In this document: one piece after another, positions 1 to 64,000 of the stretch
Position numbering within the stretch: the first letter of the stretch is position 1
How the letters are laid out: each line of letters starts with the position of its first letter
IMG/VR virus record: IMGVR_UViG_3300029581_000002
Strand: one strand, 5' to 3'
Origin: a virus
Taxonomy: Duplodnaviria > Heunggongvirae > Uroviricota > Caudoviricetes
Length of the DNA: 64,000 nt
Position numbers and translations under genes: made by a program
The notes under the pieces: generated by a model
The model's database searches: none
The model's input: the letters and a program-made list of their open reading frames with translations, nothing else
Told to the model about the DNA's origin: nothing

Positions 1-285
1 GGCTTTAGCTGTTGGTCTATCTACAGACTCTACAAGAATAAAAGACTCTGGTTGCAGTACTAATTCATGTACTGCCGAACCAAAGTACAGCGAATCGGAG
101 TATCTTCCATCAGCACCCAGTCCTGCTAAATAAGCTTCTGGGCTACCTCCTTGTTCTGGGTTTATAAGCTTCAATCTAGAATTACTAATGTAATCAGAAT
201 AAGCTTCACTGAAATACTCCTCATCACTTATCTCAAGGAACTTGATAGTTTCAATTAGTGGTGTAATTTTAATGTCTTTAAGCAT
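1..285 (-). CDS. hypothetical protein, partial; N-terminal part in window, 3' end beyond window start
   Basis: ATG at 285..283 opens a frame that stays open to position 1 (MLKDIKITPLIETIKF...). It overlaps the stop of the next gene by a few nt. Confidence 0.35.
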   Translation of the reverse strand, partial: MLKDIKITPLIETIKFLEISDEEYFSEAYSDYISNSRLKLINPEQGGSPEAYLAGLGADGRYSDSLYFGSAVHELVLQPESFILVESVDRPTAKA

Positions 286-781
286 AACTCCTCATGAATT
301 GATAAGCATCTATAATCTCATCTTTACATAAGGAGAATACTTTAAACATAGGAAAGTCAATAGTCCTTTCTGTATGCATTAATAATGCAGGCAGTCCAGA
401 ACGTTGACATTTTAGTACGTTACTTAAAGAATCGTCAATAAAGACATCCACTTTACCTTTAATCATATCAGCCTTATTACCGTGTTGGTAATACATTTGA
501 TAGACTGGTCTATCTGGGAATCCATTTCGTCTTAGCCATTCTTTAGTCCAAGTTTTATTGTTTACACGTTTAGTGCAATATAATTCCGGAACAAAATCAG
601 GTCTGTTAACTACTTTGAGATTTAACCAGAAGTCTCTGTCCTTACTAAGAATACGTTGTACATTCCTAGTAATCATGCTATCTTCAAGCATACGTGGATT
701 ACTAGCTGTATCGAAGTACTCACAGTAAGCACCCCAAAAGTCAGCTAGACAATCGTCAATATCTAAACCTATTCTAAACAT
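278..781 (-). CDS. HAD-superfamily 5'(3')-deoxyribonucleotidase-like protein
   Basis: N-terminal GLDIDDCLADF matches the HAD DxDx(T/V) motif. Size of 167 aa and overall pattern are typical of NT5C-like dNMP nucleotidases. Confidence 0.5.
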   Translation of the reverse strand: MFRIGLDIDDCLADFWGAYCEYFDTASNPRMLEDSMITRNVQRILSKDRDFWLNLKVVNRPDFVPELYCTKRVNNKTWTKEWLRRNGFPDRPVYQMYYQHGNKADMIKGKVDVFIDDSLSNVLKCQRSGLPALLMHTERTIDFPMFKVFSLCKDEIIDAYQFMRSYA

Positions 782-800
782 TCATTGTCATCTTGTACGA

Positions 801-1022
801 CTAGAACTCTTCTATATCGTATATGTCACCAATAATTATCTCTTTGTCTTTAGCCATAGTACCTGCCAGTTCATCATAATCACCTGGAGGGTCTATGTCA
901 TAATCTGTAATGAATAAGTCAATAAACTTATCCTCAGCTTCTGTAAAGCTTCTAGCTCTTACCTTCTCTAGCCATAAATCACCGTCGTCCAGACTATAAC
1001 AAGGCAGAATATAAGTGTTCAT
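801..1022 (-). CDS. hypothetical protein
   Basis: 73-aa ORF co-oriented in the gene array. Confidence 0.35.
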   Translation of the reverse strand: MNTYILPCYSLDDGDLWLEKVRARSFTEAEDKFIDLFITDYDIDPPGDYDELAGTMAKDKEIIIGDIYDIEEF

Positions 1023-1133
1023 CAGCAGATATAATAATTAAATGATTCAAGATTTAGTAAGTCAAGATGTGAATATATCAAATTTGCCATAGGATATTCT
1101 AATCAAGCATTACTAAACAAAGAAAGCCACAGA

Positions 1134-1529
1134 TTACTCCGTAGCCTTCTTAATAAGTTCATAAAAGAAATCTTTACTCATCATAACGTATTCTCCGTCA
1201 GAGCCCATGTTTACTCCCTTGTCAATCTGCTTGTTCCAGATTATTACTAAGGGTCTATCTTTACGACCACATGTTTTGATAATTTCAGCAATAGACGGTG
1301 TGTTCTTAGTACATTTACATTGTACGTAACATGGCAATTTGTCCTCGGTTTCAGCTATGTCAATTTTAGCATCGTCCAGATTCTTGGACTCACTACGAGA
1401 TGACTTTAGGCCTTTATAACCAAGTCCTATCAATTCCTTAATAATCTTAAGTTCATAATTATTACCTTTACGTTTAGCATATGCACCGTTACGTTTCTTC
1501 TTCGGTTTTACTTCTTCAGTGTTCTCCAT
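1134..1529 (-). CDS. putative Holliday-junction resolvase / PD-(D/E)XK nuclease-like protein
   Basis: Basic N-terminus, a D...E.K-like pattern (DDAKIDIAETED...QCKC) and 131 aa length resemble Hjc-type resolvases. The call is weak. Confidence 0.3.
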   Translation of the reverse strand: MENTEEVKPKKKRNGAYAKRKGNNYELKIIKELIGLGYKGLKSSRSESKNLDDAKIDIAETEDKLPCYVQCKCTKNTPSIAEIIKTCGRKDRPLVIIWNKQIDKGVNMGSDGEYVMMSKDFFYELIKKATE

Positions 1530-2512
1530 GCCCTTTCAATTAAATTAAGTGTCTTCTCTCTACCATATTTAGCATGAAAGTCAGATATATCTTTAGCTCC
1601 ATAAGACCTAGGAATGAAGATGCAGTCTATGTTAAACTTCTTTCTTATCTGGTTCATGTTATGAATGCCAGGCAAGTCGTTATCATAGAATACAACTATC
1701 TTCTTAAATCTTTTACTCAACTTCTCGAATTGAGATTCAGTTAAGAATAAATTCTCTGAATTAGGAGCTATTGCAGTAATTCCTAAAGAATATAGACACA
1801 TAACGTCTTTCATACTCTTAGTAACTACTAACAAATCGCCTTCTGCCGGAAGCTGATGTGCTCCCTGTAACATGATAGACTTCCAGTTAGATAGAAACCG
1901 TGTAGTTCCTCTTTCTCTAAATGGAAAGTAGATTCTCCATAACTCAACCCCTTTATCGTTCTTACCACGATAATAGCCAAACATGGGATTCTGTGGACCA
2001 GTAGTGGCATAATAACTGCCATTTAAATAGACAGCCTTGCAAGAATAGACTCTGAATCTCTTCAGAATCTCCTTAGTAATGCCATATTGTGCCCACCACT
2101 GTAGTTCAGATTCAGTGAACTCTTGTACATCAGCTCTTATAATCGCAGGTCCATCGTCCTTAAATTCAGACTTACTTGCGACTACAGGCTTATTGTTCTT
2201 AGGTAACGTTTTATGAGTTATATAGCCAAAGTCGTTAGCAATTATTTGCAATGCCTTATAATAAGTACAACTATACTTATACATAACCACACTAATGAAA
2301 TTACCATAGAACTGTCCGCTGAAGTCATTGAATATGATGTCTCCAGACGCATTCCTATAAAAGGAACACGTAGGAGAATTATCATTTCTCAACGGAGATT
2401 TAAACAACCCTTTCTTAACTGGGATTCCTAGATAGTACTCAAGATAAGTTTCCTGAGTCTGCCTTTCAAGTAAATACTTCTTAGTAATTTTAGGTTCATA
2501 TTCCAATACCAT
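1508..2512 (-). CDS. DNA primase (DnaG/TOPRIM-like)
   Basis: Zinc-binding-like SPLRNDNSPTCSF segment followed by a TOPRIM-like acidic motif VVFYDNDLPG. It sits next to the helicase and SSB genes. Confidence 0.6.
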   Translation of the reverse strand: MVLEYEPKITKKYLLERQTQETYLEYYLGIPVKKGLFKSPLRNDNSPTCSFYRNASGDIIFNDFSGQFYGNFISVVMYKYSCTYYKALQIIANDFGYITHKTLPKNNKPVVASKSEFKDDGPAIIRADVQEFTESELQWWAQYGITKEILKRFRVYSCKAVYLNGSYYATTGPQNPMFGYYRGKNDKGVELWRIYFPFRERGTTRFLSNWKSIMLQGAHQLPAEGDLLVVTKSMKDVMCLYSLGITAIAPNSENLFLTESQFEKLSKRFKKIVVFYDNDLPGIHNMNQIRKKFNIDCIFIPRSYGAKDISDFHAKYGREKTLNLIERAWRTLKK

Positions 2513-2559
2513 ATTATTTCAATGTTTAATGTTTGAACCTCAAATTTACTAATTAATTA

Positions 2560-3243
2560 TTACACTTCAAAGTCAAGGTCTGCGTTATCTGTGGCTGCAT
2601 CATTAGATGCTGCAAAATCGTCAGAACTTGTACCAGGCATATCAGTAGGGCCGTTACTCTTCTGTTTATTCATCTGACTGATTTCATAGTCAGAGAAGAA
2701 TACTTTGTCTCCTAACCAGTTGTTAGAGATATATGCATCACCTGCTTTACTGATATTGACGAAATAAGGCAGACAAGGTTCGCCTTTCTTATTAGCAATC
2801 AGCTTCAGATTAGTATGCTTATTAACTGCATCCTTAGTGATGTCGGCAAATGTCTTTACCAATTTCTCAAACTCTTCCGGAAGGGCAAAAGTTTTAGTTT
2901 TAAATGCTTCATATTTCTTAGGAGCAAGTTGTTCTCCAATATGAGCTAACATAAATTTAAACTTCTCAAAGTTGGACGGACTTTCACGTTCAACTCCATT
3001 GTTAGAGCTTACTTGTCTTACATCATCTCCCTCTTTAGGACAGAATACTGTTTCTTCATAAACACCATTCTCATTCTCGAATGAAATTCTCATGGTTTTG
3101 TACACTGCGTCAGGGTCTTTCTTACCCTTAAACTCATTAAATGTTATTCCCTTGAAGATAACATCGTGGATTTCCCATGGTTTCAGTCTTGGTTTAATAG
3201 ATGATGTACCGTTCGTGTTTGTTAAGTTGAAATTCATTGACAT
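2560..3243 (-). CDS. single-stranded DNA-binding protein
   Basis: 227 aa with an acidic C-terminal tail (...DDFAASNDAATDNADLDFEV) characteristic of SSB proteins. It lies in the replication module. Confidence 0.5.
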   Translation of the reverse strand: MSMNFNLTNTNGTSSIKPRLKPWEIHDVIFKGITFNEFKGKKDPDAVYKTMRISFENENGVYEETVFCPKEGDDVRQVSSNNGVERESPSNFEKFKFMLAHIGEQLAPKKYEAFKTKTFALPEEFEKLVKTFADITKDAVNKHTNLKLIANKKGEPCLPYFVNISKAGDAYISNNWLGDKVFFSDYEISQMNKQKSNGPTDMPGTSSDDFAASNDAATDNADLDFEV

Positions 3244-3255
3244 AGTTTATAAGTA

Positions 3256-3816
3256 TTAAAGTTCAAAAGTTAATGGGTCAATCTCTTTAGCTGACTCATC
3301 TCCAATCTCTGTGTCTAACGGCAAATCAATGTTGTCGCTTTCATCTTCTAATACCTCTATGTTATCTACTTCAGGCTCTTCCGGCCTTTCAGCATTACCA
3401 ACTAATACGAAGAGGTCGTCTTGACCTTTCATCGTAGTTACTGTAAATGTATCGCCATACTGACGTAGCATGTCATTAGCTTTACCTCTACAGCTGACAG
3501 ACAGACTCTTAGTAAGTTTGTTTCCACCTTTGGTTCCAAAGGCTTCATCAGTTCCTATAACGGGGAAAGTGATTCCGTCAATTTTCTGATATTTAATACT
3601 AAGTCTATCTTCCCAAGCAACTCCCATTAATTGGGCAGCTGCTTTATTAAGTATGTACTTGTTAGGGTCTAGGGTAATTTGCGGTTCAGATGTCTCTGGA
3701 ACCTCTTCCTTGACTGTTCTAGTCTTTACTTCTTCTTTGACAATTTCCTGCTTTAGAGATTTATACTCTCCAGTAGCTGGGTCAAAGTCCAAAGTTAACA
3801 GCATTTTAACTATCAT
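3256..3816 (-). CDS. hypothetical acidic protein (recombination-module associated)
   Basis: 186-aa ORF between the SSB and Sak4-like ATPase genes. Confidence 0.4.
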   Translation of the reverse strand: MIVKMLLTLDFDPATGEYKSLKQEIVKEEVKTRTVKEEVPETSEPQITLDPNKYILNKAAAQLMGVAWEDRLSIKYQKIDGITFPVIGTDEAFGTKGGNKLTKSLSVSCRGKANDMLRQYGDTFTVTTMKGQDDLFVLVGNAERPEEPEVDNIEVLEDESDNIDLPLDTEIGDESAKEIDPLTFEL

Positions 3817-4505
3817 TCTCCGTATTCAAATTTATTGATTGTGTCAATCACCATCTTCATATTAGGTTCAACATATAAATCAGGGAAACATCCTGCGGTA
3901 CTTCTACAAGTATCTGGACCAAGTGACCTTGTTCTGAATTTATAGTCAACCTCTTCATCATTTACAATCTTCTCTGCATACAGCAAATAATTAAACAGTC
4001 CATCTATATTAACAGACCTATCCAACATCTTTCCAGTAGTAAATAACTTATATTTAGGGTCATAGTCGTTACCGTCATTTACAATATGAGATATGAACAC
4101 TACAATTAAATCCTCTCTAAGAGTCATAGCCTTCATTATTAAATCATAATAGTGCTTTGCAAAGTCAATATGCTTATCATATCCTTTCTCCGCACTTCTA
4201 GACATCACCTCTTGTGAAAGAAGATAATTACTATCGTCAATTACTAAGACCTTAATCTCTGGCATTTTAACATTAACTACATTCATGATGTTCATCACTT
4301 TGGCAAATTCATTGCTGAAATACCAATTTCCAACATAGTTCTTGTCTTTGTCCTGAGTTAGCTTCTTGTAATTCTTCCTAAATCCTGGAATTGATAATTG
4401 TTTAGGAGTACAGCTAATGATAAATGTCTCCTTTGGGTTTAAATACTGTAGGGAACTAGACTTACCACTTCCCGAAAATCCTCCAAGTCCTATAATTTGG
4501 CTCAT
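3813..4505 (-). CDS. AAA_24/Sak4-like RecA-family ATPase
   Basis: Walker A GFSGSGKSS and Walker B VLVIDD. About 230 aa, adjacent to SSB, as is typical for phage Sak4 annealing ATPases. Confidence 0.5.
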   Translation of the reverse strand: MSQIIGLGGFSGSGKSSSLQYLNPKETFIISCTPKQLSIPGFRKNYKKLTQDKDKNYVGNWYFSNEFAKVMNIMNVVNVKMPEIKVLVIDDSNYLLSQEVMSRSAEKGYDKHIDFAKHYYDLIMKAMTLREDLIVVFISHIVNDGNDYDPKYKLFTTGKMLDRSVNIDGLFNYLLYAEKIVNDEEVDYKFRTRSLGPDTCRSTAGCFPDLYVEPNMKMVIDTINKFEYGE

Positions 4506-4509
4506 TAAA

Positions 4510-5601
4510 TCATAATGTTATGGTTACGCGTAAATCATCTTTCTTAGTTCGTTCTATCTCGACTTCCCTGTCTGGGAAATCAATAATAGTCCAATCTGGA
4601 TTCTTATACTTGTCATAATCATTGATTTCAGACGCAGACGGAAGCTCTTTAAAGATACCACACCTACCATAAAATCCTACACCAATGGCTACGTCAGACG
4701 CACCAAATCTATTCTTAAGAACCAATAATGACCTGAAACCATCCTTTAGCTCTTTAATGCAATATCCTCTATATGTAGACAATTTGCTTCTAAATGGATT
4801 AAATAATACCAATACTACATTGGCATCCTCACTCGGAGAACCACTCTCTTTTAAATCTGACAAATCAGGTTCTTGCAAGCCTTGTTTTAGTCGTTCTGCA
4901 TTATTAGCATTTCTATTGAACTGCATAATATTGATTGGAGATATCTTACATTTATTTCTAAATGAGACACCATATGCCGATATTGTATCAATCTCCTCTT
5001 TCTTGCTACGACCCAACTGTGGTCTCACTAAGCCTAAGTGGTCAGTAATTACTGCGATAATTTGTTTCGGATTATTAAGTTCATAAGTATCTTCATCAAC
5101 AAAGGTTCCAAATTTCTTTAAATCCTCTATGATTAGAGACTTATACTTCTCTGAATTGAGAGTGCCGTCATGTATTATTAGTCTGTCCTCTATAGATTCT
5201 AGCCATGGAATACATTCCTGTACTAACTCATAATCCTCATCAGAGAGTGTAGAGTCCTTGCCTCTAGACAATAACTCTTTAAAAGATATTTGTTTACCAT
5301 ATGTCTCATATATATGAAGAGAAAGCAATTTAGCAAGTAACTGCTCAGCACTCATCTCCAAAGAGAATATAATAAACTGAACATCCTTATCAGAATCAGA
5401 GTCCAGTAGAGCCTTATATATAAAGGAGTGAAGCACGAAACTAGTCTTACCGTTACCAGTTCCTGCGGCAATCAGGTAATAGGTCTCTTGAGTTAATCCG
5501 TCAATTATATGCTCCAGCTTAGGCATTCCAAGTGATAATCCTTGATTGTCACCTTCTCTGCCTCTTTTGATAAGTTCGATTAGTCTGCTAGTATATGTCA
5601 T
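4510..5601 (-). CDS. replicative DNA helicase (DnaB-like C-terminal domain)
   Basis: LSLGMPKLEHIIDGLTQETYYLIAAGTGNGKTSF reads as a DnaB C-terminal RecA-like domain with its Walker A motif. Confidence 0.7.
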   Translation of the reverse strand: MTYTSRLIELIKRGREGDNQGLSLGMPKLEHIIDGLTQETYYLIAAGTGNGKTSFVLHSFIYKALLDSDSDKDVQFIIFSLEMSAEQLLAKLLSLHIYETYGKQISFKELLSRGKDSTLSDEDYELVQECIPWLESIEDRLIIHDGTLNSEKYKSLIIEDLKKFGTFVDEDTYELNNPKQIIAVITDHLGLVRPQLGRSKKEEIDTISAYGVSFRNKCKISPINIMQFNRNANNAERLKQGLQEPDLSDLKESGSPSEDANVVLVLFNPFRSKLSTYRGYCIKELKDGFRSLLVLKNRFGASDVAIGVGFYGRCGIFKELPSASEINDYDKYKNPDWTIIDFPDREVEIERTKKDDLRVTITL

Positions 5602-6221
5602 AGTTCCGTCATAGTATCAAACACTAATTCTTCATATGTTCCATCTTTAAACTTCTCGATGCCTTCCCAAGCCTTAGACATTATAAAGTCAGCAATATTG
5701 ACGTTTATCAGATTACATTTGTTCTGTTTAGCCCAATTGACTAACTCTATCACTCTTTTATGATTCTCAAGTTTCCACCCTATATTCTTGCCATATCTAA
5801 AGAACATATCTTCCAAAGTGTTAAACTTCTTAGACCAGTTCTTTAAACTATACTCCCTACCATTAATAATGACAATATCTGGGTATGCTTCCCAGAACTC
5901 TCCTCCCAGGTCTCCGGAATATTTTCTATAATTCTTAATGAAGTTTTCATTAAAGATTACAGATTCAGGGTCAAACGTCTGACCCTCTGCGGGAATTTTA
6001 TACTTCTTAGTAATGACTCCCTTCACCTGTAGACTTAATAATACGTCTCTAAGGCGGGTTTTAGTTATTGGCATTCCCAGATATCGGATGAGGGAGTCTT
6101 TATGTCCCTCTTCTGGTTGTGCCAAGAATAGCAACTCAATCATTAACAACTCCTCAGCAGTAAGCCTATACTGCTCCATTATTAACAACTGATTCTCTAT
6201 TGTTAAACTTAATTTCTCCAA
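5598..6221 (-). CDS. hypothetical protein (possible helicase-associated/loader)
   Basis: 207-aa ORF translationally coupled immediately upstream of the helicase. Confidence 0.4.
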   Translation of the reverse strand: MEKLSLTIENQLLIMEQYRLTAEELLMIELLFLAQPEEGHKDSLIRYLGMPITKTRLRDVLLSLQVKGVITKKYKIPAEGQTFDPESVIFNENFIKNYRKYSGDLGGEFWEAYPDIVIINGREYSLKNWSKKFNTLEDMFFRYGKNIGWKLENHKRVIELVNWAKQNKCNLINVNIADFIMSKAWEGIEKFKDGTYEELVFDTMTEL

Positions 6222-6274
6222 GCGTATTGATTAATAAGTAAATAACTTACTAATCTATCAGCTGTGATACTTTG

Positions 6275-6499
6275 TTATTCTGATTTCTCAGTGTCCTCAA
6301 TCACATAAGCTTCGCCTGCTACTTCGTAAGGAGCTATAAACTCTTTAAAGAGTTCTGTCTGCCTTGCTACCATAGCCTTGACGTCATAGATTCCACCTTC
6401 AAATTCAATTTCACCGTTTTCGTTGACACCACTAGCATGAATGATACTATCAAACGTGTTAGTAAGCATTACAAGTTCAAGCAATCTTTCAGTTGTCAT
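6275..6499 (-). CDS. hypothetical protein
   Basis: 74-aa ORF. Confidence 0.3.
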   Translation of the reverse strand: MTTERLLELVMLTNTFDSIIHASGVNENGEIEFEGGIYDVKAMVARQTELFKEFIAPYEVAGEAYVIEDTEKSE

Positions 6500-6559
6500 G
6501 TAATTTTGACCGTTAAGGATTACAAAGATACGATAATCTTGTTACATTTCAAAACGAAT

Positions 6560-6760
6560 CTACTTAAATTTCAGGCTCGTAATAAGACTCTGCACATCTA
6601 GAGGGCTACGCTCTAAATGCACAGACATCATGCAAATACGATGCTCTGAATGCTTCTCTAACAGCTCTAATAGCTTAACAGCATCAACATCAGTAGATAC
6701 TGTTGAAGTTCTATCAGGCTGCCCTTCAGCACCTATGTTGCAATATAACACTCTAAACAT
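6560..6760 (-). CDS. hypothetical protein
   Basis: 66-aa ORF abutting the helicase gene. Confidence 0.3.
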   Translation of the reverse strand: MFRVLYCNIGAEGQPDRTSTVSTDVDAVKLLELLEKHSEHRICMMSVHLERSPLDVQSLITSLKFK

Positions 6761-8034
6761 TAGAACCTAAATATCATTTTAGTTTCTTTGTTCTTCTTAG
6801 GAGTAAATTCTCGCCCTTCTAGTAGATTTAATAAATCAGAATCGGCTATAGTGATATAATCCTTACTACCAGTACTCTTGCGAAACCATTCTTCTTCAAC
6901 AGTTCCCTTGATTACTAAAGTAAAGACTTCCGCTACTTTATTCTCTGCCTTTCTAATAACTCTACCTATTCTCTGCGTCTTAGACGTAGGACTGGAATCA
7001 TATCCAAGAATAACGGCTACTGACAGTCCTGGTATGTCAGCTCCTTCATCTAACATCTTAGAAGTATTAAGTACTCCCACAGATGCTGATTTAAACTCCT
7101 CTAAAGTCATCCTTCCCTTCTTCTTAGTTTCCTTACTAGATAGTACCTTACCATGCTTGATTTGTTCGGCAATCTTGATTGTCTTACTAAAAGTAATACA
7201 TTTCTTGTCTTGCCTATGCTCAAGTATCATATTTGTAAGTTCTATCTTTTTAGGATGTTCATAAATAAACTTCTTCCTTGCCTGTAAAGTCCTATTGAAA
7301 CCCATAGCATGAATTAGAATGGTCTTATTAAGAGCTTTCCATTCATCTGGTTTCTTGTCAAAGTCGGGAAGCATAGTTTTAGCTAGCTCAATTCTCTTCT
7401 GCCATTTAGTAGCACAAGCCATAGCAAGTGTAAAATCATGACCGAAGAAAGCAAAATGCTCATAAAACTCTCTATTTAACTCATAGTATTTGTCTAGATT
7501 GTCTACTTCTACCATGACTTTGTATTCTCTGTAAGGAGATAGCCAGCCTCTAGCAGTAGCTTCACTAACATCTACTCTATCAACTACTGGACAATACTTC
7601 TTGATATAACTATCCTTACCGTCTAGTCGTTCCATAGTTGCAGTTAAACCTAGAATTATTTTATACTTGACTACTTCAAATACCTTTCCAAACAGGTCGG
7701 AAGCATATTTATGACATTCATCAAGTACTAGCAAATCACATGTCCACTCATGTTTCACAACAGAGTTTATTATTAGTACCTCGTACACCATTGGGACTTG
7801 CTGCTCTGTTAAATCACTAAGCCATTGTCTCTGTAGTGCATCAGTAGGTACTACTATTATAATTCTTCTACCAGGATTCTTAGCCAAGAATCTTTTCATA
7901 CACATAATGGCAGTTCTAGTCTTACCGAAACCGGTACAATAGACTAAAGAACCACGCAACTTATTATCTACCCAACGTTGAACACCAATTGCTTGGCGTT
8001 CATCTCTGCTTACGTTTCCGAATAAGTCTGCCAC
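6760..8034 (-). CDS. SF2 DEAD/DEAH-box helicase
   Basis: Motif I CTGFGKTR, motif II LVLDECH and motif III LGLTAT are all present. Confidence 0.65.
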   Translation of the reverse strand: MADLFGNVSRDERQAIGVQRWVDNKLRGSLVYCTGFGKTRTAIMCMKRFLAKNPGRRIIIVVPTDALQRQWLSDLTEQQVPMVYEVLIINSVVKHEWTCDLLVLDECHKYASDLFGKVFEVVKYKIILGLTATMERLDGKDSYIKKYCPVVDRVDVSEATARGWLSPYREYKVMVEVDNLDKYYELNREFYEHFAFFGHDFTLAMACATKWQKRIELAKTMLPDFDKKPDEWKALNKTILIHAMGFNRTLQARKKFIYEHPKKIELTNMILEHRQDKKCITFSKTIKIAEQIKHGKVLSSKETKKKGRMTLEEFKSASVGVLNTSKMLDEGADIPGLSVAVILGYDSSPTSKTQRIGRVIRKAENKVAEVFTLVIKGTVEEEWFRKSTGSKDYITIADSDLLNLLEGREFTPKKNKETKMIFRF

Positions 8035-8187
8035 TTGTTATAGGCTAAGCCCTTAATTAATAACTCATTTGAATCTATTACCTTGAACCCTGTTATTTAA
8101 TATTAGTAAATTCTCACAAGTTACGTTAAGCAGCTTATACCTACTACATAGTAATCTGGATTAACTGTGGTCAGCATCCAGAGTACA

Positions 8188-9030
8188 TTATAAAGTATAG
8201 CCTTTAGCATCACATACTAATTTAATTTGGTTCTTGCGAGTTTCCCACTGAGATATATGGAACTTCACTTCATCTTCCAAAGAATACAAGATTCTATTTC
8301 TAAGAACCTTTAATTGGTCAGTAGTTAGTTCTGTATACTTCTTACTCTTCAAATTAACCATAGAACGAAGCTGTGAATAGCTAAGTCCTTTAGGAGTAAC
8401 ATAAAGAGGCATTGTGGGCTTCAGACCTAGTCTTTCCTTCGCCACTTCAATCTTATCTCTTATCTGACCTGTCTTAGGGTCTTTCTCCACTAAGTCCTTG
8501 CTCTCTTGAGCAGTGAACCATAGACCTTGCTTGAGAATAAATGTAAGAGTAATGTGTTGTTTGTTGAACTTTCCCAGTCTGTCCAAACAACCTTCGCGTA
8601 CTGTCTCTGTTGGAATGTCTCCAAACTCTTTAGGACAGCCGCACATAGTTCCTTCAATTGGATACTCTTTCGGGTCTATACCGTCCTTATTAATATCCAA
8701 GAAAGAGACTAACGCCTCTAGGAACTTAAACCTTGGCATATGCTGCTCCTGTTCTAACCAGCGCAAGAACAATTCTGCGTTACAACGCTGACGCTGGTCT
8801 TTAATAATGTCCAATAGAACATAACGACCAGGATAGTCCTTGTTAGTATTATAGAGCATAGAATCACAATGTGCATAGAAATTACGAAGTTCTTCTTCAG
8901 TACAATCAACCAAGCGTTTCTCCTCTTGTACTAAAGCTCCATTTACTTCTTGCTTACGACCCTTCCAAATGAAAGAGTTGATGTCATTATTCTTTCTATC
9001 GATAGCTGATGCCAATTTCTCTCTGAACAT
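8188..9030 (-). CDS. hypothetical protein
   Basis: 280-aa ORF. Confidence 0.4.
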   Translation of the reverse strand: MFREKLASAIDRKNNDINSFIWKGRKQEVNGALVQEEKRLVDCTEEELRNFYAHCDSMLYNTNKDYPGRYVLLDIIKDQRQRCNAELFLRWLEQEQHMPRFKFLEALVSFLDINKDGIDPKEYPIEGTMCGCPKEFGDIPTETVREGCLDRLGKFNKQHITLTFILKQGLWFTAQESKDLVEKDPKTGQIRDKIEVAKERLGLKPTMPLYVTPKGLSYSQLRSMVNLKSKKYTELTTDQLKVLRNRILYSLEDEVKFHISQWETRKNQIKLVCDAKGYTL

Positions 9031-9086
9031 AGATATATCATATTAATTTTAGATAATGGTCTAATCTCGTTAATTTAGATAATCTT

Positions 9087-9392
9087 TTACAGTATAATCT
9101 CACCTTCTGGTGGTTTCTCATAAACAAAGTCTTCGAAATATATATCGGTATATTTATACTTCTCAAAGGAGTCAGTGATGGGATTATACCATGTGTCTTC
9201 CCCTGCATATACTTCCTTACATTTCAAATACCCGATGTCACCAACTCTTAAGAATGGACCTTCCCAGTTAGGACATCGGGTACACATTTTATATGTGCCG
9301 TTTGACAAATCTTTGAATGCATAGACTATATAACCACCAGCATCTTCCTTACTAGCTAGTAATTCAACGCGTATGGTATATTGAATCATCAT
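9087..9392 (-). CDS. hypothetical protein
   Basis: 101-aa ORF. Confidence 0.35.
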   Translation of the reverse strand: MMIQYTIRVELLASKEDAGGYIVYAFKDLSNGTYKMCTRCPNWEGPFLRVGDIGYLKCKEVYAGEDTWYNPITDSFEKYKYTDIYFEDFVYEKPPEGEIIL

Positions 9393-9595
9393 TCCGAGCC
9401 CACCAGCTCATTTTGTCGTTTATTAACCCCACCGTCTTTATAATGCACACAACCATACTTGGCGAAATCACAAACACTGCGCTCAATACCTCTGAAACAG
9501 GGATATCTAGAACAGTCTTTGCAAGTTCTCTCGGGGTATTTGTACTTTACTCCATCTCTGTCCTTATCAAAACTGTCAGATAGTTTGTTCGCCAT
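9389..9595 (-). CDS. hypothetical Cys-rich small protein
   Basis: 68 aa with several Cys (CKDCSRYPC...C...C), possibly a zinc-binding protein. Confidence 0.3.
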   Translation of the reverse strand: MANKLSDSFDKDRDGVKYKYPERTCKDCSRYPCFRGIERSVCDFAKYGCVHYKDGGVNKRQNELVGSE

Positions 9596-9624
9596 GTTCC
9601 GAATAGTAGTTTGCCAAGAATTTG

Positions 9625-10038
9625 CTATTTAATCAGTAAGGCTAATAATAAGCCTACACTGATAGCAAATCCTCCTATTGACAATGTAGTTAATCTCTTG
9701 TTCTTTTTGTTCATCTTAGCTATCTGCTCCCGTTGCTTACTAATAGCTTCATCATACATCTGCATTTGCAATTCTGCTCGTGCTAGTTGTTGAAGTCTTA
9801 TACTATCAGTTTTAGCATAGTTAGCAGTTAGTAATTCATAAGATGTAAGCTGTTTATTGAGTTCAAACCTCTCTAGCTTAAGCTTCTTATGCTCCAGAAA
9901 TATAAGGTTACTAGCCTTTAATTGCTGTGGAGTAATCACAACTAAAGAGTCATCTACCAGCTTGGGATACATATTCTGCGAAGAAAGATGCATCAGCGGC
10001 AATAGACTGATTAGTAATATCAATAAGCTCCTTTTCAT
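9625..10038 (-). CDS. secreted/membrane-anchored hypothetical protein
   Basis: N-terminal signal-like MKRSLLILLISLLPL and a C-terminal hydrophobic helix. Confidence 0.4.
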   Translation of the reverse strand: MKRSLLILLISLLPLMHLSSQNMYPKLVDDSLVVITPQQLKASNLIFLEHKKLKLERFELNKQLTSYELLTANYAKTDSIRLQQLARAELQMQMYDEAISKQREQIAKMNKKNKRLTTLSIGGFAISVGLLLALLIK

Positions 10039-10267
10039 ACCAATTATTAATAGTGTCTATCTTACCTTTAGAATTGGTAATGACACTAATTAGACTGTCG
10101 TTAGTAATTTCTAACTTCCTTACTTCCTTATTGAGCGAGTCTATAGCTTGCTCATATTTAGTGTTGTCAGGAATAACTACTGTGTTTCTATCCTTGCAAG
10201 CCCATGCTATACCAAGGCATATAGCAGCAGCAATCACACCTCCAACGAAAGCATCCTTAAATTTCAT
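9950..10267 (-). CDS. hypothetical membrane protein
   Basis: N-terminal TM helix (FVGGVIAAAICLGIAWA). It overlaps the downstream ORF by about 90 nt, so the true start of the neighbour may be later. Confidence 0.3.
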   Translation of the reverse strand: MKFKDAFVGGVIAAAICLGIAWACKDRNTVVIPDNTKYEQAIDSLNKEVRKLEITNDSLISVITNSKGKIDTINNWYEKELIDITNQSIAADASFFAEYVSQAGR

Positions 10268-10791
10268 TTCTGAGACTGATAGTAGTTATAGATATCATAG
10301 ATAACATCCACTCTATCATTCTTAGAAGTTAATAAGGTATCCAAGCATGTACGTTCTTCATCAGATAGTGATGCTTCTAGTTCAACCATTTTACGTCCTT
10401 CTTCATAGATAGCCTTAGCTGTATCATATCCTTTCAGATACTTGCCAGGGCATTGTTTGAAGAATGCTACTTCCTGGTCAAGAAGAGCATTAACTACACC
10501 ACGGTTAATCAATCCGGGGTCAGTACTGTACAGAGCATGATTATGTAGTTTACGAGCTTTACCAAGAGCTATTTGAACTCCCATATTCTCATCAAACTCA
10601 TCTTCTGGTTGACATACAGATACGCCAATAGACAGACATTTATCACTTAAGAGTGCATCTTCATCCCAGTTCTCTGTATCTGGGTCAATTTCAGCACATA
10701 CTTCTTGTGACAATGCAACCATTACGAACTTACGTTCCATGCCAGTAAAATCAACAAAACTGTCAACTCTATACTCAACTCTTTCTTTCAT
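10264..10791 (-). CDS. hypothetical protein
   Basis: 175-aa ORF. Confidence 0.4.
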   Translation of the reverse strand: MKERVEYRVDSFVDFTGMERKFVMVALSQEVCAEIDPDTENWDEDALLSDKCLSIGVSVCQPEDEFDENMGVQIALGKARKLHNHALYSTDPGLINRGVVNALLDQEVAFFKQCPGKYLKGYDTAKAIYEEGRKMVELEASLSDEERTCLDTLLTSKNDRVDVIYDIYNYYQSQK

Positions 10792-10855
10792 AAACTTGTA
10801 GATTAAATGTTTCCAAATGTAATCTCTTTAGATAAGTTAATCTGATTATAGGCAA

Positions 10856-11497
10856 TTACTTGCGACCTAGACCATTATAGAAATCAAGTATTGCATTCTC
10901 TTTACGAAGCCAAGTAGCCTGTTCTTTAGCCATATCAAGAATAGTACGACTAATAGATTCTTCTTCTACTTGCTCTTTAACTAACATACCTTCATCCTCA
11001 TCCTCTCCATTCAACCATTGGAATGTAGCCCAATCACTCTCTTTTTGAGCTTGGTCTACAATCTTATTAATACCACGAGTAGTCTCAATCTCCCTATCTA
11101 CTGTGGCAGCAAAGGGCATGACTCTATCAGTGATTTCAACATTAATGGCTGGAACAGGCGGATATTGGAACAGAGCATCGTTAGTGGTTAGATATTCAAA
11201 TATCCAAGAATGATGCAAATATTCTTCCTTAGCACGACCTCTCCAGTAAATACCTAGCTTTGGCAAACCCTCTACTTCAAAGTAATTGGCAAAGGTCATA
11301 TACAGAGCATGGTTGGCAAGTTCGGCTGACATCTGTTTTACCAACATCTCAACCATTACAGTTGATAGTGGGCAAACACGTCTAGACTTATCAATCACCT
11401 GCTCTGTATACTTCATAGTAGGTTCAGCGCCTACGGTTTGAACTCCTTCGCTTGTCTTCTCCTGTATTGGATTTCCGTCTTTGTCTAGCATTCTCAC
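10856..11497 (-). CDS. ferritin-like (four-helix-bundle di-iron) protein
   Basis: AELANHALYMTFANYFE parallels ferritin helix A (ELYASYVYLSMSYYF). RAKEEYLHH parallels the EEREH of helix B. The true start is probably the internal Met (MKYTEQ...) near 11416, which would avoid the overlap with the next gene. Confidence 0.45.
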   Translation of the reverse strand: MRMLDKDGNPIQEKTSEGVQTVGAEPTMKYTEQVIDKSRRVCPLSTVMVEMLVKQMSAELANHALYMTFANYFEVEGLPKLGIYWRGRAKEEYLHHSWIFEYLTTNDALFQYPPVPAINVEITDRVMPFAATVDREIETTRGINKIVDQAQKESDWATFQWLNGEDEDEGMLVKEQVEEESISRTILDMAKEQATWLRKENAILDFYNGLGRK

Positions 11498-11768
11498 GTT
11501 CTAACACTTTAAAATTGTTGTTCATTAAATAATCTAGGGGAGCTGCTAGCCAAGTAATATACTTAGCACATGTAATCTCATCGTCGACTTTAATAAACTG
11601 CGATTCCCTTACCTTAATAGGCTTATCAGTAGTATAGAACTTAGAACCTACACATTCTACCCTATCCTTCCTAATGAGGTATAGTTGTACTTCATATAGA
11701 AAGGAAGGATATACTGTTAGTTTAACGTCCCCAGAATGGTAGACAGTCGGGGGCGTAGGTTTTGCCAT
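11424..11768 (-). CDS. hypothetical basic protein
   Basis: 114-aa ORF with an Arg-rich C-terminus. Confidence 0.3.
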   Translation of the reverse strand: MAKPTPPTVYHSGDVKLTVYPSFLYEVQLYLIRKDRVECVGSKFYTTDKPIKVRESQFIKVDDEITCAKYITWLAAPLDYLMNNNFKVLERENARQRRKSNTGEDKRRSSNRRR

Positions 11769-12180
11769 TCCAAGAATATTTAGTAACCTGGGACTTCTCT
11801 GTCTTATATTTACTTAATAAGAAAGGGATGTCAGATTGAATACATTTATGGCTAAATGTGTTCTTTGGTATAGGTTTGTTGGTCTTTGGATTCATTTTAC
11901 CAGTAGTAAAGTTACCACCCTTTACATACACGACCAGAGTTCCAGGAATAGGAATAGATTTGGCAGGAGCCGGCCATTGATAACTTGGAGCGGGGAATCG
12001 TCTATAGCGTTTCCACAACTTACGTTCTTTAGGAGTTTTACTCCACACACTTGGGTCACGTGGTGTTACAGACGGCTGTCTTAAATGCTCTGCCACCATG
12101 AAAGCATCATCGGTCAAATCCTTGATTCTTAGTCTTTTGAATCTCTCCTCTGGAGTCTCTTTGATAGTTTCCTTCTTCAT
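11722..12180 (-). CDS. hypothetical protein
   Basis: 152-aa ORF. Confidence 0.35.
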   Translation of the reverse strand: MKKETIKETPEERFKRLRIKDLTDDAFMVAEHLRQPSVTPRDPSVWSKTPKERKLWKRYRRFPAPSYQWPAPAKSIPIPGTLVVYVKGGNFTTGKMNPKTNKPIPKNTFSHKCIQSDIPFLLSKYKTEKSQVTKYSWNGKTYAPDCLPFWGR

Positions 12181-12210
12181 TACTGATAAGTTTAATGAGT
12201 TAAATATTAG

Positions 12211-12387
12211 TTATTTACCACGTTTGGTATAAACTGCCCCACAGACATTACATTTATAAAGCCTGTTGTCATAATCGAACAGCGTGTGAGTAGTATCTCT
12301 ACCACACCTTGCACAATTCATTAACTTAACAAATTCATACACCTTCTTCGGCTTATGAGGTGCCGTACCTTTCTTACGTGAAGCCAT
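12211..12387 (-). CDS. small zinc-ribbon protein (58 aa, below ORF-track cutoff)
   Basis: Manual translation gives MASRKKGTAPHKPKKVYEFVKLMNCARCGRDTTHTLFDYDNRLYKCNVCGAVYTKRGK with a CxxC...CxxC pattern. It exactly fills the gap between flanking genes. Confidence 0.4.
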   Translation of the reverse strand: MASRKKGTAPHKPKKVYEFVKLMNCARCGRDTTHTLFDYDNRLYKCNVCGAVYTKRGK

Positions 12388-12390
12388 AGC

Positions 12391-12663
12391 TTAAATTCCT
12401 TTAGTTAACTCTTCTAATCTAGTTACTTCTTGTTTGTAATCTTGAATATATTCTTTCAGAGACATGGCATCTGGGTGCTTACACTCTATTCTATAATCCG
12501 CTATTCTTTGAAGACATGCAGATATGGGAAGTCCATAACCAATTACTTTAAACTCCTGACGTTCTCCGTCCTTAGATTTAATAGTCTTTAGTATAGATAG
12601 GTCCCAGAAGTGTAAATTGTCACCTACAGATTCCATTCTAAAGTCAGCTTCTTCAATAATCAT
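12391..12663 (-). CDS. hypothetical protein
   Basis: 90-aa ORF. Confidence 0.35.
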   Translation of the reverse strand: MIIEEADFRMESVGDNLHFWDLSILKTIKSKDGERQEFKVIGYGLPISACLQRIADYRIECKHPDAMSLKEYIQDYKQEVTRLEELTKGI

Positions 12664-12692
12664 ACTTGATTATCCGTAAAGTTAGTATTAGT

Positions 12693-12905
12693 TTAATCTG
12701 ATTGTTCTTCTAATACCTTACCTATTAGCCATAAGTATAAGAATGGTGATATGACTGGACATGTCATCCACCAACCTACATCCTCCTCTACGACTTCCCA
12801 GAAGTATTCTTCATCCAAGTCGTAGTATGCAAGCATGTAGTTCAGTACAATGTTTAGTAAGTAAGACACACCATACAGTGCAAGCACTATTAATATTACA
12901 ATCAC
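12693..12905 (-). CDS. small membrane protein
   Basis: 70 aa with two hydrophobic helices. Confidence 0.35.
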   Translation of the reverse strand: MIVILIVLALYGVSYLLNIVLNYMLAYYDLDEEYFWEVVEEDVGWWMTCPVISPFLYLWLIGKVLEEQSD

Positions 12906-13378
12906 AATTTCTCTTTCTCTACTCTAAATTGACAACATAGTTTCTGCAACTCGAGTATGACGGGTTCTAAGGTACTAACACCCTTAACCAACACTGCTCG
13001 TTGGTCTACCGTCCTTCTAGCTAAATGAGATTGGACGCTGGAAACAGCATCTTCATATCTCTTCTTAATAAGGTCTCTATTCTCGAAATACTTGGGAATT
13101 TTACCATGCAGATATATTAAAGCATCTAATGCCTTAATAAGTTCCTTATGGCTCATAGAAGTAGATATTCTGTCATAAATAAATACATATCTATCAACTC
13201 CGTCTGGAATGATATTTATATATTTATCAGTTTCAGTTCCTTCTCTTCCTACATGGTCTGCTAACCTCACAGTAGCAGAGAATCCGTTCAATGTGTAGTA
13301 CTCCGAATCTCCCTTATAATTAGTAGAAGTAAATCCCTTCCTCTTCAGCCATGCTTTTAGTTTGCTCAACCCTCTCAT
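12902..13378 (-). CDS. hypothetical protein
   Basis: 158-aa ORF. Confidence 0.4.
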   Translation of the reverse strand: MRGLSKLKAWLKRKGFTSTNYKGDSEYYTLNGFSATVRLADHVGREGTETDKYINIIPDGVDRYVFIYDRISTSMSHKELIKALDALIYLHGKIPKYFENRDLIKKRYEDAVSSVQSHLARRTVDQRAVLVKGVSTLEPVILELQKLCCQFRVEKEKL

Positions 13379-13625
13379 CTTGTTTAATCTTCTTTTCCAC
13401 CTTTCGAAATATCAAGTCTTCGTCAAGTGGACATCTACACTCCATAGTACAGTCACTGGCTTTAAAGTAACAGCCAAAGCACGCGCAACCACTGTCAACG
13501 ATTTCTACCGGACTGCCGTTTACAGTGATAAGGTCTCCTACCTGTAAAATGGGTATTAATTCATTGTCTTCGTACTTAAATTTCTGCATATCTAAAGTTA
13601 AAAAAGAAGGGCCAAACCCAGACAA
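13320..13625 (-). CDS. hypothetical Cys-rich protein
   Basis: 101 aa with a CACFGCYF...C..C.C cluster. Confidence 0.35.
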   Translation of the reverse strand: MSGFGPSFLTLDMQKFKYEDNELIPILQVGDLITVNGSPVEIVDSGCACFGCYFKASDCTMECRCPLDEDLIFRKVEKKIKQDERVEQTKSMAEEEGIYFY

Positions 13626-13837
13626 TCACTAGAGTAGACCTTACCTCATTAGAAGTAAAGAATAATCTAATAACTAATCTGAATTTGACCCTAAACGGCA
13701 GTACGAATATCGTTCTGCGCGATTAGCACTACATTAAATATAACGTAGCCTAAAGTCCGTTATCATAGATGATAACAATAATACCAAGGATTGGCATTAG
13801 GTGTGTTGCTAGGAGCAACGAAGAAGAGCCTACATCC

Positions 13838-13846
13838 CCCCCCCAG
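13838..13846. repeat. C9 homopolymer (G9 on the transcribed minus strand) in the intergenic/promoter region
   Basis: Direct count of 9 consecutive C in an AT-rich background. It lies upstream of the minus-strand gene starting at 13625. Confidence 0.9.
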
Positions 13847-13897
13847 TGATATTCTGGCTGGAATGTCTATTCCATAACCTATCACCATACATAAGAA

Positions 13898-14266
13898 CTA
13901 TTCAAAGTAGTCTGGGAACTTATCTTTTAATATTTCAGATATGTCCACGCCAGTCAGTTCAGCCATAGATAATTCTTCCAACATTGCGTCTTCAGAATCG
14001 TCCACACTACCGTCAGCGCTATCAATAAGATTGAGCAGTAATTGAGCTTTCTCATCAGTCAGCCCGTCTTGCGCCCATTTACTTACTACTTCTGCAAAGA
14101 ATTCATCGAACTCATAAGAAGTTTGCTCGTCTTCATCAGCGATTGCATTCTTCTTGGCAAACAGTTCTTTGATGTCTTCATCTGTAATAGTTCCGGCTTT
14201 ATCATAAGCCGCGTTCAATGACTCTATAAGAGAGTCTTGTTCATCGAATGTCATTGTTGTTAACAA
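13898..14266 (-). CDS. highly acidic small protein (possible DNA-mimic/anti-restriction type)
   Basis: 122 aa that is extremely rich in D/E. Confidence 0.4.
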   Translation of the reverse strand: MLTTMTFDEQDSLIESLNAAYDKAGTITDEDIKELFAKKNAIADEDEQTSYEFDEFFAEVVSKWAQDGLTDEKAQLLLNLIDSADGSVDDSEDAMLEELSMAELTGVDISEILKDKFPDYFE

Positions 14267-14419
14267 TTAATGTTAAGAACATGTGAATAGTCTATTCACA
14301 CCAACCCTCAAGGGCTTAAGATAATGTATGGTAATCAAATCACCATTACAGCAGTGGGGACTGCTTAAACAGGCATTTCACTCTCAATTATGCCTGTGGT
14401 TATGTTAGAATAAAGAAAT

Positions 14420-14743
14420 TCACTTCTTCCAGGATATGAATAGATATTCTCCAACTAAGCCAGGATATCCTTCTTTATCAATAACCTTAACGAAGAATCG
14501 TTTATCTTCGTAGTATTTAAGGATTTCATCCTTGGCTTTAGCTACATCATCATTCAAATCCATAACAAGACTAAAGTAATTGTTCTCACTCTTAGCCTTA
14601 ATAAGTTGGTCAGTAGTATCTAGAAACCTCTTAATTAGAGTTTCTTGTGTCACCACTTCATTGTAAGTGGCAACTGAATATGCCTCGTCCGCATTCATAG
14701 ATTCACCTTCCAACAATTTACCAAAATTAAAGATATTCTTCAT
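14420..14743 (-). CDS. hypothetical protein
   Basis: 107-aa ORF. Confidence 0.4.
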   Translation of the reverse strand: MKNIFNFGKLLEGESMNADEAYSVATYNEVVTQETLIKRFLDTTDQLIKAKSENNYFSLVMDLNDDVAKAKDEILKYYEDKRFFVKVIDKEGYPGLVGEYLFISWKK

Positions 14744-14763
14744 AATAACTAATAATTGGTTTG

Positions 14764-14837
14764 TGACTCAGGTGGGGCTCTAACCCACAACCCTCTCCTT
14801 AGGACGGAGATGCTCTATACTATTGAGCTACTGAGCC
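14764..14837 (-). tRNA. tRNA-Arg(CCT)
   Basis: Manual cloverleaf: acceptor GGCTCAG/CTGAGTC, D arm GCTC..GAGC, anticodon stem TCTCC/GGAGA with loop GTCCTAA (U33, A37). The T loop is atypical (TTAGAGC). Confidence 0.6.
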
Positions 14838-14844
14838 TTGAAAG

Positions 14845-15210
14845 CTATACGTTAATACTCCCAGTGTGTCTGCCTTTTACTTTAACAGAGTTAGCATCAA
14901 TGTCTCCTTGTACATTACCACCAACCTCAATACTGTTAGCTTCTATAGAACCTCCCACATTGCCTTTAACTTTAACACTATTACCATGTACAGTAAATGC
15001 GTCTCCGTCAATATCACATGTGTTGCAGTTAAGCTCTTTTACGTTACCAGTAAAACTGATATGTACACTATCCTTATTAGTTTCAGATATTAATTTACCA
15101 TTTACGTAAATTTTACGCTTGATTTGTGAGATAGTGATATTGTCCTCTTCAATGTTATAGGACTCATTATCAATAAATAACTTATTCATGATTCTTTTTA
15201 TCCAGTTCAT
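14845..15210 (-). CDS. bactofilin-like beta-helical repeat protein
   Basis: Repeats GNSVKVKGNVGGSIEANSIEVGGNVQGDIDANSVKVKG resemble bactofilin (DUF583) repeats. Confidence 0.4.
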   Translation of the reverse strand: MNWIKRIMNKLFIDNESYNIEEDNITISQIKRKIYVNGKLISETNKDSVHISFTGNVKELNCNTCDIDGDAFTVHGNSVKVKGNVGGSIEANSIEVGGNVQGDIDANSVKVKGRHTGSINV

Positions 15211-15809
15211 CTTCCTTCGTAATACTTAATCAGTTTATCAAATGCTTCAATCCTAGCATTGTGACCCTTCTCGTCATCGGGAGTCCACCAAAATGCCTTA
15301 CCATACCTGTCTTTAGGTGCGCCTAAGAACTCTCTATTGAACTCTGGAAACATAGCAACTACATCACGTTCATCGTAGATGTTGATTCCTCTTTCTGTGC
15401 CAGCTATAGCATGTTCAATGCAGAAACACATTCCCCAGTATTCTGAATGGTCTTCAAACAGCTTCTTAGCTTTTAGTAAGATAGTGTGCTTATTGATTCT
15501 TTCTGTGTACCAATGGATGAGTTTATCGAAGGCTATAAGCCTGTGTTTCTTCTCATCTACGGGCCACCAAAAGACCAGCCTAGCTACTTCTTCTTGTTTG
15601 ACATTACCTCCTAGAAACTCTGGGTTAAACTCCGGAATTAATGCCACTAATTCATTATAAGAGGGAGGTATTCCTTCTTTAAACACTCCGTTGAATGCTT
15701 GCTTCATATAGTGGCACATACCACCATTCTTATCACTACCTGGCTTTGTATCTTTATCGTACAAGTCTTTAGCAGTCTTTAATCTTTTAATAATTTCTAA
15801 GTTAGTCAT
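15207..15809 (-). CDS. hypothetical protein with internal tandem duplication
   Basis: Two about 50-aa repeats (..PEFNPEFLGG..FWWP.DEK.H..IAFDKLI.WY) within 200 aa. Confidence 0.45.
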   Translation of the reverse strand: MTNLEIIKRLKTAKDLYDKDTKPGSDKNGGMCHYMKQAFNGVFKEGIPPSYNELVALIPEFNPEFLGGNVKQEEVARLVFWWPVDEKKHRLIAFDKLIHWYTERINKHTILLKAKKLFEDHSEYWGMCFCIEHAIAGTERGINIYDERDVVAMFPEFNREFLGAPKDRYGKAFWWTPDDEKGHNARIEAFDKLIKYYEGR

Positions 15810-15829
15810 CTCTTTCCTTATTAAGTTAG

Positions 15830-15901
15830 TAGTCCCAGGCAGAGTCGAACTGCCATTTCAGGTTCCGTAGACCAGCGTTCTATCCATTGAACTATGGGAC
15901 C
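15830..15901 (-). tRNA. tRNA-Arg(ACG)
   Basis: Acceptor GGTCCCA/TGGGACT, D arm GTTC AATGGATA GAAC, anticodon loop CTACGGA, T arm GGCAG TTCGACT CTGCC. Confidence 0.6.
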
Positions 15902-16049
15902 ATACAGGAAGCAATTCCGATTTAACGGCCGCCCTTGCCAGTATCACGTACTGGGCTTTTCACGTGGACGGTCTGCCAGCATAACTCACAGTATTACTTA
16001 CATGCTTCCTTTAAAGTTTTAGCCTCTTCCAGCGCAAGAGCACTTATAG

Positions 16050-16316
16050 TCACTCTTCGCCATAGTACATCAAGTATAGCACCTGCTGACGCAAACCATA
16101 TCTACGTGTAACCACGTTGGCTTCCGCTCTCCTGGAAAGCGCAGCATTGATACTCCTCTTGAGTTTATCGGCATCAAATAGCAAACCAGTCACTCCTACT
16201 AATCCATTAGGCTCATCAGCGCAGATGTAGTCTACTGCTTCAAAGAGCTGGGCTTTAGTTTCAGAGCTGTTCACCTTCTGCCATTTCTTTATTTCTTTCT
16301 CAAAGTCCATAATCAA
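16050..16316 (-). CDS. hypothetical protein
   Basis: 88-aa ORF. Confidence 0.35.
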   Translation of the reverse strand: MIMDFEKEIKKWQKVNSSETKAQLFEAVDYICADEPNGLVGVTGLLFDADKLKRSINAALSRRAEANVVTRRYGLRQQVLYLMYYGEE

Positions 16317-16687
16317 TTAAGTGCTTCGAGTTCTTTAGCCAATTCTTCCAGAGACTTACCTTCGAGTTCTGCGTCTTGTTTCTTAGCCATAAGGTCAAGA
16401 ATCTTCTGACGCTTAGCTTTCTTCTCACTTTCAAGTAGACGGTCTTCCTGTTCTTGCAACTTAACATCAATAATGTGTTTTGCAATATTGAATTTCAGTT
16501 CAAGTTCGGTAGTGTCTTTAGTCCGGGTTTTGATGAAGCTTTCAGTTTTAGACTCTTGCAATTTCTTGTTAAGAGCAATTGCAATATTGTCAAGTTGAAT
16601 TAAGGGTAAATCCCACAAGTCTTCAACAGAAAGAACTCCACGTTGCGTGTTAAAACGCAATTTCATTCTAGATGCTTTCTCAAACAT
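16313..16687 (-). CDS. hypothetical protein
   Basis: 124-aa ORF predicted to be coiled-coil. Confidence 0.4.
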   Translation of the reverse strand: MFEKASRMKLRFNTQRGVLSVEDLWDLPLIQLDNIAIALNKKLQESKTESFIKTRTKDTTELELKFNIAKHIIDVKLQEQEDRLLESEKKAKRQKILDLMAKKQDAELEGKSLEELAKELEALN

Positions 16688-16689
16688 AA

Positions 16690-17628
16690 TTATAGCATTA
16701 AATTGTTAATACGTTTATATTCTTCAAACACTTTGTCCTCTGATTCTTCTCCCCACATACTGTGAATGAGAATACCATAAGCACAAGGCTGGTACACAAT
16801 AGGGTCTACTGCCTTCTTAGTGATTGTAACCTCTGGATTGTTTAATTGACTAGGAGGGCAAGCTACAAATAGCTCATTTCTACCTATCTTAACAGCATCA
16901 AAGGAAACTATGTTAGGGTAGCTAAAAGCCTTTACATCAGCAGGAAGGCCGGGATTCTTGTTAATTATACTAGACAGCCTGAGTGTGCCTTCTGTATCAG
17001 GGCCAATAACTATGTGATTGTGTGATTCTATGTATTTCTTCAGATTGTTCAACATAGTTTCACTGTCACTGTATCCGTAGTTAATACCTGTAACATAATA
17101 ATACGCCCCATTAGCATACTCCAACCCTAAATCAGAGAACATTGGTCCTTCACCATTAAGTTTACGCTTAACTTCTAAGATTTCTCTAATATTACGGTCA
17201 GGAATCACTCCAGTGTACTGTTTTAGTAGACCTTTGACAAGTTTATACTTCTTACAAACATCATCAAATTGTTTAGAACCAACTAGAAGAGTACTCTCTC
17301 CGAATACCTCTCTTGCACGCTTTACGAAACTAAACAAGTTCTTAGCGCGCATGGCATCCAGAGCTATCTGATTATATTCCGATATTTTAGCTTGCAATAA
17401 CCTAGCATTTTTTGAGCTGCCCAGTCCAGCATCAACCAACGTGTTGTATTCTCTTACTAATGTATCTCTATTAGGAATATCAACTGATGTCTTGGAAACA
17501 GAACGTAGATATTCCTCCATACATAAAGCAAGAGCCATAGCTATGTTGGACTGAATAGTCGTCACCGGCACGTCAACCACTTCTGGAGTTATAACTTCAG
17601 AATCATTGCGTTTTAGAAATCTAAACAT
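16690..17628 (-). CDS. paralog-family protein A (C-terminal ..GILIHSMWGEESEDKVFEEYK motif)
   Basis: Shares N-terminal (AL.L..EY), mid (G.IP..N..EI, LF.A.P) and C-terminal motifs with 19645..20511 and 25252..26103. Confidence 0.5.
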   Translation of the reverse strand: MFRFLKRNDSEVITPEVVDVPVTTIQSNIAMALALCMEEYLRSVSKTSVDIPNRDTLVREYNTLVDAGLGSSKNARLLQAKISEYNQIALDAMRAKNLFSFVKRAREVFGESTLLVGSKQFDDVCKKYKLVKGLLKQYTGVIPDRNIREILEVKRKLNGEGPMFSDLGLEYANGAYYYVTGINYGYSDSETMLNNLKKYIESHNHIVIGPDTEGTLRLSSIINKNPGLPADVKAFSYPNIVSFDAVKIGRNELFVACPPSQLNNPEVTITKKAVDPIVYQPCAYGILIHSMWGEESEDKVFEEYKRINNLML

Positions 17629-19640
17629 CAGAAATTGACTTTTAAAGTTCTACTAAATGTTCCGTCCACTTTAACAATAACGGAATTACGCATAGTAGAT
17701 GAGAACCCTAATCCACTCAATTGATGTTCTTGGTAAGGAGTCTTCATCTTATCAGCTAGAACCTCAAATACCTTACGGTGAGGAGTTAGCTCACTGTTAA
17801 GATATTCGTTAAAGAATCCACGAACAGGCTCCGGATTCTTGCAATCATCCAACATAAAGAAGTAATGTTTATTGCCAATACCCTGCTCATCCCAATAATT
17901 GGGGGACAGCATCATCACGTTCACCTTATGGAACTTGTTAGTATCAATATTCCATAGGCTTACTGACGAATGGCTAGTACTGGGTATTAGCTCTCTTATT
18001 TGGATACCTTTAGATTTACTGTAAGTAATCTCGGCAACCATGACATTCTCTTTATGTTTAACGGGTTTGTCATAGACAAATTGTCGGACTTCTCCATTGT
18101 GTTCTATTTCCAATGTAAATCCTGTATCAACAGATTCTCTACAATGAAAGTTATTAACATACACAACATACTTACCTTCAAGCATCTTGCGTTCGTTAAC
18201 CCATATAATGTTCTCAACGGGTTTGCGAGTTTTGCCATATCCGGCATTTTCATCCACGTCTAGCTTACCACCACTTCTGCCGATTCTGTTGGAGTAATAA
18301 ATTTCAAGATTATTAGGTTCAACGACATGCAAATCCAAGTCATCATAGTTAGACCACGCTAATGAACATCTTAAGAATCCTTCAGTCTGACCACCAGCAG
18401 CTCTTACTTTCTCTTTAATAGAATCAGCTACTCCTCCATTATATGTCCAAGCAAAGTTGTTTGGCCATTTAAATAGATTCTTAGCATCCTTATTAACAGG
18501 AGCTGTAAGAGTTACTAAGTTATTAGACAGCCTACTCTCCATTAACACTTCTATGTTAGTGGCAGTGGGTACCACATTAGCAATGAAATCATCAATGCTA
18601 ATTTCAGTTAACTTGTCAAACTTCTTAGGATTAACTTTAGTGTCTGCGGCCAGTTCCTCGAATATGTTTCCGGCCATTACCTTCTTGGCATCACGGTTAG
18701 CGAATATAACATTGTTGACTGTTATATCCTCTAAAGCAGCATGTCTACGAGGTAGAGAATCCATAAGACCTAGTTCCTGCACTTTCTTCTGTGCTTCCTC
18801 AATCATTCTTTTAGTAACAATTGACTTAGGTCTTTGATAGTTCTCTGGAGCCATGATACGTTCGTATGCAGTCACACAATCGTCCAATTCAAGTCCTGAT
18901 GATATATTTACCAACAATGTACCAATTGCCGTATTACGAATGCGTGCACATCCTACACGATTGAAGTTTGCCCAACACCAGTTGTCTTTCTCTTCATCAG
19001 GTAATGAATCATAGTATCTTTTATGACCCAGGAATACACTTAAGTCATTTTTAAACTGTTCTCCTCTATATAAAGCATTCTGACCTATTAAGTCCAGAAC
19101 TGTTTCTATAGAATCGATAGTTAATTCCTCCAGTGCACGTTTGAACACTTCCTTAGTTGTGCGTAAAGTCCCCATTACAGCAGATACGGATTCAGTTCCT
19201 GTATACACCAATTGATTTGGCATATGATAGTAAAGATGATTCCAGGTAATTACTTTAGGACCTTGCAAACTGTCAATATAGGCATTGTTTCTATCAATTC
19301 CTAGTTCATAATCACGAGTGATAAAAACATCTACAACTGGTTTTGATTTCACTAATGCATCGAGATTTCTAGCTACAGTAGCATAAGGTTCATCCAACTG
19401 TAGGTTCTCCCACATGGTTACTACTTTATTGTCTTTAATGGCGACAACTCTACCATAATGTCTGATATAATGTTTACAATTGTTGCAATTATGAGACTGT
19501 CTCTCTTCCTCCGGAAAGGAATTAAGGTAACAATCCCATAATGCGTCCTTGTCTACATTAATCAGAAAGAGCATGTCTGCACCAGCAGCTAGTTGATTAA
19601 ACTGCGCATGGACTGCTCTTTTAAACTTGACAAATTCCAT
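17628..19640 (-). CDS. large hypothetical protein (670 aa) with N-terminal Cys/His cluster
   Basis: Long uninterrupted ORF carrying HNCNNCKHYIRHYGR. No recognisable catalytic motifs. Confidence 0.5.
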   Translation of the reverse strand: MEFVKFKRAVHAQFNQLAAGADMLFLINVDKDALWDCYLNSFPEEERQSHNCNNCKHYIRHYGRVVAIKDNKVVTMWENLQLDEPYATVARNLDALVKSKPVVDVFITRDYELGIDRNNAYIDSLQGPKVITWNHLYYHMPNQLVYTGTESVSAVMGTLRTTKEVFKRALEELTIDSIETVLDLIGQNALYRGEQFKNDLSVFLGHKRYYDSLPDEEKDNWCWANFNRVGCARIRNTAIGTLLVNISSGLELDDCVTAYERIMAPENYQRPKSIVTKRMIEEAQKKVQELGLMDSLPRRHAALEDITVNNVIFANRDAKKVMAGNIFEELAADTKVNPKKFDKLTEISIDDFIANVVPTATNIEVLMESRLSNNLVTLTAPVNKDAKNLFKWPNNFAWTYNGGVADSIKEKVRAAGGQTEGFLRCSLAWSNYDDLDLHVVEPNNLEIYYSNRIGRSGGKLDVDENAGYGKTRKPVENIIWVNERKMLEGKYVVYVNNFHCRESVDTGFTLEIEHNGEVRQFVYDKPVKHKENVMVAEITYSKSKGIQIRELIPSTSHSSVSLWNIDTNKFHKVNVMMLSPNYWDEQGIGNKHYFFMLDDCKNPEPVRGFFNEYLNSELTPHRKVFEVLADKMKTPYQEHQLSGLGFSSTMRNSVIVKVDGTFSRTLKVNF

Positions 19641-19644
19641 AATT

Positions 19645-20511
19645 TTATAAAGGTTTAATATTGTCGAATATATTGTCTTCGGCTTCTACTCCCCATTTAG
19701 AGTGAATCATTACCCCTATTGGAGTTACTTGAAACACAAATGGGTCATTATTGATAGGAATAAGCTTCCTTTCCGGAACTGTAAACTGCATCGTTTCATT
19801 CATTTCTTCAATAGGAGCGGCAATGAATAAGTCAGCACTGCTACATTCTTTTGAATCAGCAATGTTCACATCATGTGCCTTGGCTTTATTAAGGATATGA
19901 AAGAATGGATATGCATTCATTCTAGCCTTATTTCTACTCAAATACATAAGTCCAATATGGGAAGGTTCCTGCCTAATGAAGTACCTTCCAACCGGATAGG
20001 ACATGCTATCAATAGGCATAGGGTGAGTAGCAACTTGCATACCAGTAACATACCGTAAAGGTGAACCGTTTCCGCTATAGTTAACATACTCATTTGCTTC
20101 AAGTGCTTGAGCAGTGGCCATTACCTTAGAGATTTCATCAATGTTCTCGTCAGGCACAGAACCTTTATAAGCTGATAGTCTTCCAACAACTAATCCATAC
20201 TTAACATTCAGATTAATGAAATCCTCCTCCTTAAGTATCAATGAGCCAGGGAAATGTCTTTGCAAAAAGCTATAACATTTTAAGACTTTAAGGTCCTCTT
20301 CCGAAGTGATAGCATCACCTACTTCTTTAGAATTAGTAAATCCTAAAGCTTTCAGTTTGACAGCCTTATCAACTAGTTGATGATTCGGATTCAGACCCTT
20401 AATAGTCTTCATGTACTCTACAGCCATTAGAGTATAAGCTAATTGCACTTCTTGGGCTGTGAATCTCTTTGTGCCTACAGACGTATCTGTAGAAGGACTA
20501 AAATTGTTCAT
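19645..20511 (-). CDS. paralog-family protein B (C-terminal ..GVMIHSKWGVEAEDNIFDNIK motif)
   Basis: Same motif architecture as 16690..17628 and 25252..26103. Confidence 0.5.
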   Translation of the reverse strand: MNNFSPSTDTSVGTKRFTAQEVQLAYTLMAVEYMKTIKGLNPNHQLVDKAVKLKALGFTNSKEVGDAITSEEDLKVLKCYSFLQRHFPGSLILKEEDFINLNVKYGLVVGRLSAYKGSVPDENIDEISKVMATAQALEANEYVNYSGNGSPLRYVTGMQVATHPMPIDSMSYPVGRYFIRQEPSHIGLMYLSRNKARMNAYPFFHILNKAKAHDVNIADSKECSSADLFIAAPIEEMNETMQFTVPERKLIPINNDPFVFQVTPIGVMIHSKWGVEAEDNIFDNIKPL

Positions 20512-20631
20512 AATTACTTTTGTTTAACTGAACCTGGTCTGGTAGTAGCTCTCTTAAATGAATCAGATTGCTTATCCCACCAAGCCTGTCGGTCTTTAAG
20601 ACGTTGTACTTTCTTCTTGTATTTCATAGGT

Positions 20632-21105
20632 TTATCCTATTTCGTTACTAGCATTATAAGCAAGCTTGTCGGCTTCCTTATTATGTTCATCACTTGCGTG
20701 ACCTTTACACCACTCAACAGACACTACTTTATGCCTGTTCACAGCCTTATCAAGACGTTCCCACAAATCAGTATTGGCTTTCCTCTTCCACCCTTTAGTA
20801 AGAGTTCCTACAATATACATAGAATCTGTTACTATTGTAATTTCAGAAGGTTCCTTTATGGATTCCAGGGCAACTATGACAGCCATTTGCTCCATTCGCT
20901 GATTGGTGCTGTTCTTATACATCTTACTGTATTGGAATATCTTCTTGTCATCCTCTAAAATGACAAAGCCTATTCCCCCTTGATTTCTCGCAGGAGAATA
21001 GGCACCATCACAGTATATTCTGTACTTATGCGTCGGCATTAGGATTCTCAACAAAATCCTCATCATCCTCATCTTCTTCGGTTTCGGATATGACATCTTC
21101 ATCAA
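20632..21105 (-). CDS. rnhA: ribonuclease H
   Basis: YCDGAYS, GGIGFVI, EQMAVIVALE, IVTDSMYIV, WCKGHA and NKEADKLA give an RNase HI DEDD pattern. The likely true start is the internal MPTHK Met near 21039. Confidence 0.65.
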   Translation of the reverse strand: MMKMSYPKPKKMRMMRILLRILMPTHKYRIYCDGAYSPARNQGGIGFVILEDDKKIFQYSKMYKNSTNQRMEQMAVIVALESIKEPSEITIVTDSMYIVGTLTKGWKRKANTDLWERLDKAVNRHKVVSVEWCKGHASDEHNKEADKLAYNASNEIG

Positions 21106-21556
21106 TAAGATGCTTAACCCACATACCTAAGATAAAGATGACATAGAATTTGTCTTCCTCCTGTTTGTAGTTAACCTTGTCAGAGACTTCATTAACTACA
21201 TCTAACATTGTGAACTCCTCTTTAGCCATAGCATCGTCAGCTATAGCAGACATTTCTTCTACATAAGGTCTAGCCTTCTGCATCGCTTCGTCAAAACTCT
21301 TTACTAAGGCTATGCCTTCATCACCTCTAATTTGCATAGCAACAGATAGAGGTTGTTGCAATTCATTTCTAAAGAAGCCCAAATAGAAAGCCTTCTCTAC
21401 ATCTCCGTTTACGAAGTCATTGAAAGATTTAGCTTTCATTACTTCCTCCACTTTGAAATCAATTTCTGATACGTCTCTGATTTTATCCATAATGTTATGA
21501 TAGCAACCCACCAATCTTCTCGGCCATGGCTGTTGCTTTGTTAGAAACTGCTTCAA
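21026..21556 (-). CDS. hypothetical protein with acidic C-terminus
   Basis: 176-aa ORF ending ..ETEEDEDDEDFVENPNADA. Confidence 0.4.
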   Translation of the reverse strand: MKQFLTKQQPWPRRLVGCYHNIMDKIRDVSEIDFKVEEVMKAKSFNDFVNGDVEKAFYLGFFRNELQQPLSVAMQIRGDEGIALVKSFDEAMQKARPYVEEMSAIADDAMAKEEFTMLDVVNEVSDKVNYKQEEDKFYVIFILGMWVKHLIDEDVISETEEDEDDEDFVENPNADA

Positions 21557-21746
21557 GGTTTGCAGCTTCAGTTTGTAATTCGATAATCTCTTGTTCTCTA
21601 ACCTCTTTCTCTGCTTGAGCTTTAGATGCTACCTCTTTAAGATTGGTAACAGCTTTCTCAAATACATCAATAATCTTAGCTGATTCCTCGGCTAGTGAGG
21701 TACTTGTTACTTTAGCCGGTTCGGCTGATTGTTTCTTTCCAAACAT
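21495..21746 (-). CDS. hypothetical coiled-coil protein
   Basis: 83-aa ORF. Confidence 0.35.
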   Translation of the reverse strand: MFGKKQSAEPAKVTSTSLAEESAKIIDVFEKAVTNLKEVASKAQAEKEVREQEIIELQTEAANLEAVSNKATAMAEKIGGLLS

Positions 21747-21779
21747 CTTATAGGATTAGAATTACAGGGTTCAAGGGTG

Positions 21780-21862
21780 AGCGGCTGTCGGGAATCGAAC
21801 CCAATCTATCACTTGTGCGCATACTAAAATTAGTGATGTGCCCTCCTTTACACTACAACCGC
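21780..21862 (-). ncRNA. tRNA-like element with non-canonical 18-nt anticodon-region loop
   Basis: Perfect T arm TTGGG TTCGATT CCCGA, acceptor GCGGTTG/CAGCCGC and D arm. The stem TCACT/AGTGA encloses 18 nt instead of 7. Confidence 0.3.
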
Positions 21863-22129
21863 ATGGAGCAGTGGTTAGAATACTAATAGTCAAACACTAA
21901 TAGTCATTCCTAAAGAGGTGTTCTGCAACCACCCCACAGTCAGCGCTAAACTGCACGTCTTATTACATACGCTCAACTCTGCTTTAGTTGTCATCGCTGG
22001 ACTTTATTTAACCCAGGTTCCAGCCTGGTCTATACTCGTTTCCTTTTAAGCTTACCACACTTGGAACATACTAGTAAGTATCTGTTACAATCAGTATAGC
22101 TAGTTTTTGCTATTATAGTCCATTCATGC

Positions 22130-23323
22130 CTACATGCTAGTTTCTCTAGCCATTTCTTGAATAGTTCTTTCATAATCAATTCGTTTTACTAATGGATATA
22201 GTTGCCCATAGCCGTGATTAACTGTTATACACCTAGATGTTATAGACAGACGATAGTGAGCATTGTTAATTTCGTTAGTAAGATACTCCATAGTTACAGG
22301 AGTTACTCCGTCACTAAATGTAACAGTTATGCCCGCTTCTATATCTTCTACACTCTTAGTAAGAGCATCTAAGCTACTTTGAATTTCTGCATATCTAGGA
22401 TTAGGAATCTGCTCCGTCTCTAAATGCATAAAATGCTTAGATGTTTCACCTATATAACCTCCTTTGCTACATGGAATCGGAAGATAAACCCAGTTGTTAT
22501 CAAACTTAACAGCTTGTTCATAAGCATGAGTTCCAGGTCTAAAGAGTTGCTGGTACGTATCGACTTTAACTACTTCTCTAGTCCCAGGAAGTCTGCCTTG
22601 CTTGCCGTCTAACCACCACCTTATATAGTCACGAGCATCACGCACATGATATACTGGCAACTCAACTGGAGTACCATTAACCATACACCAATAATGACCT
22701 AGCAACCTCGGTCTATAAAAGTCAGAATCTGTTCCATTGGAGTCAGGATTAGAATTGGCAAATTCATAACAGTAATCATAATAGTCTGCTGCTTTATGAG
22801 GTTTAGCAATCTTACCAAACTTGGGCAAAGCATGATTCCTGTTCTCCTTCCATTGCTTAGTATTAATGTTGTATCGACGACCTCTAGGAGTCTGCTCAAC
22901 AGATTGTACTAATCCATTATCATCAACTCTAAAGAACGCCTGTCTCCACCTATAATCAGTAAAGTAGTCGTCTAGGTATTCAGTTTTGTCAGTATTCTTA
23001 ATTGGCTTAATCCACTCATTCCAGGCTTTGGCTAGCTCTTTATAAGGCTTACCTACATACTTGGCTATGAATTTCACAATCCTAGATTCTTTAACGTATC
23101 CATAACCGTGGTCCCAAGCTATATGACAACTTTTGTCTAATACCTTTCTACCATATCCTCTCTGCGCTGCCACTTCTTTAGATACTCTCAAATTGAAATC
23201 AGCATCAAAATCAGCTAGCGTCACTTTAGTAAGGTGTCTAGGATAGTAGCTTGGATTACGAGTATGCTTGCTTTTACGTTTATACTCTTTCCTATGACCA
23301 AGTTTAAGTCTTCGTTCACTCAT
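22130..23323 (-). CDS. hypothetical protein
   Basis: 397-aa ORF. Confidence 0.45.
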   Translation of the reverse strand: MSERRLKLGHRKEYKRKSKHTRNPSYYPRHLTKVTLADFDADFNLRVSKEVAAQRGYGRKVLDKSCHIAWDHGYGYVKESRIVKFIAKYVGKPYKELAKAWNEWIKPIKNTDKTEYLDDYFTDYRWRQAFFRVDDNGLVQSVEQTPRGRRYNINTKQWKENRNHALPKFGKIAKPHKAADYYDYCYEFANSNPDSNGTDSDFYRPRLLGHYWCMVNGTPVELPVYHVRDARDYIRWWLDGKQGRLPGTREVVKVDTYQQLFRPGTHAYEQAVKFDNNWVYLPIPCSKGGYIGETSKHFMHLETEQIPNPRYAEIQSSLDALTKSVEDIEAGITVTFSDGVTPVTMEYLTNEINNAHYRLSITSRCITVNHGYGQLYPLVKRIDYERTIQEMARETSM

Positions 23324-23324
23324 G

Positions 23325-23609
23325 TTATAGTATTTTAGTTACTTTACCAAATACGGATTTGGTCCACCCATTAATCTTACCATGATTGTTGCCTATAAGA
23401 ACTCCTCTGTCTCCCTTAGCTTTGACTAAGTGAGTATAGTATCTACCTTTAACTTTGCAGAATACTATATCACCTACCTCTACATCGCTAAGATTTATAG
23501 GACTCAAGACATGCTCTTGGCCAGATTTGATTAGAGGAGTCATAGAGTTTCCCTTCTCTGAGGTTCTGAAGGATTTTCCTTCGGTCAATAGTCTCTCCTT
23601 GTAATGCAT
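23325..23609 (-). CDS. S24/S26-like peptidase domain protein (LexA/UmuD/signal-peptidase fold)
   Basis: GNSMTPLI...GDIVFCKVKG resembles the Ser/Lys dyad region (GDSM...K). It overlaps the upstream ORF by 122 nt. Confidence 0.35.
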   Translation of the reverse strand: MHYKERLLTEGKSFRTSEKGNSMTPLIKSGQEHVLSPINLSDVEVGDIVFCKVKGRYYTHLVKAKGDRGVLIGNNHGKINGWTKSVFGKVTKIL

Positions 23610-23979
23610 CGGCTTTAGACATTAAATATACAAAGTTTAATCTCTCTTCCATGGTAGAGCCATTACTTATCCTTTCAAACAAGGTTAACTCTTGCCCATT
23701 CTTGTAGTTATAGTAAGATATCAACTCATTATATCTGACAGTTTTACTATTCAACGAAGCTATAGTCATTGGATATCTTCTTAGCACTACTCCCCTATAT
23801 AAATCAACAAGTTCACCCAATGAGTTGGCAATCTTTAATAACCTGACTACATTGGGTGAACCGTGTTTCTTATACCTAATAGCATAATTCTCCAGAGCAG
23901 CATCCCAATCATGGAACACGTGTTGAGCTTGAGTTAAATCAATCTCAACTATTTTACGCAGGAACTCTTCTATAGTCAT
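23488..23979 (-). CDS. hypothetical protein
   Basis: 163-aa ORF whose 3' end overlaps 23325..23609. Confidence 0.35.
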   Translation of the reverse strand: MTIEEFLRKIVEIDLTQAQHVFHDWDAALENYAIRYKKHGSPNVVRLLKIANSLGELVDLYRGVVLRRYPMTIASLNSKTVRYNELISYYNYKNGQELTLFERISNGSTMEERLNFVYLMSKADALQGETIDRRKILQNLREGKLYDSSNQIWPRACLESYKS

Positions 23980-23980
23980 A

Positions 23981-24157
23981 TTAATTAGATATTGTAGGTG
24001 ATGTTAACTTGTCAATTAGATTCTTCATTGCTTCTTCACCAGCAGCAAAACCTTCAGAATATCCAATATTATATGCTTTCTCCACTGTATCAGTAACAGC
24101 AGTCATAATTTCATTTCCTGCAAACTGTTCTTTTAGCTGTTCTAATAGTTCTTTCAT
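23981..24157 (-). CDS. small hypothetical protein (58 aa)
   Basis: Manual ORF MKELLEQLKEQFAGNEIMTAVTDTVEKAYNIGYSEGFAAGEEAMKNLIDKLTSPTISN. It fills the gap in the gene array. Confidence 0.3.
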   Translation of the reverse strand: MKELLEQLKEQFAGNEIMTAVTDTVEKAYNIGYSEGFAAGEEAMKNLIDKLTSPTISN

Positions 24158-24182
24158 AAATCCTCCTTCCTTTAATTATTAG

Positions 24183-24268
24183 TAGCTTGAGTGGGATTCG
24201 AACCCACACGTCCATTTCTGGACACCAGAGCTTAAATCTGGGGCGTCTACCAATTTCGCCATCAAGCC
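24183..24268 (-). tRNA. tRNA-Leu(TAA)
   Basis: Type II cloverleaf: GGCTTGA TG GCGA AATTGGTAGA CGCC, anticodon loop TTTAAGC, long variable arm, T arm GTGGG TTCGAAT CCCAC. Confidence 0.7.
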
Positions 24269-24274
24269 ATACCC

Positions 24275-24451
24275 TTATACTGACATCATGACCTTGATTG
24301 TAACTACAATTATCATTCCTATAGTACTTATAGCAGCTATACTTAAGAATATCTTAACCCATTTAAAGTCACAATCCCATATAGTTAGTAACATAGCTAT
24401 TAATGCAGCCACAAATGCAATGACTACAGTAATCATTAATGCTGTTTCCAT
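24275..24451 (-). CDS. small two-TM membrane protein (58 aa)
   Basis: Manual ORF METALMITVVIAFVAALIAMLLTIWDCDFKWVKIFLSIAAISTIGMIIVVTIKVMMSV. Confidence 0.3.
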   Translation of the reverse strand: METALMITVVIAFVAALIAMLLTIWDCDFKWVKIFLSIAAISTIGMIIVVTIKVMMSV

Positions 24452-24502
24452 ATCAATCTCTTACTAAGTCTATCCAATTAATTAGGATATGATACAACCA
24501 CC

Positions 24503-24898
24503 TCATAATACGTAATCGCAATAAGTGTCAACAAAATCCTTAGCTTCTTTTAAACCACATTTAGCAGATTCTTTTACATGCTTAATTGCTTGCAGTTTGG
24601 AACCAGTCGATACAAACTGTTTCATCTTAAAGAAGTCTTCACATGATAAATCAATTGTATTATTCCAACGCTTCCTGCATGCAAGCATTGCATCACTATA
24701 CTCTTGAGGATGTTCTGTCCAGGTAATTTGTTGGTCTAATATAACTGTACAAGTTCCATCAAGTATATCATATTCTCTAGATTCTACGGTGAATTTACCA
24801 GCTTCTAACACTACTATATCAGTAGGAAATGGAATCATCTCTGATGAGATTGATACTTCCTCTATTGTCTTATCATCTTTTACAAATTTTACAAACAT
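24503..24898 (-). CDS. protein with ribosomal L7/L12 C-terminal-domain-like segment
   Basis: C-terminal KLQAIKHVKESAKCGLKEAKDFVD parallels the L7/L12 CTD (..AVIKAVR..TGLGLKEAKDLVE). Confidence 0.35.
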   Translation of the reverse strand: MFVKFVKDDKTIEEVSISSEMIPFPTDIVVLEAGKFTVESREYDILDGTCTVILDQQITWTEHPQEYSDAMLACRKRWNNTIDLSCEDFFKMKQFVSTGSKLQAIKHVKESAKCGLKEAKDFVDTYCDYVL

Positions 24899-24923
24899 AA
24901 TCTTTAAGTATTAATTAATAACG

Positions 24924-24997
24924 TGGCGAGAAGGTGACTCGAACACCCAACCTTGCGATTATGAGTCGCACGCTCTAACCAGTTGAGCTATCTCGCC
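24924..24997 (-). tRNA. tRNA-Met(CAT)
   Basis: GGCGAGA TA GCTC AACTGGTTA GAGC, anticodon stem TGCGA/TCGCA with loop CTCATAA, T arm GGGTG TTCGAGT CACCT. Confidence 0.7.
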
Positions 24998-25251
24998 ATT
25001 AATAAGAACATAAAGCTCATCGCGTCTACATCGTTACCAATGCAACCTTAATACCTCCCGTTTGCTTCACTGCCGGCTAGTCTGGCTTTGTCTCCTTATG
25101 TTCTTATATATGAATAATCCGCCTGGCAGGGCTGCGAGCTGCCTTACCAATTATTGACGTCAGCTAATCTATGGAATAGCACGTCTGCTAAACTGAAATA
25201 GCCCTATAGTCATTTCTACACCTGCTCACATTTAAGTGGTGGATTACATGT

Positions 25252-26103
25252 TTATCGGTATTTATCGAACATGCTGTCTGATGCTTCTTCTCCCCACATG
25301 GACACGATAACAATACCTATCTTGGTAGCCCTAAATACTATTGGGTCTTCTAACCTTCTTTTACGGTCTTCTTCAGCTTTAGAGAATATTTCTATGCGAA
25401 TATTATTCTCCATAGTGTCATAGGGTGCTGCAATTAGCCAAGCACTATGGTCTAGATATGAGGTGCCAAGATGTAGGTAATCTTCCTCCTTGTAACTTCC
25501 ACCTATAGACCTCATGTACTGATAACCACGGTCAATACCTTTGAATACAAATGGGAATCTAGAGAAATACTCAACAAGCCGTTTGGTCATGTCCTTAGAC
25601 ATTCTTGAATCTATTCTCACAGCTTCAACCCAACTGACGTAGTTAAGATTTAAAGAGTTCAAAGCGTTAGAAGCTTTTGCTATTTGTGATACATTCTCAC
25701 TTGGAATGAATCCGCTGAAGGTCGATATTGGACCACAATACAAATTGTACTTCTTCAGGATTGCAAAGAAATCCTCGTAAGTTACAACCAGTGCATCAGG
25801 ATACGATTCTTTAATCCAGGATGTTATTTCGTTAACCTTCTTCAGGTCTAATTTCTCTGGACCTAAAGCTGACTTATACTTCTTAGACTCGAGAATAGTC
25901 CTAAGAGTTTCTGCATTCTTAGTTCTGCCTAAACCTGAAGCTTCCAACTTATCAAGCTCCTCCTTGATTTGCTCGGAATTGTCAAAGTCTTGATTGCCTT
26001 CTACGTACTTCTTATAGTACTCCATAGATGCTGTTACTAAGGCTAAACGTAACGCATCTGCACTCAATTTCTCCATACTATGATAAATGTTCTTTAATAT
26101 CAA
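25252..26103 (-). CDS. paralog-family protein C (C-terminal ..GIVIVSMWGEEASDSMFDKYR motif)
   Basis: Same motif architecture as 16690..17628 and 19645..20511. Confidence 0.5.
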   Translation of the reverse strand: MILKNIYHSMEKLSADALRLALVTASMEYYKKYVEGNQDFDNSEQIKEELDKLEASGLGRTKNAETLRTILESKKYKSALGPEKLDLKKVNEITSWIKESYPDALVVTYEDFFAILKKYNLYCGPISTFSGFIPSENVSQIAKASNALNSLNLNYVSWVEAVRIDSRMSKDMTKRLVEYFSRFPFVFKGIDRGYQYMRSIGGSYKEEDYLHLGTSYLDHSAWLIAAPYDTMENNIRIEIFSKAEEDRKRRLEDPIVFRATKIGIVIVSMWGEEASDSMFDKYR

Positions 26104-26536
26104 TCATGTATTTTATACCTTCAATTATCACACATGCTAACCCGCCAACGAGCATAATGAAGTATAATGCAACAATTAGTGGTTCCCAACCAGTTCCATA
26201 GTCACTTCTATTGAGATTAAAGTTAAGCCTATTAGGCTTGTTATTAATAAAAGCTCTATCATAGGTTGGTTTGTCTACACGTAGTTTAAACTGATTGTCT
26301 CTACCGTCAGCTATTAGTGTAAGCTCATATACAGTATGCGTCTGTTGATTAACTGTTTCGGTATAACAGTCCTTAGCAACTACTGTAGTCCACACAGGTT
26401 TGTCAATACAGGTTTCTTTAACTAAGTTAGATTTACATCCTCCTAGTCCTACTAAGCACACCACCAGCCATATTACTATCAAAGTTGCATGTCTGAAAGT
26501 GTTAGTTGGCGGTCTCATATCAACAATTGTTGGCAT
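26078..26536 (-). CDS. membrane/lipoprotein-like hypothetical protein
   Basis: N-terminal TM helix with an LVGLGGC lipobox-like site and a C-terminal TM helix. Confidence 0.4.
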   Translation of the reverse strand: MPTIVDMRPPTNTFRHATLIVIWLVVCLVGLGGCKSNLVKETCIDKPVWTTVVAKDCYTETVNQQTHTVYELTLIADGRDNQFKLRVDKPTYDRAFINNKPNRLNFNLNRSDYGTGWEPLIVALYFIMLVGGLACVIIEGIKYMIDIKEHLS

Positions 26537-26715
26537 CCTCTGTCAGTAATTTAGTTGCTTTATCCATTCCTAACTCGTAAGCTTCAGCAATTAATACTGC
26601 TGCGCTTGCTATTGAAAGCTTACCACCGTTGTCCTCTGCTACGTTAGCTGCATTTTCAAGCAGCTCACTTAAAGTTTCTACCATAATTAAATACATTTAA
26701 TAGTTAATAATCTAG

Positions 26716-26797
26716 TAGGGTAGGTGAGACTCGAACTCACACGAGCTTAGCTCATTGGTTCCTAAGACCAACGCGGCTACCGTTACGCCACTACCCC
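26716..26797 (-). tRNA. tRNA-Leu(TAG)
   Basis: Type II: acceptor GGGGTAG/CTACCCT, anticodon stem TTGGT/ACCAA with loop CTTAGGA, long variable arm, T arm GTGAG TTCGAGT CTCAC. Confidence 0.65.
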
Positions 26798-26801
26798 ATT
26801 G

Positions 26802-27020
26802 TTACTTCATCAAATTGATAAATTCATCTTCATGTCCTCTATAGTATCGCTGAAGATATGCAATATACACGGCTTCGTCCTTAACTATTTGAGGGAATTT
26901 GGATTCAAATTGTTCTACTTTCTCTTCTCCTACTATACTTACATGAAAGTCTCTAGGTGTGTTATCCACCTTAGTTGCAGACATTAATAAGACTAATAGG
27001 AATATCAATAAATGTTTCAT
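26802..27020 (-). CDS. small secreted hypothetical protein
   Basis: 72 aa with an N-terminal signal-like MKHLLIFLLVLLMSA. Confidence 0.35.
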   Translation of the reverse strand: MKHLLIFLLVLLMSATKVDNTPRDFHVSIVGEEKVEQFESKFPQIVKDEAVYIAYLQRYYRGHEDEFINLMK

Positions 27021-27023
27021 TTA

Positions 27024-27055
27024 GTTGTTAATAAAAGGAGAGCGAGATTGCTCTC
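27024..27055 (-). terminator. rho-independent terminator-like hairpin downstream of the AAA ATPase gene
   Basis: GAGAGC-GAGATT-GCTCTC stem-loop followed, on the minus strand, by CTTTTATTAAC. Confidence 0.4.
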
Positions 27056-27067
27056 GCCCTCCAAGGT

Positions 27068-28525
27068 TTATTTGTTGTCTTTCTTCTCCGTAGAATAGTC
27101 CTTACGGTCGAGTTCCCACTGATACTCACACATCTGAGTGATTGCTTCAAGCTTCTCTGTACCCAGAACGAGTTTGAGAGCATTTACCAATCTTTCAGCC
27201 GGAGTTTCCACAACAGCTTTCTTGGATGCAAGTCCAAGTTGACGTTGATAAGATTCAACGCTAGCTTTGATATGGAACGATGTTACATGGGTTTCTTCCG
27301 TAAAGATAAGTTTGGATTTGGTTGATTCAACGATTTCAGCCATAAATGCCGGAGCAATTTCAGCTTCTTGAATGTAGTTACATACTTCACTCAAATCATC
27401 GTCGATTGTATATCCTTCTTCAGCGGTGAAGGTAGAACGGATGAATTTCTCCGCAGTTTCAGCGTCCAGACAGTCCATGGTAATCACAGAGCCGATTCTC
27501 TTACCTCTTAAGAAGGTAGGTTCAATCAATTCAATGTGATTAGTAGTGAACAAGGTGATTACGTTCATGTCTTTGGTATCACCACCGTCCAGAGTATTCA
27601 GGATGTCTTGCATAGCAGCATCTCTGTTACCTCTAGTTACTTGGTCAATATCTTCAACAAATACGACAACACCATGACCCGAACGGTCAACAACTTTACA
27701 CATGCGCAGAGTTTCTGCAAGAAGAGAAGGATTCTTCAAATACACGAATGACCAGCCGTTTGTTACAGCATCTTTAGCCAGCTTAAATGCCAGCAAGGTC
27801 TTACCTGTACCATATTTACCTTCCAGCAAACAACCATACTTCAATGGAATACCTTTAGCCAGACATTTCTCTGGATACAAGATTCTTGAACGTAGTGGTT
27901 GCAATTCAAATTCAGTCTTCTTAGAAAGAACCATGAATTGTTTCTCAATGCCGGCAAGTGTCATGATAGTAGGTTCAGACAGATTGCTGATTTCCAAAGC
28001 CTGGTTTTTGTAGATAGATTCTGATGCCAATAGCTCTTTAGTTCTGTCAACAATGTCATCAATTAATGACTGGTATTTGAACTGGCATTGTCCCTTAATA
28101 AGGAGCAAATGACGGTCATTGTCATAGTTGATGTTAATTTCAGAATCTTCTCCCAATTCTTCAAGGCTAATTTTACCAAACGGAACTTTGGTACGAGAAC
28201 CGTCTGCCAGAACAACGTCTACGGTATCAATGTTGCTGTTTCCAGAAGGACTGTTATCCTCCTTACTAACGGCAGAACCGAAGATTTCATTGATTGCTCT
28301 GTTCAACTGATATACACCGTCTGGTTTCCAACAAAGCAGCGAGTATTTGAAACTTGCCATTTTCTTGGACTGTTTGATTTCACCTTCGATGAATCCCAGA
28401 GCATCAGCATACTTCACATTGCTTTGGAGCACTTCAATCATTCTCTGTTTCTGAGTTTCCTCGTACTTGTTAACTCTCTGCTTAATAGCAGCTGTAGTTC
28501 CTTGCGGAATAATGTTCTTTGCCAT
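27068..28525 (-). CDS. AAA family ATPase
   Basis: Walker A GKYGTGKT, Walker B VVFVEDID and an SRH-like NHIELIEPTFLRGKRIG. A 230-aa N-terminal domain precedes the ATPase domain. Confidence 0.6.
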   Translation of the reverse strand: MAKNIIPQGTTAAIKQRVNKYEETQKQRMIEVLQSNVKYADALGFIEGEIKQSKKMASFKYSLLCWKPDGVYQLNRAINEIFGSAVSKEDNSPSGNSNIDTVDVVLADGSRTKVPFGKISLEELGEDSEININYDNDRHLLLIKGQCQFKYQSLIDDIVDRTKELLASESIYKNQALEISNLSEPTIMTLAGIEKQFMVLSKKTEFELQPLRSRILYPEKCLAKGIPLKYGCLLEGKYGTGKTLLAFKLAKDAVTNGWSFVYLKNPSLLAETLRMCKVVDRSGHGVVVFVEDIDQVTRGNRDAAMQDILNTLDGGDTKDMNVITLFTTNHIELIEPTFLRGKRIGSVITMDCLDAETAEKFIRSTFTAEEGYTIDDDLSEVCNYIQEAEIAPAFMAEIVESTKSKLIFTEETHVTSFHIKASVESYQRQLGLASKKAVVETPAERLVNALKLVLGTEKLEAITQMCEYQWELDRKDYSTEKKDNK

Positions 28526-28528
28526 TAC

Positions 28529-28801
28529 TTAATTAGGTTTATTAATCTTATTTACTTCTTTAATGATTGCCTCACAATTCTCTCTTGTTGTAGTTAAACA
28601 ACCAAGTTGAATAATAGAACCGTCTTGAGTGATAGTCAGGTTCTTCTCTTCGATTGTTTCCCTACACAAACCTCCTCTGATAATTCTTTTAATGAGTGGA
28701 AAGGGTAATATAGTATTCTTACAGAATATCATATTCTTGCCTTCCACATAAATGACATCGTAGCCGTCAATGCTACCTACTACCTTACTCATTCGATTCA
28801 A
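28529..28801 (-). CDS. hypothetical protein
   Basis: 90-aa ORF. Confidence 0.35.
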   Translation of the reverse strand: MNRMSKVVGSIDGYDVIYVEGKNMIFCKNTILPFPLIKRIIRGGLCRETIEEKNLTITQDGSIIQLGCLTTTRENCEAIIKEVNKINKPN

Positions 28802-28813
28802 CTATTAACTGTG

Positions 28814-28890
28814 TAGGGACGGTGGGGATTGAACCCACATGTGACCAATTACCCTTTCAACAGCGTATAAGGCAGAGGGGATACGTCCCT
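28814..28890 (-). ncRNA. tRNA-like element (canonical acceptor and T arm, non-canonical D/anticodon region)
   Basis: Perfect 7-bp acceptor AGGGACG/CGTCCCT and T arm GTGGG TTCAATC CCCAC. No convincing anticodon arm could be folded by eye. Confidence 0.3.
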
Positions 28891-28985
28891 GAATGTTTAT
28901 ATCCGCTCACAATTAACAGTTCTCAAAGAGTAGTGTTGTTAGTGACTTCATGATAAATTCTATTTTAAACTGAAATAATTAGTAG

Positions 28986-29057
28986 TTGGGCTACCAGGAT
29001 TCGAACCTGGGCTACAAGAGCCAAAACCTTGTGTGACTACCACTACACCATAGCCCA
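28986..29057 (-). tRNA. tRNA-Gln(TTG)
   Basis: U1-A72 acceptor TGGGCTA/TAGCCCA as in bacterial tRNA-Gln, anticodon stem CAAGG/TCTTG with loop TTTTGGC, T arm CCAGG TTCGAAT CCTGG. Confidence 0.65.
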
Positions 29058-29078
29058 GTAAAAGGAGTCCGAAGACTC

Positions 29079-30146
29079 CTAAACTAACTTATCGAATATC
29101 ATGGGCTGTATCGACATCCATAAATTTGCTAGCATTTCTCGCTCTGCGTCAGATGCTTCATCCCAATGTGATACGTACAATTTCTCCGTTCGTTCATTCC
29201 TATAAGGAACCTTAAATGAACGGTTAATGCGTACACTGTGTGCGAATAGGTCTTTGTCGAAATCAATAGCCCTAAGCGTCTTCTGGAAATCGTTGAACTT
29301 ATTATTAGGGTCATCGACATCCCTAACAGACATTCCAGAAGGAAACGGGCCGTTACCATGCCTTGTTATATAAGGACGAGTTACATAACAAGTTTGGATT
29401 TCTTTACGTATACCTGCTTTCCGCAACAGCTCGTAAGCGTTTTGTGAAGTTGTATTAGACGGAGTACAATAAGGCATTATGCCGAATCTTTGGTCAAGCA
29501 ATATTCCCTGTGAACCTTCAAACACTAGGTTATCATAATTCAACAAGCAATCTTCATTAACCGTACCTGTATGTAAGAAATAAGCATGTGCTAACCTACA
29601 CCAGTTGTCTAGGTCTATCGAAGGATATTTACTAGACATGTTGTAATAGTTATCCACTATGGCATTTAGTTTCTCACGCAGTATGTAAGGATTCATACAA
29701 TCTACAACTGTTAAGCTGTATCCTGCCTTAACCCGGTCCAAACAAGCTTTAAACCCTGTACCTACAGTACCATGTCGTAAGTTCTCTTCGTTATTAACTT
29801 GGGAATAGACATCGAAGGGAATTACAACTTGGCAGTGAGGGTGATACTGAACAATGGGATGAACTCCCATTTTAGCTAAGTCTGCACCCTCCAACATAGA
29901 GGTAATTGGGTCTACAGTACAGTATTCGGACCAGTACGTCGGCACTCCAAGTAAGGTTCCGCTGCCAAAGTTACTAAAGGTGTGCATCATGTCTCCATGC
30001 TTTACAGTATGTCCTACTTGATGTCCACCACTAAACCTGACTACTAACACAGACTCTCGCTTACCTATGTACTTGTTACATAAGTTGTGAACTGTCTGTC
30101 CCTTACCTTCGTCTCCAAAGAATGTTCCTAATACAATACTAATCAT
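29079..30146 (-). CDS. adenylosuccinate synthetase family protein (PurA/PurZ-like, short form)
   Basis: VLGTFFGDEGKGQ (PurA P-loop GDEGKGK), FSGGHQVGHT (YQGGHNAGHT) and FEGSQGILLD...MPYCTPSNTT (FEGAQGTLLD...YPYVTSSNTT). At 355 aa it is about 75 aa shorter than cellular PurA, as phage PurZ enzymes are. Confidence 0.65.
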   Translation of the reverse strand: MISIVLGTFFGDEGKGQTVHNLCNKYIGKRESVLVVRFSGGHQVGHTVKHGDMMHTFSNFGSGTLLGVPTYWSEYCTVDPITSMLEGADLAKMGVHPIVQYHPHCQVVIPFDVYSQVNNEENLRHGTVGTGFKACLDRVKAGYSLTVVDCMNPYILREKLNAIVDNYYNMSSKYPSIDLDNWCRLAHAYFLHTGTVNEDCLLNYDNLVFEGSQGILLDQRFGIMPYCTPSNTTSQNAYELLRKAGIRKEIQTCYVTRPYITRHGNGPFPSGMSVRDVDDPNNKFNDFQKTLRAIDFDKDLFAHSVRINRSFKVPYRNERTEKLYVSHWDEASDAEREMLANLWMSIQPMIFDKLV

Positions 30147-30152
30147 TTCAGT

Positions 30153-31085
30153 TTAATAAAATTTGTCATTACTATCAGACGGCACATCTTGCCATTCCTG
30201 ACTAACAGAAGCACTAGGAGCTAAGCCTTCAACAGGCTCCTCATAGTTCTCTTTAATTGCGGTGACAATCACCTTGTCTACTTCTCCAGATGTACATGTC
30301 AATACATTCTGTCCAAGTAAAGTCTTCCAAGATTCAGCAACCCTTGAGCCATGACTGGCATTAGTAATGTGAATGTGGAATACATGGTACTGTTCCTTTG
30401 CTTTGTCAAGAGCTTCTTGACAAGTAATGGTTTTAGCACCTTTTTGATACCCTAGAACACGTTCTAAGTAACATCCCTCTACCTTATCGAGATTTGGTTC
30501 ATCTCCAATAGTAAATAAGAATCCCTTAGTGTGTCTTTCAAACCAGGAATCAGTTTCAGTATGATAACCCGCTACGATGTGAGATAGTAGATAGCTTTCA
30601 CCTCTATTACCTCCTCCTCCACCTTCAATCACGAATGACTGTAAAGTGTCAAGGATTTTAGCTGTATCAGACTCAAACTGACCAATTTGAATTGGATATC
30701 GGTCATAAACGTGGTCCCCAACTGCCATAAACATGATTTGTGAGTCACGCATACCTAGTTGAATGAGAGAGTCCATAATCTTAGGGAATTGGTCTCTAAT
30801 CATTTCATAAGGTGTGTCCATCATTGAACCAGTAACGTCTAGCGCAATGATTATCGGAGTAGAGAAAGGGTGTTCTTTAGAATCACGAGATTCACGAACA
30901 CCCACGTTAACCATTTCTTGCCTTATCTGCGTGTTATACTGCCTAACATTGTTGTTAAGCGATGCAGCAGTATTACATGCATTAATGGCATGGCTCTTAA
31001 AGAGTTCATCCCTAGTGGAGGTATATAAACCCCTACTGCCGGCCTCTACATCATAAGCAATTCTAGAATAACTACCTGCTCCCAT
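30153..31085 (-). CDS. von Willebrand factor type A (vWA) domain protein
   Basis: IIALDVTGSM is a MIDAS DxSxS motif. It lies 7 nt upstream of the PurA-like gene. Confidence 0.55.
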   Translation of the reverse strand: MGAGSYSRIAYDVEAGSRGLYTSTRDELFKSHAINACNTAASLNNNVRQYNTQIRQEMVNVGVRESRDSKEHPFSTPIIIALDVTGSMMDTPYEMIRDQFPKIMDSLIQLGMRDSQIMFMAVGDHVYDRYPIQIGQFESDTAKILDTLQSFVIEGGGGGNRGESYLLSHIVAGYHTETDSWFERHTKGFLFTIGDEPNLDKVEGCYLERVLGYQKGAKTITCQEALDKAKEQYHVFHIHITNASHGSRVAESWKTLLGQNVLTCTSGEVDKVIVTAIKENYEEPVEGLAPSASVSQEWQDVPSDSNDKFY

Positions 31086-31088
31086 AAA

Positions 31089-31469
31089 TTATTCATTTAC
31101 AGTTGCAGCAGCGTCATCTTTCACGTCATCCAAATTAATGGATTCTGATGCATCAGCGGGAAATTCTTCTGCATCGACTTGCATAGCTAGAGCAAGTTCA
31201 ATCTTTGCAACACGCAGTTTACGTGCCAATTCATGTCTTGTTCTTACCCATTCAGCCGGATTCAGTCCTTCTCCCGGATTCAAAGAGTCTCTTGATTTAA
31301 CAGCCAGGTCGTTGTGTTTGTTGATTTCTCCCTGAATGCGGAGTACTTTCAATTTACAATCCTGAACAAATCTGTCTTCCTCGATTTTAGCCAATTCATA
31401 CAGATTCTGCGCTCTTGCATCAAGTACACTTTGTCCACTCTTACTTAATTTCTCTTTAAAACTGCTCAT
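31089..31469 (-). CDS. hypothetical coiled-coil protein
   Basis: 126-aa ORF. Confidence 0.4.
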   Translation of the reverse strand: MSSFKEKLSKSGQSVLDARAQNLYELAKIEEDRFVQDCKLKVLRIQGEINKHNDLAVKSRDSLNPGEGLNPAEWVRTRHELARKLRVAKIELALAMQVDAEEFPADASESINLDDVKDDAAATVNE

Positions 31470-31556
31470 TTACACTTACATTTAACATGTTAAATTCAAT
31501 AAGCATCTCTGTGTGGTAATTTATAATCTAACTGTAATCATCTAGGATTACAATCG

Positions 31557-31639
31557 AGCCGACTGTCAGATTCGAACTGACGTGGAGTTTCCTCTCGTGA
31601 TTACAAGTCACGTGCAATCAACCACTATGCGAAGTCGGC
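31557..31639 (-). tRNA. tRNA with anticodon TGT (Thr-type anticodon) and extended variable arm
   Basis: Acceptor GCCGACT/AGTCGGC, anticodon stem CGTGA/TCACG with loop CTTGTAA, T arm GTCAG TTCGAAT CTGAC, about 14-nt variable region. Isotype is uncertain. Confidence 0.5.
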
Positions 31640-31697
31640 ATAAACAGGAGACGATGTTACTAAGTGTGCTGACATCTCCTTTGTAAATCAAAGAAAG

Positions 31698-31770
31698 CGG
31701 TGCATACGGGATTCAAACCCGTGGTCTCCTCATAGACAGTGAGGCATCCTAATCACTGAACGAATGCACC
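31698..31770 (-). tRNA. tRNA-Asp(GTC)
   Basis: GGTGCAT.., anticodon stem CCTCA/TGAGG with loop CTGTCTA, T arm ACGGG TTTGAAT CCCGT. Confidence 0.7.
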
Positions 31771-32075
31771 ATGAAGCTTGCTTAACCTACCCTCAAAACC
31801 TATGCTTGGACTGGCAATCAGTTATTCAGATATTGTCCCTTCCCGCTAGCTGAGTCATTCTCTTACTGTAATCGTGTGTCCAACTCACAATCACTATTCA
31901 GATGTGCCAAATGGGACATGGCAATTCATAAAAAGTGGGTGCTAGCCGTTTCTATCCCACCATTGCGTACTACAGCGCTAGCTACCGTCTAAGCTCCTAT
32001 CCCTTACGTCGCCTTAGAGTGTACATGATTATTATTGCCTAACCAGTTACCTGATTGGAAGGATTATGTACGAGG

Positions 32076-32148
32076 TACAGCTAACGGGACTCGAACCCGT
32101 ATTTTATGCTTGAGAGGCATATTACCTAACCAGTTAGTAGATAGCTGC
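32076..32148 (-). tRNA. tRNA-Glu(CTC)
   Basis: Acceptor GCAGCTA/TAGCTGT, anticodon stem TATGC/GCATA with loop CTCTCAA, T arm ACGGG TTCGAGT CCCGT. Confidence 0.6.
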
Positions 32149-32431
32149 GTGTTAAATAGTCGTGAGTAGTTAATTGCAACTATGACAAAATTAAGATTAA
32201 AGCCAAAGACCAGCCTATTGCTATCTAGGGCAAAGTCAAAGGAATTTTGTAACTTCGCAATAGACTGACAGGGTTTGAATTAATAATACTTAATTATGCT
32301 GGAAATCGTCCCTGTATGGAATACAGAACACGATTAATTTGTCGACAATGCATCGACTAGAGTCTTTGATGCAATTCATACTACTCACGCAAAGCTATGT
32401 TAGAATCCAATGAGATTCAAGACTATAGCAC

Positions 32432-33325
32432 CTATTTATCTGGATTGGAAATCTTAGTTAGTAACTCATAAGTTGCTTGTAACTCATTAGGAATTACTAT
32501 CTTAAGTTCCAATAGTTTCTTACGTTCTTCAACTTTCCAAGTTTCACATTGTTGAGACAGGGTTTTGGCATCCAAATTGAATCTATCAACAGCTTGTTTG
32601 TAAGCCTGATTGACTTCATATTCAGAATCCTTTACCATTTTATCAATCTTGAACTTAATCTTATTAAGTCTAGCTGATATGTCTCTGTGTTTCTGCTGTA
32701 ATGCAAAGAATGTATTCTCTACCTTATCGCTACTAACAGACGGGTCATACGAGTACACGATTGTGTCAGTGCCAGAACCTTCAACCTTAGTAGGATTAGT
32801 ATAGGCATCCATTAAAGCTCTACGGGCGTTTGCAAACGGACGCATTGGATGAATATACTTACCAATAGCAGATGCTTCTGCTTCTAGTCTGTAATATTCC
32901 ATACGTTCTGCAATGCTCAATGAAGCAATTGCTTCCTCTTCGGTAAGGATATGACCCTTAATCGGGGTGTCCAACTTGAATCCAGCTACATCCGTAGCAT
33001 ATACATCCCAAGTGTACCTGTTAATAATTTCAAGTTCTTCTTCTCTAGCCTTAATAGCTTCACGAATCCATGCGCAGAAGGCATTCATATTAGCAACTTC
33101 TTGAAGTAATGTAGGTACATTATCAAGATATGCCTCATTTCTACCTGTCTTTACAGTCCTGGAGTTACCTTCACTTAACAAGCTAATATTGACATTCACA
33201 AACCCTACAGAATCTAAAGCTTGTCTATTAGATTCCACTGTCTCCTTAGCTATATTAGCCAGGTGATTGGCAGAAGTTTGGGTTAATCCCTTCTCGCCAA
33301 AGAATACTTTGTTACATTCTTTCAT
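32432..33325 (-). CDS. hypothetical protein
   Basis: 297-aa ORF. Confidence 0.45.
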   Translation of the reverse strand: MKECNKVFFGEKGLTQTSANHLANIAKETVESNRQALDSVGFVNVNISLLSEGNSRTVKTGRNEAYLDNVPTLLQEVANMNAFCAWIREAIKAREEELEIINRYTWDVYATDVAGFKLDTPIKGHILTEEEAIASLSIAERMEYYRLEAEASAIGKYIHPMRPFANARRALMDAYTNPTKVEGSGTDTIVYSYDPSVSSDKVENTFFALQQKHRDISARLNKIKFKIDKMVKDSEYEVNQAYKQAVDRFNLDAKTLSQQCETWKVEERKKLLELKIVIPNELQATYELLTKISNPDK

Positions 33326-33354
33326 AAGCTGTAATTATTAATTCATTACTAATG

Positions 33355-33427
33355 CACTGGATAGGGGATTCGAACCCCTGTTTACGCATCGAAAGTGCGT
33401 CGACCTAAACCACTAGTCGAATCCAGT
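33355..33427 (-). tRNA. tRNA-Glu(TTC)
   Basis: Acceptor ACTGGAT/ATCCAGT, D arm GACT..GGTC, anticodon stem ACGCA/TGCGT with loop CTTTCGA, T arm AGGGG TTCGAAT CCCCT. Confidence 0.65.
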
Positions 33428-33435
33428 ATACCTTA

Positions 33436-33723
33436 TTAAGCTTTCCAGAATACAAACTTATTGCCTTCTGGACATCTTACATACTTCACATCAAAACCAT
33501 TCTCTCGATATAGAGGTTCTACATCTAACCAATGGTTCTTAATTACTTCTTCTTCGGTTAAACCTTCAGATGCTACATAGGCTATTACATCTGATTGCTT
33601 AAATTCAGAAGCTTTACCACTCCAGTTCTTAACTATTAAAGTATTAAAAGCTAAGATAACTGCATCAGGAATAGATTTTAAATCTATACTCCTCAATTCT
33701 CTTGAATTTAATACCTTCACCAT
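33436..33723 (-). CDS. hypothetical protein
   Basis: 95-aa ORF. Confidence 0.35.
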   Translation of the reverse strand: MVKVLNSRELRSIDLKSIPDAVILAFNTLIVKNWSGKASEFKQSDVIAYVASEGLTEEEVIKNHWLDVEPLYRENGFDVKYVRCPEGNKFVFWKA

Positions 33724-33775
33724 AATTCTAATAATTAGGTTAATAATGATTTTCGCAAACTCTTATTAGCCAGCG

Positions 33776-33863
33776 CGGAGAGTGCTGGATTCGAACCAGC
33801 GGAACCCTTTTGAGGTTCGGTCCCTTAGCAGGGGACTGGTTTAAGCCACTCACCCAACTCTCC
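33776..33863 (-). tRNA. tRNA-Ser(GCT)
   Basis: Type II: acceptor GGAGAGT, anticodon stem GTCCC/GGGAC with loop CTGCTAA, long variable arm, T arm GCTGG TTCGAAT CCAGC. Confidence 0.7.
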
Positions 33864-33869
33864 AATCCA

Positions 33870-33931
33870 CAGAAGACTTATTTATGCTATATCAATCGCT
33901 TATGATTACCTCAATGCTGTAAGTCTTCTTA
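33870..33931 (-). promoter_or_regulatory. family-1 hairpin (CAGAAGNNN ... NNNCTTCTTA) immediately 5' of tRNA-Ser(GCT)
   Basis: Inverted repeat agaagactta/taagtcttct. The same architecture recurs 5' of four other tRNAs. Confidence 0.5.
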
Positions 33932-33950
33932 GAAATTCACTGTAAAAGGA

Positions 33951-35912
33951 TTACTTTACAGGAGGAAAATTATCACCTTTAGCTGGTGATTCTTCTGGCT
34001 TCTTGCCAGTGATTATTTGCTTAAGCGAATCTGCAATGGGCAAATTGCGAGCAATTTCCAAGCTTGGAGCAAGATTCTTAGCCATATTAGCCATGAACTG
34101 CCCAGCAGTATTGGAATCACCATACACAGTAACATTACCAAGCTGGATATGTTCAAACACCTTAGCGTTGGCTTCAGCAACTTCTTTCCACCTGTCGGTC
34201 ATTGCATATTGAACGATTGCTTCAGGATGCATACCTGATTTAATCATATGTTCAACTGCAAGAGCCGGAGCCATTTCCATTGCCTGTTTCTGTTCAGCTT
34301 CTGCCATTAAAGATGCTTTCTTACCTTCAGCTTCAGCAAGAAGTTTCTTCTTGGTACCTTCAGCTTCTGCTTCCAGTTGCATCTTAGTAGCATTTGCTTT
34401 AGCTTCTGCTGCTTTCAAGATTTTAGCTGCTTCCGCTTCTGCTTCAAGAATGGCTACACTCTTAACAGCTTCTGCTTCAATTTTAGCTTTCTCTTTGGCT
34501 TTCTCGGCAGGTATAATTACTTCAGCTTTAAGCTTAGCTTCTTCAGCTTTAGCTTTAGCTTCGTTAACTTCCACCTGACGTTCTTGCTCTGTTTTAGCAA
34601 CTGCCATTTGAGCTTCAACTTTAGAAGTACCAGCTACTCTTTCTGCTTCAGCTTTAGCTTTCTCTGCTTCTCCCTTAGCTTTGGAAACTTCAATAGTAGC
34701 TTTCTGTTCAGCTACTCCTGCTGCTTTCTCTGCTTCAGCTGCCTTTTGACGGGCTTCTGATTCATACTGTGCAGTTTTAGCTTCCTTTTCCTGCTGTGCT
34801 TTAACAGTTTCAGCTTCTTGGTTTTGTGCTGCTACTGCCATACGAACTTCCTTCTCTGCTTCTGCTTCTGCCTTAGCGGCTTCAGCTTTGGCAGTAAATT
34901 CTGCTTCTTTAGCAGTTGCATAAGCTTGCTGCTCTGCAATCTTAGCAGCTCTTAATGCTTCTTGCTCGGCAACTTTGGATGCTTCTTCAGTTTGGGCTGT
35001 AGCCACACCAATTTCACGTTCCTTTCTTTGCTCTGCAACAGCAATTTGCTGCTCCTTATGCTGCTCGGCCAATTGAGTTTCTTTCTCTTTAGTGGTCTTA
35101 GCAATAGCAACTTCTTTCTCCCTGTTAGTTTCAGCCACTATAGTTTCTTGCTCCTTAGTAGCTGCTGCAATTGCAATCTCCTTCTCTCTCGTAGTTTGAG
35201 CTATCTGGATTGCTCCTTTCTTCTCTTCTTCTGCGATATCAGCTTGTGATTGCGCTCTTGCTTTAGTCTCTTCTTTCTTACCAAGATTATCAATATATTG
35301 AGCAGCATCTTGAATGTCACTGATATTGATATTCATCAGATAAAGACCAAGTTTGTTCAATTCTGTATTGATATTGTCTCTAGCTTGAGCTAGGAACTTG
35401 TCTCTGTCAGAGTTAAGCTCTTCAATAGTCATCGAAGCAATAACAAGCCTCATCTGACCATAAACAATATCTGAAATCAAACTTTCTTTAACGTCATCAT
35501 CAGCACCTAGTAAGCGATTAGCAGCATTCTGCATAATCAGCGGTTCTTGGCTAATAGCAACAGTTACAGTGGTAGGGATAGTTACACGAATATTTTGAGC
35601 TGACAAAGCATTCTTCAATACAAGATTCAATTGAATCGGCTGCATTGACATTACTTCATAACCCTGTATAATCGGCCATACAAAAGCTGCACCACCATGA
35701 TAAACTTTGGCAGTTTTAATTTCAACTTCTCTGTCAACCAGATTACCTTTAGCGTCGCGTTCGCTAACTTTCTCTTTGTGAGAGCCTGTTTTACCATAAA
35801 CTACCAACAATTCGTCAGATTTACATTTACGGTAGCGGGATAGAATCCCAATGATAGTGATGATTGCAACTAGTACAACTACACCAACGATAATTAATGA
35901 TGTCATTTCCAT
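33951..35912 (-). CDS. flotillin/SPFH (band-7) family membrane protein
   Basis: N-terminal TM helix, an SPFH-like domain, then about 300 aa of A/E/K-rich coiled coil (EAEAEK repeats) as in YqiK/FloT. Confidence 0.6.
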   Translation of the reverse strand: MEMTSLIIVGVVVLVAIITIIGILSRYRKCKSDELLVVYGKTGSHKEKVSERDAKGNLVDREVEIKTAKVYHGGAAFVWPIIQGYEVMSMQPIQLNLVLKNALSAQNIRVTIPTTVTVAISQEPLIMQNAANRLLGADDDVKESLISDIVYGQMRLVIASMTIEELNSDRDKFLAQARDNINTELNKLGLYLMNINISDIQDAAQYIDNLGKKEETKARAQSQADIAEEEKKGAIQIAQTTREKEIAIAAATKEQETIVAETNREKEVAIAKTTKEKETQLAEQHKEQQIAVAEQRKEREIGVATAQTEEASKVAEQEALRAAKIAEQQAYATAKEAEFTAKAEAAKAEAEAEKEVRMAVAAQNQEAETVKAQQEKEAKTAQYESEARQKAAEAEKAAGVAEQKATIEVSKAKGEAEKAKAEAERVAGTSKVEAQMAVAKTEQERQVEVNEAKAKAEEAKLKAEVIIPAEKAKEKAKIEAEAVKSVAILEAEAEAAKILKAAEAKANATKMQLEAEAEGTKKKLLAEAEGKKASLMAEAEQKQAMEMAPALAVEHMIKSGMHPEAIVQYAMTDRWKEVAEANAKVFEHIQLGNVTVYGDSNTAGQFMANMAKNLAPSLEIARNLPIADSLKQIITGKKPEESPAKGDNFPPVK

Positions 35913-35925
35913 CTTGAAATTGGTA

Positions 35926-36447
35926 TTAATCTATGTATAATTTATTGTCTTCGTATTTACGAATCGTTACTGGCTCATTGACAGGATATATCTTCTTATT
36001 AAGAGATACAACTTCTACTTCTCTCAATGCTCCACTTATGTTCACGGATGCCAAATGGCGCCCTTCACCTAAATGTACATAGATAGTAGCAGTTCTGCCA
36101 ACTAAGTTAGTCTTCGGTTCGTCTTTAGGAAGGTTCTGCAATTTCATACAGAACTTATATAAATGATACAGCATAAATACAAATACAAGACCTATAAAGA
36201 ATCCTATTAACCAATCAATCCAGGTTACTTCATAACCTAATAATTGCTTAATAGATGTCCATCCTCCGAATCCCATGAAGAAATGGATAAATCCTTTAAA
36301 GGATACAACATCACTGACATCAAAATCAGCATCACCATCAAAGTCTACATCGACATCGAACTCCCCAGCAACCCATGATATTATGAATTGTAGGATAAAT
36401 ATACCATAGGCGATGCCTCCTAAGATATAATACAAGTTATTGTCCAT
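35926..36447 (-). CDS. NfeD-like membrane protein (partner of SPFH/flotillin)
   Basis: Multi-TM N-terminal region plus a C-terminal soluble beta-rich domain (..RTATIYVHLGEGRHLASVNISG..VVSL). It sits immediately upstream of the flotillin gene, as in yqiJ-yqiK. Confidence 0.5.
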   Translation of the reverse strand: MDNNLYYILGGIAYGIFILQFIISWVAGEFDVDVDFDGDADFDVSDVVSFKGFIHFFMGFGGWTSIKQLLGYEVTWIDWLIGFFIGLVFVFMLYHLYKFCMKLQNLPKDEPKTNLVGRTATIYVHLGEGRHLASVNISGALREVEVVSLNKKIYPVNEPVTIRKYEDNKLYID

Positions 36448-36476
36448 CTTACTAATAATTATTTAATCTATTAAAG

Positions 36477-36551
36477 TGGGGCGAAATGGAGTCGAACCAT
36501 TATCTCTGGATTTTCAGTCCAGCGCGAACTGACCACCTGCGCTACCGCCCC
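36477..36551 (-). tRNA. tRNA-Phe(GAA)
   Basis: Acceptor GGGGCGG/TCGCCCC, anticodon stem CTGGA/TCCAG with loop CTGAAAA, T arm AATGG TTCGACT CCATT. The D arm is slightly atypical. Confidence 0.6.
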
Positions 36552-36851
36552 ATACTGCCTACACATACGTCTTCACTGGATTTTATGCTTTATTACGCCA
36601 GTTGCTTTGGACAGTCTAAATCCTTCGGTGCTGTACAGCTATACATATATTAACGAGGCCTCAACATTAATTAAGCTGCCATCGCACCTACTCCCATTAC
36701 TTCGTCACGCAACGTACCCTACATTCCACTTTAGGATTTTCACCTAACCACATCCTCGGCATTCCGTTTCAAGATAAAATATAACTCTGCTGAATAAGTC
36801 AAACCAAACAGGAAGATTTATGATACGTTTATACTTAAACAGCAGAATTGG

Positions 36852-36925
36852 GTGACATACGAGACTTGAACTCGTAACCCTTAGAACCACAACCTAATGC
36901 TCTGCCAATTGAGCTAATGCCACCA
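36852..36925 (-). tRNA. tRNA-His(GTG) with encoded G-1
   Basis: Acceptor GTGGCAT/ATGTCAC with an extra 5' G opposite discriminator C, D arm GCTC AATTGGCA GAGC, anticodon loop TTGTGGT. Confidence 0.7.
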
Positions 36926-36932
36926 TATTGAG

Positions 36933-37511
36933 TTATTGCAACTCTAATCCTTCTTTTAGTGCCCTAGTATATGCCATTCTAGCAAAGAATAGTTCAGCTA
37001 CAGCCATAACTACTGGCTCTGCTAACTCTTCGGCTTCTTCAGCTCTTTCTTCTTTGGGCTTAGATTCTACATATTCCAGTAATTCCAACACAGCTCTATT
37101 AGCTTCAACCAGACGACTATAAGCAGTGCGAACTTGTTTATAGTTCTTATATCGTTCTCGATATGGTCTTATTGCATTCCATGAATATGAAGCAGCCACT
37201 ATTATTGATATGGCACATAGTACCATAAATCCGAGGGGTTCTCCTTTAGACCATGCTGAATAGATTTGACACAATACAACACCCAAACATAGATTCTGTC
37301 CTATAAAGAGGGACAGTAAGAACCAATAAGCTGAAAATGCCTTCTTTGCTTCATCAAGTAATGATGCTGACTCTTTTAGCTTCTCTTGTTCAGCTTTTAA
37401 TGAGTCAATTGACACTTCCATAGCTTCTCCTTCGTCTGAATCTTTAAGGCGTTCATATTCCTCTTCACTAATCTTGGTTATTTTCAAATCTTCTAATTCT
37501 TCTCGATTCAT
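36933..37511 (-). CDS. hypothetical membrane protein
   Basis: 192 aa with an acidic N-terminus and two central TM helices. Confidence 0.4.
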   Translation of the reverse strand: MNREELEDLKITKISEEEYERLKDSDEGEAMEVSIDSLKAEQEKLKESASLLDEAKKAFSAYWFLLSLFIGQNLCLGVVLCQIYSAWSKGEPLGFMVLCAISIIVAASYSWNAIRPYRERYKNYKQVRTAYSRLVEANRAVLELLEYVESKPKEERAEEAEELAEPVVMAVAELFFARMAYTRALKEGLELQ

Positions 37512-37539
37512 TACCTTTCAATTTAAGTTCAACAATCTG

Positions 37540-37614
37540 TGGACCTGATGAGACTCGAACTCACGACCCTCTGCGTGCAAGGCAGATGCTCTAGCCAATC
37601 TGAGCTACAGGCCC
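37540..37614 (-). tRNA. tRNA-Ala(TGC)
   Basis: GGGCCTG.. with a G3:U70 identity pair, anticodon stem TCTGC/GCAGA with loop CTTGCAC, T arm GTGAG TTCGAGT CTCAT. Confidence 0.75.
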
Positions 37615-37801
37615 ATATTTAGCCACACTATCGTAGGGCTATCAGCTCCCAACGTCCGACTGATTACGGAAGGTTACCTACCGGTCTGATAACCTATAAA
37701 ATGCACAATTACTTAGTCATGCCCCAACTGTTCTTGTCAGTCTCCGACTCCAACCCATAGCATGTTATAGAACTCTACATGCATACCCTCCTCATTGTGC
37801 A

Positions 37802-38113
37802 CTATTTTAAACCTATCATTTCAGCAATTTCTTCAAATGAATAATTCAGAAATAGTCTATCCATATCTGCATCAGATTTAACCCATTTAGGTCTAGGATA
37901 TATAAGAGTAGGAGAATGTCCTCTCTCATGTAATCCATACACTACTTCCTTCTTACCTTTAATAAGACGAAGGTCAATATGCTCTGACATAGAAGAATAA
38001 AATCCTATATTAGAATCCTCTACATATGTAGAACCCTTCTTAGACATTACCTTGCGATAAGGTTTATACCCTTTACTAATTAAATACTCTATGAACCCAA
38101 TCATGTTAACCAC
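37802..38113 (-). CDS. hypothetical protein
   Basis: 103-aa ORF. Confidence 0.35.
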   Translation of the reverse strand: MVNMIGFIEYLISKGYKPYRKVMSKKGSTYVEDSNIGFYSSMSEHIDLRLIKGKKEVVYGLHERGHSPTLIYPRPKWVKSDADMDRLFLNYSFEEIAEMIGLK

Positions 38114-38119
38114 TATTAG

Positions 38120-38192
<73 letters not shown>

Positions 38193-38195
38193 ATC

Positions 38196-38248
38196 ATCAG
38201 AAGGCAAATTGAACTACATGACACAGTAAAAGTGCTGATGCCTTCTTA
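38196..38248 (-). promoter_or_regulatory. family-1 hairpin 5' of tRNA-Arg(TCT)
   Basis: atcatcagaaggca ... gtgctgatgccttcttat with stem AGAAGGCA/TGCCTTCT. Confidence 0.5.
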
Positions 38249-38262
38249 TATTACCCATTCAG

Positions 38263-46779: not shown

Positions 46780-47129
46780 TTTAATAGTTCCAATTTAGCT
46801 ACGTCCTTATCATACCATATCCCAATCCAGAAGTTGTCTACAAAGTTCCTATGATTCATGATGGTATAATTAAGCCTTAAGACATCACTAGATATAAGAT
46901 AGTAATTCTTCCTATCAGTAGCCTCCAATGTTTCTTTGAGCACTGCGTGCTTGCCAATAATTTGAATATTCCTTGTAATAGCGAATGGTAATGAAATCGC
47001 TGCCCCAACTGTTGCTATTGAGAATACAATCTCAACTGCCACTGCAACTTCTCTTAGGTCTTTAGACCCTACTCGCGAAAGACATACACAAATAAGTAAA
47101 ACAATCACTGCAATAATAAATAATCCCAT
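46776..47129 (-). CDS. hypothetical membrane protein
   Basis: 117 aa with two N-terminal TM helices. Confidence 0.35.
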   Translation of the reverse strand: MGLFIIAVIVLLICVCLSRVGSKDLREVAVAVEIVFSIATVGAAISLPFAITRNIQIIGKHAVLKETLEATDRKNYYLISSDVLRLNYTIMNHRNFVDNFWIGIWYDKDVAKLELLK

Positions 47130-47157
47130 AAAATTGATATTTAAACGTTAATAATAG

Positions 47158-47676
47158 TGGACCTAGGCGGAGTCGAACCGCCGTCCAAACAACCCTCATT
47201 AATAAGATTACGTGTGTCTCTATTTTATTACATCAGCTGTTGAGTTCAGCATGTAGGTAGTTTTACTAAGAAGCCGAGTGTTAATTCACCAATTACGTCT
47301 CCCTCGTAGGGCTACGACTTAGTTGTTCACAAACTACCAAACTGGGCTTGACCGAACGGTCGCTCCACCACTCCATTTACGTTGGAGAACGTTTCTATTT
47401 GTAACCCATAGATAGGTAGTGGAGATTTCAGCTTTACTAACCTTTGGCTTTCAAGTTAAGTGGGCTGCCCTATATGCTTCTTCCCACACCTCTTCTGTTT
47501 CTAGGTCTCTCCAATTAACCCGACTTAGAGCTAAATTAATAGATAAGCCAGCAGCTTAGGCTGCCATTCTTACTTCAGTGTTTCCACTTAAATTGCTGTA
47601 TCATTATTAAAGAGTTGGTACGAACTCTACACGTCTTACTAACTTGTAATCGCCTGTCAAAACCAAATCTAGGCCC
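47158..47676 (-). ncRNA. tmRNA-like RNA (SsrA-like)
   Basis: Minus-strand 5' end GGGCCUAGAUUUGGUUUUGACAGG resembles the tmRNA 5' consensus GGGGCUGAUUCUGGAUUCGACGGG. The 3' end GGCGG TTCGACT CCGCC TAGGTCC A gives a T arm plus acceptor pairing with the 5' end. A short tag-like frame ..GGA AAC ACT GAA GTA AGA ATG GCA GCC TAA (GNTEVRMAA*) ends near nt 120. There is no ORF over 519 nt. Confidence 0.4.
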
Positions 47677-47812
47677 ATAGAACGGCATGATTATCCTCTC
47701 ATGCCAGGAGGTCTCTCAAACCTGAACAAAAAAGCTATCAGTATCTTCCTGTGCTACATTGAGTAGCGTACCCATTACAGACTTAATAGCCTAGGAGTTA
47801 TTTTTATTCCAT

Positions 47813-48166
47813 TTAAAATGGTAAGTTCCCTTCATGTTTCATCCAACTATAAACTACAATTTCATAATCTGGGAAATCGTTGGCAAGTTTAATACAACTG
47901 TCAAACGATAACTCTGTTATGCATATAAGAGGGTAATCATTGTCAAGCCATTCTCTAATTACATCCTTATCAGGAATATGCTCATCCAATGACCATTTAA
48001 GCTCACGTTCAAGTCTTTCACGTATCGTATTTAATTTAATATGGTCATGTGTTCCATATATAACATTTAATATGTAATACAATAAATGGCTATTGAACTT
48101 ATCAACATCGCTAATAAGAATATGCCTCTTGGCATTCCTTAAAGAATTAACTGCATTCTGATTCAT
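47813..48166 (-). CDS. hypothetical protein
   Basis: 117-aa ORF. Confidence 0.4.
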   Translation of the reverse strand: MNQNAVNSLRNAKRHILISDVDKFNSHLLYYILNVIYGTHDHIKLNTIRERLERELKWSLDEHIPDKDVIREWLDNDYPLICITELSFDSCIKLANDFPDYEIVVYSWMKHEGNLPF

Positions 48167-48245
48167 ACACTTATTAATTAAAAGCCCAAGTGTGTTTCAC
48201 AACATGACTGGGGCAAGCCTAAACTATACAAAACTTTAAAATGAT

Positions 48246-48317
48246 TGGGAGAGGATGGGAGATTCGAACTCCCTCCGCCAGTTCGCAACTAGCCTTCTAC
48301 CATTAAACTAATCCTCT
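48246..48317 (-). tRNA. tRNA with encoded CCA; anticodon uncertain (GCG/Arg-like loop TTGCGAA)
   Basis: Acceptor AGAGGAT/ATCCTCT followed by C-CCA, D arm GTTT AATGGTA GAAG, T arm GGGAG TTCGAAT CTCCC. Confidence 0.45.
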
Positions 48318-48327
48318 CTTGGCATTA

Positions 48328-48951
48328 TTAACGCTTCACAGCTTCTTCAAAGTTCTTTACAATCTTCTCTGCCTTCTCACGGGAACAGTCAAGCATGTGC
48401 ATAGTAAGATGAATGCGTTGTTCACGCATCAAATCTTCTATGGCTCCTTCATTGCCTTCTTCTCTAGCCTTGAGAGCTTTTAATAGCTCTTCTGGCGTTT
48501 CAACACCTTCAACATCAGCACCGATAGCCTTAGATATATCCTTCAGAAACTCAAACAAAGCTTTTTTGCCTTCTTCGACTTTAAATGTAGAGCCTTGTCT
48601 TTGGTCTCTCATTTTCATAAGAATGTCAAAGATTTCACGGGCAGAAGCTTCGTCATCCTCATTCAGAGTGACAGCATGACGTTCATGAGGTTGAACACGA
48701 ATAGATTCGTCTTTAACTTCCATAACGAGCAAGTCTTCACCGTCACCACGAACAATGACGATTTCACGGTCTTTCCTTTCGTCATAACCGCCACCAACAG
48801 TGAAGTTCTTGTAAGGAACTTCTTTGCCTTCAGCGGCATCGAGCACATGCCCAAGAATAGTTTCAGCTTCTTCTACGATAGAATCATAGCATGGGTCTTT
48901 CTTTGGATTGAAATCAATACCAGCTTTCAGGCGTTCTTGTAATTTCTTCAT
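48328..48951 (-). CDS. hypothetical protein (compositionally GC-richer than neighbours)
   Basis: 207-aa ORF. Its higher GC content suggests a horizontally acquired gene. Confidence 0.45.
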   Translation of the reverse strand: MKKLQERLKAGIDFNPKKDPCYDSIVEEAETILGHVLDAAEGKEVPYKNFTVGGGYDERKDREIVIVRGDGEDLLVMEVKDESIRVQPHERHAVTLNEDDEASAREIFDILMKMRDQRQGSTFKVEEGKKALFEFLKDISKAIGADVEGVETPEELLKALKAREEGNEGAIEDLMREQRIHLTMHMLDCSREKAEKIVKNFEEAVKR

Positions 48952-49262
48952 TTCCTTCTAAATTTAAAGAGTTTGATTTATTAATTATTTGATTAGTCTG
49001 GTAAGAACCAGACTCCTATGGCCGCAACAATACCTATAGCTCCGACTACATATGTAAAATCGCCAGCTGTAGGCAACATGATATTAATAATTACTAATGC
49101 TCCAATGGCAGAACTAATTATTATATTGTCTTTCTTATTCTTAGTGAGTTTCATAATTACTAATATTGGTTAAGAGTGACTCCACCGTGACATGCCAATC
49201 ACAGTGAAGTTTCGTCGTAATTTTCAACGACTCATCAGACTCTCTTTTAGACGGAAAGGAGA

Positions 49263-49505
49263 TTATGATATATAATTATCAATAGAATCTCCAGTTGCTG
49301 CCCTAATCTGTTCCCATGGAATGTTCTCTTCTTCGCAAAGCTGTTTGGAGGACTGTATCCACTCCTTGGCGAAGTCTATAAAATCACCGCATTCTCTCTT
49401 AGCGATTACTATAGCTTCTTTGCAGCTGTAAGCGATGATTCCGGGAAGAAGAGATTTGTCATTGTTAATTGCATGTTTAACTATAGGGCTGTTCTTTATA
49501 TCCAT
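49263..49505 (-). CDS. hypothetical protein
   Basis: 80-aa ORF. Confidence 0.35.
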   Translation of the reverse strand: MDIKNSPIVKHAINNDKSLLPGIIAYSCKEAIVIAKRECGDFIDFAKEWIQSSKQLCEEENIPWEQIRAATGDSIDNYIS

Positions 49506-49515
49506 TGTTTAAAGG

Positions 49516-49749
49516 TTAGATTGTTGTTACACTGCTGATAATAGAATAATCGATAATGATTGAAAGCATGCCGTTTAAATCAGATGTCTCATAAGGAACC
49601 TGATGTTTAGCAATTTGTCTTTCGGCTTGCTGCATCATGGGCTGGTTAGTTCCAAACCCAAGAAGCAATTTACCTTCACGAGAAGTAACAGATTGATGAT
49701 TGAGAGTACATGGTATTCTCTGTTTCCTAAATTGTATCTGCGATAACAT
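49516..49749 (-). CDS. hypothetical protein
   Basis: 77-aa ORF. Confidence 0.3.
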   Translation of the reverse strand: MLSQIQFRKQRIPCTLNHQSVTSREGKLLLGFGTNQPMMQQAERQIAKHQVPYETSDLNGMLSIIIDYSIISSVTTI

Positions 49750-49751
49750 TG

Positions 49752-50096
49752 TTACTTAGTTAATAAGTTAGCAAATCCTTTCCAGAAGTAGCGAGGGAAG
49801 TGTCCAGTCAGTTGTACATAATTAACTCCTGCTGACACCTTATGTCTAGCTGTAACCTTATGTCCGTCAATGGACATCGTGATTAAGCTGCCAGAAACTG
49901 TCACATCACTATCTGACATATCATACAAATCCCCTAAGTCCTTAATAGGAATCCACTTAGATGTAGTTTCATCTTTGTAGCTATTAAGACGAGATTGTAG
50001 TTTGGCATCAGAGGGCTGACCAGTTCTCATATCAATAACCTCACCCTCACAATCTGCAAGGATGAAGTTCTGTGTATAGTTAAAGTATAGTTTCAT
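49752..50096 (-). CDS. hypothetical protein
   Basis: 114-aa ORF. Confidence 0.35.
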   Translation of the reverse strand: MKLYFNYTQNFILADCEGEVIDMRTGQPSDAKLQSRLNSYKDETTSKWIPIKDLGDLYDMSDSDVTVSGSLITMSIDGHKVTARHKVSAGVNYVQLTGHFPRYFWKGFANLLTK

Positions 50097-50632
50097 GTGT
50101 ACTGAACTTTATATCTTTTAGTTCTTCTAGTTTGTAGATTAATAACATCTACCGAATCAGTACCTGCCTTTACGTAAACCTTACCAGATATCTCTTTGAT
50201 AAAGTCATTCTCTGATTTACCTTCAAAAGTTCCGATAAGGCATAGTGTTACTCCATTGACAAGTACTTTGGTAAATTTATCAACCTGTATAGGAGCCAAA
50301 GGTATTCCTTCTTCTCTTACATGGTTAAATGCCTTAGTGTAGGCTCTATACCTCGCAAGACGATGTTCATAATTAGCACCTTTAGAGGGATAGCTAGCAA
50401 GTACTGAAGTATCCTTAATTACCACATACTCTTTACCAGGCAATCCACCTTCATACCATGATTTAGATATTACTTTGATACCGGATTTTACTAATAACCA
50501 TTTGTCTACAGCATCACATAAACGCTCTTTACCACATATCTGTAACAATATGGGTATTAAGTTACGTTTAAGCTCTCTGTATTCCTCTGCTAATTCATTA
50601 GTCATAGATAAGTTGGCAGTTAACCTACTCAC
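50093..50632 (-). CDS. hypothetical protein
   Basis: 179-aa ORF. Confidence 0.4.
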   Translation of the reverse strand: MSRLTANLSMTNELAEEYRELKRNLIPILLQICGKERLCDAVDKWLLVKSGIKVISKSWYEGGLPGKEYVVIKDTSVLASYPSKGANYEHRLARYRAYTKAFNHVREEGIPLAPIQVDKFTKVLVNGVTLCLIGTFEGKSENDFIKEISGKVYVKAGTDSVDVINLQTRRTKRYKVQYT

Positions 50633-50671
50633 TGCCAGGTTTTAAAATATGGAAATCTCACACTCCTTTGG

Positions 50672-51478
50672 TTACTTAAAGATTATTGCAGACGTGATAT
50701 TAACGCGGATGTTCTCTTTAGAAGAGATATATTTATTCCACAGGTCAGTCACAACCTTTTGTTTGTCCTGACCACGCACAGACAGCAAACGATTACGACC
50801 ACTCGTATACAACGGAAGTGTGCTTGTAGATACTTTGTTCCAGAAGTCGTCAAGAGTATCTAATTTATGCTTCTTATCAAGAACAAGATAAGCTGTTACA
50901 CCACCAATCATAGATGCATGGAGTAATCCTTTAGTGTACTTCTTGTACTTGAGTGCAAGTCCTGTAACCTCATCAAAGGTAGTTTCATACTTTCTGTACA
51001 TGTTCAACAAATCTTGACGAGTCAGACCAGTCCCTCTAAGTCTGTGAAGAGCGCCAGCATCAGCCAAACCTTTCAAGCCCTTGGTCAAAGCGTAATATTT
51101 AGCCACAATGGAAGCTTTCTGGGTAGGATTAGTAATGCCCATGATTCCAAACACATCACCTGCACTTCTTGTTTTACCAGTATCTATGGTAGTCCAAGTT
51201 TCGTGTTTAACACCTTCTATGAGCACAGTTTGAAATGGAACACCTGCCTGTATGCACGCTGCTAGACGATGATAGCCGTTATCAGTAAGACCTTTATCAT
51301 TTATAATGATTGCCTCACCATTCAAATGCCATTTACCTTCAGACATTTGAATAGCATACTTGTTGATATTGTCTCTAGAAATAGGCCGATTGTGCAAATA
51401 CTTTGACAATAGTACTTCTGCATCTTTCGGTGTGATTTCTACTACACTGAACTTGAGAGATGATTTTAATGTCTTCAT
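50672..51478 (-). CDS. ParB-like nuclease/N-terminal-domain protein
   Basis: GYHRLAACIQAG parallels the ParB N-terminal-domain GxxRxxA motif. Confidence 0.45.
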   Translation of the reverse strand: MKTLKSSLKFSVVEITPKDAEVLLSKYLHNRPISRDNINKYAIQMSEGKWHLNGEAIIINDKGLTDNGYHRLAACIQAGVPFQTVLIEGVKHETWTTIDTGKTRSAGDVFGIMGITNPTQKASIVAKYYALTKGLKGLADAGALHRLRGTGLTRQDLLNMYRKYETTFDEVTGLALKYKKYTKGLLHASMIGGVTAYLVLDKKHKLDTLDDFWNKVSTSTLPLYTSGRNRLLSVRGQDKQKVVTDLWNKYISSKENIRVNITSAIIFK

Positions 51479-51817
51479 AATTAATCTAATGAGTTACCTA
51501 TACACTCACGAGGTTTTAGTGAAACGTTAATAAAGAACTAATTAGTTTCAGTCTATTGACTTACTTATAGCATCGCCACGTAAAGGCTTAGTTATGATGC
51601 CACTCCCGTCACGGGAGGATATGCTGTAATAAAACGAACAAAAATATTATTACAAGTAAAGGAATCCACCTTCCTGTGCCACACTCCTTTGCCTTATCTC
51701 ACGATAAGACATCTCTCCAGTATTAAAGGAAGATACTGTTTGGTATAAGAGATGCTCTGCATTAGTCTCCGGGCGTACCCATTATGGTGGATGACTATAT
51801 CATTTCTGTAAAAATAA

Positions 51818-52120
51818 TCATACAATGGTTTTACATTTACTCACCTTTAAGATGAGTTCTTGGTCTTCAGGGTCTTTCTCTAACTGACGTTCTAATCCTT
51901 TCATGTAATTGGAACGTTCGTAGCTAGTAAGACTGAATCCTTGCCAGTTCTCCAGACACCATGCTACATAGAATGGATTGGAGTAACAGACGTCTTTTAC
52001 TTTCTGATTCTTATATTTGCCAATATTAAAGAATCTCCACACGCTCATACCTATTGCTGTGGTATATCTATTGTCAACTCTGCGACAATCATCGTATTTA
52101 GTATGCATAATGATATACAC
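51818..52120 (-). CDS. hypothetical protein
   Basis: 100-aa ORF. Confidence 0.35.
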   Translation of the reverse strand: MYIIMHTKYDDCRRVDNRYTTAIGMSVWRFFNIGKYKNQKVKDVCYSNPFYVAWCLENWQGFSLTSYERSNYMKGLERQLEKDPEDQELILKVSKCKTIV

Positions 52121-52568
52121 TTTACCTGTTCAGTGTGAGGTTTCTATTAATTTGCATTTTACACCTAAAACTTATAATAAGGATTCTCTACTCTGGCATT
52201 ATGATTCTAGGAATCAAATTTGTAGTAGCTAAGCATTTATAAGGATAGTCCTAAACTTATTATAAGAAACTGGTGTTGCAAGACGTCCTATCCTAAGAGG
52301 AACCAGACTGTCTCATAGTTTTTTAGTGTTTGTTAGTAGCTCTTGTACGCATTACTCGGCAGAGGAGCCTTACCGAAACCTACAATGTAGGACGCTGTTT
52401 AAAACTTAAAGATTAACTTAAATTAAAACTAAAACAACCATAGTGGACTCCTGCTTTAACGCGTGAAGCAGGAACGTCTTAATTTGGGCAATACATGCAT
52501 TATGTCCATTTTGCACGTAAAGGATTCCAAGCATTTGCAACTACTTAGAAGAGCTAAACCCTGTGATG

Positions 52569-52886
52569 TTATCGGTGTGAGGAATAGATGTCTATAATCT
52601 CTTTGTAAAAGTCTCTGCGACCTACGAGATAGTCATCTCCCCAATACTCTACTACCTTCTTAAGACCTTCAATTACTTGATACATAGTAGCACCATTACT
52701 AAAGCATGTCAATAGCTCTAGATGTCCATGTATGTCCTCTTTACACAAATGCATCCATTCGTTGCCAATTGGATTGTAAATGTATAATATGCTGTTAGTC
52801 AAAGGTCTAGCTGGACGTAGTTTAATTCCGCTTGAATGAACGTATTCGAATACCATAAATGTGCGCATGGTTAACCTATACACCAT
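52569..52886 (-). CDS. hypothetical protein
   Basis: 105-aa ORF. Confidence 0.35.
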   Translation of the reverse strand: MVYRLTMRTFMVFEYVHSSGIKLRPARPLTNSILYIYNPIGNEWMHLCKEDIHGHLELLTCFSNGATMYQVIEGLKKVVEYWGDDYLVGRRDFYKEIIDIYSSHR

Positions 52887-52903
52887 GAGGTTTTAATCGT
52901 TAT

Positions 52904-53158
52904 TTACTTCCAAATAAGTTTAGAGCCTTTGGAACATGCCGCATAAGATTCATCATTAAGTACTACATATAATAAATCAAAGTCGTCTTTGCTTTCATTA
53001 AATGCATCTTCAATGTCCTTCTTATTGTCAGCTTCCTTGACTATTGTCTCTTCGTCTGGGTCAAAGTTCTCTCCTATTAAGGTATACCAAGTGCTTGGTG
53101 ATTTCTCACAAATTGCATCAATTAGAGCATCTGTGAAATCGTCTTCGATGTAGTCCAT
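52904..53158 (-). CDS. hypothetical acidic protein
   Basis: 84-aa ORF. Confidence 0.35.
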   Translation of the reverse strand: MDYIEDDFTDALIDAICEKSPSTWYTLIGENFDPDEETIVKEADNKKDIEDAFNESKDDFDLLYVVLNDESYAACSKGSKLIWK

Positions 53159-53250
53159 AAATATATAGTATTATTGTCAACTCAAACAAAAGGTGAGTAT
53201 GCATATCTATCACAGACCTACATACTCTTAATAATATTCATTTTACACAT

Positions 53251-53448
53251 TCAAACGGTCTGAACTACGTACTTTAGTACTTTATATCTCGTCCCACTCC
53301 AAGTGGAGATTTGTTCAAGCAAATAATAGCCTACTGCTTCCTCAAACAGAGGATTTGTCAGTTTATACATTATACCATTATTTGCATGAATTGCATCGTT
53401 CCGATTACGTCCAAATACAGTTCTTAATTTTGATTTCTTCGCTTTCAT
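53251..53448 (-). CDS. hypothetical protein
   Basis: 65-aa ORF. Confidence 0.3.
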   Translation of the reverse strand: MKAKKSKLRTVFGRNRNDAIHANNGIMYKLTNPLFEEAVGYYLLEQISTWSGTRYKVLKYVVQTV

Positions 53449-53555
53449 TTCACTATTCAGCTAACTACATACTAACAAATATATCTGAATAAGCATGATA
53501 AAAAGAAAGACACAAATAGACTTTCTAAATGTGTCTTTCAATAAGAAGTACTTTG

Positions 53556-54038
53556 TTATTCCTTGCAATATGCAATGACATTTACGTTCATTTGGCTGCC
53601 GTCCCTTGCGACGCTTTCAAACGTTTCTATCGCCTTTGCGGTTACTTCCGTACCTTGTAAATCTGCAAGACATTCCGCTATTGTCTTATTTTCAAACATA
53701 TTGAAAATACATTTGTCTTTGTCCGCCTCTGGAAGAATGTCAACCGGTGTAATACGCTTGTTGTTTTCACGGTCGTTGAAAGACCGGAACAAAGAGTTTA
53801 TAGATACGTTTCTTGCCACTCCATTGACTTCTACGGCAACTTGAAAGAACGTATTGCCATTTACAACACCCTTTGTAATAGTTCCGTTGAACTCGTTAAT
53901 TTCAGCGGGAAATTTCAATTTGTCGCCTACCTTGATAGAATCAGGATTAACACCCAAACGGTTTAAAGCCGCCGCAATTTCGTTTTTGCTTGCTTTCGGT
54001 AACTTCTTGTTAACTTCTTGTAATTCTGCTAAATTCAT
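53556..54038 (-). CDS. hypothetical protein; first gene of the minus-strand module
   Basis: 160-aa ORF starting next to the divergent regulatory region. It is GC-richer than its surroundings. Confidence 0.4.
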   Translation of the reverse strand: MNLAELQEVNKKLPKASKNEIAAALNRLGVNPDSIKVGDKLKFPAEINEFNGTITKGVVNGNTFFQVAVEVNGVARNVSINSLFRSFNDRENNKRITPVDILPEADKDKCIFNMFENKTIAECLADLQGTEVTAKAIETFESVARDGSQMNVNVIAYCKE

Positions 54039-54347
54039 AGTTTAATAATTTATTAGTGAAACAATATAGAACGGGCTTATTTACCCGTTCTTGATTTAAT
54101 TTTATACGCCTGCAATTAGTTCTTTATATTCTGACATTGTGATATAACAACCTGTAAGATTAACACGAACTAAACCGTTTGATAAAATAGTGTATATAAG
54201 CTAATAATTTTAAAATGAATATTATAAAGCAAAACCAAATGATATAAATCTTTTGATTTTCTCCAAACATGGGTGAGGGGTGTGAAGGGTAACACGACTG
54301 TCGTATCCGCAATATACACAAATCTTGCAATATTCACCTAGCATCCG

Positions 54348-54559
54348 AGTTGGCAATATATAATATGACAACCCACCCCGGGAGTGGGAGGGGTGTGATT
54401 TTGAGCACCCGTACTTGTGAGTTGGCAATATATATTAATTTCTATTCATCTTACTAATTGCAAGCAAGCCCCGAAGGGGCGCAGATTGCCACAGCACGTC
54501 ATGAAGTTCCGAGTTGGCAATATACTTAATATTAACTGTGAATTTGAGTTGGCAATATA
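54348..54559. promoter_or_regulatory. divergent regulatory region with four direct repeats GAGTTGGCAATATA plus GC-rich hairpins
   Basis: Exact 14-mers at 54348, 54419, 54511 and 54546. There are extra GCAATAT cores at 54309 and 54327. A GCCCCGAAGGGGC hairpin lies at 54468..54480. Confidence 0.6.
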
Positions 54560-54691
54560 TAATATATATTAATAATTATATTACCATTTGGTAATATTGA
54601 AATATATAACTAATTTTGTATTGTCAAATTAAATAATAATATATTTGCGAACTTAAATCAGAATTATTAACAATAACTAAAATTTATACCA

Positions 54692-54946
54692 ATGGCTAAA
54701 GAAGTTAAAGACTTAACAAGTAAAGAAGTAGATGAAGTAAAAATATTAAAGACTAGTTTGTCAGAATGTCCAGTAAATACTGATTTAGGATGTAATGAAT
54801 CAAAGGCAACTAACTGGGTGAAGTTAGACAATAAAACAACAGATGTAAAATTAGAATTATTAAATAAATTGCAAGACGGACTAGCTAATGGAGCTGGTAT
54901 TGAATATTTAATGCAACTATCTTGCATTTATAATAACATTCGCTAA
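54692..54946 (+). CDS. hypothetical protein
   Basis: 84-aa ORF, first plus-strand gene. Confidence 0.4.
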   Translation: MAKEVKDLTSKEVDEVKILKTSLSECPVNTDLGCNESKATNWVKLDNKTTDVKLELLNKLQDGLANGAGIEYLMQLSCIYNNIR

Positions 54947-54948
54947 TA

Positions 54949-55323
54949 ATGAGACATATTGATAGAATTAATAAGCAGTATGAAGAGAAGGAAGTTAAAT
55001 TGCTATATGATAAAGCTGTAGCGTTAATGAATCTTCTTAGTGATGAGGAATATGAACAAGTAATTACAGATAATGCAGATATATTTAAATTAGCATCTCA
55101 TCCCGAGAGGGGTGAGTTCTATTTACAAGATAAGCACAACTTAGTCCAGATTGTAGACATATTTAGTAAATTCATTAAAACTAAAGGCCTATCTAAGGAC
55201 GAATTTAAAATAATGACTCTAGATGAAGTTAAAGAGTATATGGTTGATGTTATTAATGATATCACATCATTCGAACCAGATGAGCTATTCACGATAGTAA
55301 AGAACTTAGAGAAACTTCAATGA
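54949..55323 (+). CDS. hypothetical protein
   Basis: 124-aa ORF. Confidence 0.4.
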   Translation: MRHIDRINKQYEEKEVKLLYDKAVALMNLLSDEEYEQVITDNADIFKLASHPERGEFYLQDKHNLVQIVDIFSKFIKTKGLSKDEFKIMTLDEVKEYMVDVINDITSFEPDELFTIVKNLEKLQ

Positions 55324-55631
55324 AACTAGAACAGATACCAGGTGATTATGATAATGTAGACCAGAGAGCTCTAGAATTATTAAAGACTAATGACTATGAA
55401 TTAGCAGAGTATATGAGGGATTATATAAAGGAATTATATGCTAACATACATATGAGAGACTTCTATATTAGAAACCTTAAGGATGAAATACTTCATACAC
55501 TCAAACATAGAGACTCTATAAGTGGTGAGGAGCTACTACAAATACTAAATAAGGTAGCTCCATGGGATATGGAATATGATGGCAGATGGCAAACTAGAGA
55601 CTATTTAGCAAGAGCAAAGGCTAATCAATGA
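55320..55631 (+). CDS. hypothetical protein
   Basis: 103-aa ORF with an ATGA overlap with the previous gene. Confidence 0.4.
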   Translation: MKLEQIPGDYDNVDQRALELLKTNDYELAEYMRDYIKELYANIHMRDFYIRNLKDEILHTLKHRDSISGEELLQILNKVAPWDMEYDGRWQTRDYLARAKANQ

Positions 55632-55734
55632 TAACACAAGAAGTAGAATTAGTAGAAGAAGCATTATATAGGAATGCGTACATATATCCAGGCTGGAAGT
55701 ATTGCCTACCTGGATTACTAAAGACAATATATTT

Positions 55735-55971
55735 ATGACAGGAGAAGAAATTATAGTAACATTTAAAGAGCCTTGGTATAATGATTATACCAGACGATTA
55801 TACACTCAATTATCTGAACAAATGATTAGAGAAGAGATTGAGAGAGTGCATAAAGAACCAATCATTACTAATACTGCATTTGATATAGCAGTAGACAAGG
55901 CTTTCTTAGAGTTACTGCATGACAACAAGGATTTAATTAATATCACAGAACGATACAAGAACCATGAGTAA
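55735..55971 (+). CDS. hypothetical protein
   Basis: The ORF track starts at a TTG (55702). The first ATG is at 55735 (MTGEEIIV..). Confidence 0.35.
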   Translation: MTGEEIIVTFKEPWYNDYTRRLYTQLSEQMIREEIERVHKEPIITNTAFDIAVDKAFLELLHDNKDLINITERYKNHE

Positions 55972-56026
55972 AATAGCAACAGAATTAGAAGCTAAGACTA
56001 TGGGGGGGGACTCTCTCGGTAATTGA
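55964..56026 (+). CDS. leader ORF MSKIATELEAKTMGGDSLGN ending just after the G8 tract; in -1 register to the downstream ORF
   Basis: Manual translation. Deleting one G from G8 (56002..56009) fuses it in frame to the ORF that is open from 55989 to 56609. Confidence 0.4.
   Translation: MSKIATELEAKTMGGDSLGN
56002..56009 (+). repeat. G8 homopolymer at the leader/main-ORF junction
   Basis: Direct count of eight G. Confidence 0.9.
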
Positions 56027-56177
56027 TAATAAGTGCTGTACTAAAGCTAGAGCACTTGAATTAGGATGTCAGATTAAAAGTGGATTTAGTTATACTGATA
56101 ATCAGTTAGTAGAGTTAGAAGGTATAGAGGCAGCTATAACTGCTCCAAATGTAATCCTTCATTATGGTTGGCAGGAT

Positions 56178-56609
56178 ATGCCAATTAATAATATACAGCA
56201 ATTTAGAGTACGTTTCTCATTTGTTAATGAGAGTTCAGTGAATGGAGAGCCGTTTAAGTATTCTGACAATACTATGTACTTTACAATTACTCCAAGATTA
56301 GAGCAAGGAGAACGAACGTACACTAAGACTTTAGCAAATCCTCTTAAATATTACTTAGAGAAATTAGCACCTTCTAACCAAGACCCATATAATACACCTG
56401 TTTGGATACGTTTTGAGGGATACATGATGCTTAAGCAAGTGTCTCAAATTACATTAGCAGTAGATTCTCAATCTGAGAATTGGGCAGAAGGAGTAACATT
56501 TCCTTCATCTGGAAAGTGGGTCAAAATGAATAATTCTGGTAGAGTACTTAGATTTACTGGTGGGGAAACAGACCTAAACATAGAACTGTATACAGCATCA
56601 GCGCAATGA
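56178..56609 (+). CDS. hypothetical protein; frame open upstream to 55989 with no ATG, likely the main body of a G-tract-controlled gene
   Basis: 143 aa from the first ATG. The upstream in-frame 63 codons carry no start codon. Confidence 0.45.
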   Translation: MPINNIQQFRVRFSFVNESSVNGEPFKYSDNTMYFTITPRLEQGERTYTKTLANPLKYYLEKLAPSNQDPYNTPVWIRFEGYMMLKQVSQITLAVDSQSENWAEGVTFPSSGKWVKMNNSGRVLRFTGGETDLNIELYTASAQ

Positions 56610-56803
56610 TTAAAGTAACTGATAATAAAGAAGTAAAGGAAACAGTCCTAGCAGGACTTAAAAGGAATAAAGAGAAGTATGGTAAGAAGTATTGTCCATG
56701 CTCTTTAGTAAGAGATGAAGATACAGTATGTATGTGTAAAGAGTTTAGGGAAATGGAAGAAGGGACTTGCCATTGCCAACTTTATGTTAAAACTAAAGAC
56801 TAA
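56606..56803 (+). CDS. ferredoxin-thioredoxin-reductase catalytic-subunit-like Cys-rich protein
   Basis: YCPC(x11)CMC(x11)CHC mirrors the CPC...CHC arrangement of the FtrC/FTR catalytic chain. Confidence 0.4.
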   Translation: MIKVTDNKEVKETVLAGLKRNKEKYGKKYCPCSLVRDEDTVCMCKEFREMEEGTCHCQLYVKTKD

Positions 56804-56808
56804 TAATT

Positions 56809-56979
56809 ATGGATGAATTAAAGAACCAATTAGCACAGTATTTATGTAGCCAAATTCATAATGGCACTAAGGATTTGATTGAATTAATTGAATCAGAAGA
56901 CCTTATTAATGAACAGTGGTATAAGAACTGGAAGGAAGAGATGAGAATCTTACTACAGGAGAAGTAATTATGATAATAC
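56809..56979 (+). CDS. small hypothetical protein (56 aa)
   Basis: Manual ORF MDELKNQLAQYLCSQIHNGTKDLIELIESEDLINEQWYKNWKEEMRILLQEK. Confidence 0.3.
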
Positions 56980-57209
56980 TTAGTGGAAATTGTCCTAGGC
57001 ATCATAATGCCATTATGTTGGAACTTACAGACTTTGATGACAGTAAAATTTCCTATCTAGCTAGAATATCTAGAGGACATCATGTTGATACTCTGTTAGT
57101 TCCTAGGGAATATAAAGATACATTTGAATCTACAGAACTATATAAAGTATTACTGCCTAATATTAGTATAGGTGATGTACAATTTGCTAAAATATACTAT
57201 TATGATTGA
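56970..57209 (+). CDS. hypothetical protein
   Basis: 79-aa ORF. Confidence 0.35.
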   Translation: MIILSGNCPRHHNAIMLELTDFDDSKISYLARISRGHHVDTLLVPREYKDTFESTELYKVLLPNISIGDVQFAKIYYYD

Positions 57210-57432
57210 CGTTAGAAAGACATTAGAGAATTTACATCAGATACTTCCAAACTTATCAATAGAGGACTTATTTAGAGTTCTTGATAACATAGTAGAGATT
57301 CCACAATTTAACGTAGGACAGACAACTACTATACGTAGAGATAATAGTGGCTGGAGACCATATGACACAGGTACATTTATATCTTATGCTAGTAATGGAA
57401 TAACACTTAGTGATGAAGGAACTTGTAAATAA
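57172..57432 (+). CDS. hypothetical protein
   Basis: 86-aa ORF. Confidence 0.35.
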   Translation: MMYNLLKYTIMIDVRKTLENLHQILPNLSIEDLFRVLDNIVEIPQFNVGQTTTIRRDNSGWRPYDTGTFISYASNGITLSDEGTCK

Positions 57433-57619
57433 CTGGAATGAGAAACATCCCGAATACGTATTGGTACACGGGATGTATTCTTATGTAGACAATGGACAAT
57501 CTAAGGATATGCACATGCTTACTATCTTTAATAAGGATAATGAATGTGTATGTGAATATAAAGGAGAAGATTTTATTAAATTATATAATACATTAGAAGA
57601 AGAATGGGAAAGCGATTAA
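57410..57619 (+). CDS. hypothetical protein
   Basis: 69-aa ORF. Confidence 0.35.
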   Translation: MMKELVNNWNEKHPEYVLVHGMYSYVDNGQSKDMHMLTIFNKDNECVCEYKGEDFIKLYNTLEEEWESD

Positions 57620-58284
57620 TTAATGTTGATGAAGTGGAGGAGATAGTACCTGTCCTAGTAGGCAAATTACTAGAGAACAATTTGATAACGGAGGAACAAG
57701 CGGACCAAATCATCTGTGCAATCTTTAATGATAACGATAGGCTAAATGAAATTAGGGAATTAAATCCAGATTATGATATTAGTATGCATAAGCTGAATGT
57801 TTGCGTGGGAGATAGTCAGTATAGACTAGTGTATTGTATATATGTAGAGCATAAAGAATCTGGGATAAGTGTGTATAGGGACAAGGACTTCGATGTACAG
57901 GAAGTGATAAACAGACTTCCATCTAAATTCACAATAGAGAAAGAACAAGAGTTGCTTCCTAAAGGAGTAAATATAAAGATTCATAAATACTCTATTAACT
58001 GTGCAGTAAGTCTATTTAGCAACGCTGCTGACTACTTTAAAGACCATACAGTAAATATAACTATTAGTTATCCATTAAAGAATCCGTATACATTCACTGC
58101 TAAATGCCGCAATTTGAATGATTTAATAAATGAAATAACCCTTGCATATAGAAGGATTTACGAAGAAGAGAAGGAGAATCCAGGTAAGTATGGAATATGG
58201 GGACATCATATAGAAGATTTATGGCTTGAGAAAGCTACTCTCGATATAGAGACTGGTAATGTTAAAATACTTGTAGGTAGTTAA
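57604..58284 (+). CDS. hypothetical protein
   Basis: 226-aa ORF. Confidence 0.45.
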   Translation: MGKRLINVDEVEEIVPVLVGKLLENNLITEEQADQIICAIFNDNDRLNEIRELNPDYDISMHKLNVCVGDSQYRLVYCIYVEHKESGISVYRDKDFDVQEVINRLPSKFTIEKEQELLPKGVNIKIHKYSINCAVSLFSNAADYFKDHTVNITISYPLKNPYTFTAKCRNLNDLINEITLAYRRIYEEEKENPGKYGIWGHHIEDLWLEKATLDIETGNVKILVGS

Positions 58285-58285
58285 T

Positions 58286-58567
58286 ATGGATAATAAATTA
58301 AATGTACAGAAACTAGGATATGAAGTAGGAGAACCTATGTGGGTTCATTGGGACGATAGATACGTATGGCGTGGAGGACATATACTAGGAAAATGCCCAG
58401 ATGAGAATTTGATAACCACAGTGGGCTACTTGGCATATATGGATGATAAATCAATAATATTGGGAAGAGGTATTGAGAATCATTGTGATGAGGACGGTAC
58501 TCGCAGAGTAAAAGATACAATACACATACCAATGAGCTTAGTAGCTAGTTTTGGAAGTTTTGATTGA
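58286..58567 (+). CDS. hypothetical protein
   Basis: 93-aa ORF. Confidence 0.4.
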   Translation: MDNKLNVQKLGYEVGEPMWVHWDDRYVWRGGHILGKCPDENLITTVGYLAYMDDKSIILGRGIENHCDEDGTRRVKDTIHIPMSLVASFGSFD

Positions 58568-58573
58568 TGAACT

Positions 58574-59428
58574 ATGATAAATGAGGAGTATAATAAATGG
58601 CTAATCCTTTACTTTGATATGCAATCTATAAATTTACAGTTCAATTGTAATGATATAGCATCATCACTAAAGGCACAAAGAGATAAGATAAAACAATTCT
58701 GTATTGACTGTCTAACAGGAGTAAAATATCAGGCTGACAGCTTTCTATTTGACACAAATGCCTGCATATTCTCTACTCCCGAAACTAGAGAGCTATTGTT
58801 CTCGCATGAAGAATATCTCATTCTTGAGGCTGATACTACTAAAGTAGTTGACGGAAAGTATCCCTTAGACTACGCTAACGAAATAGTAGAATCTAATTTG
58901 GACACTATTATTGACTATATAGTACAATCAGGAACAGAAACATACAATGATAGAACCAGTAGAGGATTTGGGAATAGGTGGAGTCCTTATAATGAGGAGG
59001 AACGTAAACAAGTAATTAAACTGTTTAACTCTGGAACTTGGTATGATACACTTGGGTCCTTAAAGCATTTATATTATGAAAGAACCCCCAAAGGCTTAAG
59101 AATGTGTAACCTGACTGGCGAACCCTTACAAGCCAATGTTCTAGAACATATAGAAGATATTATTTTGAACATAAAAGACCATTATGAAACATTTGCCGTT
59201 GTTCCTAGAGGTAAATCTAAATTACAAGTTTATATGACAATTAGCAATGGAACAAATGGGGCTGAAGGATGTATTATTAATTCTATGGAAGATGTTCTAA
59301 ATGTGCTTAAAAACTTAAGGAAATATAAAGGAGTAAATTGGTCACAGCTACTAGAAGTTGGGACAGATAATGCAGATGATTTATATTGGTGGTACGTGAC
59401 ATTCTCTATAGACACTACGGCTGTGTAA
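58574..59428 (+). CDS. hypothetical protein
   Basis: 284-aa ORF. Confidence 0.45.
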   Translation: MINEEYNKWLILYFDMQSINLQFNCNDIASSLKAQRDKIKQFCIDCLTGVKYQADSFLFDTNACIFSTPETRELLFSHEEYLILEADTTKVVDGKYPLDYANEIVESNLDTIIDYIVQSGTETYNDRTSRGFGNRWSPYNEEERKQVIKLFNSGTWYDTLGSLKHLYYERTPKGLRMCNLTGEPLQANVLEHIEDIILNIKDHYETFAVVPRGKSKLQVYMTISNGTNGAEGCIINSMEDVLNVLKNLRKYKGVNWSQLLEVGTDNADDLYWWYVTFSIDTTAV

Positions 59429-59443
59429 TAAATTAATATAAAT

Positions 59444-59704
59444 ATGAGCAAATGGAATGACTGGGCAATTACTACTAAATTCCCACCTATAAAGCCAGGT
59501 TACGGTATGAATTGTAGAACGGATTATAAAATAGATGTAGTATTTAAAGTACGTACAGGTAAGGGATATTGGAGAGGAAGTAAGTATCTTTATGTATGCA
59601 ATAATAACACTATTTACTTGTTAGGTTCAGATGCAGGAATACATCACGTAACAGAAGAGTTACCTAGTAACCTTGAAGCTAAAGTCCGTGAGTATAAACC
59701 TTAA
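59444..59704 (+). CDS. hypothetical protein
   Basis: 86-aa ORF starting MSKW. Confidence 0.4.
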   Translation: MSKWNDWAITTKFPPIKPGYGMNCRTDYKIDVVFKVRTGKGYWRGSKYLYVCNNNTIYLLGSDAGIHHVTEELPSNLEAKVREYKP

Positions 59705-59724
59705 ATGAATTAATATGAATTAAT

Positions 59725-60093
59725 ATGAATTGTAAATTAAAACGTAAAGACTTAGTACTTATTAAATGGAATAGCAAGTACATGACTGATAGAGAAGGAT
59801 GCAGTCTATCAGAAGATGTTAAATATTTAAATAGAGATATAGAAACAAGTACAGTAGGTTACTTCATAGAAGAAGATGATAAAGCTATTGTACTTGCTTC
59901 AAGTATTTATGGTATTAATATACCTGATTCATTATGTAAGGATTGTATGGTAATTCCTAAAGCCTATATAAAAGATATAACTTCGATTGGCACAGAGCTT
60001 GTTGCTCAGCTCTTATATTTCTTACAACAACGTAATTACATTACAGAAGAGCAAATGAATGATGCATGTAATGAGATTCTAAAATCAAATTAA
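59725..60093 (+). CDS. hypothetical protein
   Basis: 122-aa ORF. Its start codon sits inside a triple tandem atgaattaat / atgaattaat / atgaattgta repeat. Confidence 0.4.
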   Translation: MNCKLKRKDLVLIKWNSKYMTDREGCSLSEDVKYLNRDIETSTVGYFIEEDDKAIVLASSIYGINIPDSLCKDCMVIPKAYIKDITSIGTELVAQLLYFLQQRNYITEEQMNDACNEILKSN

Positions 60094-60094
60094 T

Positions 60095-60340
60095 ATGACT
60101 AATGAACAATTAAATCAATACTATAGTAAAGATGCAGATAAGAAACAGTGTTGGGTAAGTAAAGACCATAACTGCCCATTAAAGGAACAATGCAATGGAC
60201 TTGTTAAGCCAGAATGTAAAGAGCATATAGACAATGAAGACGCCTGCCATGCTATTGATAAGATGATAGAATGGTATTACCAAGTAAAAGAACCTGAATT
60301 TCTAAAGTTCTATAATTGTCACTTAGAGATGATTAAGTAA
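60095..60340 (+). CDS. hypothetical Cys-rich protein
   Basis: 81-aa ORF with a C..C....C....C..H.C pattern. Confidence 0.35.
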   Translation: MTNEQLNQYYSKDADKKQCWVSKDHNCPLKEQCNGLVKPECKEHIDNEDACHAIDKMIEWYYQVKEPEFLKFYNCHLEMIK

Positions 60341-60625
60341 CTTTACATACTAAATAAAAGAAGCAACCCGTTTTACATCTGGGTTGCCAGTGGATGCTAG
60401 GCACAAAGCCTAAGATAGTTTTTACGTCTTCGTCTTGGTGGTCTACACCAGTGCGCTCTGACGTATTCCCACTTACCGAGACGGAATCTCCAGTAAGCAT
60501 GGACAAAGACGGTCTTTGCTATCTCCATAATTAACACCTCCTTTCTATGATTTAATTCAATCTCGGAAGTTGAGGTGCAATTATGGTGATGCAAATATAG
60601 TAATTAAATTAATATAACAATAAAT

Positions 60626-60727
60626 ATGAGTAAAATAGTAACACAAGACAAACTGAATGAATTAACAGGTAAGAATATAGATTATGGGAAGGGGGGGGTA
60701 TTGTCCTCATTACCAAACCATAGTTAG
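60626..60727 (+). CDS. leader ORF MSKIVTQDKLNELTGKNIDYGKGG.. running through the G8 tract, out of frame with the main ORF
   Basis: Manual translation. One G fewer fuses it to the 60684 ORF after ..YGKGG. Confidence 0.4.
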   Translation: MSKIVTQDKLNELTGKNIDYGKGGVLSSLPNHS

Positions 60728-61697
60728 TCTCTGGGGTAGCGTAGTTGCGTCTAGTAACTACCAGCCAAATCAATTAGTTAAAGAAGAAGATATAGTTGTA
60801 GACAAAGACCTATTCCTTATTAATGCGGAGACAGGTAGTTTATACTTTGCTGGCGGTGGTACCTATGCTCAAATTCCAGCTATAGACGGCCATGAGGATT
60901 TTATGTACATAGCTGGAGGAGGTGAAGCAATTGGAGCATTGTCTATGCTTGGAGGATTGTATGTAGTTAATCAGTCTACCAAACAGTGGGAATTAAAATA
61001 CAAAGATACTGTAAGAGCTTATGGTTATGCTCACTTGGCTAGATTCTCTACTGGCTGGATATTTTATAAGGGAGCAGGAGGAGACGGTAAGAACTATGTT
61101 ATTATAGTATATGATAATGGCACGACAAAGGAGTTAAGCGTCGTAAGTAATGTCCACAGCATATCAACTGGGCCTTATAATTACTGCTGCGTTGGAGTAC
61201 TATATCAGGGAGGGGCTAGGATATATACCTTCTTAGCTACGTCTGCGCCAGATTCTCTTACTTATTATACTCCGGGAATGTTTACACCAAATGCAGTAAT
61301 ACAGGGGGATTATGCTTCACCAAGAGGTATAGTATATAGCACTACTAGTAATTACACATACTTTAGTGCTAATCCAACTGGAACTCAATGGACTGCTGCA
61401 ACCACTAGACCACAACTAACTGCTTTGACTAAAGGTTTGTATGCAAATGCCGAGTTTATGCTTATAGGAGGTAACATGAAGAGCGTGTCTACAGACGGAG
61501 GTCAGAATTGGACTACCTCTACACTAGGCGCATACACTCTTACTGATTTAATATATGTAGATTCAAATTGGTATGCAATTGGTTCGAATGGAACTAAAAG
61601 ACTCCTATTGCAGAATACAGCTTCTACATTTGACCAAAGTAATAAAATACTTGACTTGCCTGACTATTCTAGACAAGTAATTAAGATTAACGTATAA
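60684..61697 (+). CDS. G/T/S/Y/N-rich beta-type protein, candidate tail fibre/receptor-binding protein
   Basis: 337 aa with the composition and GGG/TT/SS runs typical of fibre proteins. The ATG at 60684 is in frame only in the G8 state. The gene is followed by a bidirectional terminator. Confidence 0.45.
   Translation: MGRGGYCPHYQTIVSLWGSVVASSNYQPNQLVKEEDIVVDKDLFLINAETGSLYFAGGGTYAQIPAIDGHEDFMYIAGGGEAIGALSMLGGLYVVNQSTKQWELKYKDTVRAYGYAHLARFSTGWIFYKGAGGDGKNYVIIVYDNGTTKELSVVSNVHSISTGPYNYCCVGVLYQGGARIYTFLATSAPDSLTYYTPGMFTPNAVIQGDYASPRGIVYSTTSNYTYFSANPTGTQWTAATTRPQLTALTKGLYANAEFMLIGGNMKSVSTDGGQNWTTSTLGAYTLTDLIYVDSNWYAIGSNGTKRLLLQNTASTFDQSNKILDLPDYSRQVIKINV
60691..60698 (+). repeat. G8 homopolymer inside the start region of the fibre-like gene
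   Basis: Direct count of eight G. Confidence 0.9.
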
Positions 61698-61713
61698 TAA
61701 GTTAATATAATAA

Positions 61714-61757
61714 AAGCCCGAACTTAGTTTAATTACTAGGCTCGGGCTTGTTTTATT
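61714..61757. terminator. bidirectional rho-independent terminator between convergent genes
   Basis: aagcccga ... tcgggctt stem followed by gttttatt. The reverse strand also has a T-rich tail. Confidence 0.65.
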
Positions 61758-61762
61758 AGAAA

Positions 61763-63988
61763 CTATTTATTCTTAAATTTAGCATTAGATACTTTAATAA
61801 TATCTTCGTTATAAGCGGCTTCCGGGTCAAAGATGACTGGTTTACCGTTAAGCATACCTACATTCTCTGTGGTAATATCTCCGACTGTAATCTTGGAGTT
61901 CTTATAGGATGAATCATTAATTCTAGTCCATCCTTTAGCTTCAAACATCCTTGCCAACTCGTCAAGTACACTCATCTTTTTAATAGGCCCTACTTTGGTT
62001 TGAGTAAACACTGGATACATTCCATTCTCTCCTTGTAAGTAACCTTGAAGCTCAGTAGGCACTGCTCCAGGTACCTCATCTCTAGCTCTATACATTCTAA
62101 GACCTTCACGTAATTCATCCAAAGTTTTATACCCTCCTTCGGTTGGTTTGTACACTTTAACTACTTTAGTCGGGTCTGTCTTATGTTTAAACACCACATG
62201 CTTAGTTCCTTGTGTAGGGAGAATTTCTCCAAAGATGTCTCCAGTAGGTTCGAAGATACCATCTACCATTGTAGCTGTTCCTATCTTAGGATATGGATTG
62301 TTCTCAGTTGGGATAACTGTCTTACCAGTTGGCTTATGAGTCATAGTACCATTCTTCAAGTCATCTCTAAGACTAAAGATTACTTGATTGTTAGAGTATC
62401 CATTATCATATACATTGTTAAAGATTACTCCATCTGCGCCCATTTTATCTGCTGCTCGCTCTAATGCTGCTCTATTAGGTACATCACCTACAGTAACTAT
62501 AGGTCTCTCCAACTCCAAGTCTCCTTCCACTCTATAAGGTCTCTTAGCAAATCTGTCTCTAGCCGCAGCTGCCTTCTCAGCTTTACCTGGAACAGAGTGG
62601 TTAGCTGCTGTTCTAGGATTACCTACTTTACCTTGATACCATATACCAGCTTCAGGAGCACCTTCGTAAACAGCATCCCATCTTTCTGGGCTATGCAATT
62701 GTAGTTTGTTGGAAGTATTAGCATCGTGTGTTACATGTATGGATTTCCTAGGTCCCCAACCTACATTATTGGGCAATGGTTTAACTGAAGGAGTTCCTTT
62801 GTCTATAGTCTTACTAATTACTCTAGCTCTAGCCCATTTGTTACCGCCTATTGCTAGGTCCTCTACTGGTTTGAGTCCGGGTCCAAACTTATTAAAACCA
62901 TGCAATCCTATATACGAACCAGGGTTAGTAAGTTCTGCAAAGATGGGATTCATCCCAGCACTAGTCATCATATCTCCCCATGTATTATATTTGCCCTTAC
63001 TTAGTTCCCTAGTAGCTTCATCAACTGTTGTACTGCCTATAGCTCCACTTAACACTGGAAGCGGTCCAAACATTGCACCTGTTAATAATGTACTAACATA
63101 AGGTGCAGCTTCTCTCCTTCCTCTATCTACAGCTCCTGCTAGATTAATATTCCTAGGAGTAACTGTTACTTCTGGTAAAGTTACATTATTCATACCATTC
63201 TCATTATTAACTGGCAATACTATATTACCTCTCTTATCATAACCTCCCATATATTTAATAGGTTGTGCAGGTTCTTGATATTTAATAATACCACCTGCTT
63301 TGAAACTATTATACACACCTCTTAATGAATTGGCATACTCCTTAGCTTCTGCATATCTTCTCTTACCTTTATTAGAACCAGTAAGCTTAGCTACAAACTT
63401 ATTAATATCATCATTCTCATCAAAGTCATATAGTCTCTTTAAGAATTGTATCTTATCTGCTGCATACTCATCCATAGAATTATAAGACCTAAACTTCTGC
63501 TTAATAGCTTCACCTTTAGCATTTTTATCATTACCAGTTACATAATCACCTTTCCATGAACTACCAGTAGTTAAATTGCCAAAGTTGTACTTACCTTGTG
63601 CAGATTTACCCCAACTAGATTCTAATGCGTCTTGTGCTAATAACATTCTAATTGCATTATCATTAGTAATACCTGCCTTCTTATAGGCATTAATAAGTTC
63701 TGTAGACCATTGTCTTCTGTTAGTATATGGACTCTTCCAAGTTGAGTTGGCAGTAACAGGTTTATCGGTAACAGGTTTACTAGCTACTGGTTTATTAATT
63801 ACTGGCTCTGCTGTAGGATTATTAGCTACTACATCAGTTTCATTAGTATCTCTTACTGGTACTACTAATGCTTCAGGTGTATTATAAACTGTATTATAAT
63901 TATACTCACTAAATGGATTAGTTGGATTAGTAATATCAGTGTAATCTATTGTAGGATTACTTACTGGATTATAACTAACAAATCTCAT
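61763..63988 (-). CDS. virion-associated peptidoglycan hydrolase (glucosaminidase/GH73-like domain) with large C-terminal extension
   Basis: AQDALESSWGKSAQGKYNFGNL matches the FlgJ/mannosyl-glycoprotein endo-beta-N-acetylglucosaminidase motif (A.ESGWG.S....NN.FG). The frame is still open at the window edge, so the true start may lie beyond 64000. Confidence 0.6.
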   Translation of the reverse strand: MRFVSYNPVSNPTIDYTDITNPTNPFSEYNYNTVYNTPEALVVPVRDTNETDVVANNPTAEPVINKPVASKPVTDKPVTANSTWKSPYTNRRQWSTELINAYKKAGITNDNAIRMLLAQDALESSWGKSAQGKYNFGNLTTGSSWKGDYVTGNDKNAKGEAIKQKFRSYNSMDEYAADKIQFLKRLYDFDENDDINKFVAKLTGSNKGKRRYAEAKEYANSLRGVYNSFKAGGIIKYQEPAQPIKYMGGYDKRGNIVLPVNNENGMNNVTLPEVTVTPRNINLAGAVDRGRREAAPYVSTLLTGAMFGPLPVLSGAIGSTTVDEATRELSKGKYNTWGDMMTSAGMNPIFAELTNPGSYIGLHGFNKFGPGLKPVEDLAIGGNKWARARVISKTIDKGTPSVKPLPNNVGWGPRKSIHVTHDANTSNKLQLHSPERWDAVYEGAPEAGIWYQGKVGNPRTAANHSVPGKAEKAAAARDRFAKRPYRVEGDLELERPIVTVGDVPNRAALERAADKMGADGVIFNNVYDNGYSNNQVIFSLRDDLKNGTMTHKPTGKTVIPTENNPYPKIGTATMVDGIFEPTGDIFGEILPTQGTKHVVFKHKTDPTKVVKVYKPTEGGYKTLDELREGLRMYRARDEVPGAVPTELQGYLQGENGMYPVFTQTKVGPIKKMSVLDELARMFEAKGWTRINDSSYKNSKITVGDITTENVGMLNGKPVIFDPEAAYNEDIIKVSNAKFKNK

Positions 63989-64000
63989 TCCTTGTTGAGC

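Follow-up and report, generated by a model that had tools for sequence, protein, structure and literature searches.

A run of nine C residues lies between two genes of an uncultured human-gut phage, and the locus raises the question of why such a tract is kept there, and whether it arose by chance, serves a promoter or belongs to a structured RNA. The phage has a genome of ~180 kb, and the part analysed here is a 64,000-nt stretch of DNA (the window). Relatives were found as contigs of up to about 187 kb in human-gut metagenomes and in IMG/VR. The phage has a GC content of 37.5%, and the window carries 28 tRNA genes, including a suppressor tRNA(CUA), as well as a tmRNA and a RAGATH-34 RNA. A megablast search with positions 12000-16000 returned no near match among cultured phages. 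The genes are not preceded by Shine-Dalgarno sequences and have A/T-rich leaders, which together suggest a Bacteroidota-like host.

The C9 run occupies positions 13836-13844 of the + strand. All genes between about 278 and 54900 have the minus strand as their sense strand, and there the run is a G9. The run and its sense-strand G9 had been correctly recognised in the first-pass annotation, but had been placed at 13838-13846, and the true position is 2 nt to the left. The gene downstream had been given a TTG start at 13625. This codon falls within a conserved helix (H9, described below), and the true start is most likely the ATG at 13589-13587, which is conserved and called as the start in all relatives. 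With this start the intergenic gap comprises 13590-13897 (minus strand, 308 nt), bounded by the upstream gene's TAG stop and the downstream ATG, and the G tract lies about 247 nt from that ATG. The upstream gene (13898-14254, minus strand) encodes a 118-aa acidic protein and ends in the TAG at 13898-13900, and the downstream gene (13320-13589, minus strand) encodes an 89-aa Cys-rich protein. No function is assigned to either, and sequence searches of Pfam, PHROGs and PDB with both flanking proteins gave nothing informative. Homologues of the 89-aa protein are 56-98% identical, and the intergenic element is better conserved than this.

Two coding readings of the gap were considered and rejected. 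A 41-aa ORF (13763-13888) runs across the tract; it is not conserved, its frame shifts with tract length, and it is truncated in one divergent clade (that of L068) by a 2-nt insertion in a loop. The other candidate was read-through of the upstream TAG by the tRNA(CUA), with translation continuing through the tract; the frame is not conserved. TAG is the ordinary stop of 13 of the 95 ORFs in the window.

The first possibility to be weighed is that the tract is a product of chance. The window holds three G/C runs of at least 8 nt and one of at least 9 nt, compared with 0.24 and 0.06, respectively, in first-order Markov simulations. This comparison of poly-G/C counts with a composition expectation had been proposed as a check in the first-pass annotation, and its outcome is that the C9/G9 tract is not a chance feature. 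Moreover, the 64-kb window contains no G/C runs of 6-7 nt and no A/T runs of at least 7 nt, and the counts of T5 runs (14 against 111 expected) and A5 runs (10 against 72 expected) are low. Synonymous codons were shuffled in 53 ORFs with the protein sequences and the codon pool held fixed, which gave 170 ± 9 runs of at least 5 nt and 50 ± 6 runs of at least 6 nt, against 21 and 2 observed. Relative to this shuffle the window is ~8-fold depleted of homopolymers, yet it keeps exactly three long G/C runs, which stand out because the genome otherwise purges such sequences. The same holds beyond the window: in ~1 Mb of the relatives' loci, G/C runs of at least 7 nt occur at these three sites only, and A/T runs of at least 7 nt are absent. 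A low SSR density has a precedent in T7-like coliphages, which have 0.02-0.07 SSRs per kb (bioRxiv 10.1101/2025.10.21.683753).

The intergenic tract (tract 1) varies greatly in length among relatives. In 20 near-identical IMG/VR relatives it is present as G6, 7, 8, 9, 10 or 12. When these were combined with more divergent relatives and the results of a human-gut metagenome scan, 44 distinct gap sequences were obtained, in which the pure G run spans G5-G12 with a unimodal distribution and a mode of 8-9. The tract segment has 17 alleles among these 44 sequences, some of them interrupted (including AGAGGGGGG and GGGGGAGGGGGG), and a run of at least 5 G is kept in 44 of 44. An indel map of ~12 kb in 20 genomes revealed tract 1 as the multi-allelic indel hot spot, and the 300 nt around it are strongly conserved while its length varies. 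Tract 1 therefore combines a slip-prone length (G9) with a length polymorphism well above that of its flanks, as is characteristic of SSR contingency loci.

The tract lengths were taken from assemblies of short reads, in which long G runs are prone to error, and two long contigs stop at or beside tract 1 with a chimeric junction or local errors. Homopolymer errors in sequencing or assembly might thus have created the variation at a tract that is in truth invariant. This explanation is barely credible, because a range of G5-G12 far exceeds the usual ±1 consensus error, identical alleles recur in independent samples, and substitutions flanking the tract (T to A or G; internal A or T) segregate with haplotypes. 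Furthermore, the shorter homopolymers within these 12 kb show no comparable multi-allelic indels. The contig breaks at tract 1 fit either real heterogeneity or sequencing difficulty.

The sequence in which this variable tract is embedded is filled from end to end by a conserved, strand-specific RNA secondary structure. The minus-strand RNA 13592-13897 folds with -111 kcal/mol, compared with -73 ± 4.7 kcal/mol for shuffles (z = -8.07), whereas the plus-strand RNA of the gap reaches -63.9 kcal/mol (z = -2.7). When all 300-nt windows on both strands of the 64 kb were scanned, the gap was the most stable fold after G+C correction and ranked above the tRNA clusters and the tmRNA. A nine-helix model (H1-H9) with 101 pairs was evaluated on an alignment of 40 distinct sequences, in which 100.0% of 4036 cells are paired. 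Six pairs carry compensatory double changes and ~20 carry one-sided changes that pass through G.U. In a control in which the 3' partners were slid by 1-3 columns, 33-49% of cells were paired and 0-1 compensatory pairs were found. All six compensatory pairs trace to one divergent clade of three sequences (L068, L069 and L071), so the covariation rests on few evolutionary events; in this clade the element is 86-87% identical, compared with 72-81% for the two flanking genes. Among the near-identical genomes, substitutions and indels cluster in the loops of H2, H4, H5 and H6, and H7-H9 are almost invariant. The element has the generic properties of a structured RNA, namely stability beyond shuffles, strand specificity, and pair-preserving and compensatory changes, the latter from a single clade.

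Conserved pairing of this kind might also belong to an element that acts as single-stranded DNA, for example an origin of replication or a signal for packaging, and with DNA parameters the minus strand too gives an unusually stable fold (-41.7 kcal/mol, z = -5.3; the second z value for the gap is -3.7). However, the sense-strand RNA fold is the strongest of the three (z = -8.1 against -5.3 and -3.7), many of the conserved pairs are G.U, and all of the one-sided changes pass through G.U. H3 fails to form under DNA parameters, and the element has the orientation of the operon, with a hairpin and U-tract at its end. A function as single-stranded DNA is accordingly given very little weight, and the gap is treated below as an RNA element.

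Read along the minus strand, the element begins with a nested hairpin 5' of the G tract, formed by H1 and H2 (13846-13885), in which pairing is 100%; A-U is replaced by G-C in one compensatory pair, and one further change turns A-U into G.U. The hypervariable G tract (13836-13844) is the predicted 5' strand of H3. It is followed by the 7-nt loop AUGUAGG (13835-13829) and by the C/U tract CUCUUCUUC (13820-13828), which folds as the predicted 3' strand of H3 with G-C and G.U pairs. H4 (13805-13819) is the perfect hairpin GTTGC-TAGGA-GCAAC that had already been noticed beside the run, and is indeed present; it has two compensatory pairs (U-A to C-G; C-G to U-A) and loop variants UCCUA, UUUUA and AUU. 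In H5 (13779-13799; UAAUGCC...GGCAUUA) the stem is kept around a hypervariable loop, the sequence and length of which differ even among near-identical genomes. H6 (13758-13777; GUUAUCA-loop-UGAUAAC) has a variable loop of 4-5 nt and a change from U-A to U.G in 21 of the 40 sequences. H7 (13723-13753) comprises 13 pairs and is 100% paired, with pairing kept through three one-sided changes, and H8 (13696-13721; GCAG-ACGA-UAU-UCGU-CUGC) contains three compensatory pairs.

The element ends in H9 (13608-13692), a long and near-invariant terminal hairpin of 36 pairs, many of them G.U. The base of H9 (AGGGUC...GGCCCU) is directly followed by the U-tract UCUUUUUU (13600-13607), which lies 10 nt before the downstream ATG and includes one of the two A6 runs that the window has in all. 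Together, H9 and the U-tract resemble an intrinsic terminator and may function as one. A terminator consensus scan did not flag H9, probably because its stem is long and interrupted.

Pair-preserving substitutions flank the tract, in H1/H2 towards the 5' end and in H4-H9 towards the 3' end. This RNA-type conservation places the tract inside the structure, and the strand specificity of that structure argues that the gap is transcribed, probably giving rise to a discrete RNA or a leader. No known family accounts for it. A search of the whole window against Rfam at the gathering threshold gave no match in the gap, and a search of 13450-14050 against Rfam 15 at E values up to 10 returned nothing meaningful for any family, T-box, riboswitches, GOLLD, ROOL and RAGATH included. 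In addition, ARAGORN found no tRNA or tmRNA in the gap, and self-BLAST of the gap against the window found no paralogue. When IMG/VR was scanned for exact matches to a conserved 21-mer of H9, only the same phage lineage was recovered. The element is a previously undescribed RNA motif of ~300 nt without an Rfam family, and it defines a new motif in a widespread lineage of human-gut phages (~180 kb) represented in dozens of independent metagenomes. Structured RNAs encoded among phage tRNA genes include the species 1 and 2 RNAs of T4, GOLLD and ROOL. The element resembles these in being a structured non-coding RNA that is co-oriented with, and embedded in, a tRNA-rich phage region. Unlike GOLLD and ROOL, it matches no Rfam model, is much smaller and has a hypermutable homopolymer inside it.

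Homopolymers located in promoter spacers are a well-known source of phase variation, as in Neisseria porA and opc and in Bordetella fim. The first-pass annotation had regarded the gap as a promoter-like region in which tract length could alter promoter spacing. A mechanism of the porA/opc or fim type, in which a tract in the promoter spacer or upstream region sets promoter strength by its length, would fit a length-variable poly-G/C tract in a non-coding gap upstream of a gene. However, a scan of the region for sigma-70-type sites found no excess over shuffles (7 compared with 6.3), and no promoter-like hexamer pair spans the tract, which is flanked by helices on both sides. The window contains 65 matches to the Bacteroidota -7 motif TAnnTTTG, with no enrichment over the 68 expected, and the gap contains 0; a candidate TAnnTTTG box at the end of the upstream gene was rejected, as it has one N too few. 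Such consensus scans cover the possible promoter types of the host incompletely, which leaves the promoter model some room. Against it, the tract of this phage differs from those of porA, opc and fim in lying inside a conserved structure, 247 nt from the start codon, and RNA-type helices of the sense strand on both sides imply transcription through the tract. Neither the promoter-like character of the region nor an effect on promoter spacing was upheld, and the promoter model is considered quite improbable.

If the tract is part of an RNA, its length would be expected to act through H3, the predicted helix between the G run and CUCUUCUUC, which lies 7 nt downstream of it. In partition-function calculations on the element with 3-14 G, H3 was predicted to contain ~8.4-8.9 G:C/U pairs for G9-G12, 6.5 for G8 and 1.8-3.6 for G5-G7, and in the shorter tracts the G run was predicted to pair partly with upstream sequence. 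According to this model, tract length can tune the 5' domain of the RNA. Tract length left H4-H9 unchanged in these predictions, also at the base of the terminator-like helix, so thermodynamics alone does not predict an effect of length on read-through. The distal C/U tract at the terminator was also considered as a partner of the G run, and such pairing was predicted at no length from 3 to 14 G.

On its own, H3 has weak support. In the partner strand one position changes from U to C in 15 of the 40 sequences (G.U to G-C), with pairing kept. H3 is without compensatory covariation because its G strand is invariant by nature. Folded in isolation, the H3 hairpin is no more stable than shuffles (z = -0.84), and the isolated H3-type hairpins at all three tracts are likewise no better than shuffles. 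Selection on H3 stability was rejected as an explanation, as the length of the G run and the U/C variant of the partner are uncorrelated (p = 0.69).

The explanation preferred here, in which we place about even confidence, is that a hypermutable G9 forms one strand of a G:C/U helix in a new structured RNA, and that slippage generates heritable, graded variation of this helix with a possible regulatory effect. Replication slippage would alter the G run, for which lengths of 5 to 12 occur in nature, and each change would give H3 a new length and register. The full 9-bp H3 would form only with at least 8-9 G, and shorter tracts would re-pair with upstream sequence. The outcome would be a heritable, reversible and graded shift in how the 5' half of the RNA folds. 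Such a shift may alter the stability or activity of the RNA, or it may alter read-through of the H9/U-tract hairpin into the downstream operon. Tract 1 would then be a contingency locus operating at the level of RNA structure, with its C/U partner in cis.

The variation in length could instead be tolerated noise. The RNA may need a G run, either as a strand of H3 or as a binding site, and the length differences would be slippage without regulatory consequence. Unimodal lengths around G8-G9 are what stabilising selection combined with slippage is expected to give, and a G:C/U helix can slide its register, which makes changes in length structurally cheap. The absence of correlation between tract length and the partner-tract variant and the occurrence of interrupted alleles point the same way. 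However, the genome removes homopolymers efficiently, and a mixed G/A or G/C strand could make up this helix without being prone to slip, yet 44 of 44 sequences keep the run. Moreover, the other two runs retained by this phage are clearly loci of the switch type (see below). Tolerated noise is a possible explanation, but a doubtful one.

A bacterial system offers the closest parallel to the graded helix variation proposed here for tract 1. In the tlpB-hp0102 leader of Helicobacter pylori, a repeat of 6-16 G is paired by the C/U-rich loop of the sRNA RepG, and the length of the repeat gives graded rather than ON/OFF regulation (PMC8295292). Common to both systems are a length-variable G run and a C/U-rich partner, although pairing and transcription are predicted in the phage rather than seen. 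The phage locus also differs in that the C/U partner is in cis, 7 nt downstream and within a nine-helix element, and this element is known from sequence alone, whereas tlpB and RepG form a pair of target and trans-acting sRNA.

The other two long G runs are G8 tracts at 56002-56009 and 60691-60698, on the sense (+) strand of a rightward gene block, where they lie 13 and 22 codons into two ORFs starting MSKI. In gene 2 (55964-56609, + strand), the frame opened by the ATG at 55964 encodes the N-terminus MSKIATELEAKTMGG and stops 7 codons after the G8, and a 199-codon frame follows from 56010. In gene 3 (60626-61697, + strand), the ATG at 60626 opens the N-terminus MSKIVTQDKLNELTGKNIDYGK, and a 332-codon frame follows from 60699. 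In both genes G8 and G9 are out of frame, and G7 or G10 joins the N-terminus to the downstream frame. The two genes are paralogous, since the N-terminus and an NQLV.E motif are common to both.

Among the relatives, both G8 tracts vary from G7 to G10 and also have interrupted alleles. In a large protein collection, most clusters are the in-frame fusion of 355-358 aa (...DYGKGGGYCPHYQ..., G10), with 357-aa G10 fusions occurring commonly, and the forms of 337 aa represent out-of-frame alleles; the G10 fusion proteins are present in many metagenomes. The downstream frames of both genes are intact in every relative, with dN/dS of 0.15-0.36. With a tract near the 5' end of the ORF, both ON and OFF alleles and an intact frame, the G8 tracts are, by their sequence features, classical 5'-coding poly-G switches like those of Campylobacter Fletchervirus phages. 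The suggestion that the three G runs of the window form a contingency-type set is therefore borne out, as tract 1 varies from G5 to G12 and the two G8 tracts switch frame as they vary from G7 to G10.

Hypermutable polyG tracts occur in the receptor-binding protein genes of Campylobacter Fletchervirus (Sorensen et al. 2021, Cell Rep 35:109214, cited in PMC12823448), and the same work is cited in bioRxiv 10.1101/2025.10.21.683753. As these citing papers present it, the Fletchervirus system resembles genes 2 and 3 in having phage G tracts of 7-11 nt and frameshift ON/OFF switching of structural or host-recognition-type genes. It differs from tract 1, which is non-coding and lies inside a structured RNA, and the phage studied here (human gut, 37.5% GC, about 180 kb, with a tRNA array and a tmRNA) is unrelated to Fletchervirus as so described. 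In T-even and other phages, homopolymer SSRs of at least 6 nt mutate by polymerase slippage and a few are intergenic; T2 has 168 such runs genome-wide (bioRxiv 10.1101/2025.10.21.683753). Unlike T2, the present phage has almost none, with three long G runs kept, and no RNA-structure context is described for the T-even-type SSR loci, unlike tract 1.

Hypermutable poly-G tracts in phages and RNA-level G-repeats in one bacterium are already known. Contingency loci in phages have been recognised only recently, and to our knowledge those described so far are frameshift switches in coding genes. In the literature searched, we know of no earlier description of a poly-G tract retained in a conserved structured phage RNA. 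A slippage tract kept in such an RNA would extend contingency loci to graded, RNA-level regulation in viruses.

The presence of poly-G in genes 2 and 3 also suggests a model of trans regulation resembling that of RepG, in which C/U tracts of an sRNA made from the element would pair with the poly-G of the gene 2 and gene 3 mRNAs. The seeds would be CUCUUCUUC (13820-13828) and CCCUUCUUUUUU (13600-13611), and the element's own G run would serve as an internal anti-seed, the length of which sets access to the seed. Beyond tract 1, the phage has long G runs only at the two sites 13-22 codons into genes 2 and 3, the RNA has two C/U tracts of a type that is uncommon on the sense strand, and RepG of H. 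pylori provides a direct precedent (PMC8295292). However, the model follows sequence logic alone, since pairing would be predicted between any G run and any C/U run, and genes 2 and 3 have their G tracts within the coding sequence rather than in a leader. Regulation of these genes in trans is regarded as improbable. A broader proposal builds on the preferred cis model: a phage homopolymer would serve as a helix strand of a dedicated phase-variable non-coding RNA, slippage would tune the folding or activity of that RNA, and the RNA might be coupled through C/U tracts to the beta-propeller genes 2 and 3 (modelled below) in the manner of RepG. This proposal is tentative and, taken as a whole, rather unlikely.

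Searches of Pfam, PHROGs and PDB sequences gave no informative matches to genes 2 and 3. An AF2 model of the fused gene 3 product is a beta-propeller with a pLDDT of 69.6. The matches of this model are generic and include a few phage structural, tail-fibre or BNR proteins. The beta-propeller model does no more than suggest receptor binding as a role of genes 2 and 3, which are putatively surface-protein-like. The three G tracts, two of them in beta-propeller-like paralogues, offer a concrete system in which the diversification of host-interaction functions by gut phages may be studied. Genes 2 and 3 sit in a block that is rearranged by inversion between relatives.

Within the structured RNA at 13590-13897 (minus strand), the loops of helices H2, H4, H5 and H6 (13758-13885) vary in both sequence and length among otherwise near-identical genomes, as seen in three alignments of the element across relatives of the phage (A1-A3). 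The stems of these same helices and the 3' half of the element (H7-H9) are almost invariant across the three alignments. Loop diversification may itself be under selection in the element. Ranked after this element, the next most stable 300-nt folds on the minus strand in a GC-corrected scan of the window reach z-scores of -2.9 to -3.4 and lie at 5801-6200, 20851-21250, 33351-33700 and 43351-43750. The fold window beginning at 20901 reaches into a 392-nt gap (21103-21494). These four regions may represent additional structured RNAs.

Homopolymers are purged genome-wide, in the whole window and in approximately 1 Mb of the relatives' loci, well past the expectation from codon usage. Only 21 runs of five or more nucleotides were observed in the window, compared with 170 ± 9 after synonymous shuffling, and no A or T run of seven or more was found in the window or in the approximately 1 Mb of relatives' loci. 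Possible causes of this purge include slippage-prone replication, slippage-prone transcription, or modified bases.

The paralogous genes 2 and 3 each carry a poly-G tract near the 5' end of the coding sequence (56002-56025 and 60691-60715, plus strand). At both tracts the commonest allele among IMG/VR assemblies is G9, which is out of frame. Since a run of G is a perfect slippery site for tRNA-Gly, the G9 alleles could yield low levels of full-length protein through -1 ribosomal frameshifting or transcriptional slippage.

The block containing these two genes (55963-61752) also occurs in inverted arrangements that differ among relatives (loci L045, L055, L059, L061 and L067). Contig 3300045988_052707 keeps the gene 3 cassette (~60619-61752) at its usual position but in the opposite orientation; in contigs 051379 and 037023 gene 3 comes first on the plus strand and is followed by an inverted gene 2. 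The latter two arrangements are interconvertible via inversion between the common N-terminal segments (MSKI/poly-G) of the two genes, a configuration reminiscent of a shufflon or of the G segment of Mu. Gene 3 is flanked by an inverted repeat of 15 nt (TAGTAATTAAATTAA at 60598-60612 and TTAGTTTAATTACTA at 61724-61738); no recombinase was identified.

An array of 28 tRNAs includes one with a CUA anticodon (40783-40855, minus strand), an amber suppressor that ARAGORN assigned as tRNA-Pyl. Despite this tRNA, TAG is the stop codon of 13 of the 95 ORFs in the window; therefore, any TAG recoding would affect other genes, probably late ones. The tRNA region also contains a RAGATH-34 RNA (45172-45279, minus strand; Rfam, 120.9 bits) and a tmRNA (47155-47676, minus strand; Rfam, 85.7 bits). 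A tRNA-Arg(CCU) gene (14763-14837, minus strand) adjoins the studied region. The tRNA complement may vary within the phage lineage, because BLAST found nothing matching this gene where synteny would place it in the more divergent relatives (loci L068-L073).

The minus-strand ORF at 29079-30146 encodes a 355-residue protein of the adenylosuccinate synthetase family, approximately 75 residues shorter than bacterial PurA. PurZ is found in phages with 2-aminoadenine genomes, and the product recalls PurZ in its size and phage context; however, its top PDB matches are bacterial PurA proteins.

What the first reader, a model, noticed from the sequence alone, without database searches (positions are those of the whole stretch)
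29079..31085. Short PurA-family (PurZ-like) adenylosuccinate-synthetase homolog coupled to a vWA protein
- Clear PurA family signatures are present (GDEGKGQ P-loop, GGHQVGHT, FEGSQGILLD...PSNTT).
- At 355 aa it lacks about 75 residues of cellular PurA, the same size class as phage PurZ. PurZ enzymes make the 2-aminoadenine (Z base) precursor from dGMP.
- No MazZ or DatZ-like gene was recognised in this window.
- The gene sits 7 nt downstream of a vWA (MIDAS) protein and near an AAA ATPase.
- Possible functions are Z-genome or other purine-modification chemistry, or nucleotide-pool manipulation.
Basis: partly seen in the sequence, partly recalled or inferred. Interest (0 to 1): 0.6.

Follow-up and report, generated by a model that had tools for sequence, protein, structure and literature searches.

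The report
PurA-like enzyme with vWA partner
This gut-phage gene is neither a Z-base (PurZ) enzyme nor an ordinary adenylosuccinate synthetase: it belongs to a widespread, uncharacterised branch of that family that always sits next to a metal-binding vWA protein and, in many Bacteroidota, lies inside NAD/ADP-ribose recycling operons, which suggests an unknown purine-nucleotide reaction used in phage-host conflict.

Summary
A 355-aa PurA-family ORF (29079-30146, minus strand) lies 6 nt downstream of a 310-aa protein whose vWA/MIDAS fold I confirmed by structure prediction.

The PurZ reading fails:
- The protein keeps Asp13, which is Ser in every phage PurZ.
- It scores 22 bits against the PurZ model (cut-off 300).
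- It falls outside the PurZ/PurZ0 clade (100% bootstrap).
- No MazZ, DatZ or DpoZ-like gene is in the window.

It is not a canonical PurA either:
- It scores about 100 bits against PurA equivalog models (cut-offs about 400).
- The aspartate-loop residues T300, T301 and R303 are replaced, as are the IMP-phosphate ligands T129 and R143.
- The phosphotransfer residues D13, K16, H41 and Q224 are invariant.

It belongs to a third, monophyletic clade with the motifs TRHG and FQxxxR. This clade includes mycobacteriophage Bxz1 gp250, Rhizobium and Vibrio phages, thousands of metagenomic phage proteins and at least 339 Bacteroidota chromosomal loci. The vWA gene is directly upstream in every locus that holds upstream DNA. 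A third partner precedes it, either a small helical protein (as here) or a pseudokinase.

In 57 of 80 bacterial loci the module sits among NAD/ADP-ribose genes (NrtR, Prs-like, NAMPT, NADAR, Macro, ARH, Tpt1, PARG).

The most likely function is a GTP-driven purine-C6 ligation with a non-aspartate acceptor. The chemistry is untested.

The parts
29079..30146 (-). PurA-superfamily enzyme, 355 aa, of the 'TRHG' clade. It is not PurZ and not canonical PurA. The exact protein is NCBI UVX36522.1.
   Evidence: Pfam PF00709 E=9e-35. It scores below every PurA and PurZ equivalog cut-off. The model has pLDDT 92.5, and its best structural matches are bacterial PurA at TM 0.72. Residue table; tree; database identity.
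30153..31085 (-). vWA-fold MIDAS protein, 310 aa. It is the obligate upstream partner of the PurA-like gene and is probably translationally coupled to it (6-nt gap).
31089..31469 (-). Small protein of 126 aa, the third member of the module. No fold or secondary-structure prediction was made for it. It is homologous to the 111-aa protein that precedes the vWA gene in Flavobacterium and Chryseobacterium operons.
   Evidence: It is conserved upstream of the vWA gene in phage relatives down to about 45% PurA identity. hhalign against the bacterial 111-aa family gives probability 96.5%, E=8e-10 over 105 columns. It is mutually exclusive with the pseudokinase partner: 56 versus 16 loci, none with both.
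29060..29079 (-). Hairpin GGAGTC-TTCG-GACTCC followed by TTTT, overlapping the stop codon. It is a possible terminator or processing site that closes the three-gene unit just before tRNA-Gln (28985-29057).
   Evidence: Read directly from the sequence. tRNA-Gln comes from ARAGORN. The consensus scan did not flag it because it has only four T.
27068..28801 (-). Classical AAA ATPase (485 aa, 27068-28525) with a 90-aa ORF (28529-28801). It is a lineage-specific neighbour, listed for context only and not part of the conserved module.
   Evidence: PF00004 E=1e-13 and phrog_10440. It is present only beside close relatives (PurA-like identity 65% or more), and 5 kb away in L061. It is absent from all other phage and bacterial loci. 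A terminator-like site lies at 27062-27037.

Best explanation
The gene encodes an active enzyme of a distinct, previously uncharacterised clade of the PurA (adenylosuccinate synthetase) superfamily. It works as a fixed module with the upstream vWA/MIDAS protein and a third, non-enzymatic partner. Here that partner is the 126-aa protein; in other lineages it is a pseudokinase.

Proposed mechanism. As in PurA, a nucleoside triphosphate (probably GTP) phosphorylates the C6 oxygen of a 6-oxopurine nucleotide, using D13, K16, H41 and Q224. An amine then displaces the phosphate. Both substrate pockets are remodelled. The 5'-phosphate ligands T129 and R143 are gone, and the aspartate loop TTGRRRR has become (F/Y)Q-x-x-x-R, with a new invariant His in TRHG. 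So the purine substrate is probably not plain IMP and the amine is probably not free L-aspartate. The vWA protein probably acts as an obligate subunit or adaptor. R143 of canonical PurA comes from the second subunit of the homodimer, and its loss fits a changed partner.

Biological role. The role is tied to NAD/ADP-ribose and RNA-repair-type nucleotide metabolism in phage-host conflict. It is not synthesis of a Z genome.

Shown versus inferred. Shown: clade membership, residue pattern, synteny and genomic contexts. Inferred: catalytic activity, GTP use, substrates, complex formation and physiological role.
For: Clade.
- An NJ tree puts the window, metagenomic phage, Bacteroidota, Bxz1, TDDLMA and TM30 sequences in one split at 100/100 bootstrap. 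PurA and PurZ+PurZ0 each also reach 100/100.
- tblastn with the window protein hits 238 phage records, 202 of them Mycobacterium phages (Bxz1-like). S-2L PurZ hits 201 records with a different organism make-up (mainly Arthrobacter, Vibrio, Microbacterium).

Enzyme is probably active.
- D13, K16, H41, Q224 and T239 are invariant in all 52 clade members tabulated.
- There are 46 invariant columns in the 45-sequence family alignment.

Remodelled pockets.
- N38 to Q, T129 to V/C, R143 to G/H/P, V273 to H, T300 to F/Y/W, T301 to Q (invariant).
- R303 is variable and R304 is hydrophobic.
- The D333 equivalent is kept in 27/27 bacterial, 6/6 environmental and 9/15 phage members.

Obligate partner.
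- The vWA gene is directly upstream in every phage locus with upstream DNA, in Bxz1, Vibrio TDDLMA and Rhizobium TM30, and in 79/80 bacterial loci.
- The two genes are separated by 6 nt here. In several other loci the ORF coordinates overlap by 1-4 nt.

Third partner.
- The 126-aa protein matches the bacterial 111-aa protein (hhalign probability 96.5%).
- The alternative partner is a pseudokinase homologous to Bxz1 gp247 (hhalign probability 95%).
- The two are mutually exclusive.

Context.
- 57/80 bacterial loci carry at least one NAD/ADP-ribose gene and 52 carry at least three.
- The Flavobacterium operon reads NrtR, Prs-like, PARG, small protein, vWA, PurA-like, NADAR, Macro-ARH, Tpt1, ARH, 2OG oxygenase, phosphoesterase, NAMPT.
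- Environmental phage loci add an R2K ATP-grasp, an ATP-dependent ligase, HAD_SAK_2, an Rv2179c-like exoribonuclease and an HD protein.
- TM30 has a ComF-like PRTase and a Nudix nearby, and L002 has an isochorismatase-family protein.
- In the window the triad lies between tRNA genes.
Against: - No biochemical data exist for any member. Public records simply call them 'adenylosuccinate synthetase'.
- The aspartate-loop alignment is gapped and ambiguous. One Arg and an invariant Gln remain and could still bind aspartate.
- T129 to V/C is a modest change.
- The NAD/ADP-ribose association comes mostly from Flavobacterium and Chryseobacterium, plus a few Bacteroidales and other loci. It is therefore not many independent observations. 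Dyadobacter and Saprospiraceae modules stand alone.
- No NAD/ADP-ribose gene was found in the 64-kb window.
- Physical interaction between the vWA protein and the enzyme is inferred from synteny only.
- The D333 equivalent is not universal among phage members, so the phosphate donor is uncertain.
Confidence: 0.45

Rival explanations
1. It is an ordinary auxiliary adenylosuccinate synthetase. The phage boosts AMP synthesis from IMP, aspartate and GTP during infection, and the vWA neighbour is functionally unrelated or merely regulatory.
For: The PurA fold and all phosphotransfer residues are kept. The protein is closer to bacterial PurA than to PurZ in sequence and structure. The Asp of the guanine-recognition motif is kept in the window protein. 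An invariant Gln and one Arg remain in the aspartate loop. Databases annotate it this way.
Against: It scores about 100 bits against four PurA equivalog models whose cut-offs are 395-700. T300, T301, R303, T129 and R143 are all replaced across the whole clade, which instead has its own invariant residues Q38, H273 and Q301. Strict, ancient synteny with a vWA protein and a third partner has no rationale for a housekeeping step. In bacteria it sits in NAD/ADP-ribose operons, not purine operons. Those Bacteroidota are expected to carry a canonical purA as well; this rests on general knowledge and was not tested here.
Confidence: 0.2
2. It is a PurZ-type enzyme that makes the dZ precursor from dGMP, so the phage has a 2-aminoadenine genome.
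For: The size class is similar to PurZ, and the E. coli ~340-410 segment is deleted as in PurZ. PHROG 1211, which it hits, is labelled '2-aminooxy adenylosuccinate synthetase'. Only 64 kb of a roughly 185-kb genome could be inspected.
Against: Asp13 is kept, whereas it is Ser in 100% of 147 phage PurZ, and in phiVC8 PurZ the S14D change abolishes substrate selectivity (papers). NF038379 scores 22 bits against a cut-off of 300. PurZ structures are more distant matches than PurA. The clade is separate at 100% bootstrap, with 15-22% identity to PurZ. The PurZ ATP-pocket residues are absent, and the TT..RR aspartate loop that PurZ keeps is lost. There is no MazZ, DatZ, DUF550, DutZ, NDT or PolA in the window. 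The same clade lives in bacterial chromosomes, where a Z genome is implausible.
Confidence: 0.03
3. The PurA-like protein is not a metabolic enzyme here. It is a nucleotide-dependent switch, or a client, within an AAA ATPase-vWA remodelling or assembly system like the MoxR-vWA chaperone pairs.
For: A vWA protein with a MIDAS site plus a nearby AAA ATPase resembles known chaperone-cochaperone pairs, which the jumbo-phage review describes. The vWA protein has a conserved C-terminal tail after a disordered linker that could be a docking motif. In some lineages the third partner carries a possible J domain with an HPD motif. That Pfam match is weak (E=0.007).
Against: The AAA ATPase is of the classical PF00004 type, not MoxR, and is absent from most loci that carry the pair. 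The purine-site and catalytic residues (D13, H41, Q224, SNTT) are invariant, which is not expected of a mere switch. PADLOC models give no match for the triad.
Confidence: 0.1

Closest known systems
Adenylosuccinate synthetase PurA (EC 6.3.4.4; Pfam PF00709; e.g. E. coli 1CG0, H. pylori 6ZXQ)
   Same: Same fold (Foldseek E=7e-21, TM 0.72). Same P-loop GDEGKG, GGHxxGH, EGxQG and SNTT motifs. D13, K16, H41, Q224 and T239 are all kept. The Asp of the TKLD guanine motif is kept in the window protein.
   Different: Identity is 20-24%. Scores are far below the equivalog cut-offs. The aspartate loop and two IMP 5'-phosphate ligands are replaced, there is a new invariant His (TRHG) and Gln, and about 70 residues (E. 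coli 340-410) are deleted. It is always paired with a vWA protein, and in bacteria it lies in NAD/ADP-ribose operons rather than purine operons.
PurZ / PurZ0 (succino-amino-deoxyadenylate synthase of Z-genome phages; S-2L 7ODX, phiVC8 6FM1, PurZ0 7VF6)
   Same: Same superfamily, a phage-encoded short form of similar length, and the same C-terminal deletion relative to bacterial PurA.
   Different: Asp rather than Ser at the diagnostic position. Only 15-22% identity. A separate clade. The PurZ HMM scores 22/300 bits. PurZ keeps the TT..RR aspartate loop and lacks the middle helical region, while this protein does the reverse. No Z-cluster neighbours were found.
Mycobacteriophage Bxz1 gp250 and other phage proteins annotated 'PurA-like' or '2-aminooxy adenylosuccinate synthetase' (PHROG 1211 in part)
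   Same: Same clade. Same motif changes (WQGKFR, TRHG, Q38, C129). The same upstream vWA homolog is present (gp248, 35% identity, E=3e-28).
   Different: Bxz1 gp250 is full length (442 aa) and keeps the C-terminal segment and the GP motif. Its third partner is a kinase-like protein (gp247) instead of the 126-aa protein. None of these proteins has a tested function, so this is kinship, not an explanation.
NAD/ADP-ribose salvage and processing operons (NrtR-prs-nadV regulons; the phage NARP1 pair of a Prs-like and a NAMPT-like enzyme, recalled from memory)
   Same: In Flavobacterium, Chryseobacterium and some Bacteroidales the module is embedded between NrtR, Prs-like and PARG on one side and NADAR, Macro-ARH, Tpt1 and NAMPT on the other. 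nrtR-prs-nadV operons are documented (PMC2330246).
   Different: Neither the paper on NrtR regulons nor the review of viral NAD/ADP-ribose systems mentions a PurA-like enzyme; the review's only mention of vWA is as a chaperone in ARG-centred systems. The window itself has no NAD/ADP-ribose gene. Equating the Prs-like and NAMPT genes with NARP1 is my recollection of Osterman et al. 2024 and was not tested.
vWA-AAA+ chaperone pairs (MoxR-vWA, BchI-BchD, NorQ-NorD)
   Different: The ATPase is not MoxR-type and is not conserved with the pair. The conserved partner of the vWA protein is the PurA-like enzyme.

Membership tests
PurZ / PurZ0 | Ser replaces the catalytic Asp13 of PurA (100% of 147 phage PurZ) | tested here: not met
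   The window protein has GDEGKG, and Asp is present in all 52 clade members tabulated. The criterion comes from PMC12884076.
PurZ / PurZ0 | Scores above the curated cut-off of NCBIfam NF038379 (300 bits) | tested here: not met
   22.2 bits, and only residues 192-264 match.
PurZ / PurZ0 | Falls inside the PurZ+PurZ0 clade | tested here: not met
   In the NJ tree PurZ+PurZ0 forms a split at 100/100 that excludes the window protein. tblastn with the window protein and with S-2L PurZ returns record sets of different organism make-up.
PurZ / PurZ0 | ATP/dATP-type donor pocket (F295 and Y298 of phiVC8 PurZ; no Asp of the NKxD-like motif) | tested here: not met
   The window protein has SHWD where E. 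coli has TKLD and the PurZ have LNFCNY / LNFAQY. The residue roles come from the preprint read.
PurZ / PurZ0 | Genome also encodes dATP/dGTP-clearing enzymes (DatZ, MazZ, DUF550, DutZ, DmtZ) and usually DpoZ | tested here: inconclusive
   None was found in the 64-kb window or in 10 kb beyond its left end.
PurZ / PurZ0 | Virion DNA contains 2-aminoadenine instead of adenine | not testable with these tools
   This needs LC-MS of nucleosides or digestion with A-sensitive restriction enzymes.
Canonical PurA (adenylosuccinate synthetase) | PurA fold with the phosphotransfer residues D13, K16, H41 and Q224 | tested here: met
   Model pLDDT 92.5, Foldseek TM 0.72 to bacterial PurA. The residues are invariant.
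Canonical PurA (adenylosuccinate synthetase) | Scores above the equivalog cut-offs (TIGR00184 395 bits, NF002223 402 bits) | tested here: not met
   91.6 and 100.8 bits. The matches stop near profile position 283-295.
Canonical PurA (adenylosuccinate synthetase) | L-aspartate loop T300, T301, R303, R305 (GATTGRRRR) | tested here: not met
   The loop is replaced by NDFQKTL-R. Q301 is invariant, R303 is variable, and one Arg is kept. The loop alignment is gapped, so the exact equivalences are uncertain.
Canonical PurA (adenylosuccinate synthetase) | IMP 5'-phosphate ligands N38, T129, T239 and R143 (the last from the second subunit) | tested here: not met
   N38 to Q, T129 to V/C and R143 to G/H/P, with T239 kept. 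The residue roles come from my knowledge of the E. coli structures.
Canonical PurA (adenylosuccinate synthetase) | Catalyses IMP + Asp + GTP to adenylosuccinate and complements a purA mutant | not testable with these tools
   This needs an enzyme assay and genetic complementation.
vWA / MIDAS domain proteins (the partner at 30153-31085) | vWA (Rossmann-like alpha/beta) fold | tested here: met
vWA / MIDAS domain proteins (the partner at 30153-31085) | MIDAS motif DxSxS ... T ... D | tested here: inconclusive
   D83-V-T85-G-S87 and G194-D195-E196 are conserved (D83, S87, D195 invariant; T85 in at least 90%) across phage and bacterial members. The middle Thr could not be assigned. Metal binding is untested.
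MoxR-type AAA+ / vWA chaperone pair | MoxR-family ATPase conserved next to the vWA gene | tested here: not met
   The ATPase is a classical AAA (PF00004). It is present only beside close relatives and is absent from the other phage loci and all 80 bacterial loci.
Known anti-phage defence systems (PADLOC-DB v2) | Any component matches a PADLOC model | tested here: not met
   No hit for the PurA-like, vWA, small-protein or pseudokinase members from the phage or from two bacterial loci. Only the AAA ATPase gives weak IetA-like matches.

The most novel reading that the evidence does not exclude
The small-protein (or pseudokinase) / vWA / PurA-like triad is an unrecognised enzyme system that re-aminates or N6-derivatises 6-oxopurine nucleotides larger than IMP. 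Candidate substrates are ITP- or IDP-ribose-type products or deamino-NAD, made when immune deaminases or NAD-cleaving effectors attack the adenylate/NAD pool, or a purine on a damaged RNA end. The amine donor would not be free aspartate. Bacteroidota would use it under NrtR control to restore NAD/ADP-ribose pools. Large phages (this gut phage, Bxz1-like mycobacteriophages and others) would carry it as a counter-defence. This would be a new reaction class in the PurA superfamily and a new branch of the phage NAD-reconstitution theme.
Probability: 0.15. Interest if true: 0.85.

Novelty: new variant of a known kind. Interest (0 to 1): 0.62.

Why it matters
- Mislabelled genomes. Hundreds of phage genomes carry this gene under the label 'PurA-like' or, wrongly, '2-aminooxy adenylosuccinate synthetase', which is the PurZ name. 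They include 202 Mycobacterium phage records (Bxz1-like). Anyone predicting Z genomes from PF00709 or PHROG 1211 hits will get false positives. The Asp13/Ser test and the TRHG / FQxxxR motifs separate the groups cleanly.
- An unexplored enzyme clade. The clade keeps the phosphotransfer machinery of PurA but has rebuilt both substrate pockets. It is locked to a vWA partner across phages of Actinomycetota and Pseudomonadota hosts, metagenomic phages of unknown host, and Bacteroidota chromosomes. That pattern is typical of an enzyme with a new reaction.
- A testable link to NAD biology. Its placement among NrtR-regulated NAD/ADP-ribose recycling genes connects it to the active field of NAD-depleting immunity and phage NAD reconstitution, and gives a concrete biochemical hypothesis.
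- Ecological reach. The carrier phage is very common in human gut metagenomes: the exact protein is seen on at least 1000 contigs.

Tried and rejected
- Megablast of the 6.4-kb region against 50,697 phage records found no match, so there is no annotated close relative to lean on.
- Single-protein search for related loci returned only near-identical contigs. A family alignment was needed to reach further.
- Seven literature searches found nothing that describes a PurA-like/vWA pair. Their themes were PurZ/PurA in phages, 'PurA-like', adenylosuccinate synthetase with jumbo phage, vWA or anti-defense, RNA repair with vWA, R2K ATP-grasp, and NADAR/Tpt1/NAMPT.
- The two papers most likely to mention the pair are not held: Burroughs & Aravind 2016 (NAR) and de Souza & Aravind 2012 (Mol Biosyst). 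Prior description there cannot be excluded.
- The AAA ATPase as a third component was rejected because it is not conserved with the pair.
- The 297-aa ORF (32432-33325) as a kinase-like partner was rejected: hhalign probability 0.1%.
- Homologs of the R2K ATP-grasp, ligase, HAD, exoribonuclease, HD and pseudokinase genes were sought in the window by tblastn, and none was found.
- A vWA-PurA 'fusion' in L062 was considered as Rosetta-stone evidence and rejected. It is an in-frame deletion that removes the vWA C-terminus and the first 13 PurA-like residues, including Asp12, in a single contig.
- PADLOC gave no hit for the triad.
- Look-up of the 741-aa product at the right end of the window found nothing.
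- The first tree attempts failed: one timed out, and the Kimura distance is undefined above about 85% divergence. A Poisson-distance NJ tree was used instead.
- Model coordinates are not returned by the tools, so active-site geometry and a complex with the vWA protein could not be examined.
Full report
**What is in the window**

It matches Pfam Adenylsucc_synt at E=8.7e-35, but only over profile positions 1-277 of 416. It scores 91-101 bits against PurA equivalog models whose cut-offs are 395-402 bits. It scores 22 bits against the PurZ model, whose cut-off is 300.

The two genes are separated by TAA-actgaa-ATG, a gap of 6 nt. A 126-aa ORF (31089-31469) precedes the vWA gene. A hairpin plus TTTT follows the PurA-like stop codon, and tRNA-Gln comes directly after it. 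The three genes therefore form a compact unit between tRNA genes.

The AAA ATPase (27068-28525) belongs to the next unit downstream.

**Which phage this is**

The window carries 28 tRNA genes and replication genes. It has no close relative among deposited phage genomes.

The exact PurA-like protein is NCBI UVX36522.1, 'MAG: adenylosuccinate synthetase [Bacteriophage sp.]'. It is seen on at least 1000 contigs, typically about 185 kb long. Another window protein is found on a contig from a human gut metagenome.

**Why it is not PurZ**

- A 2026 survey reports that all 147 phage PurZ have Ser at the position of PurA Asp13, while 99% of the PurA clade keep Asp (PMC12884076).
- A 2025 preprint adds that reverting S14 to Asp in phiVC8 PurZ abolishes substrate selectivity, and that F295 and Y298 hold the adenine of ATP.
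- The window protein has Asp (GDEGKG) and has SHWD where E. coli has TKLD and the PurZ have LNFCNY.
- PDB sequence search finds only PurA entries at E of 1e-3 or better.
- Foldseek ranks bacterial PurA first (E=7e-21), then PurZ0 (4e-17), then PurZ (5e-14 to 5e-12).
- In an NJ tree with 100 bootstraps, PurZ+PurZ0, canonical PurA and the window's clade are three splits, each at 100%.
- tblastn with the window protein hits 238 phage records, 202 of them Mycobacterium phages (Bxz1-like). S-2L PurZ hits 201 records with a different organism make-up.
- No MazG, HD/YfbR, DUF550, dUTPase, NDT or PolA domain was found among the coding-strand window ORFs of 55 aa or more that were scanned. tblastn with S-2L and phiVC8 DatZ, MazZ and DpoZ found nothing.

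**Why it is not canonical PurA either**

I tabulated 52 clade members against E. coli numbering.

- Kept and invariant: D13, K16, H41, Q224 and T239.
- Changed: N38 to Q, T129 to V or C, R143 to G/H/P, and V273 to an invariant His (the TRHG motif).
- The aspartate loop GATTGRRRR becomes N-x-(F/Y/W)-Q-x-x-x-R. Gln at position 301 is invariant, and only one Arg is kept.
- The Asp of the guanine motif is kept in all bacterial and environmental-phage members and in 9 of 15 gut-phage members.

From what is known of the E. coli enzyme (my knowledge, not a tool result), T129 and R143 bind the IMP 5'-phosphate, and R143 reaches in from the other subunit of the dimer. T300, T301, R303 and R305 bind aspartate.

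So the phosphotransfer chemistry is preserved while both substrate pockets are rebuilt. The loop alignment is gapped, so the exact equivalences there are uncertain.

**The conserved module**

The vWA gene is the immediate upstream neighbour of the PurA-like gene in the following places:

- Mycobacteriophage Bxz1 (gp248 and gp250), Vibrio phage TDDLMA and Rhizobium phage TM30.
- Every IMG/VR locus that holds upstream DNA, spanning 38-100% identity.
- 79 of 80 Bacteroidota chromosomal loci. The one exception has only 34 bp of upstream sequence.

The genome scan found 339 bacterial relatives in Flavobacterium, Chryseobacterium, Dyadobacter, Saprospiraceae, Bacteroidales and others.

The third gene is one of two types.

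- A small protein. The window's 126-aa protein is homologous to the bacterial 111-aa protein (hhalign probability 96.5%, E=8e-10).
- A roughly 295-aa kinase-like protein that lacks the catalytic Asp. It is homologous to Bxz1 gp247 (probability 95%).

The two types never co-occur: 56 loci have the small protein, 16 have the pseudokinase, and none has both.

In several loci the vWA and PurA-like ORF coordinates overlap by 1-4 nt. Homing-endonuclease-like genes have inserted between them or into the vWA gene in some strains, without separating the pair.

The AAA ATPase is conserved only among close relatives.

**Context**

In Flavobacterium bizetiae (L093) the operon reads as follows:

- NrtR
- Prs-like phosphoribosyltransferase
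- microbial PARG
- 111-aa protein
- vWA
- PurA-like
- NADAR
- Macro-ADP-ribosylglycohydrolase
- Tpt1/KptA
- ADP-ribosylglycohydrolase
- 2OG-Fe(II) oxygenase
- calcineurin-like phosphoesterase
- NAMPT

Other loci add Macro, DUF4291 and SIR2. In all, 57 of 80 bacterial loci have at least one such gene and 52 have three or more. Most of these are Flavobacterium or Chryseobacterium, although a Bacteroidales MAG also has NADAR and NrtR next to the pair. Dyadobacter-type modules, with the pseudokinase, stand alone.

In environmental phage loci the neighbours are an R2K ATP-grasp, an ATP-dependent ligase, a HAD of the 'Swiss army knife' RNA-repair type, an Rv2179c-like exoribonuclease and an HD protein. 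TM30 has a ComF-like PRTase and a Nudix nearby. L002 has an isochorismatase-family gene.

No PADLOC defence model matches the triad.

**Interpretation**

The most economical reading is an active PurA-type ligase whose purine substrate and amine acceptor both differ from IMP and aspartate. It would work as a complex with the vWA protein, in nucleotide metabolism linked to NAD/ADP-ribose and RNA repair.

The clade, the residue pattern, the synteny and the contexts are shown. Activity, donor nucleotide, substrates, complex formation and role are inferred.

I give this 0.45. The rivals are a plain auxiliary PurA at 0.2, a non-enzymatic role in an AAA-vWA system at 0.1, and PurZ at 0.03. The remainder is left for something not considered.

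**Comparison with the literature**

The papers I could read do not describe this pair. They cover PurZ, jumbo phages, viral NAD/ADP-ribose systems, R2K ATP-grasp enzymes and NrtR regulons.

The 2026 PurZ paper notes 481 viral PF00709 proteins, of which only 147 are PurZ, and does not characterise the rest. Public records name clade members 'adenylosuccinate synthetase' and their partners 'hypothetical' or 'VWFA domain-containing'.

Two relevant papers were not available, so earlier mention of the pair cannot be excluded.

**Verdict**

The gene belongs to an uncharacterised, widely distributed PurA-superfamily clade with an obligate vWA partner. I rate it a new variant of a known kind, with interest 0.62.

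Noticed in passing
window 14763-48317 (e.g. 40783-40855, minus strand): ARAGORN tRNA genes. One has anticodon CTA (reported as tRNA-Pyl), i.e. an amber-suppressor type that could signal TAG recoding in part of the genome. Two overlapping calls lie on opposite strands at 33760-33863 (tRNA-Arg + / tRNA-Ser -).
   Followed up: no
window 33951-35912 and 35926-36447 (minus strand): A 653-aa SPFH/Band-7 protein (PF01145, E=1e-24) has a very long Ala/Glu/Lys-rich repeat region. It is preceded upstream by a 173-aa apparently hydrophobic (membrane-like) ORF, which recalls SPFH-NfeD pairs by position. No NfeD family match was seen. The relative L001 has Band_7 plus two TerD genes about 9 kb from its PurA-like gene.
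   Followed up: no
window 54000-61700: The coding strand switches to plus, G+C drops to 0.31-0.34, and GC skew inverts. The rest of the window is at 0.35-0.41 G+C and is coded on the minus strand.
   Followed up: no
L010-L017 (7213-8000 in L010); L002 7891-9993; L058 7193-7678; L073 7210-7977: Homing-endonuclease-like ORFs have inserted near or into the pair. In some near-identical strains a 249-aa ORF with repeated Zn-ribbon-type motifs sits between the vWA and PurA-like genes, and the PurA-like N-terminus next to it is altered (MINIVLGSFFGDCGKGQ), which looks like a co-conversion tract. In L002 the vWA gene is split into 501-aa and 161-aa ORFs.
   Followed up: partly
L062 7278-9008: A single 576-aa ORF joins vWA residues 1-249 in frame to PurA-like residues 14 onward, deleting the P-loop Asp. 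This is probably a deletion variant or an assembly artefact in one contig, not a true fusion.
   Followed up: yes
L085 5425-6312 and its homologs (alignment A5); L025 2529-3659 (Bxz1 gp247): The alternative third partner is kinase-like but lacks the catalytic Asp (HMGLNP in environmental phages, HGAITPDN in Bxz1). The environmental version begins with a possible J domain that has an HPD motif (Pfam DnaJ E=0.007, weak).
   Followed up: partly
vWA family alignment A7 (window 30153-31085): All vWA partners start with an invariant Met-Gly (MGxGxW/YS..Y). After a disordered linker they end in a short conserved tail, acidic-x-G-x-x-(K)-L/Y at the very C-terminus. The annotated start of Bxz1 gp248 is probably 12 codons too far upstream.
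   Followed up: no
window, ORFs not individually resolved: Unusual Pfam hits for a phage appear among the window ORFs: ribosomal L7/L12 C-terminal domain (6e-6), ferritin-like (4.5e-13), bactofilin (1.3e-6), and the ferredoxin-thioredoxin reductase catalytic beta chain in an ORF shorter than 120 aa (1.5e-13). The batch scan did not report which ORF carries each hit.
   Followed up: no
phage collection hits H2, H4-H6, H18, H55 and others: Many deposited phage genomes label members of this Asp13-bearing clade '2-aminooxy adenylosuccinate synthetase', which is the PurZ name attached to PHROG 1211. This is likely a systematic mis-annotation for the Bxz1-like mycobacteriophages, Rhizobium phages and some Vibrio phages.
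   Followed up: partly
L175 (10 kb beyond the left end of the window): The neighbouring genome segment encodes an anaerobic ribonucleotide reductase (NrdD with ATP-cone), NUMOD/DUF723 homing endonucleases and a PIF1/UvrD-like helicase. The 167-aa window protein used for the look-up is indexed in 10,540 blocks of the assembly collection, so this phage is extremely common.
   Followed up: no

Follow-up and report, generated by a model that had tools for sequence, protein, structure and literature searches.

We consider it probable, at roughly 0.6, that the DNA analysed here carries a phage-borne, host-derived NfeD-like/flotillin operon whose products act as a membrane-scaffold stabiliser during infection, in assemblies apart from those of the host. 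The window, i.e., the whole stretch of 64,000 nucleotides under analysis, is assigned to a virus of the Caudoviricetes (IMG/VR record IMGVR_UViG_3300029581_000002), a large phage of the human gut. The first gene of the pair encodes a 173-aa protein that is NfeD-like and of the short form, as judged from structure and profile evidence, and the second a 653-aa protein that, according to its profile and sequence matches, is a flotillin-type SPFH protein. By sequence comparison, the two genes are a diverged copy that is homologous, as a unit, to an operon on the chromosomes of Bacteroidales, which are probably the hosts of the phage.

Both open reading frames are present in the ORF list of the window as the initial annotation had described them, with 173 and 653 aa; they lie on the minus strand with 13 nt between them (Table 1). 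Given this spacer, the genes are predicted to form a tight operon, and the proposed gene order was recovered as well, the membrane partner coming first and the flotillin second as in bacteria (PMC11222466). The pair is embedded in a same-strand tRNA array, 28 tRNAs being detected in the window by ARAGORN and one further by Rfam. At 33775..33863, no tRNA was listed by the Rfam scan at gathering threshold. ARAGORN also gives a tRNA-Arg on the plus strand (33760-33836) that overlaps the tRNA-Ser(GCT). The presence of a suppressor tRNA in the window prompted a test of TAG/TGA recoding, which was rejected: ORF lengths in the window were hardly altered, and TAG ends four long ORFs. The window also encodes DnaB, a primase, a helicase and a PHROG-1735 gene, and the locus was found again on viral contigs from IMG/VR that are 140-193 kb long. 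The phage context of the pair is thus supported. Megablast of the locus against GenBank phages returned no match, and scans for sigma-70 promoters and terminators remained at the level of shuffled sequences, these models being probably unsuited to Bacteroidota.

Table 1. Coordinates of the gene pair, its protein regions and the flanking tRNAs in the window.
Feature	Position	Strand	Evidence
tRNA-Phe, 28 nt upstream of the NfeD-like start	36476..36551	-	ARAGORN, Rfam
nfeD-like gene, 173 aa, first of the pair	35926..36447	-	ORF; homologues; AF2
NfeD-like: first transmembrane helix, residues ~5-26	36370..36435	-	KD 19-residue window peak 2.03; AF2 helix 5-26
NfeD-like: acidic loop EFDVDVDFDGDADFDVSD, residues 27-48, net charge -9, DxDxDG-type motif	36304..36369	-	Charge count
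NfeD-like: two helices, residues ~50-98	36154..36300	-	AF2 helices 50-69 and 76-103
NfeD-like: C-terminal five-strand OB-fold (putative partner-binding domain), residues 112-173	35929..36114	-	
13-nt spacer, nfeD-like stop codon to flotillin ATG	35913..35925	-	Sequence
Flotillin-type SPFH gene, 653 aa, second of the pair	33951..35912	-	Pfam Band_7; NCBIfam FloT; PDB matches
Flotillin: N-terminal membrane anchor, residues 3-25, then SRYRKCKSD	35838..35906	-	KD peak 3.38; AF2 helix 3-25
Flotillin: ~19-residue insertion, residues ~44-66	35715..35783	-	Alignment gap vs csAssE-Sib; phage-clade consensus
Flotillin: SPFH/Band_7 domain, residues 67-231	35220..35714	-	Pfam PF01145 envelope
Flotillin: Ala/Glu/Lys helical region, residues 216-545, 11-residue periodicity	34278..35267	-	Composition, autocorrelation
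Flotillin: C-terminal region, residues 546-653	33954..34277	-	Alignment with host flotillin; invariant columns
tRNA-Ser(GCT), 87 nt downstream of the flotillin stop	33775..33863	-	ARAGORN

The 653-aa protein had been described as a membrane anchor followed by an SPFH-like domain and a coiled coil, and all three parts were found. Hydropathy gave one strongly hydrophobic segment, located at the N-terminus, Pfam Band_7/SPFH (PF01145) matched residues 67-231 at E=1e-24 with 88 bits against a cut-off of 23.6, and a region of 330 aa (residues 216-545) contained 26% Ala, 20% Glu and 14.5% Lys. In this region, the hendecad autocorrelation reached 0.38, 0.28 and 0.22 at lags of 11, 22 and 33 residues; Tandem Repeats Finder detected no 33-bp DNA repeat, the 11-residue periodicity being present at the protein level only. 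The sole NCBIfam match was FloT, with 123.6 bits over the N-terminal 290 residues. This score lies under the equivalog cut-off of 700 bits (NF058507), as does that of the Bacteroides orthologue (141 bits), and the phage flotillin is by this measure no FloT equivalog. The AF2 model of the monomer was poor (pLDDT 60.5), too low for a fold search; pLDDT values were mostly 75-88 over residues 91-200 of the SPFH domain, and long helices were modelled over residues 206-558. The initial annotation had considered that the coiled-coil protein could turn out to be a tape-measure-like one. Tape-measure and scaffold proteins commonly have long Ala/Glu/Lys helices. The chance that it is such a structural protein with a fortuitous resemblance to SPFH is negligible: the Band_7 match is far over threshold, the homology to chromosomal bacterial flotillins extends over the full length, and the gene lies among replication genes and tRNAs. 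Its sole PHROG match is phrog_200 (5.4e-8), a non-structural family of category “other” labelled “lipoprotein.”

For the 173-aa protein, the multi-pass membrane region and C-terminal beta domain that had been proposed were both recovered. According to hydropathy and AF2 (mean pLDDT 77), the N-terminal transmembrane region consists of two strong hydrophobic helices and a weaker one. The latter, amphipathic, spans residues 50-69 and starts at a conserved SFKG motif, whereas residues 76-98 are strongly hydrophobic, the KD peak of 2.11 belonging to this second helix of the two only. S49, F50, K51 and G86 are invariant. The acidic loop between the first helix and the SFKG motif was disordered in the AF2 model (pLDDT <50), is also found in Bacteroides NfeD-like proteins, and contains D33, D37, G38 and D41, which are invariant in the phage-clade alignment; its DxDxDG-type motif may be regarded as a candidate metal-binding site. 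The C-terminal domain was confidently modelled with five strands (pLDDT ~88), i.e., the five-strand OB-fold of short-form NfeD proteins is present.

The initial annotation had proposed profile searches as a check for both families. They recovered Band_7/SPFH but not NfeD, as the window protein had no match to Pfam NfeD (PF01957) even at E≤10, and searches of NCBIfam, PHROGs and PADLOC returned nothing meaningful for it. Since no library HMM matches the window protein directly, structure and profile evidence was needed. A 175-aa phage relative reached 13 bits against PF01957, under the cut-off of 29.1, and 8 of 62 relatives matched this family at E≤0.1 (best 4.4e-6), NfeD being the only Pfam family matched by more than two of the 62. 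A profile built from close phage homologues only found no NfeD structure among PDB sequences, whereas the wider 62-member profile did reach one. A viral relative of 43% identity is labelled “NfeD-like C-terminal domain-containing protein” in UniProt. Homologues of the 173-aa protein, 36-99% identical, were present on human-gut contigs, and the family comprised 1443 representatives at E≤1e-3. Its layout resembles that of YqiJ, the partner of E. coli YqiK; the YqiJ-family Pfam models had no match to the window protein at E≤10 and were missing from the 25 most frequent Pfam families of the 62 relatives.

These results also bear on a regulatory role similar to that of HflK/C, in which an SPFH cage would enclose and tune FtsH or another protease and thereby set how stable phage or host proteins are. 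SPFH assemblies such as HflK/C are reported to enclose FtsH, and regulation of membrane proteases was the first role described for members of the NfeD family (3cp0 description). This role appears quite improbable for the phage pair. Indeed, flotillin-2 and flotillin-1 were the only PDB sequences matched by the 653-aa protein at E≤1e-3 (E=2.6e-17), with no solved chain of HflK, HflC, stomatin or prohibitin at this threshold. The NfeD-like protein has no ClpP-like serine protease domain of the long-form (STOPP/1510-N) type, being a short form of 173 aa with no protease-family match, and the neighbours searched included no protease gene.

On the chromosomes of Bacteroides, Phocaeicola, Parabacteroides and Prevotella, there is an operon that matches the pair, in line with the Bacteroidota YqiK-like source suggested initially, this operon providing the closest cellular homologues. 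In 79 Bacteroidales loci, the flotillin was 42-46% identical to the phage flotillin; for the chromosomal operon as a closest relative, tblastn gave 43-46% (approximately 50-54% over aligned columns between phage and host). An NfeD-like gene of 164-205 aa lay directly upstream in 77 of these loci, the upstream sequence being missing in the other two, and nearly all had a similarly short intergenic spacer. The operons of Phocaeicola vulgatus ATCC 8482 and Bacteroides xylanisolvens XB1A, for example, have both genes, likewise in this order and closely spaced. Bacteroidales NfeD-like proteins are 37-44% identical to the phage protein and share its layout of a hydrophobic helix, a DxDxD loop, SFKG, a hydrophobic helix and a beta domain starting with LVGR. 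The SRYRKCKSD motif following the flotillin anchor also occurs in Bacteroidales, the consensus common to both groups being SRYR[KR]C[AK]SD.

Relative to its Bacteroidales counterparts, the phage flotillin is extended by about 90-110 aa, with approximately 19 additional residues before the SPFH core, 75 in the hendecad region and 10 near the C-terminus. The first of these insertions, which AF2 modelled with low confidence as a beta hairpin (45-52/58-65), characterises the phage clade of the window type and is missing from the Bacteroidales and csAssE-Sib flotillins. Pfam Flot (PF15975) is matched by the P. vulgatus orthologue (3.7e-7, 30.7 bits) and not by residues 231-653 of the phage flotillin at E≤1. 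Because the C-terminal region can still be aligned with the host protein, apart from its additional insertion of ~10 aa, the Flot-type region is best described as diverged rather than absent.

All of the 80 IMG/VR viral loci examined retain the linkage between the nfeD-like and flotillin genes, with short intergenic gaps (mostly 3-26 nt) in 74 of them, while the flanking genes vary. The pair of the window type occurs on at least 93 IMG/VR contigs, at a constant position within contigs of 140-193 kb, and in hundreds of sample blocks (343 for the exact sequence of one relative, P0096). The proposed phylogeny against Bacteroidota homologues placed the phage sequences in a separate, deep clade outside the Bacteroidales clade, with bootstrap values of 94% in the NfeD-like tree and 99% in the flotillin tree. 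The phage versions thus constitute separate deep lineages that are phage-borne, whereas the Bacteroidales versions are chromosomal. The two trees agree, and the pairwise identities of the two proteins are correlated (Spearman 0.83); this congruence and correlated divergence lend indirect support to a binding of the OB domain to its SPFH partner. These are neighbour-joining trees rooted on a single outgroup, with deep nodes only weakly supported (59-76%), so that they give a provisional view of how many transfers occurred and in which direction. The dN/dS ratio was 0.07-0.16 for both genes (~0.1), which points to strong purifying selection on each. In one relative, all 618 of 618 aligned flotillin codons specify identical amino acids at a pS of 0.044, and the protein carries a 35-aa deletion. 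Taken together, the trees and the selection speak against a recent capture and for a module that was acquired long ago and has since been passed on vertically, as seen in several large-phage lineages.

A capture from a host had been argued on the ground that both genes were GC-richer than their neighbours, which did not hold. The GC content of the nfeD-like gene (0.352) is below the ORF mean (0.378 ± 0.024), and that of the flotillin gene (0.411) is ~1.4 SD above it. The excess of the latter is confined to the first codon position (0.592), where it stems from Ala and Glu codons, and the GC3 of the flotillin gene (0.277) is lower than the mean of 0.333. Base composition thus provides no evidence of capture. 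A non-phage origin, i.e., misassembled host DNA or a decaying passenger of a recent transfer, can be regarded as effectively refuted. One IMG/VR “viral” contig of 25 kb (L157) has a flotillin nested in the Bacteroides clade and is probably host DNA. The pair of the window, however, occupies a conserved position on the many large contigs mentioned above, falls outside the Bacteroidales clade, evolves with a dN/dS of ~0.1 and has a GC3 equal to or below the phage average.

The length of the helical region of the flotillin differs between strains, with in-frame deletions of 11, 22, 33, 35, 40, 51 and 141 aa among the relatives listed (66-98% identity). Such differences in 11-residue repeat number between near-identical strains are sometimes seen in conflict genes. 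They could fit superinfection exclusion or inter-phage competition, in which a phage scaffold would alter the inner membrane and block DNA injection or membrane-dependent steps of competitors, as could the prediction that both products are membrane proteins and the location of the pair among replication genes and tRNAs rather than structural genes. We nevertheless find this role, which the initial annotation had listed as possible beside assembly and a defence or anti-defence function, rather unlikely. No defence model of PADLOC-DB v2 matched the flotillin, the NfeD-like protein or three neighbours at E≤0.01, and selection on both genes is strongly purifying, not diversifying. Moreover, the host has this system already, so that carrying it would hardly be enough to keep other phages out, and the repeat indels may be just slippage or recombination in a repetitive region.

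In the preferred reading, that of a stabilising membrane scaffold, the flotillin would be anchored in the host inner membrane through its N-terminal helix, and its SPFH domain and long hendecad-repeat helices would lie on the cytoplasmic side and form a flotillin-type scaffold by oligomerisation. The cytoplasmic topology of the domains of both proteins is inferred purely from charge distribution, positive charges following the last hydrophobic helix in each of them. The NfeD-like protein would share the membrane patch of the flotillin, and its cytoplasmic OB domain would bind the helical region and stabilise the oligomer, by analogy with S. aureus NfeD-FloA. Most likely, the phage-made scaffold would act as an ATP-independent stabiliser of the membrane and membrane proteins during infection, which may keep the envelope and the membrane proteome functional until programmed lysis. 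It would thereby supplement or replace the host flotillin system. Because of its longer wall region and its own co-evolving partner, the phage flotillin probably assembles separately from that of the host. The same properties weigh against an interference with the host flotillin, in which the phage protein would co-assemble with it or displace it as a dominant negative or as a hijacker acting against a membrane-stress or defence response. In favour of this reading, phage and host proteins are 50-54% identical in the columns that could be aligned, among them those of the SPFH domain and of the C-terminal oligomerisation region. However, a pure interference protein would not need the co-evolving NfeD-like partner that always accompanies the phage flotillin, and a helical region ~75 aa longer, together with clade-specific insertions, argues for geometrically distinct assemblies. 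We thus hold interference to be unlikely.

A more far-reaching version, which we advance tentatively as a doubtful possibility, is that large phages of Bacteroidota build flotillin/NfeD membrane compartments of their own, different from those of the host, with a wall height set by the number of 11-residue repeats, which varies between strains. These compartments might protect the membrane of the infected cell from premature collapse, caused for example by membrane-targeting abortive-infection effectors or by the phage's own membrane proteins, or might organise a membrane-bound step of infection. If true, the locus would represent a viral membrane-scaffold system and would be more than a housekeeping operon copied passively from a host.

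Several large gut phage lineages have kept a complete partner-plus-scaffold module under purifying selection, and phage-specific features have evolved in it, namely an additional hairpin (modelled with low confidence) and a helical wall that is longer and varies in length. From this retention, the apparently repeated acquisition of the pair by phages and these specific features, it can be argued that phages of Bacteroidales are under selection to maintain membrane homeostasis in the cells they infect. In addition, the locus provides a compact natural series of variants for relating repeat number to SPFH assembly geometry.

The pair is less unusual than the initial annotation implied and is not a new kind of system, SPFH phage genes having been noted already and viral relatives being auto-annotated as “flotillin family protein” and “NfeD-like C-terminal domain-containing protein.” SPFH genes have been reported in phages since 2006 and were still described as unexplained in a 2026 paper. 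The only complete deposited phage genome found to carry the pair is csAssE-Sib (OR575929), where the same genes, annotated “transmembrane protein” and “flotillin family protein,” occur in the same order and likewise among replication genes. Its flotillin is 63% identical to that of P. vulgatus and 48% to that of the window and, unlike the latter, branches with the Bacteroidales clade. Because of this placement and of replication genes unrelated to those of the window, csAssE-Sib appears to have gained the pair separately. The literature search found no relevant study joining flotillin with crAss-like phages, Crassvirales, csAssE-Sib or anti-phage action. SPFH/Band 7 proteins also occur in the T4-like phages RB43, 44RR and Aeh1, in Vi01-like phages, in Schitoviridae GIB1 and in Xanthomonas phage X1. 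They are annotated as SPFH lipoproteins (phrog_200 matches the window protein only weakly), and no paired NfeD partner was described for them in the literature found. In Vibrio phage KIT04, a “flotillin family protein” of ~30% identity has no detectable NfeD-like neighbour.

Almost all bacteria carry flotillin/NfeD operons, the role of which has only begun to emerge (PMC11222466). In S. aureus, the OB-like domain of NfeD binds the coiled coil of FloA and NfeD stabilises FloA oligomers, the complex holding unfolded proteins without ATP; ATP-independent stabilisation of membrane proteins is the reported role of flotillin/NfeD (PMC11222466). The phage pair differs from the NfeD-FloA system of S. 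aureus and from the YuaF(NfeD2)-FloT(YuaG) system of B. subtilis. Solved OB domains are only 12-14% identical to that of the phage protein, and the helical region of the phage flotillin is much longer than the 477-position FloT model, whose cut-off it does not reach. Its best sequence matches among solved structures are the domes of eukaryotic flotillin-1/2 (PDB 9bq2, 9l3g), residues 71-407 aligning with residues 28-367 of flotillin-2, i.e., with the SPFH domain plus the helical region. The phage flotillin has an N-terminal hydrophobic anchor. Eukaryotic flotillins are attached to the membrane by acylation and a hairpin and are not known to use an N-terminal transmembrane helix. Unlike the phage pair, they operate without an NfeD partner (PMC11222466).

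Two genes had been proposed by the initial annotation, one of 173 and one of 653 aa, and both open reading frames are real, with 13 nt separating the stop codon (TAA) of the first gene from the start codon (ATG) of the second. Both had also been described as richer in GC than their neighbours, which does not hold: compared with a mean GC of 0.378 +/- 0.024 and a mean GC3 of 0.333 over 41 ORFs in the window, the nfeD-like gene is under average (0.352), while the flotillin gene (0.411) has a GC3 of 0.277 and owes its GC content to codon position 1 (0.592), rich from Ala and Glu codons.

Features of the window discussed in the text
Feature	Coordinates	Strand	Basis
nfeD-like gene, first of the pair, 173 aa	35926-36447	-	ORF
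flotillin-type gene, second of the pair, 653 aa	33951-35912	-	ORF
Adenylosuccinate-synthetase homologue	29079-30146	-	Pfam PF00709 (8.7e-35); best PHROG, PurZ-type phrog_1211 (1.6e-46)
Dispersed array of 28-29 tRNA genes	14763-48317	mostly -	
ORF-free gap, 298 nt	36552-36849		
192-aa protein	36933-37511	-	
Suppressor-type tRNA, anticodon CTA	40783-40855	-	ARAGORN, label Pyl
RAGATH-34 RNA motif	45172-45279	-	RF03103, 120.9 bits (gathering score 60.7)
tmRNA match	47155-47676	-	Rfam RF00023, 85.7 bits (gathering score 47)
Opposite-strand block	54000-61700	+	
Single ORF of the block searched	60684-61697		

The larger protein displays the TM anchor, SPFH-like domain and Ala/Glu/Lys stretch of about 300 aa claimed for it, i.e., a single very hydrophobic N-terminal segment by hydropathy (residues 3-25), a Pfam Band_7/SPFH match (residues 67-231, E=1e-24, 88 bits for a cut-off of 23.6) and 330 residues (216-545) with 26% Ala, 20% Glu and 14.5% Lys. 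Among solved structures, only human flotillin-2 and flotillin-1 match its sequence at E<=1e-3, with a best value of 2.6e-17 over residues 71-407. FloT is its only NCBIfam match, at 124 bits against an equivalog cut-off of 700, and the phage flotillin is therefore not a FloT equivalog. The Pfam C-terminal Flot model matches the orthologue of Phocaeicola vulgatus (3.7e-7) and not the phage C-terminus, which has diverged rather than been lost because it can be aligned with that of the host. The Band_7 and flotillin matches exclude a tape-measure protein; an artefact or a structural protein, taken jointly, is extremely improbable. The helical region shows an 11-residue periodicity (autocorrelation of hydrophobicity 0.38 at lag 11, 0.28 at lag 22 and 0.22 at lag 33). 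The deletions that distinguish the flotillins of close strains are in frame and remove 11, 22 or 33 residues in some cases and 35, 40, 51 or 141 in others.

The smaller protein was expected to combine several TM segments with a C-terminal beta domain. This is borne out by its AlphaFold2 model (17-sequence alignment, mean pLDDT 77), with three helices (5-26, 50-69, 76-103), an acidic loop that is disordered (28-42) and a confident five-strand beta domain (119-172, pLDDT ~88). As for an NfeD profile hit, the window protein itself matched no library HMM (Pfam, NCBIfam, PHROGs, PADLOC) and the support comes from its relatives: an exhaustive profile search yielded 1443 representatives of the family, and Pfam NfeD is matched by 8 of 62 diverse members (best 4.4e-6), every other family by two at most. 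With a profile of these 62 members, Bacillus subtilis NfeD2 (YuaF) was the top PDB sequence (E=1.5e-4), the alignment covering the C-terminal domain. Moreover, a viral relative with 43% identity is named “NfeD-like C-terminal domain-containing protein” in UniProt. The gene lies directly upstream of the flotillin gene, so that the nfeD-floT order claimed earlier stands; this is the canonical bacterial arrangement (PMC11222466). Four independent lines of evidence, including profile, relatives and gene order, thus place the short protein in the NfeD family, as a short form without the protease domain. Its acidic loop, also common to host NfeD-like proteins, has a net charge of -9 and a DxDxDG-type motif, D33, D37, G38 and D41 being invariant across the phage-clade alignment; metal binding by this loop would be speculation. 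Overall, the identity of the pair as NfeD-like protein and flotillin is highly probable.

The window encodes a DnaB-like helicase, a primase, an SF2 helicase, an adenylosuccinate-synthetase homologue, an AAA ATPase, a glucosaminidase and a PHROG-1735 protein, the latter common to many large myoviruses. ARAGORN called 28 tRNA genes and Rfam one further tRNA and a tmRNA. The identical flotillin sequence occurs on many IMG/VR viral contigs, and relatives were found on no fewer than 93 viral contigs, usually 140-193 kb in length, and on human-gut metagenome contigs of like size. No near-identical deposited genome was found for the locus by megablast against GenBank phages. The best annotated DnaB relatives (~30% identity) belong to crAss-like and Flavobacterium phages, which fits a Bacteroidota host without proving it.

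Several other elements were observed. The tRNA genes, interspersed with same-strand protein genes, cover most amino acids, and tRNA-Phe and tRNA-Ser flank the pair. The match to RF00023, not called by ARAGORN, has insertions, being 522 nt long for a model of 374 positions, and would be a phage-encoded tmRNA; the RAGATH-34 match is strong. The suppressor-type tRNA reads TAG. TAG ends four long ORFs of the window and reading TAG or TGA as sense hardly lengthens ORFs; any recoding would therefore concern genes elsewhere in the genome. The adenylosuccinate-synthetase homologue hints at a possible 2-aminoadenine (Z-base) genome. The opposite-strand block has a lower GC (0.30-0.36), reversed GC and AT skew and short ORFs of 122-337 aa, and the one searched had no PHROG match. 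Just upstream of the nfeD-like gene, the ORF-free gap, between tRNA-His and tRNA-Phe, contains no Rfam family at gathering threshold and could harbour a promoter or an undescribed RNA. The 192-aa protein (acidic coiled-coil N-terminus, two hydrophobic segments, charged helical C-terminus) has no family match in Pfam or PHROG and keeps its position in the close relatives L090 and L091.

When one genome per species was scanned, the closest cellular homologues of the flotillin came from Bacteroides, Phocaeicola, Parabacteroides, Prevotella and allied genera, as the Bacteroidota relationship suggested initially would have it. These flotillins are 42-46% identical to that of the window (tblastn) and have the SRYRKCKSD motif in common with it. 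A same-family protein of 164-205 aa, with the same layout as the NfeD-like protein and 37-44% identical to it, lies directly upstream in 77 of 79 Bacteroidales loci, the other two lacking upstream sequence. Neighbour-joining placed the phage flotillins of the window type in one clade (99% bootstrap), lying outside a tight clade of Bacteroidales sequences (100%). The NfeD-like tree is congruent (94% for the phage clade), and the pairwise identities in one protein correlate with those in the other (Spearman 0.83). Wider IMG/VR sampling revealed several deep viral lineages, some on contigs of 376 and 435 kb, whose mutual monophyly has weak bootstrap support (59-76%). All 80 viral loci keep the pair together (74 adjacent, six with 366-412 nt between the genes), with varying flanking genes. 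Both genes show dN/dS of 0.07-0.16 at dS of ~1, and one relative is amino-acid-identical over 618 flotillin codons with 4.4% synonymous differences. These data demonstrate the identity, operon structure, host relationship and retention of the pair, and purifying selection on it. The locus is of interest as a recurrent, selected phage function.

Three further loci were noted. L007 (CALUTN010000183.1, 140 kb), labelled as a Gastranaerophilales MAG, carries a phage-type pair whose flotillin (P0138) is 55% identical to that of the window; the most likely explanation is that a phage contig was binned with this bacterial MAG. On the “viral” contig L157 (IMGVR_UViG_3300045988_141550, 25 kb), the flotillin nests within the Bacteroides clade, and host DNA or a prophage-flanking region is probably involved rather than a phage copy. 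In L088 and L089 (1130-4483), from another phage lineage, the pair is preceded by a 411-aa protein and by genes of the glutamine amidotransferase and COOH-NH2 ligase types (Pfam GATase_6/7, COOH-NH2_lig), a neighbourhood unlike that of the window.

SPFH genes have been listed in T4-like phages since 2006 (PMC1524935), and also in Vi01-like, Schitoviridae and Xanthomonas phages; according to a 2026 paper, the reason for their presence “remains unclear”. Our literature search found no paper that describes an nfeD-flotillin operon in a phage, the Bacteroidales origin of such an operon or the repeat polymorphism. Databases already give relatives the right names (“flotillin family protein”, “NfeD-like C-terminal domain-containing protein”), and what is new over the listed genes is a few variant features.

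Work on Staphylococcus aureus (PMC11222466) reports that the OB-like domain of NfeD binds the coiled coil of FloA and makes FloA oligomers more stable, and that the complex needs no ATP to hold unfolded membrane proteins. The phage pair may do the same in the infected cell, keeping the membrane and its proteins working until lysis; the positive-inside rule predicts a cytoplasmic location for the SPFH and helical parts of the flotillin and for the partner OB domain. This specific role is the most economical reading and a tentative one; identity and role combined were given a probability of about 0.6. Superinfection exclusion is unlikely, the PADLOC defence models having no match to the pair; interference with the host flotillin is slightly less probable again, and an HflK/C-like control of proteases still less so.

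Known phages offer further comparisons. The flotillin of Vibrio phage KIT04 has no detectable NfeD partner. The human-gut phage csAssE-Sib (OR575929, 151 kb) bears the pair too, under the annotations “transmembrane protein” and “flotillin family protein”, and a “dATP/dGTP diphosphohydrolase” lies near its flotillin. This flotillin, 63% identical to that of P. vulgatus, branches with the Bacteroidales clade, and the replication genes of csAssE-Sib are unrelated to those of the window, which points to a probable independent acquisition. Compared with the host and csAssE-Sib flotillins, the window-type protein is longer at three places: ~19 residues are inserted ahead of the SPFH core, the helical region is extended by ~75, and ~10 more lie near the C-terminus. 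Such a longer wall, together with a dedicated, co-evolving partner, suggests that the phage assemblies may be distinct from those of the host.

Follow-up and report, generated by a model that had tools for sequence, protein, structure and literature searches.

A very probably functional one-piece tmRNA of a large human-gut phage, with structured expansions of the pseudoknot ring

The stretch of uncultivated phage DNA analysed here (64,000 nucleotides, hereafter the window) contains an interval of 683 bp between ORFs 46776-47129 and 47813-48166 in which the longest ORF on either strand encodes 46 amino acids. A first-pass annotation had noted this lack of ORFs and proposed a phage-encoded tmRNA on the minus strand. 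The Rfam tmRNA model RF00023 matched the interval over its full length (model positions 1-374 of 374) with 85.7 bits, against a gathering score of 47, and an E-value of 8e-32 in the 64-kb window (1.1e-33 when rerun on the sub-region). Position 47676 corresponds to G1 and position 47158 to the discriminator A, so the proposed coordinates are exact. The Rfam match extends to 47155 (522 nt), taking in CUA where CCA would be. With 519 nt to the discriminator, compared to 374 positions in the model, the RNA is about 150 nt longer than usual, as had also been remarked. The gene and the elements of its tRNA-like domain and helix 2 are:

47158..47676, minus strand: tmRNA (ssrA) gene, RNA 1-519, G1 to discriminator A (RF00023 match, family alignment and pair counts)
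47670..47676, minus strand: acceptor stem, 5' strand GGGCCUA, RNA 1-7; partner 47159-47165
47657..47669, minus strand: D-loop-like segment GAUUUGGUUUUGAC, RNA 8-20; aligns to consensus UGGaUUCGAC with high posterior
47629..47656, minus strand: helix 2, 5' strand, RNA 21-48, pairing with RNA 462-491
47186..47215, minus strand: helix 2, 3' strand, RNA 462-491 (pair counts and MFE fold)
47166..47182, minus strand: T arm GGCGG-UUCGACU-CCGCC, RNA 495-511; 3 of 5 pairs with two-sided changes, 100% of cells paired
47158..47165, minus strand: acceptor stem, 3' strand UAGGUCC (RNA 512-518), and discriminator A519

In IMG/VR, 38 viral contigs (90-317 kb) carry relatives of the tmRNA, with 29 unique sequences. 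RF00023 matches to relatives score 68.8-85.9 bits. At least 120 metagenome contigs, many of them 175-200 kb, contain a family-specific 20-mer; those with descriptive names are all labelled human gut metagenome. Lineages in which the tmRNA is conserved are merely ~68-74% identical. Among 50,697 deposited phage records, the tmRNA family had no nucleotide match beyond two unannotated human faecal scaffolds, and the search for the nearest deposited phages returned as nucleotide relatives three unannotated faecal scaffolds and tRNA-sized matches, nothing more. We also looked for a bacterial donor or host with the 3'-end pattern GGTTCGACTCCNNNTAGGTCCAC, which gave 120 hits, mostly in Patescibacteria. 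With the family profile, nhmmer aligned only short 3'-end (T-arm/acceptor) segments of these hits and no full-length tmRNA relative; we take them to be putative tRNA-Ala-like 3' ends.

Both ends of the molecule have the tRNA-like character that the first-pass annotation described. At the 5' end, GGGCCUAGAUUUGGUUUUGAC matches the tmRNA consensus GGGGcuGAuucUGGaUUCGAC in an alignment whose posterior is close to 1. The 3' end, GGACGGCGGUUCGACUCCGCCUAGGUCCA, forms a T stem of 5 bp with a 7-nt T loop, and its UAGGUCC pairs with the 5' GGGCCUA in a 7-bp acceptor stem (G1-C, G2-C, G3·U, C4-G, C5-G, U6-A, A7-U). All 27 long relatives have G·U as their third pair; G3·U70 is the determinant for alanyl-tRNA synthetase. 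In the D-loop analogue, UGGUUUUGAC aligns to the consensus, and G13, G14 and U16 to A20 (UUUGA) do not vary across the family. An anticodon arm is absent and helix 2 takes its place. Its sub-helices 21-29/483-491, 35-43/470-478 and 44-48/462-466 comprise 23 pairs that are 100% paired in the 27 sequences, with compensatory changes at three pairs within 35-43/470-478, and the helix is also present in the MFE fold. The CUA following the discriminator means that CCA is not encoded in the gene; it is likewise unencoded in all 27 phage tRNA genes on the tmRNA strand of the window.

The region following helix 2 contains a putative pseudoknot 1 and the coding elements, including the tag-like short frame that had been noticed near the 5' end:

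47598..47628, minus strand: putative pseudoknot 1, RNA 49-79; stem AGAGUU/AACUCU, loop GUA with UAC at 77-79
47586..47590, minus strand: frame-setting pentamer UAAGU, RNA 87-91, upstream of the tag frame
47556..47585, minus strand: tag reading frame GGA..GCC UAA, RNA 92-121; (A)GNTEVRMAA-stop
47551..47564, minus strand: helix 5 GCAGC-CUAA-GCUGC, RNA 113-126; stop codon in the loop, 100% of cells paired

The putative pseudoknot 1 has a stem 1 of 6 bp and a stem 2 of only 3 bp (GUA/UAC). The latter shows one compensatory change, U-A to C-G, in L011 and L035 (GCA/UGC); in 20 of 27 relatives the hairpin alone is evident in this region. This is also what L001-type relatives show, and stem 2 is not apparent in the commonest relatives. 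The tag frame has no start codon and reads GGA AAC ACU GAA GUA AGA AUG GCA GCC UAA, i.e., GNTEVRMAA-stop. The resume codon is GGA (Gly) in the window variant, GCN in most long relatives and GGC in the short relative L004. The frame is intact in 29 unique sequences from IMG/VR contigs and in 16 further metagenome sequences, all of which have U(-5)A(-4), resume at a GCN or GGN codon and end in a stop codon. The pentamer UAAGU is the equivalent of UAGUC in E. coli tmRNA, and U(-5) and A(-4) are present in 29 of 29 unique family sequences. A role of A86 in frame choice and a frame-setting rule have been described (PMC2481249), and by its sequence the tag frame with U(-5)A(-4) fits this rule.

The tag peptide occurs in eight versions, that of the window and seven others; MAA is the C-terminus of seven of the eight and LVA that of the remaining one. 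All 29 unique copies on viral contigs encode an intact tag terminating in Ala. Each of the 27 long forms has RMAA as its last four residues, whereas the remainder of the tag varies, amino-acid changes being limited to its N-terminal part. A C-terminus consisting of a hydrophobic residue followed by Ala-Ala is the ordinary degradation signal, as in the E. coli tag ANDENYALAA. Helix 5 is kept in L027 and L044, where the stop codon is UGA.

The extra length sits in the pseudoknot ring downstream of helix 5, which gives the long forms 515-574 nt as compared to the 374-position model. The ring consists of several stem-loop and pseudoknot modules:

47522..47549, minus strand: hairpin module M1, RNA 128-155, directly 3' of helix 5
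47420..47521, minus strand: pseudoknot 2 with expanded loop, RNA 156-257; the loop holds M3 (190-217) and M4 (228-238)
47371..47417, minus strand: two small H-type pseudoknots, RNA 260-282 and 285-306
47343..47367, minus strand: stem UGG/CCA around the variable hairpin M7 (GACC-GUUC-GGUC), RNA 310-334
47256..47338, minus strand: branched domain M8, RNA 339-421 (83 nt), with closing helix GGUAGUUU/AAACUACC
47230..47254, minus strand: hairpin M9, RNA 423-447; ACAUGCUG..CAGC-UG-AUGU, conserved loop AACUCA

These modules depend on the lineage in sequence and size and are shuffled between lineages. The sites are fixed, and segments of 20-85 nt are inserted, resized or exchanged there; the tRNA-like domain, helix 2, the tag and helix 5, by contrast, remain constant. 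The expansion modules form closed stem-loops in every lineage, even though their sequences are unrelated. M1 is a closed hairpin in 8 of 8 sequence versions despite differing inner sequences. M3 ranges from 29 to 76 nt with lineage-dependent sequence, and a terminal helix closes every version; M4 shows compensatory changes. M7 is a hairpin in 12 of 12 sequence versions (pair-model helices 18-20, 92-100% paired). The closing helix of M8 is 95% paired, with one pair seen as G-C, G·U and A-U, around a structured, lineage-specific interior of 64-85 nt that in L001 and L027 contains an internal pseudoknot (GCUGG/CCAGC against GCUAGAU/AUCUAGC). M9 is 92% paired, with GCUG/CAGC as inner stem in some relatives and GCUAG/CUAGC in others.

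The pseudoknots of the ring, for which a check had been recommended, are backed by the pair counts. In pseudoknot 2, stem 1 is GGGU/ACCU (156-159/171-174) and stem 2 is UGGAGA/UCUCCA (164-169/252-257); the latter is 96% paired, and pair 164/257 is seen as UA, GU, UG and AU. The pseudoknots at 260-282 (ACCU/GGGU and CUAU/AUAG) and 285-306 (ACGU/ACGU and CUCCA/UGGAG) correspond to pair-model helices 13, 14, 16 and 17, which are 81-100% paired with two-sided changes. L016-type relatives retain the 285-306 pseudoknot as CGUU/AGCG plus CCUACUUU/AAAGUAGG, and in the L010 and L016 types different structured modules take the place of the one at 260-282. MFE folding preferred a 9-bp helix, 253-261/306-314, that is in competition with pseudoknot 2 stem 2. 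In the L010 group two pairs of this helix are disrupted, and position 257 covaries with position 164, favouring stem 2. We therefore retained the pseudoknot in the model; the 9-bp helix is a possible alternative conformer.

For the pair model as a whole, evaluated on 27 distinct long relatives, 89% of cells were paired, compared to 36-45% with slid partners, and 150 cells showed two-sided changes, compared to 10-40 in the slid controls. Compensatory pairs include three in helix 2 and three in the T arm. None of 500 shuffles reached the observed covariation score. The folding energy of the whole molecule is only modestly better than that of shuffled sequences (z = -1.77). Scanning the full alignment for covariation column by column gave noisy results, since the variable modules differ by outright replacement and not by mutation; more was learned from folding the modules separately, lineage by lineage.

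The covariance-model E-value of 8e-32 in the 64-kb window, together with conservation and compensatory changes in the 27 distinct long relatives, excludes a chance match. At the level of sequence, the interval 47158-47676 is thus confirmed as a genuine tmRNA gene, as the first-pass annotation had suspected. Its recommended check with ARAGORN turned out differently, as the program made no tmRNA call at 47158-47676. Within the family, ARAGORN missed 23 of 27 long forms and assigned a wrong tag to four 515-nt forms (two unique sequences), but it detects the members of 370-374 nt, with tags GENVDSPAYAYAMAA and ASRRRPVRLVA. The failure is a limit of the tool and no argument against a tmRNA. In the RF00023 alignment of the window tmRNA, the posterior is low in the middle of the molecule and overall accuracy is 0.64.

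The shorter gut-phage tmRNAs (L004 on a 317-kb contig, L021 and L030) share the acceptor stem and T arm with the window tmRNA, as well as the motif GAAACAGAA after pseudoknot 2, and their tags end in MAA or LVA. They differ in having normal length and in being found by ARAGORN, and they lack modules matching window RNA 225-290, 315-338, 360-410 and 427-447. Searches inside the long form for a riboswitch or intron that might account for the extra length gave no other Rfam family at E <= 1, and a mobile repeat was rejected as no second copy exists within the window. The approximately 150 extra nucleotides are very likely lineage-specific structured expansion modules of the pseudoknot ring, the portion in which replacement is tolerated by E. 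coli tmRNA; this forms part of the reading as a functional one-piece tmRNA.

The gene lies in a genomic context that supports the proposed phage origin. ARAGORN called 28 tRNAs in the window, 27 of them on the tmRNA strand; the single plus-strand call overlaps a minus-strand tRNA and is probably spurious, and one additional tRNA was detected by Rfam alone. This tRNA array, the phage replication genes in the window (primase, DnaB-like helicase and Sak4) and the occurrence of relatives on IMG/VR viral contigs all point to a phage. In many relatives, a tRNA-Ile gene follows 7 nt 3' of the tmRNA. The ORFs that directly flank the tmRNA have no Pfam or PHROG match, and thus no integrase was detected beside it. 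The phage tRNA genes include one with a CTA anticodon (amber suppressor). Reading TAG, TGA or TAA as sense did not convincingly merge ORFs in the window, and TAG terminates 11 of 66 minus-strand ORFs, so that this tRNA has no visible target in the window. Upstream of the tmRNA lies a leader region:

47684..47719, minus strand: upstream leader region with hairpin and overlapping promoter-like site

The hairpin, GGCAUGA..UCAUGCC (47684-47705), is located 7 nt ahead of G1, and hairpins of unrelated sequence occur at the same place in L001-type and L016/L020-type relatives. It overlaps a sigma-70-like site, TTGAGA-18-GATAAT (47690-47719), that ends 14 nt before G1. We rejected this site as a dedicated promoter; promoter-like sites in the region are not enriched (4 found vs 5.3 expected), and the spacer is missing in L011 and L035. 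Neither the ORFs of the window nor 508 kb of family loci gave a phmmer or tblastn hit at E <= 1 with SmpB of E. coli and B. subtilis as queries, and a scan of IMG/VR with the same proteins returned E. coli prophage ends alone. Because no SmpB gene was found nearby, the tmRNA probably uses host SmpB. Some huge phages do carry SmpB (PMC7162821), which sets them apart from these loci.

The window tmRNA shares many features with bacterial one-piece tmRNA (RF00023; E. coli SsrA), namely the tRNA-Ala-like domain with G3·U70 and T arm, helix 2, a putative pseudoknot 1, the stop codon in helix 5, a downstream pseudoknot ring, U-A at 5 and 4 nt ahead of the resume codon, and a tag of about 10 residues ending in a hydrophobic residue and Ala-Ala. 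It differs from SsrA in its length, its GGA resume codon, the unencoded CCA, and in being phage-encoded with no smpB found near the gene. The ring has at least three H-type pseudoknots, several hairpins and the 83-nt branched domain, compared to the usual three pseudoknots of bacterial tmRNA.

Phage tmRNAs are established in Bxz1-like mycobacteriophages, Bacillus phage G and metagenomic huge phages (PMC4131195, PMC7162821, PMC9004378), and ARAGORN finds a tmRNA in about 2% of isolate phage genomes (PMC9004378). The present case resembles these in combining a complete ssrA with a large phage genome and many tRNA genes. The known phage tmRNAs were found by ARAGORN or BLAST, whereas the window family is largely invisible to ARAGORN. 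Other unusual forms were considered as well. A two-piece (permuted) tmRNA with a glutamine riboswitch is known from OM43 phage Melnitz and pelagimyophages (PMC9004378), which have in common with the window a phage-borne ssrA with an added RNA element. The window tmRNA, in contrast, is not permuted and has no riboswitch inside; models of the permuted form (RF04321 and related) reached 23 bits against a gathering threshold of 47, matching only the 3' part, and the gene order is standard. Some tmRNA genes contain a group I intron in the T loop (PMC11915505) and likewise far exceed the normal length. Here the T loop UUCGACU is uninterrupted, no intron family was found at E <= 1, and the extra length is spread over several sites.

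Taken together, the sequence evidence makes it very likely that a large uncultivated human-gut phage carries, at the edge of its tRNA gene array, the gene for a functional one-piece tmRNA (ssrA). The gene would be transcribed together with the neighbouring tRNA genes or ORFs. RNase P would cut the 5' end, the 3' end would be trimmed, and since CCA is not encoded, a CCA-adding enzyme would supply it. A host enzyme could then charge the RNA with alanine, followed by binding of host SmpB and EF-Tu and entry into ribosomes that have stalled on mRNAs which are broken or lack a stop codon. Such a ribosome is expected to switch to the tag frame at GGA, add (A)GNTEVRMAA, terminate at UAA and be recycled, and the hydrophobic-Ala-Ala end may mark the product for ClpXP-type host proteases. 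The benefit for the phage would be that ribosomes stay available while host and phage mRNAs are cut during infection, and the tmRNA would complement the phage's own tRNA supply, amber suppressor included.

Loss of the tagging function can be envisaged in two ways. The RNA might be a tmRNA-derived decoy that occupies SmpB or ribosomes of the host, so that host trans-translation is inhibited or diverted and no tagging takes place, as proposed for mycobacteriophage DS6A, whose mini tmRNA-like RNA is a tRNA-like domain alone (PMC4131195). That such a phage molecule exists, that a comparable construct acts as an inhibitor of tmRNA in E. coli (PMC4131195, PMC11915505), that no phage SmpB was found near the gene and that the pseudoknot ring is strongly altered would agree with a decoy. 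A decoy, however, needs no tag, whereas all 45 unique sequences examined retain the tag frame, the upstream U-A, the stop codon and helix 5, with amino-acid changes confined to the N-terminal part of the tag. The conserved frame rules out a DS6A-type molecule, and we consider a decoy in general very improbable. A decaying host ssrA copy, acquired for instance by integration at ssrA and imprecise excision and drifting without function while accumulating junk insertions, is likewise very improbable. Phages do often use ssrA as an integration site and carry pieces of the gene (PMC9004378), and the central region is mosaic, varies strongly and aligns badly to the model. Against this, the gene is full length with an intact tag frame in every copy, it is conserved with compensatory helix changes across the ~68-74% identical lineages, the inserted parts are structured in every lineage, and the adjacent ORFs, which lack Pfam or PHROG matches, revealed no integrase.

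Alternatively, an active tmRNA could add a non-proteolytic tag, ...VRMAA, that avoids or redirects host degradation or is read by a phage factor, with the modules serving as protein-binding platforms. The constancy of RMAA in 27 of 27 long forms while other tag residues vary, the exchange of expansions at fixed sites between lineages and the abundance of the family in gut metagenomes are compatible with this. We nevertheless regard it as very improbable, as hydrophobic-Ala-Ala is the ordinary degradation signal and nothing points to a partner protein. Moreover, the pseudoknots of E. coli tmRNA can be replaced without loss of activity (stated in PMC2481249), and since this is known for pseudoknots 2-4, variation there may be neutral.

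Within the preferred reading of a functional one-piece tmRNA, there is a small chance that the 515-574-nt RNAs are a distinct long class of one-piece tmRNA restricted to widespread ~185-190-kb human-gut phages, in which exchangeable modules have enlarged the ring and have a phage-specific role. The modules might resist host RNases or defence nucleases, or recruit a phage or host factor. Possibly they tune rescue where an amber-suppressor tRNA causes stop read-through into mRNA 3' ends. If such a class exists, the extra length would be more than neutral drift, and estimates of how often gut phages carry a tmRNA would be too low because ARAGORN-based pipelines miss it.

Phage tmRNAs are already known, although rare in catalogues; what is new here is the oversized family. 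Existing knowledge of the trans-translation mechanism is unchanged by the long tmRNA. Due to the blind spot of ARAGORN for the long forms, ssrA is probably under-counted when gut phages are surveyed for translation genes. The family can also be seen as a natural experiment with the pseudoknot ring, the least understood part of tmRNA, and it would give a phage with 27-28 tRNA genes and an amber suppressor a further component of translation.

The Rfam model of the standard one-piece tmRNA (RF00023) matched the window over its full length (model positions 1-374) at 47676-47155 on the minus strand, scoring 85.7 bits against a gathering score of 47, with an E-value of 8e-32 in the 64-kb window and 1.1e-33 when the sub-region alone was searched. 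The observation of a phage tmRNA (ssrA) gene is confirmed, and the interpretation of 47158-47676 (minus strand) as a tmRNA is supported. The ends proposed in the first-pass annotation proved exact, 47676 being G1 and 47158 the discriminator A. The interval had also been described as free of ORFs over 60 aa, and the longest ORF in the 683 bp between the ORFs at 46776-47129 and 47813-48166 indeed has 46 aa. The suggested check with ARAGORN was negative: the program listed 28 tRNA calls in the window and no tmRNA.

Predicted elements of the tmRNA, all on the minus strand, in RNA numbering (position n is window coordinate 47677 - n)
1-7/512-518 (minus): acceptor stem GGGCCUA/UAGGUCC with third pair G3·U, followed by A519
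11-20 (minus): D-loop analogue, UGGUUUUGAC
21-29/483-491, 35-43/470-478 and 44-48/462-466 (minus): helix 2
49-54/61-66 (minus): pseudoknot 1 stem, AGAGUU/AACUCU
56-58/77-79 (minus): pseudoknot 1 second stem, loop GUA pairing with UAC
87-91 (minus): frame-setting motif UAAGU, five nucleotides before the tag frame
92-121 (minus): tag frame, GGA AAC ACU GAA GUA AGA AUG GCA GCC UAA (GNTEVRMAA)
113-126 (minus): helix 5, GCAGC-CUAA-GCUGC, with the UAA stop in the loop
128-155 (minus): module M1, a hairpin immediately 3' of helix 5
156-159/171-174 (minus): pseudoknot 2 stem, GGGU/ACCU
164-169/252-257 (minus): pseudoknot 2 other stem, UGGAGA/UCUCCA
190-217 and 228-238 (minus): hairpins M3 and M4, in the long pseudoknot 2 loop
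260-282 and 285-306 (minus): two compact H-type pseudoknots
316-327 (minus): M7 hairpin, inside stem 310-312/332-334
339-421 (minus): M8, an 83-nt branched domain closed by GGUAGUUU/AAACUACC
423-447 (minus): M9, a hairpin
495-511 (minus): T arm, GGCGG-UUCGACU-CCGCC

The resemblance of the 5' end to tmRNAs holds, as the D-loop analogue fits the consensus UGGaUUCGAC. Equally borne out are the tRNA-like domain, formed by the T arm and an acceptor stem that pairs with the 5' end, and the tag-like short frame ending in MAA and a stop. A search for pseudoknots had also been advised, and pseudoknot 2 and the two H-type pseudoknots could be drawn in the ring. A thermodynamic fold of the whole RNA independently gave the acceptor stem, helix 2, the T arm, the first stem of pseudoknot 1 and helix 5. 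All tmRNA features examined in silico were found, except that pseudoknot 1 is weak. The U and A of UAAGU occupy the positions of E. coli U85 and A86, of which A86 chiefly determines the frame chosen (PMC2481249). Because the genome reads CUA after A519, the gene does not encode CCA. The phage's own tRNA-Ala starts with GGGCCUG and ends with GGUCCA.

A search of 50,697 deposited phage records brought up just two human-faecal scaffolds, both unannotated; one of them, MT837398, aligned at 70.9% identity across 80% of the query. Of the IMG/VR viral contigs, 48, mostly of 90-270 kb, contained the 3'-end pattern, and 38 of these carried a complete tmRNA gene (29 unique sequences; Rfam scores of relatives 47.9-85.9 bits). 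All but two of the unique sequences (27/29) are long forms of 515-574 nt; the two others have the usual tmRNA size, 370 nt (L004, on a 317-kb contig) and 374 nt. The RNA of the window, ending at A519, is thus longer than typical, as had been noticed. ARAGORN detected both short types, gave a wrong tag to two 515-nt sequences, and missed the other 25 of the 29, all long forms. The 20-mer GACCTAGAAACAGAAGAGGT, invariant in long forms, was present on at least 120 metagenome contigs. Among the matches listed, all contigs with descriptive names were labelled as human gut metagenome, many were 175-202 kb in size, and 16 further unique long sequences (515-566 nt) were obtained.

To assess constraint, a structure of 128 pairs in 27 helices was scored on the 27 aligned long sequences, with controls in which partners were slid by 1-3 columns and with 500 shuffles. 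As given, 89% of cells were paired, 150 cells had changes on both sides and the covariation score was 0.160, versus 36-45%, 10-40 and 0.020-0.050 after sliding; in covariation score and in percentage paired alike, all 500 shuffles fell short of the observed value. Compensatory changes affect three pairs in helix 2 (35-43/470-478) and three in the T arm; the acceptor stem and helix 5 do not vary among the long sequences. The closing pair of pseudoknot 2 (164/257) is UA, GU, UG or AU among relatives. Two sequences have C-G instead of U-A as the middle pair of the second stem of pseudoknot 1, which is weak overall.

U(-5)A(-4), a resume codon of the form GCN or GGN, and an in-frame stop are retained in each of the 29 + 16 unique sequences. 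The tag peptides are GNTEVRMAA, AEIAPVRMAA, ATYSEVRMAA (stop UAA or UGA), AAYSEVRMAA, AEIDYNRMAA, ASRRRPVRLVA and GENVDSPAYAYAMAA. They vary N-terminally and end in hydrophobic-Ala-Ala throughout, except for ASRRRPVRLVA, the single tag with a Val-Ala end. These intact tags with conserved C-terminal residues, together with the compensatory changes in helices, contradict a pseudogene or attachment-site remnant. A permuted tmRNA was rejected because the permuted model reached only 23 of the required 47 bits, and a form reduced to the tRNA-like domain because a conserved tag frame is present. We show that the gene has every sequence-level determinant of a one-piece tmRNA and that selection acts on them. 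The predicted gene is an oversized tmRNA, a kind of RNA that is itself already known.

The extra length does not come from a single insertion: set against the relatives of 370-374 nt, the long forms are enlarged at several distinct points, all located after helix 5 and before the 3' strand of helix 2. Searches at E ≤ 1 linked the inserted parts to no other Rfam family, which together with the contiguous T arm led to the rejection of an intron-bearing tmRNA; nor was a second copy of them found in the window. They thus resemble expansion segments within the pseudoknot ring, a part that is reported to tolerate replacement in E. coli tmRNA (PMC2481249). Each module, excised at conserved flanking anchors and folded by itself for every lineage, gave a closed stem-loop in all of them, despite unrelated sequences. 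M3 measures 29, 32, 47, 52 or 76 nt, M7 has 12 versions and M8 spans 64-85 nt, with an internal pseudoknot in two lineages that shows a compensatory change (GCUGG/CCAGC versus GCUAGAU/AUCUAGC). Module combinations differ between lineages: the related locus L010 joins an L014-type 5' half to window-type 3' modules, and L011 resembles the window except that its 76-nt M3 is of the L001 type. This mosaic, seen on comparing L010, L011, L014, L016 and L027 with window 47216-47502, points to recombination inside the tmRNA gene between co-circulating phages.

Complete ssrA genes are known from Bxz1-like mycobacteriophages and Bacillus phage G (PMC4131195), and ARAGORN found ssrA in about 2% of isolate phage genomes (402/18,146; PMC9004378). 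The 2025 tmRNA database covers RefSeq viruses only, with candidates selected mainly via ARAGORN and BLAST (PMC11915505), so the long tmRNA family of uncultivated gut phages is probably missing from it. The family is of practical interest for the ARAGORN blind spot toward long forms, and of structural interest for a pseudoknot ring expanded in modular fashion.

The tmRNA gene lies at one end of a same-strand tRNA array. ARAGORN placed 27 of its 28 tRNA calls on the minus strand; the single plus-strand call, tRNA-Arg(tcg) at 33760-33836, overlaps tRNA-Ser(gct) at 33775-33863 (minus) and is probably spurious. Rfam adds one tRNA absent from the ARAGORN list, at 21780-21862 (minus; 38.5 bits). None of the 27 minus-strand tRNA genes in window 14763-48317 encodes a 3' CCA and neither does the tmRNA, so that all would depend on a CCA-adding enzyme; none was seen among the subset of window ORFs scanned. 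Neither Pfam nor PHROG matched the ORFs flanking the tmRNA. A tRNA-Ile gene begins 7 nt past the tmRNA in many relatives, and in L011 and L035 the tmRNA begins 12 nt past the stop codon of the upstream ORF, which makes processing from a longer transcript more likely than an own promoter. The window has a sigma-70-like site 14 nt before the tmRNA, which is not above chance. A hairpin of 6-7 bp lies 5-7 nt upstream of the 5' end in the window (47684-47705, minus), L001, L016 and L020, in three unrelated versions (GGCAUGA/UCAUGCC, CCAGUUU/AAACUGG, CCCGUC/GACGGG), and is missing in L011 and L035; it might serve in processing or mark where an upstream transcript ends.

Huge phages carry ssrA and some also encode SmpB (PMC7162821), whereas no SmpB homologue was found among the window ORFs or by tblastn in 508 kb (window and family loci); the E. 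coli SmpB query was exact, with 100% matches to prophage ends. A tRNA with anticodon CUA at 40783-40855 (minus), inside the array and labeled Pyl by ARAGORN, is a predicted amber suppressor, and L004 likewise has such a tRNA. The window gave no sign of stop-codon recoding, as reading TAG as sense caused no clear ORF merging and TAG terminates 11 of its 66 minus-strand ORFs; any recoded genes would lie outside it.

Genes for a primase, a DnaB-like helicase, a second helicase and a Sak4-like annealing protein are also present in the window. A full-length RAGATH-34 RNA at 45172-45279 (minus; 120.9 bits, GA 60.7), also present in loci L005 and L007, lies about 270 nt upstream, in the RNA sense, of a 575-aa ORF (43174-44901, minus) with a weak match to PHROG 850 'RNA-binding protein' (34 bits), possibly forming an RNA-protein pair. 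A short adenylosuccinate-synthetase homologue (355 aa; 29079-30146, minus; PF00709 120.7 bits, PHROG 1211) has the size and family of PurZ, which hints at possible synthesis of 2-aminoadenine (Z) DNA by the phage; the ORF next to it (30153-31085) belongs to PHROG 2971. Other products are an SPFH/Band-7 protein (653 aa; 33951-35912, minus), an AAA ATPase with weak STAND-like matches (485 aa; 27068-28525, minus), a ferritin-like protein (10856-11497, minus) and a PHROG 1735 protein (670 aa; 17628-19640, minus), 46-47% identical to Bacillus, Serratia, Klebsiella and Salmonella phage proteins; some records name these DNA-directed RNA polymerase.

Established knowledge of trans-translation suggests how the RNA would act. 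Its 5' end would be matured by RNase P, its 3' end trimmed and CCA added, after which host AlaRS would charge it with alanine via G3·U70. Brought by host SmpB and EF-Tu, it would enter ribosomes that have stalled at the 3' ends of mRNAs, where translation would resume at GGA, add (A)GNTEVRMAA and terminate at UAA, releasing the ribosome. Host proteases recognizing the non-polar Ala-Ala end would degrade the tagged product. Speculatively, the phage would benefit from having ribosomes available when mRNAs undergo degradation or cleavage by host defences, and such rescue may be especially useful if its amber suppressor drives read-through into 3' ends.
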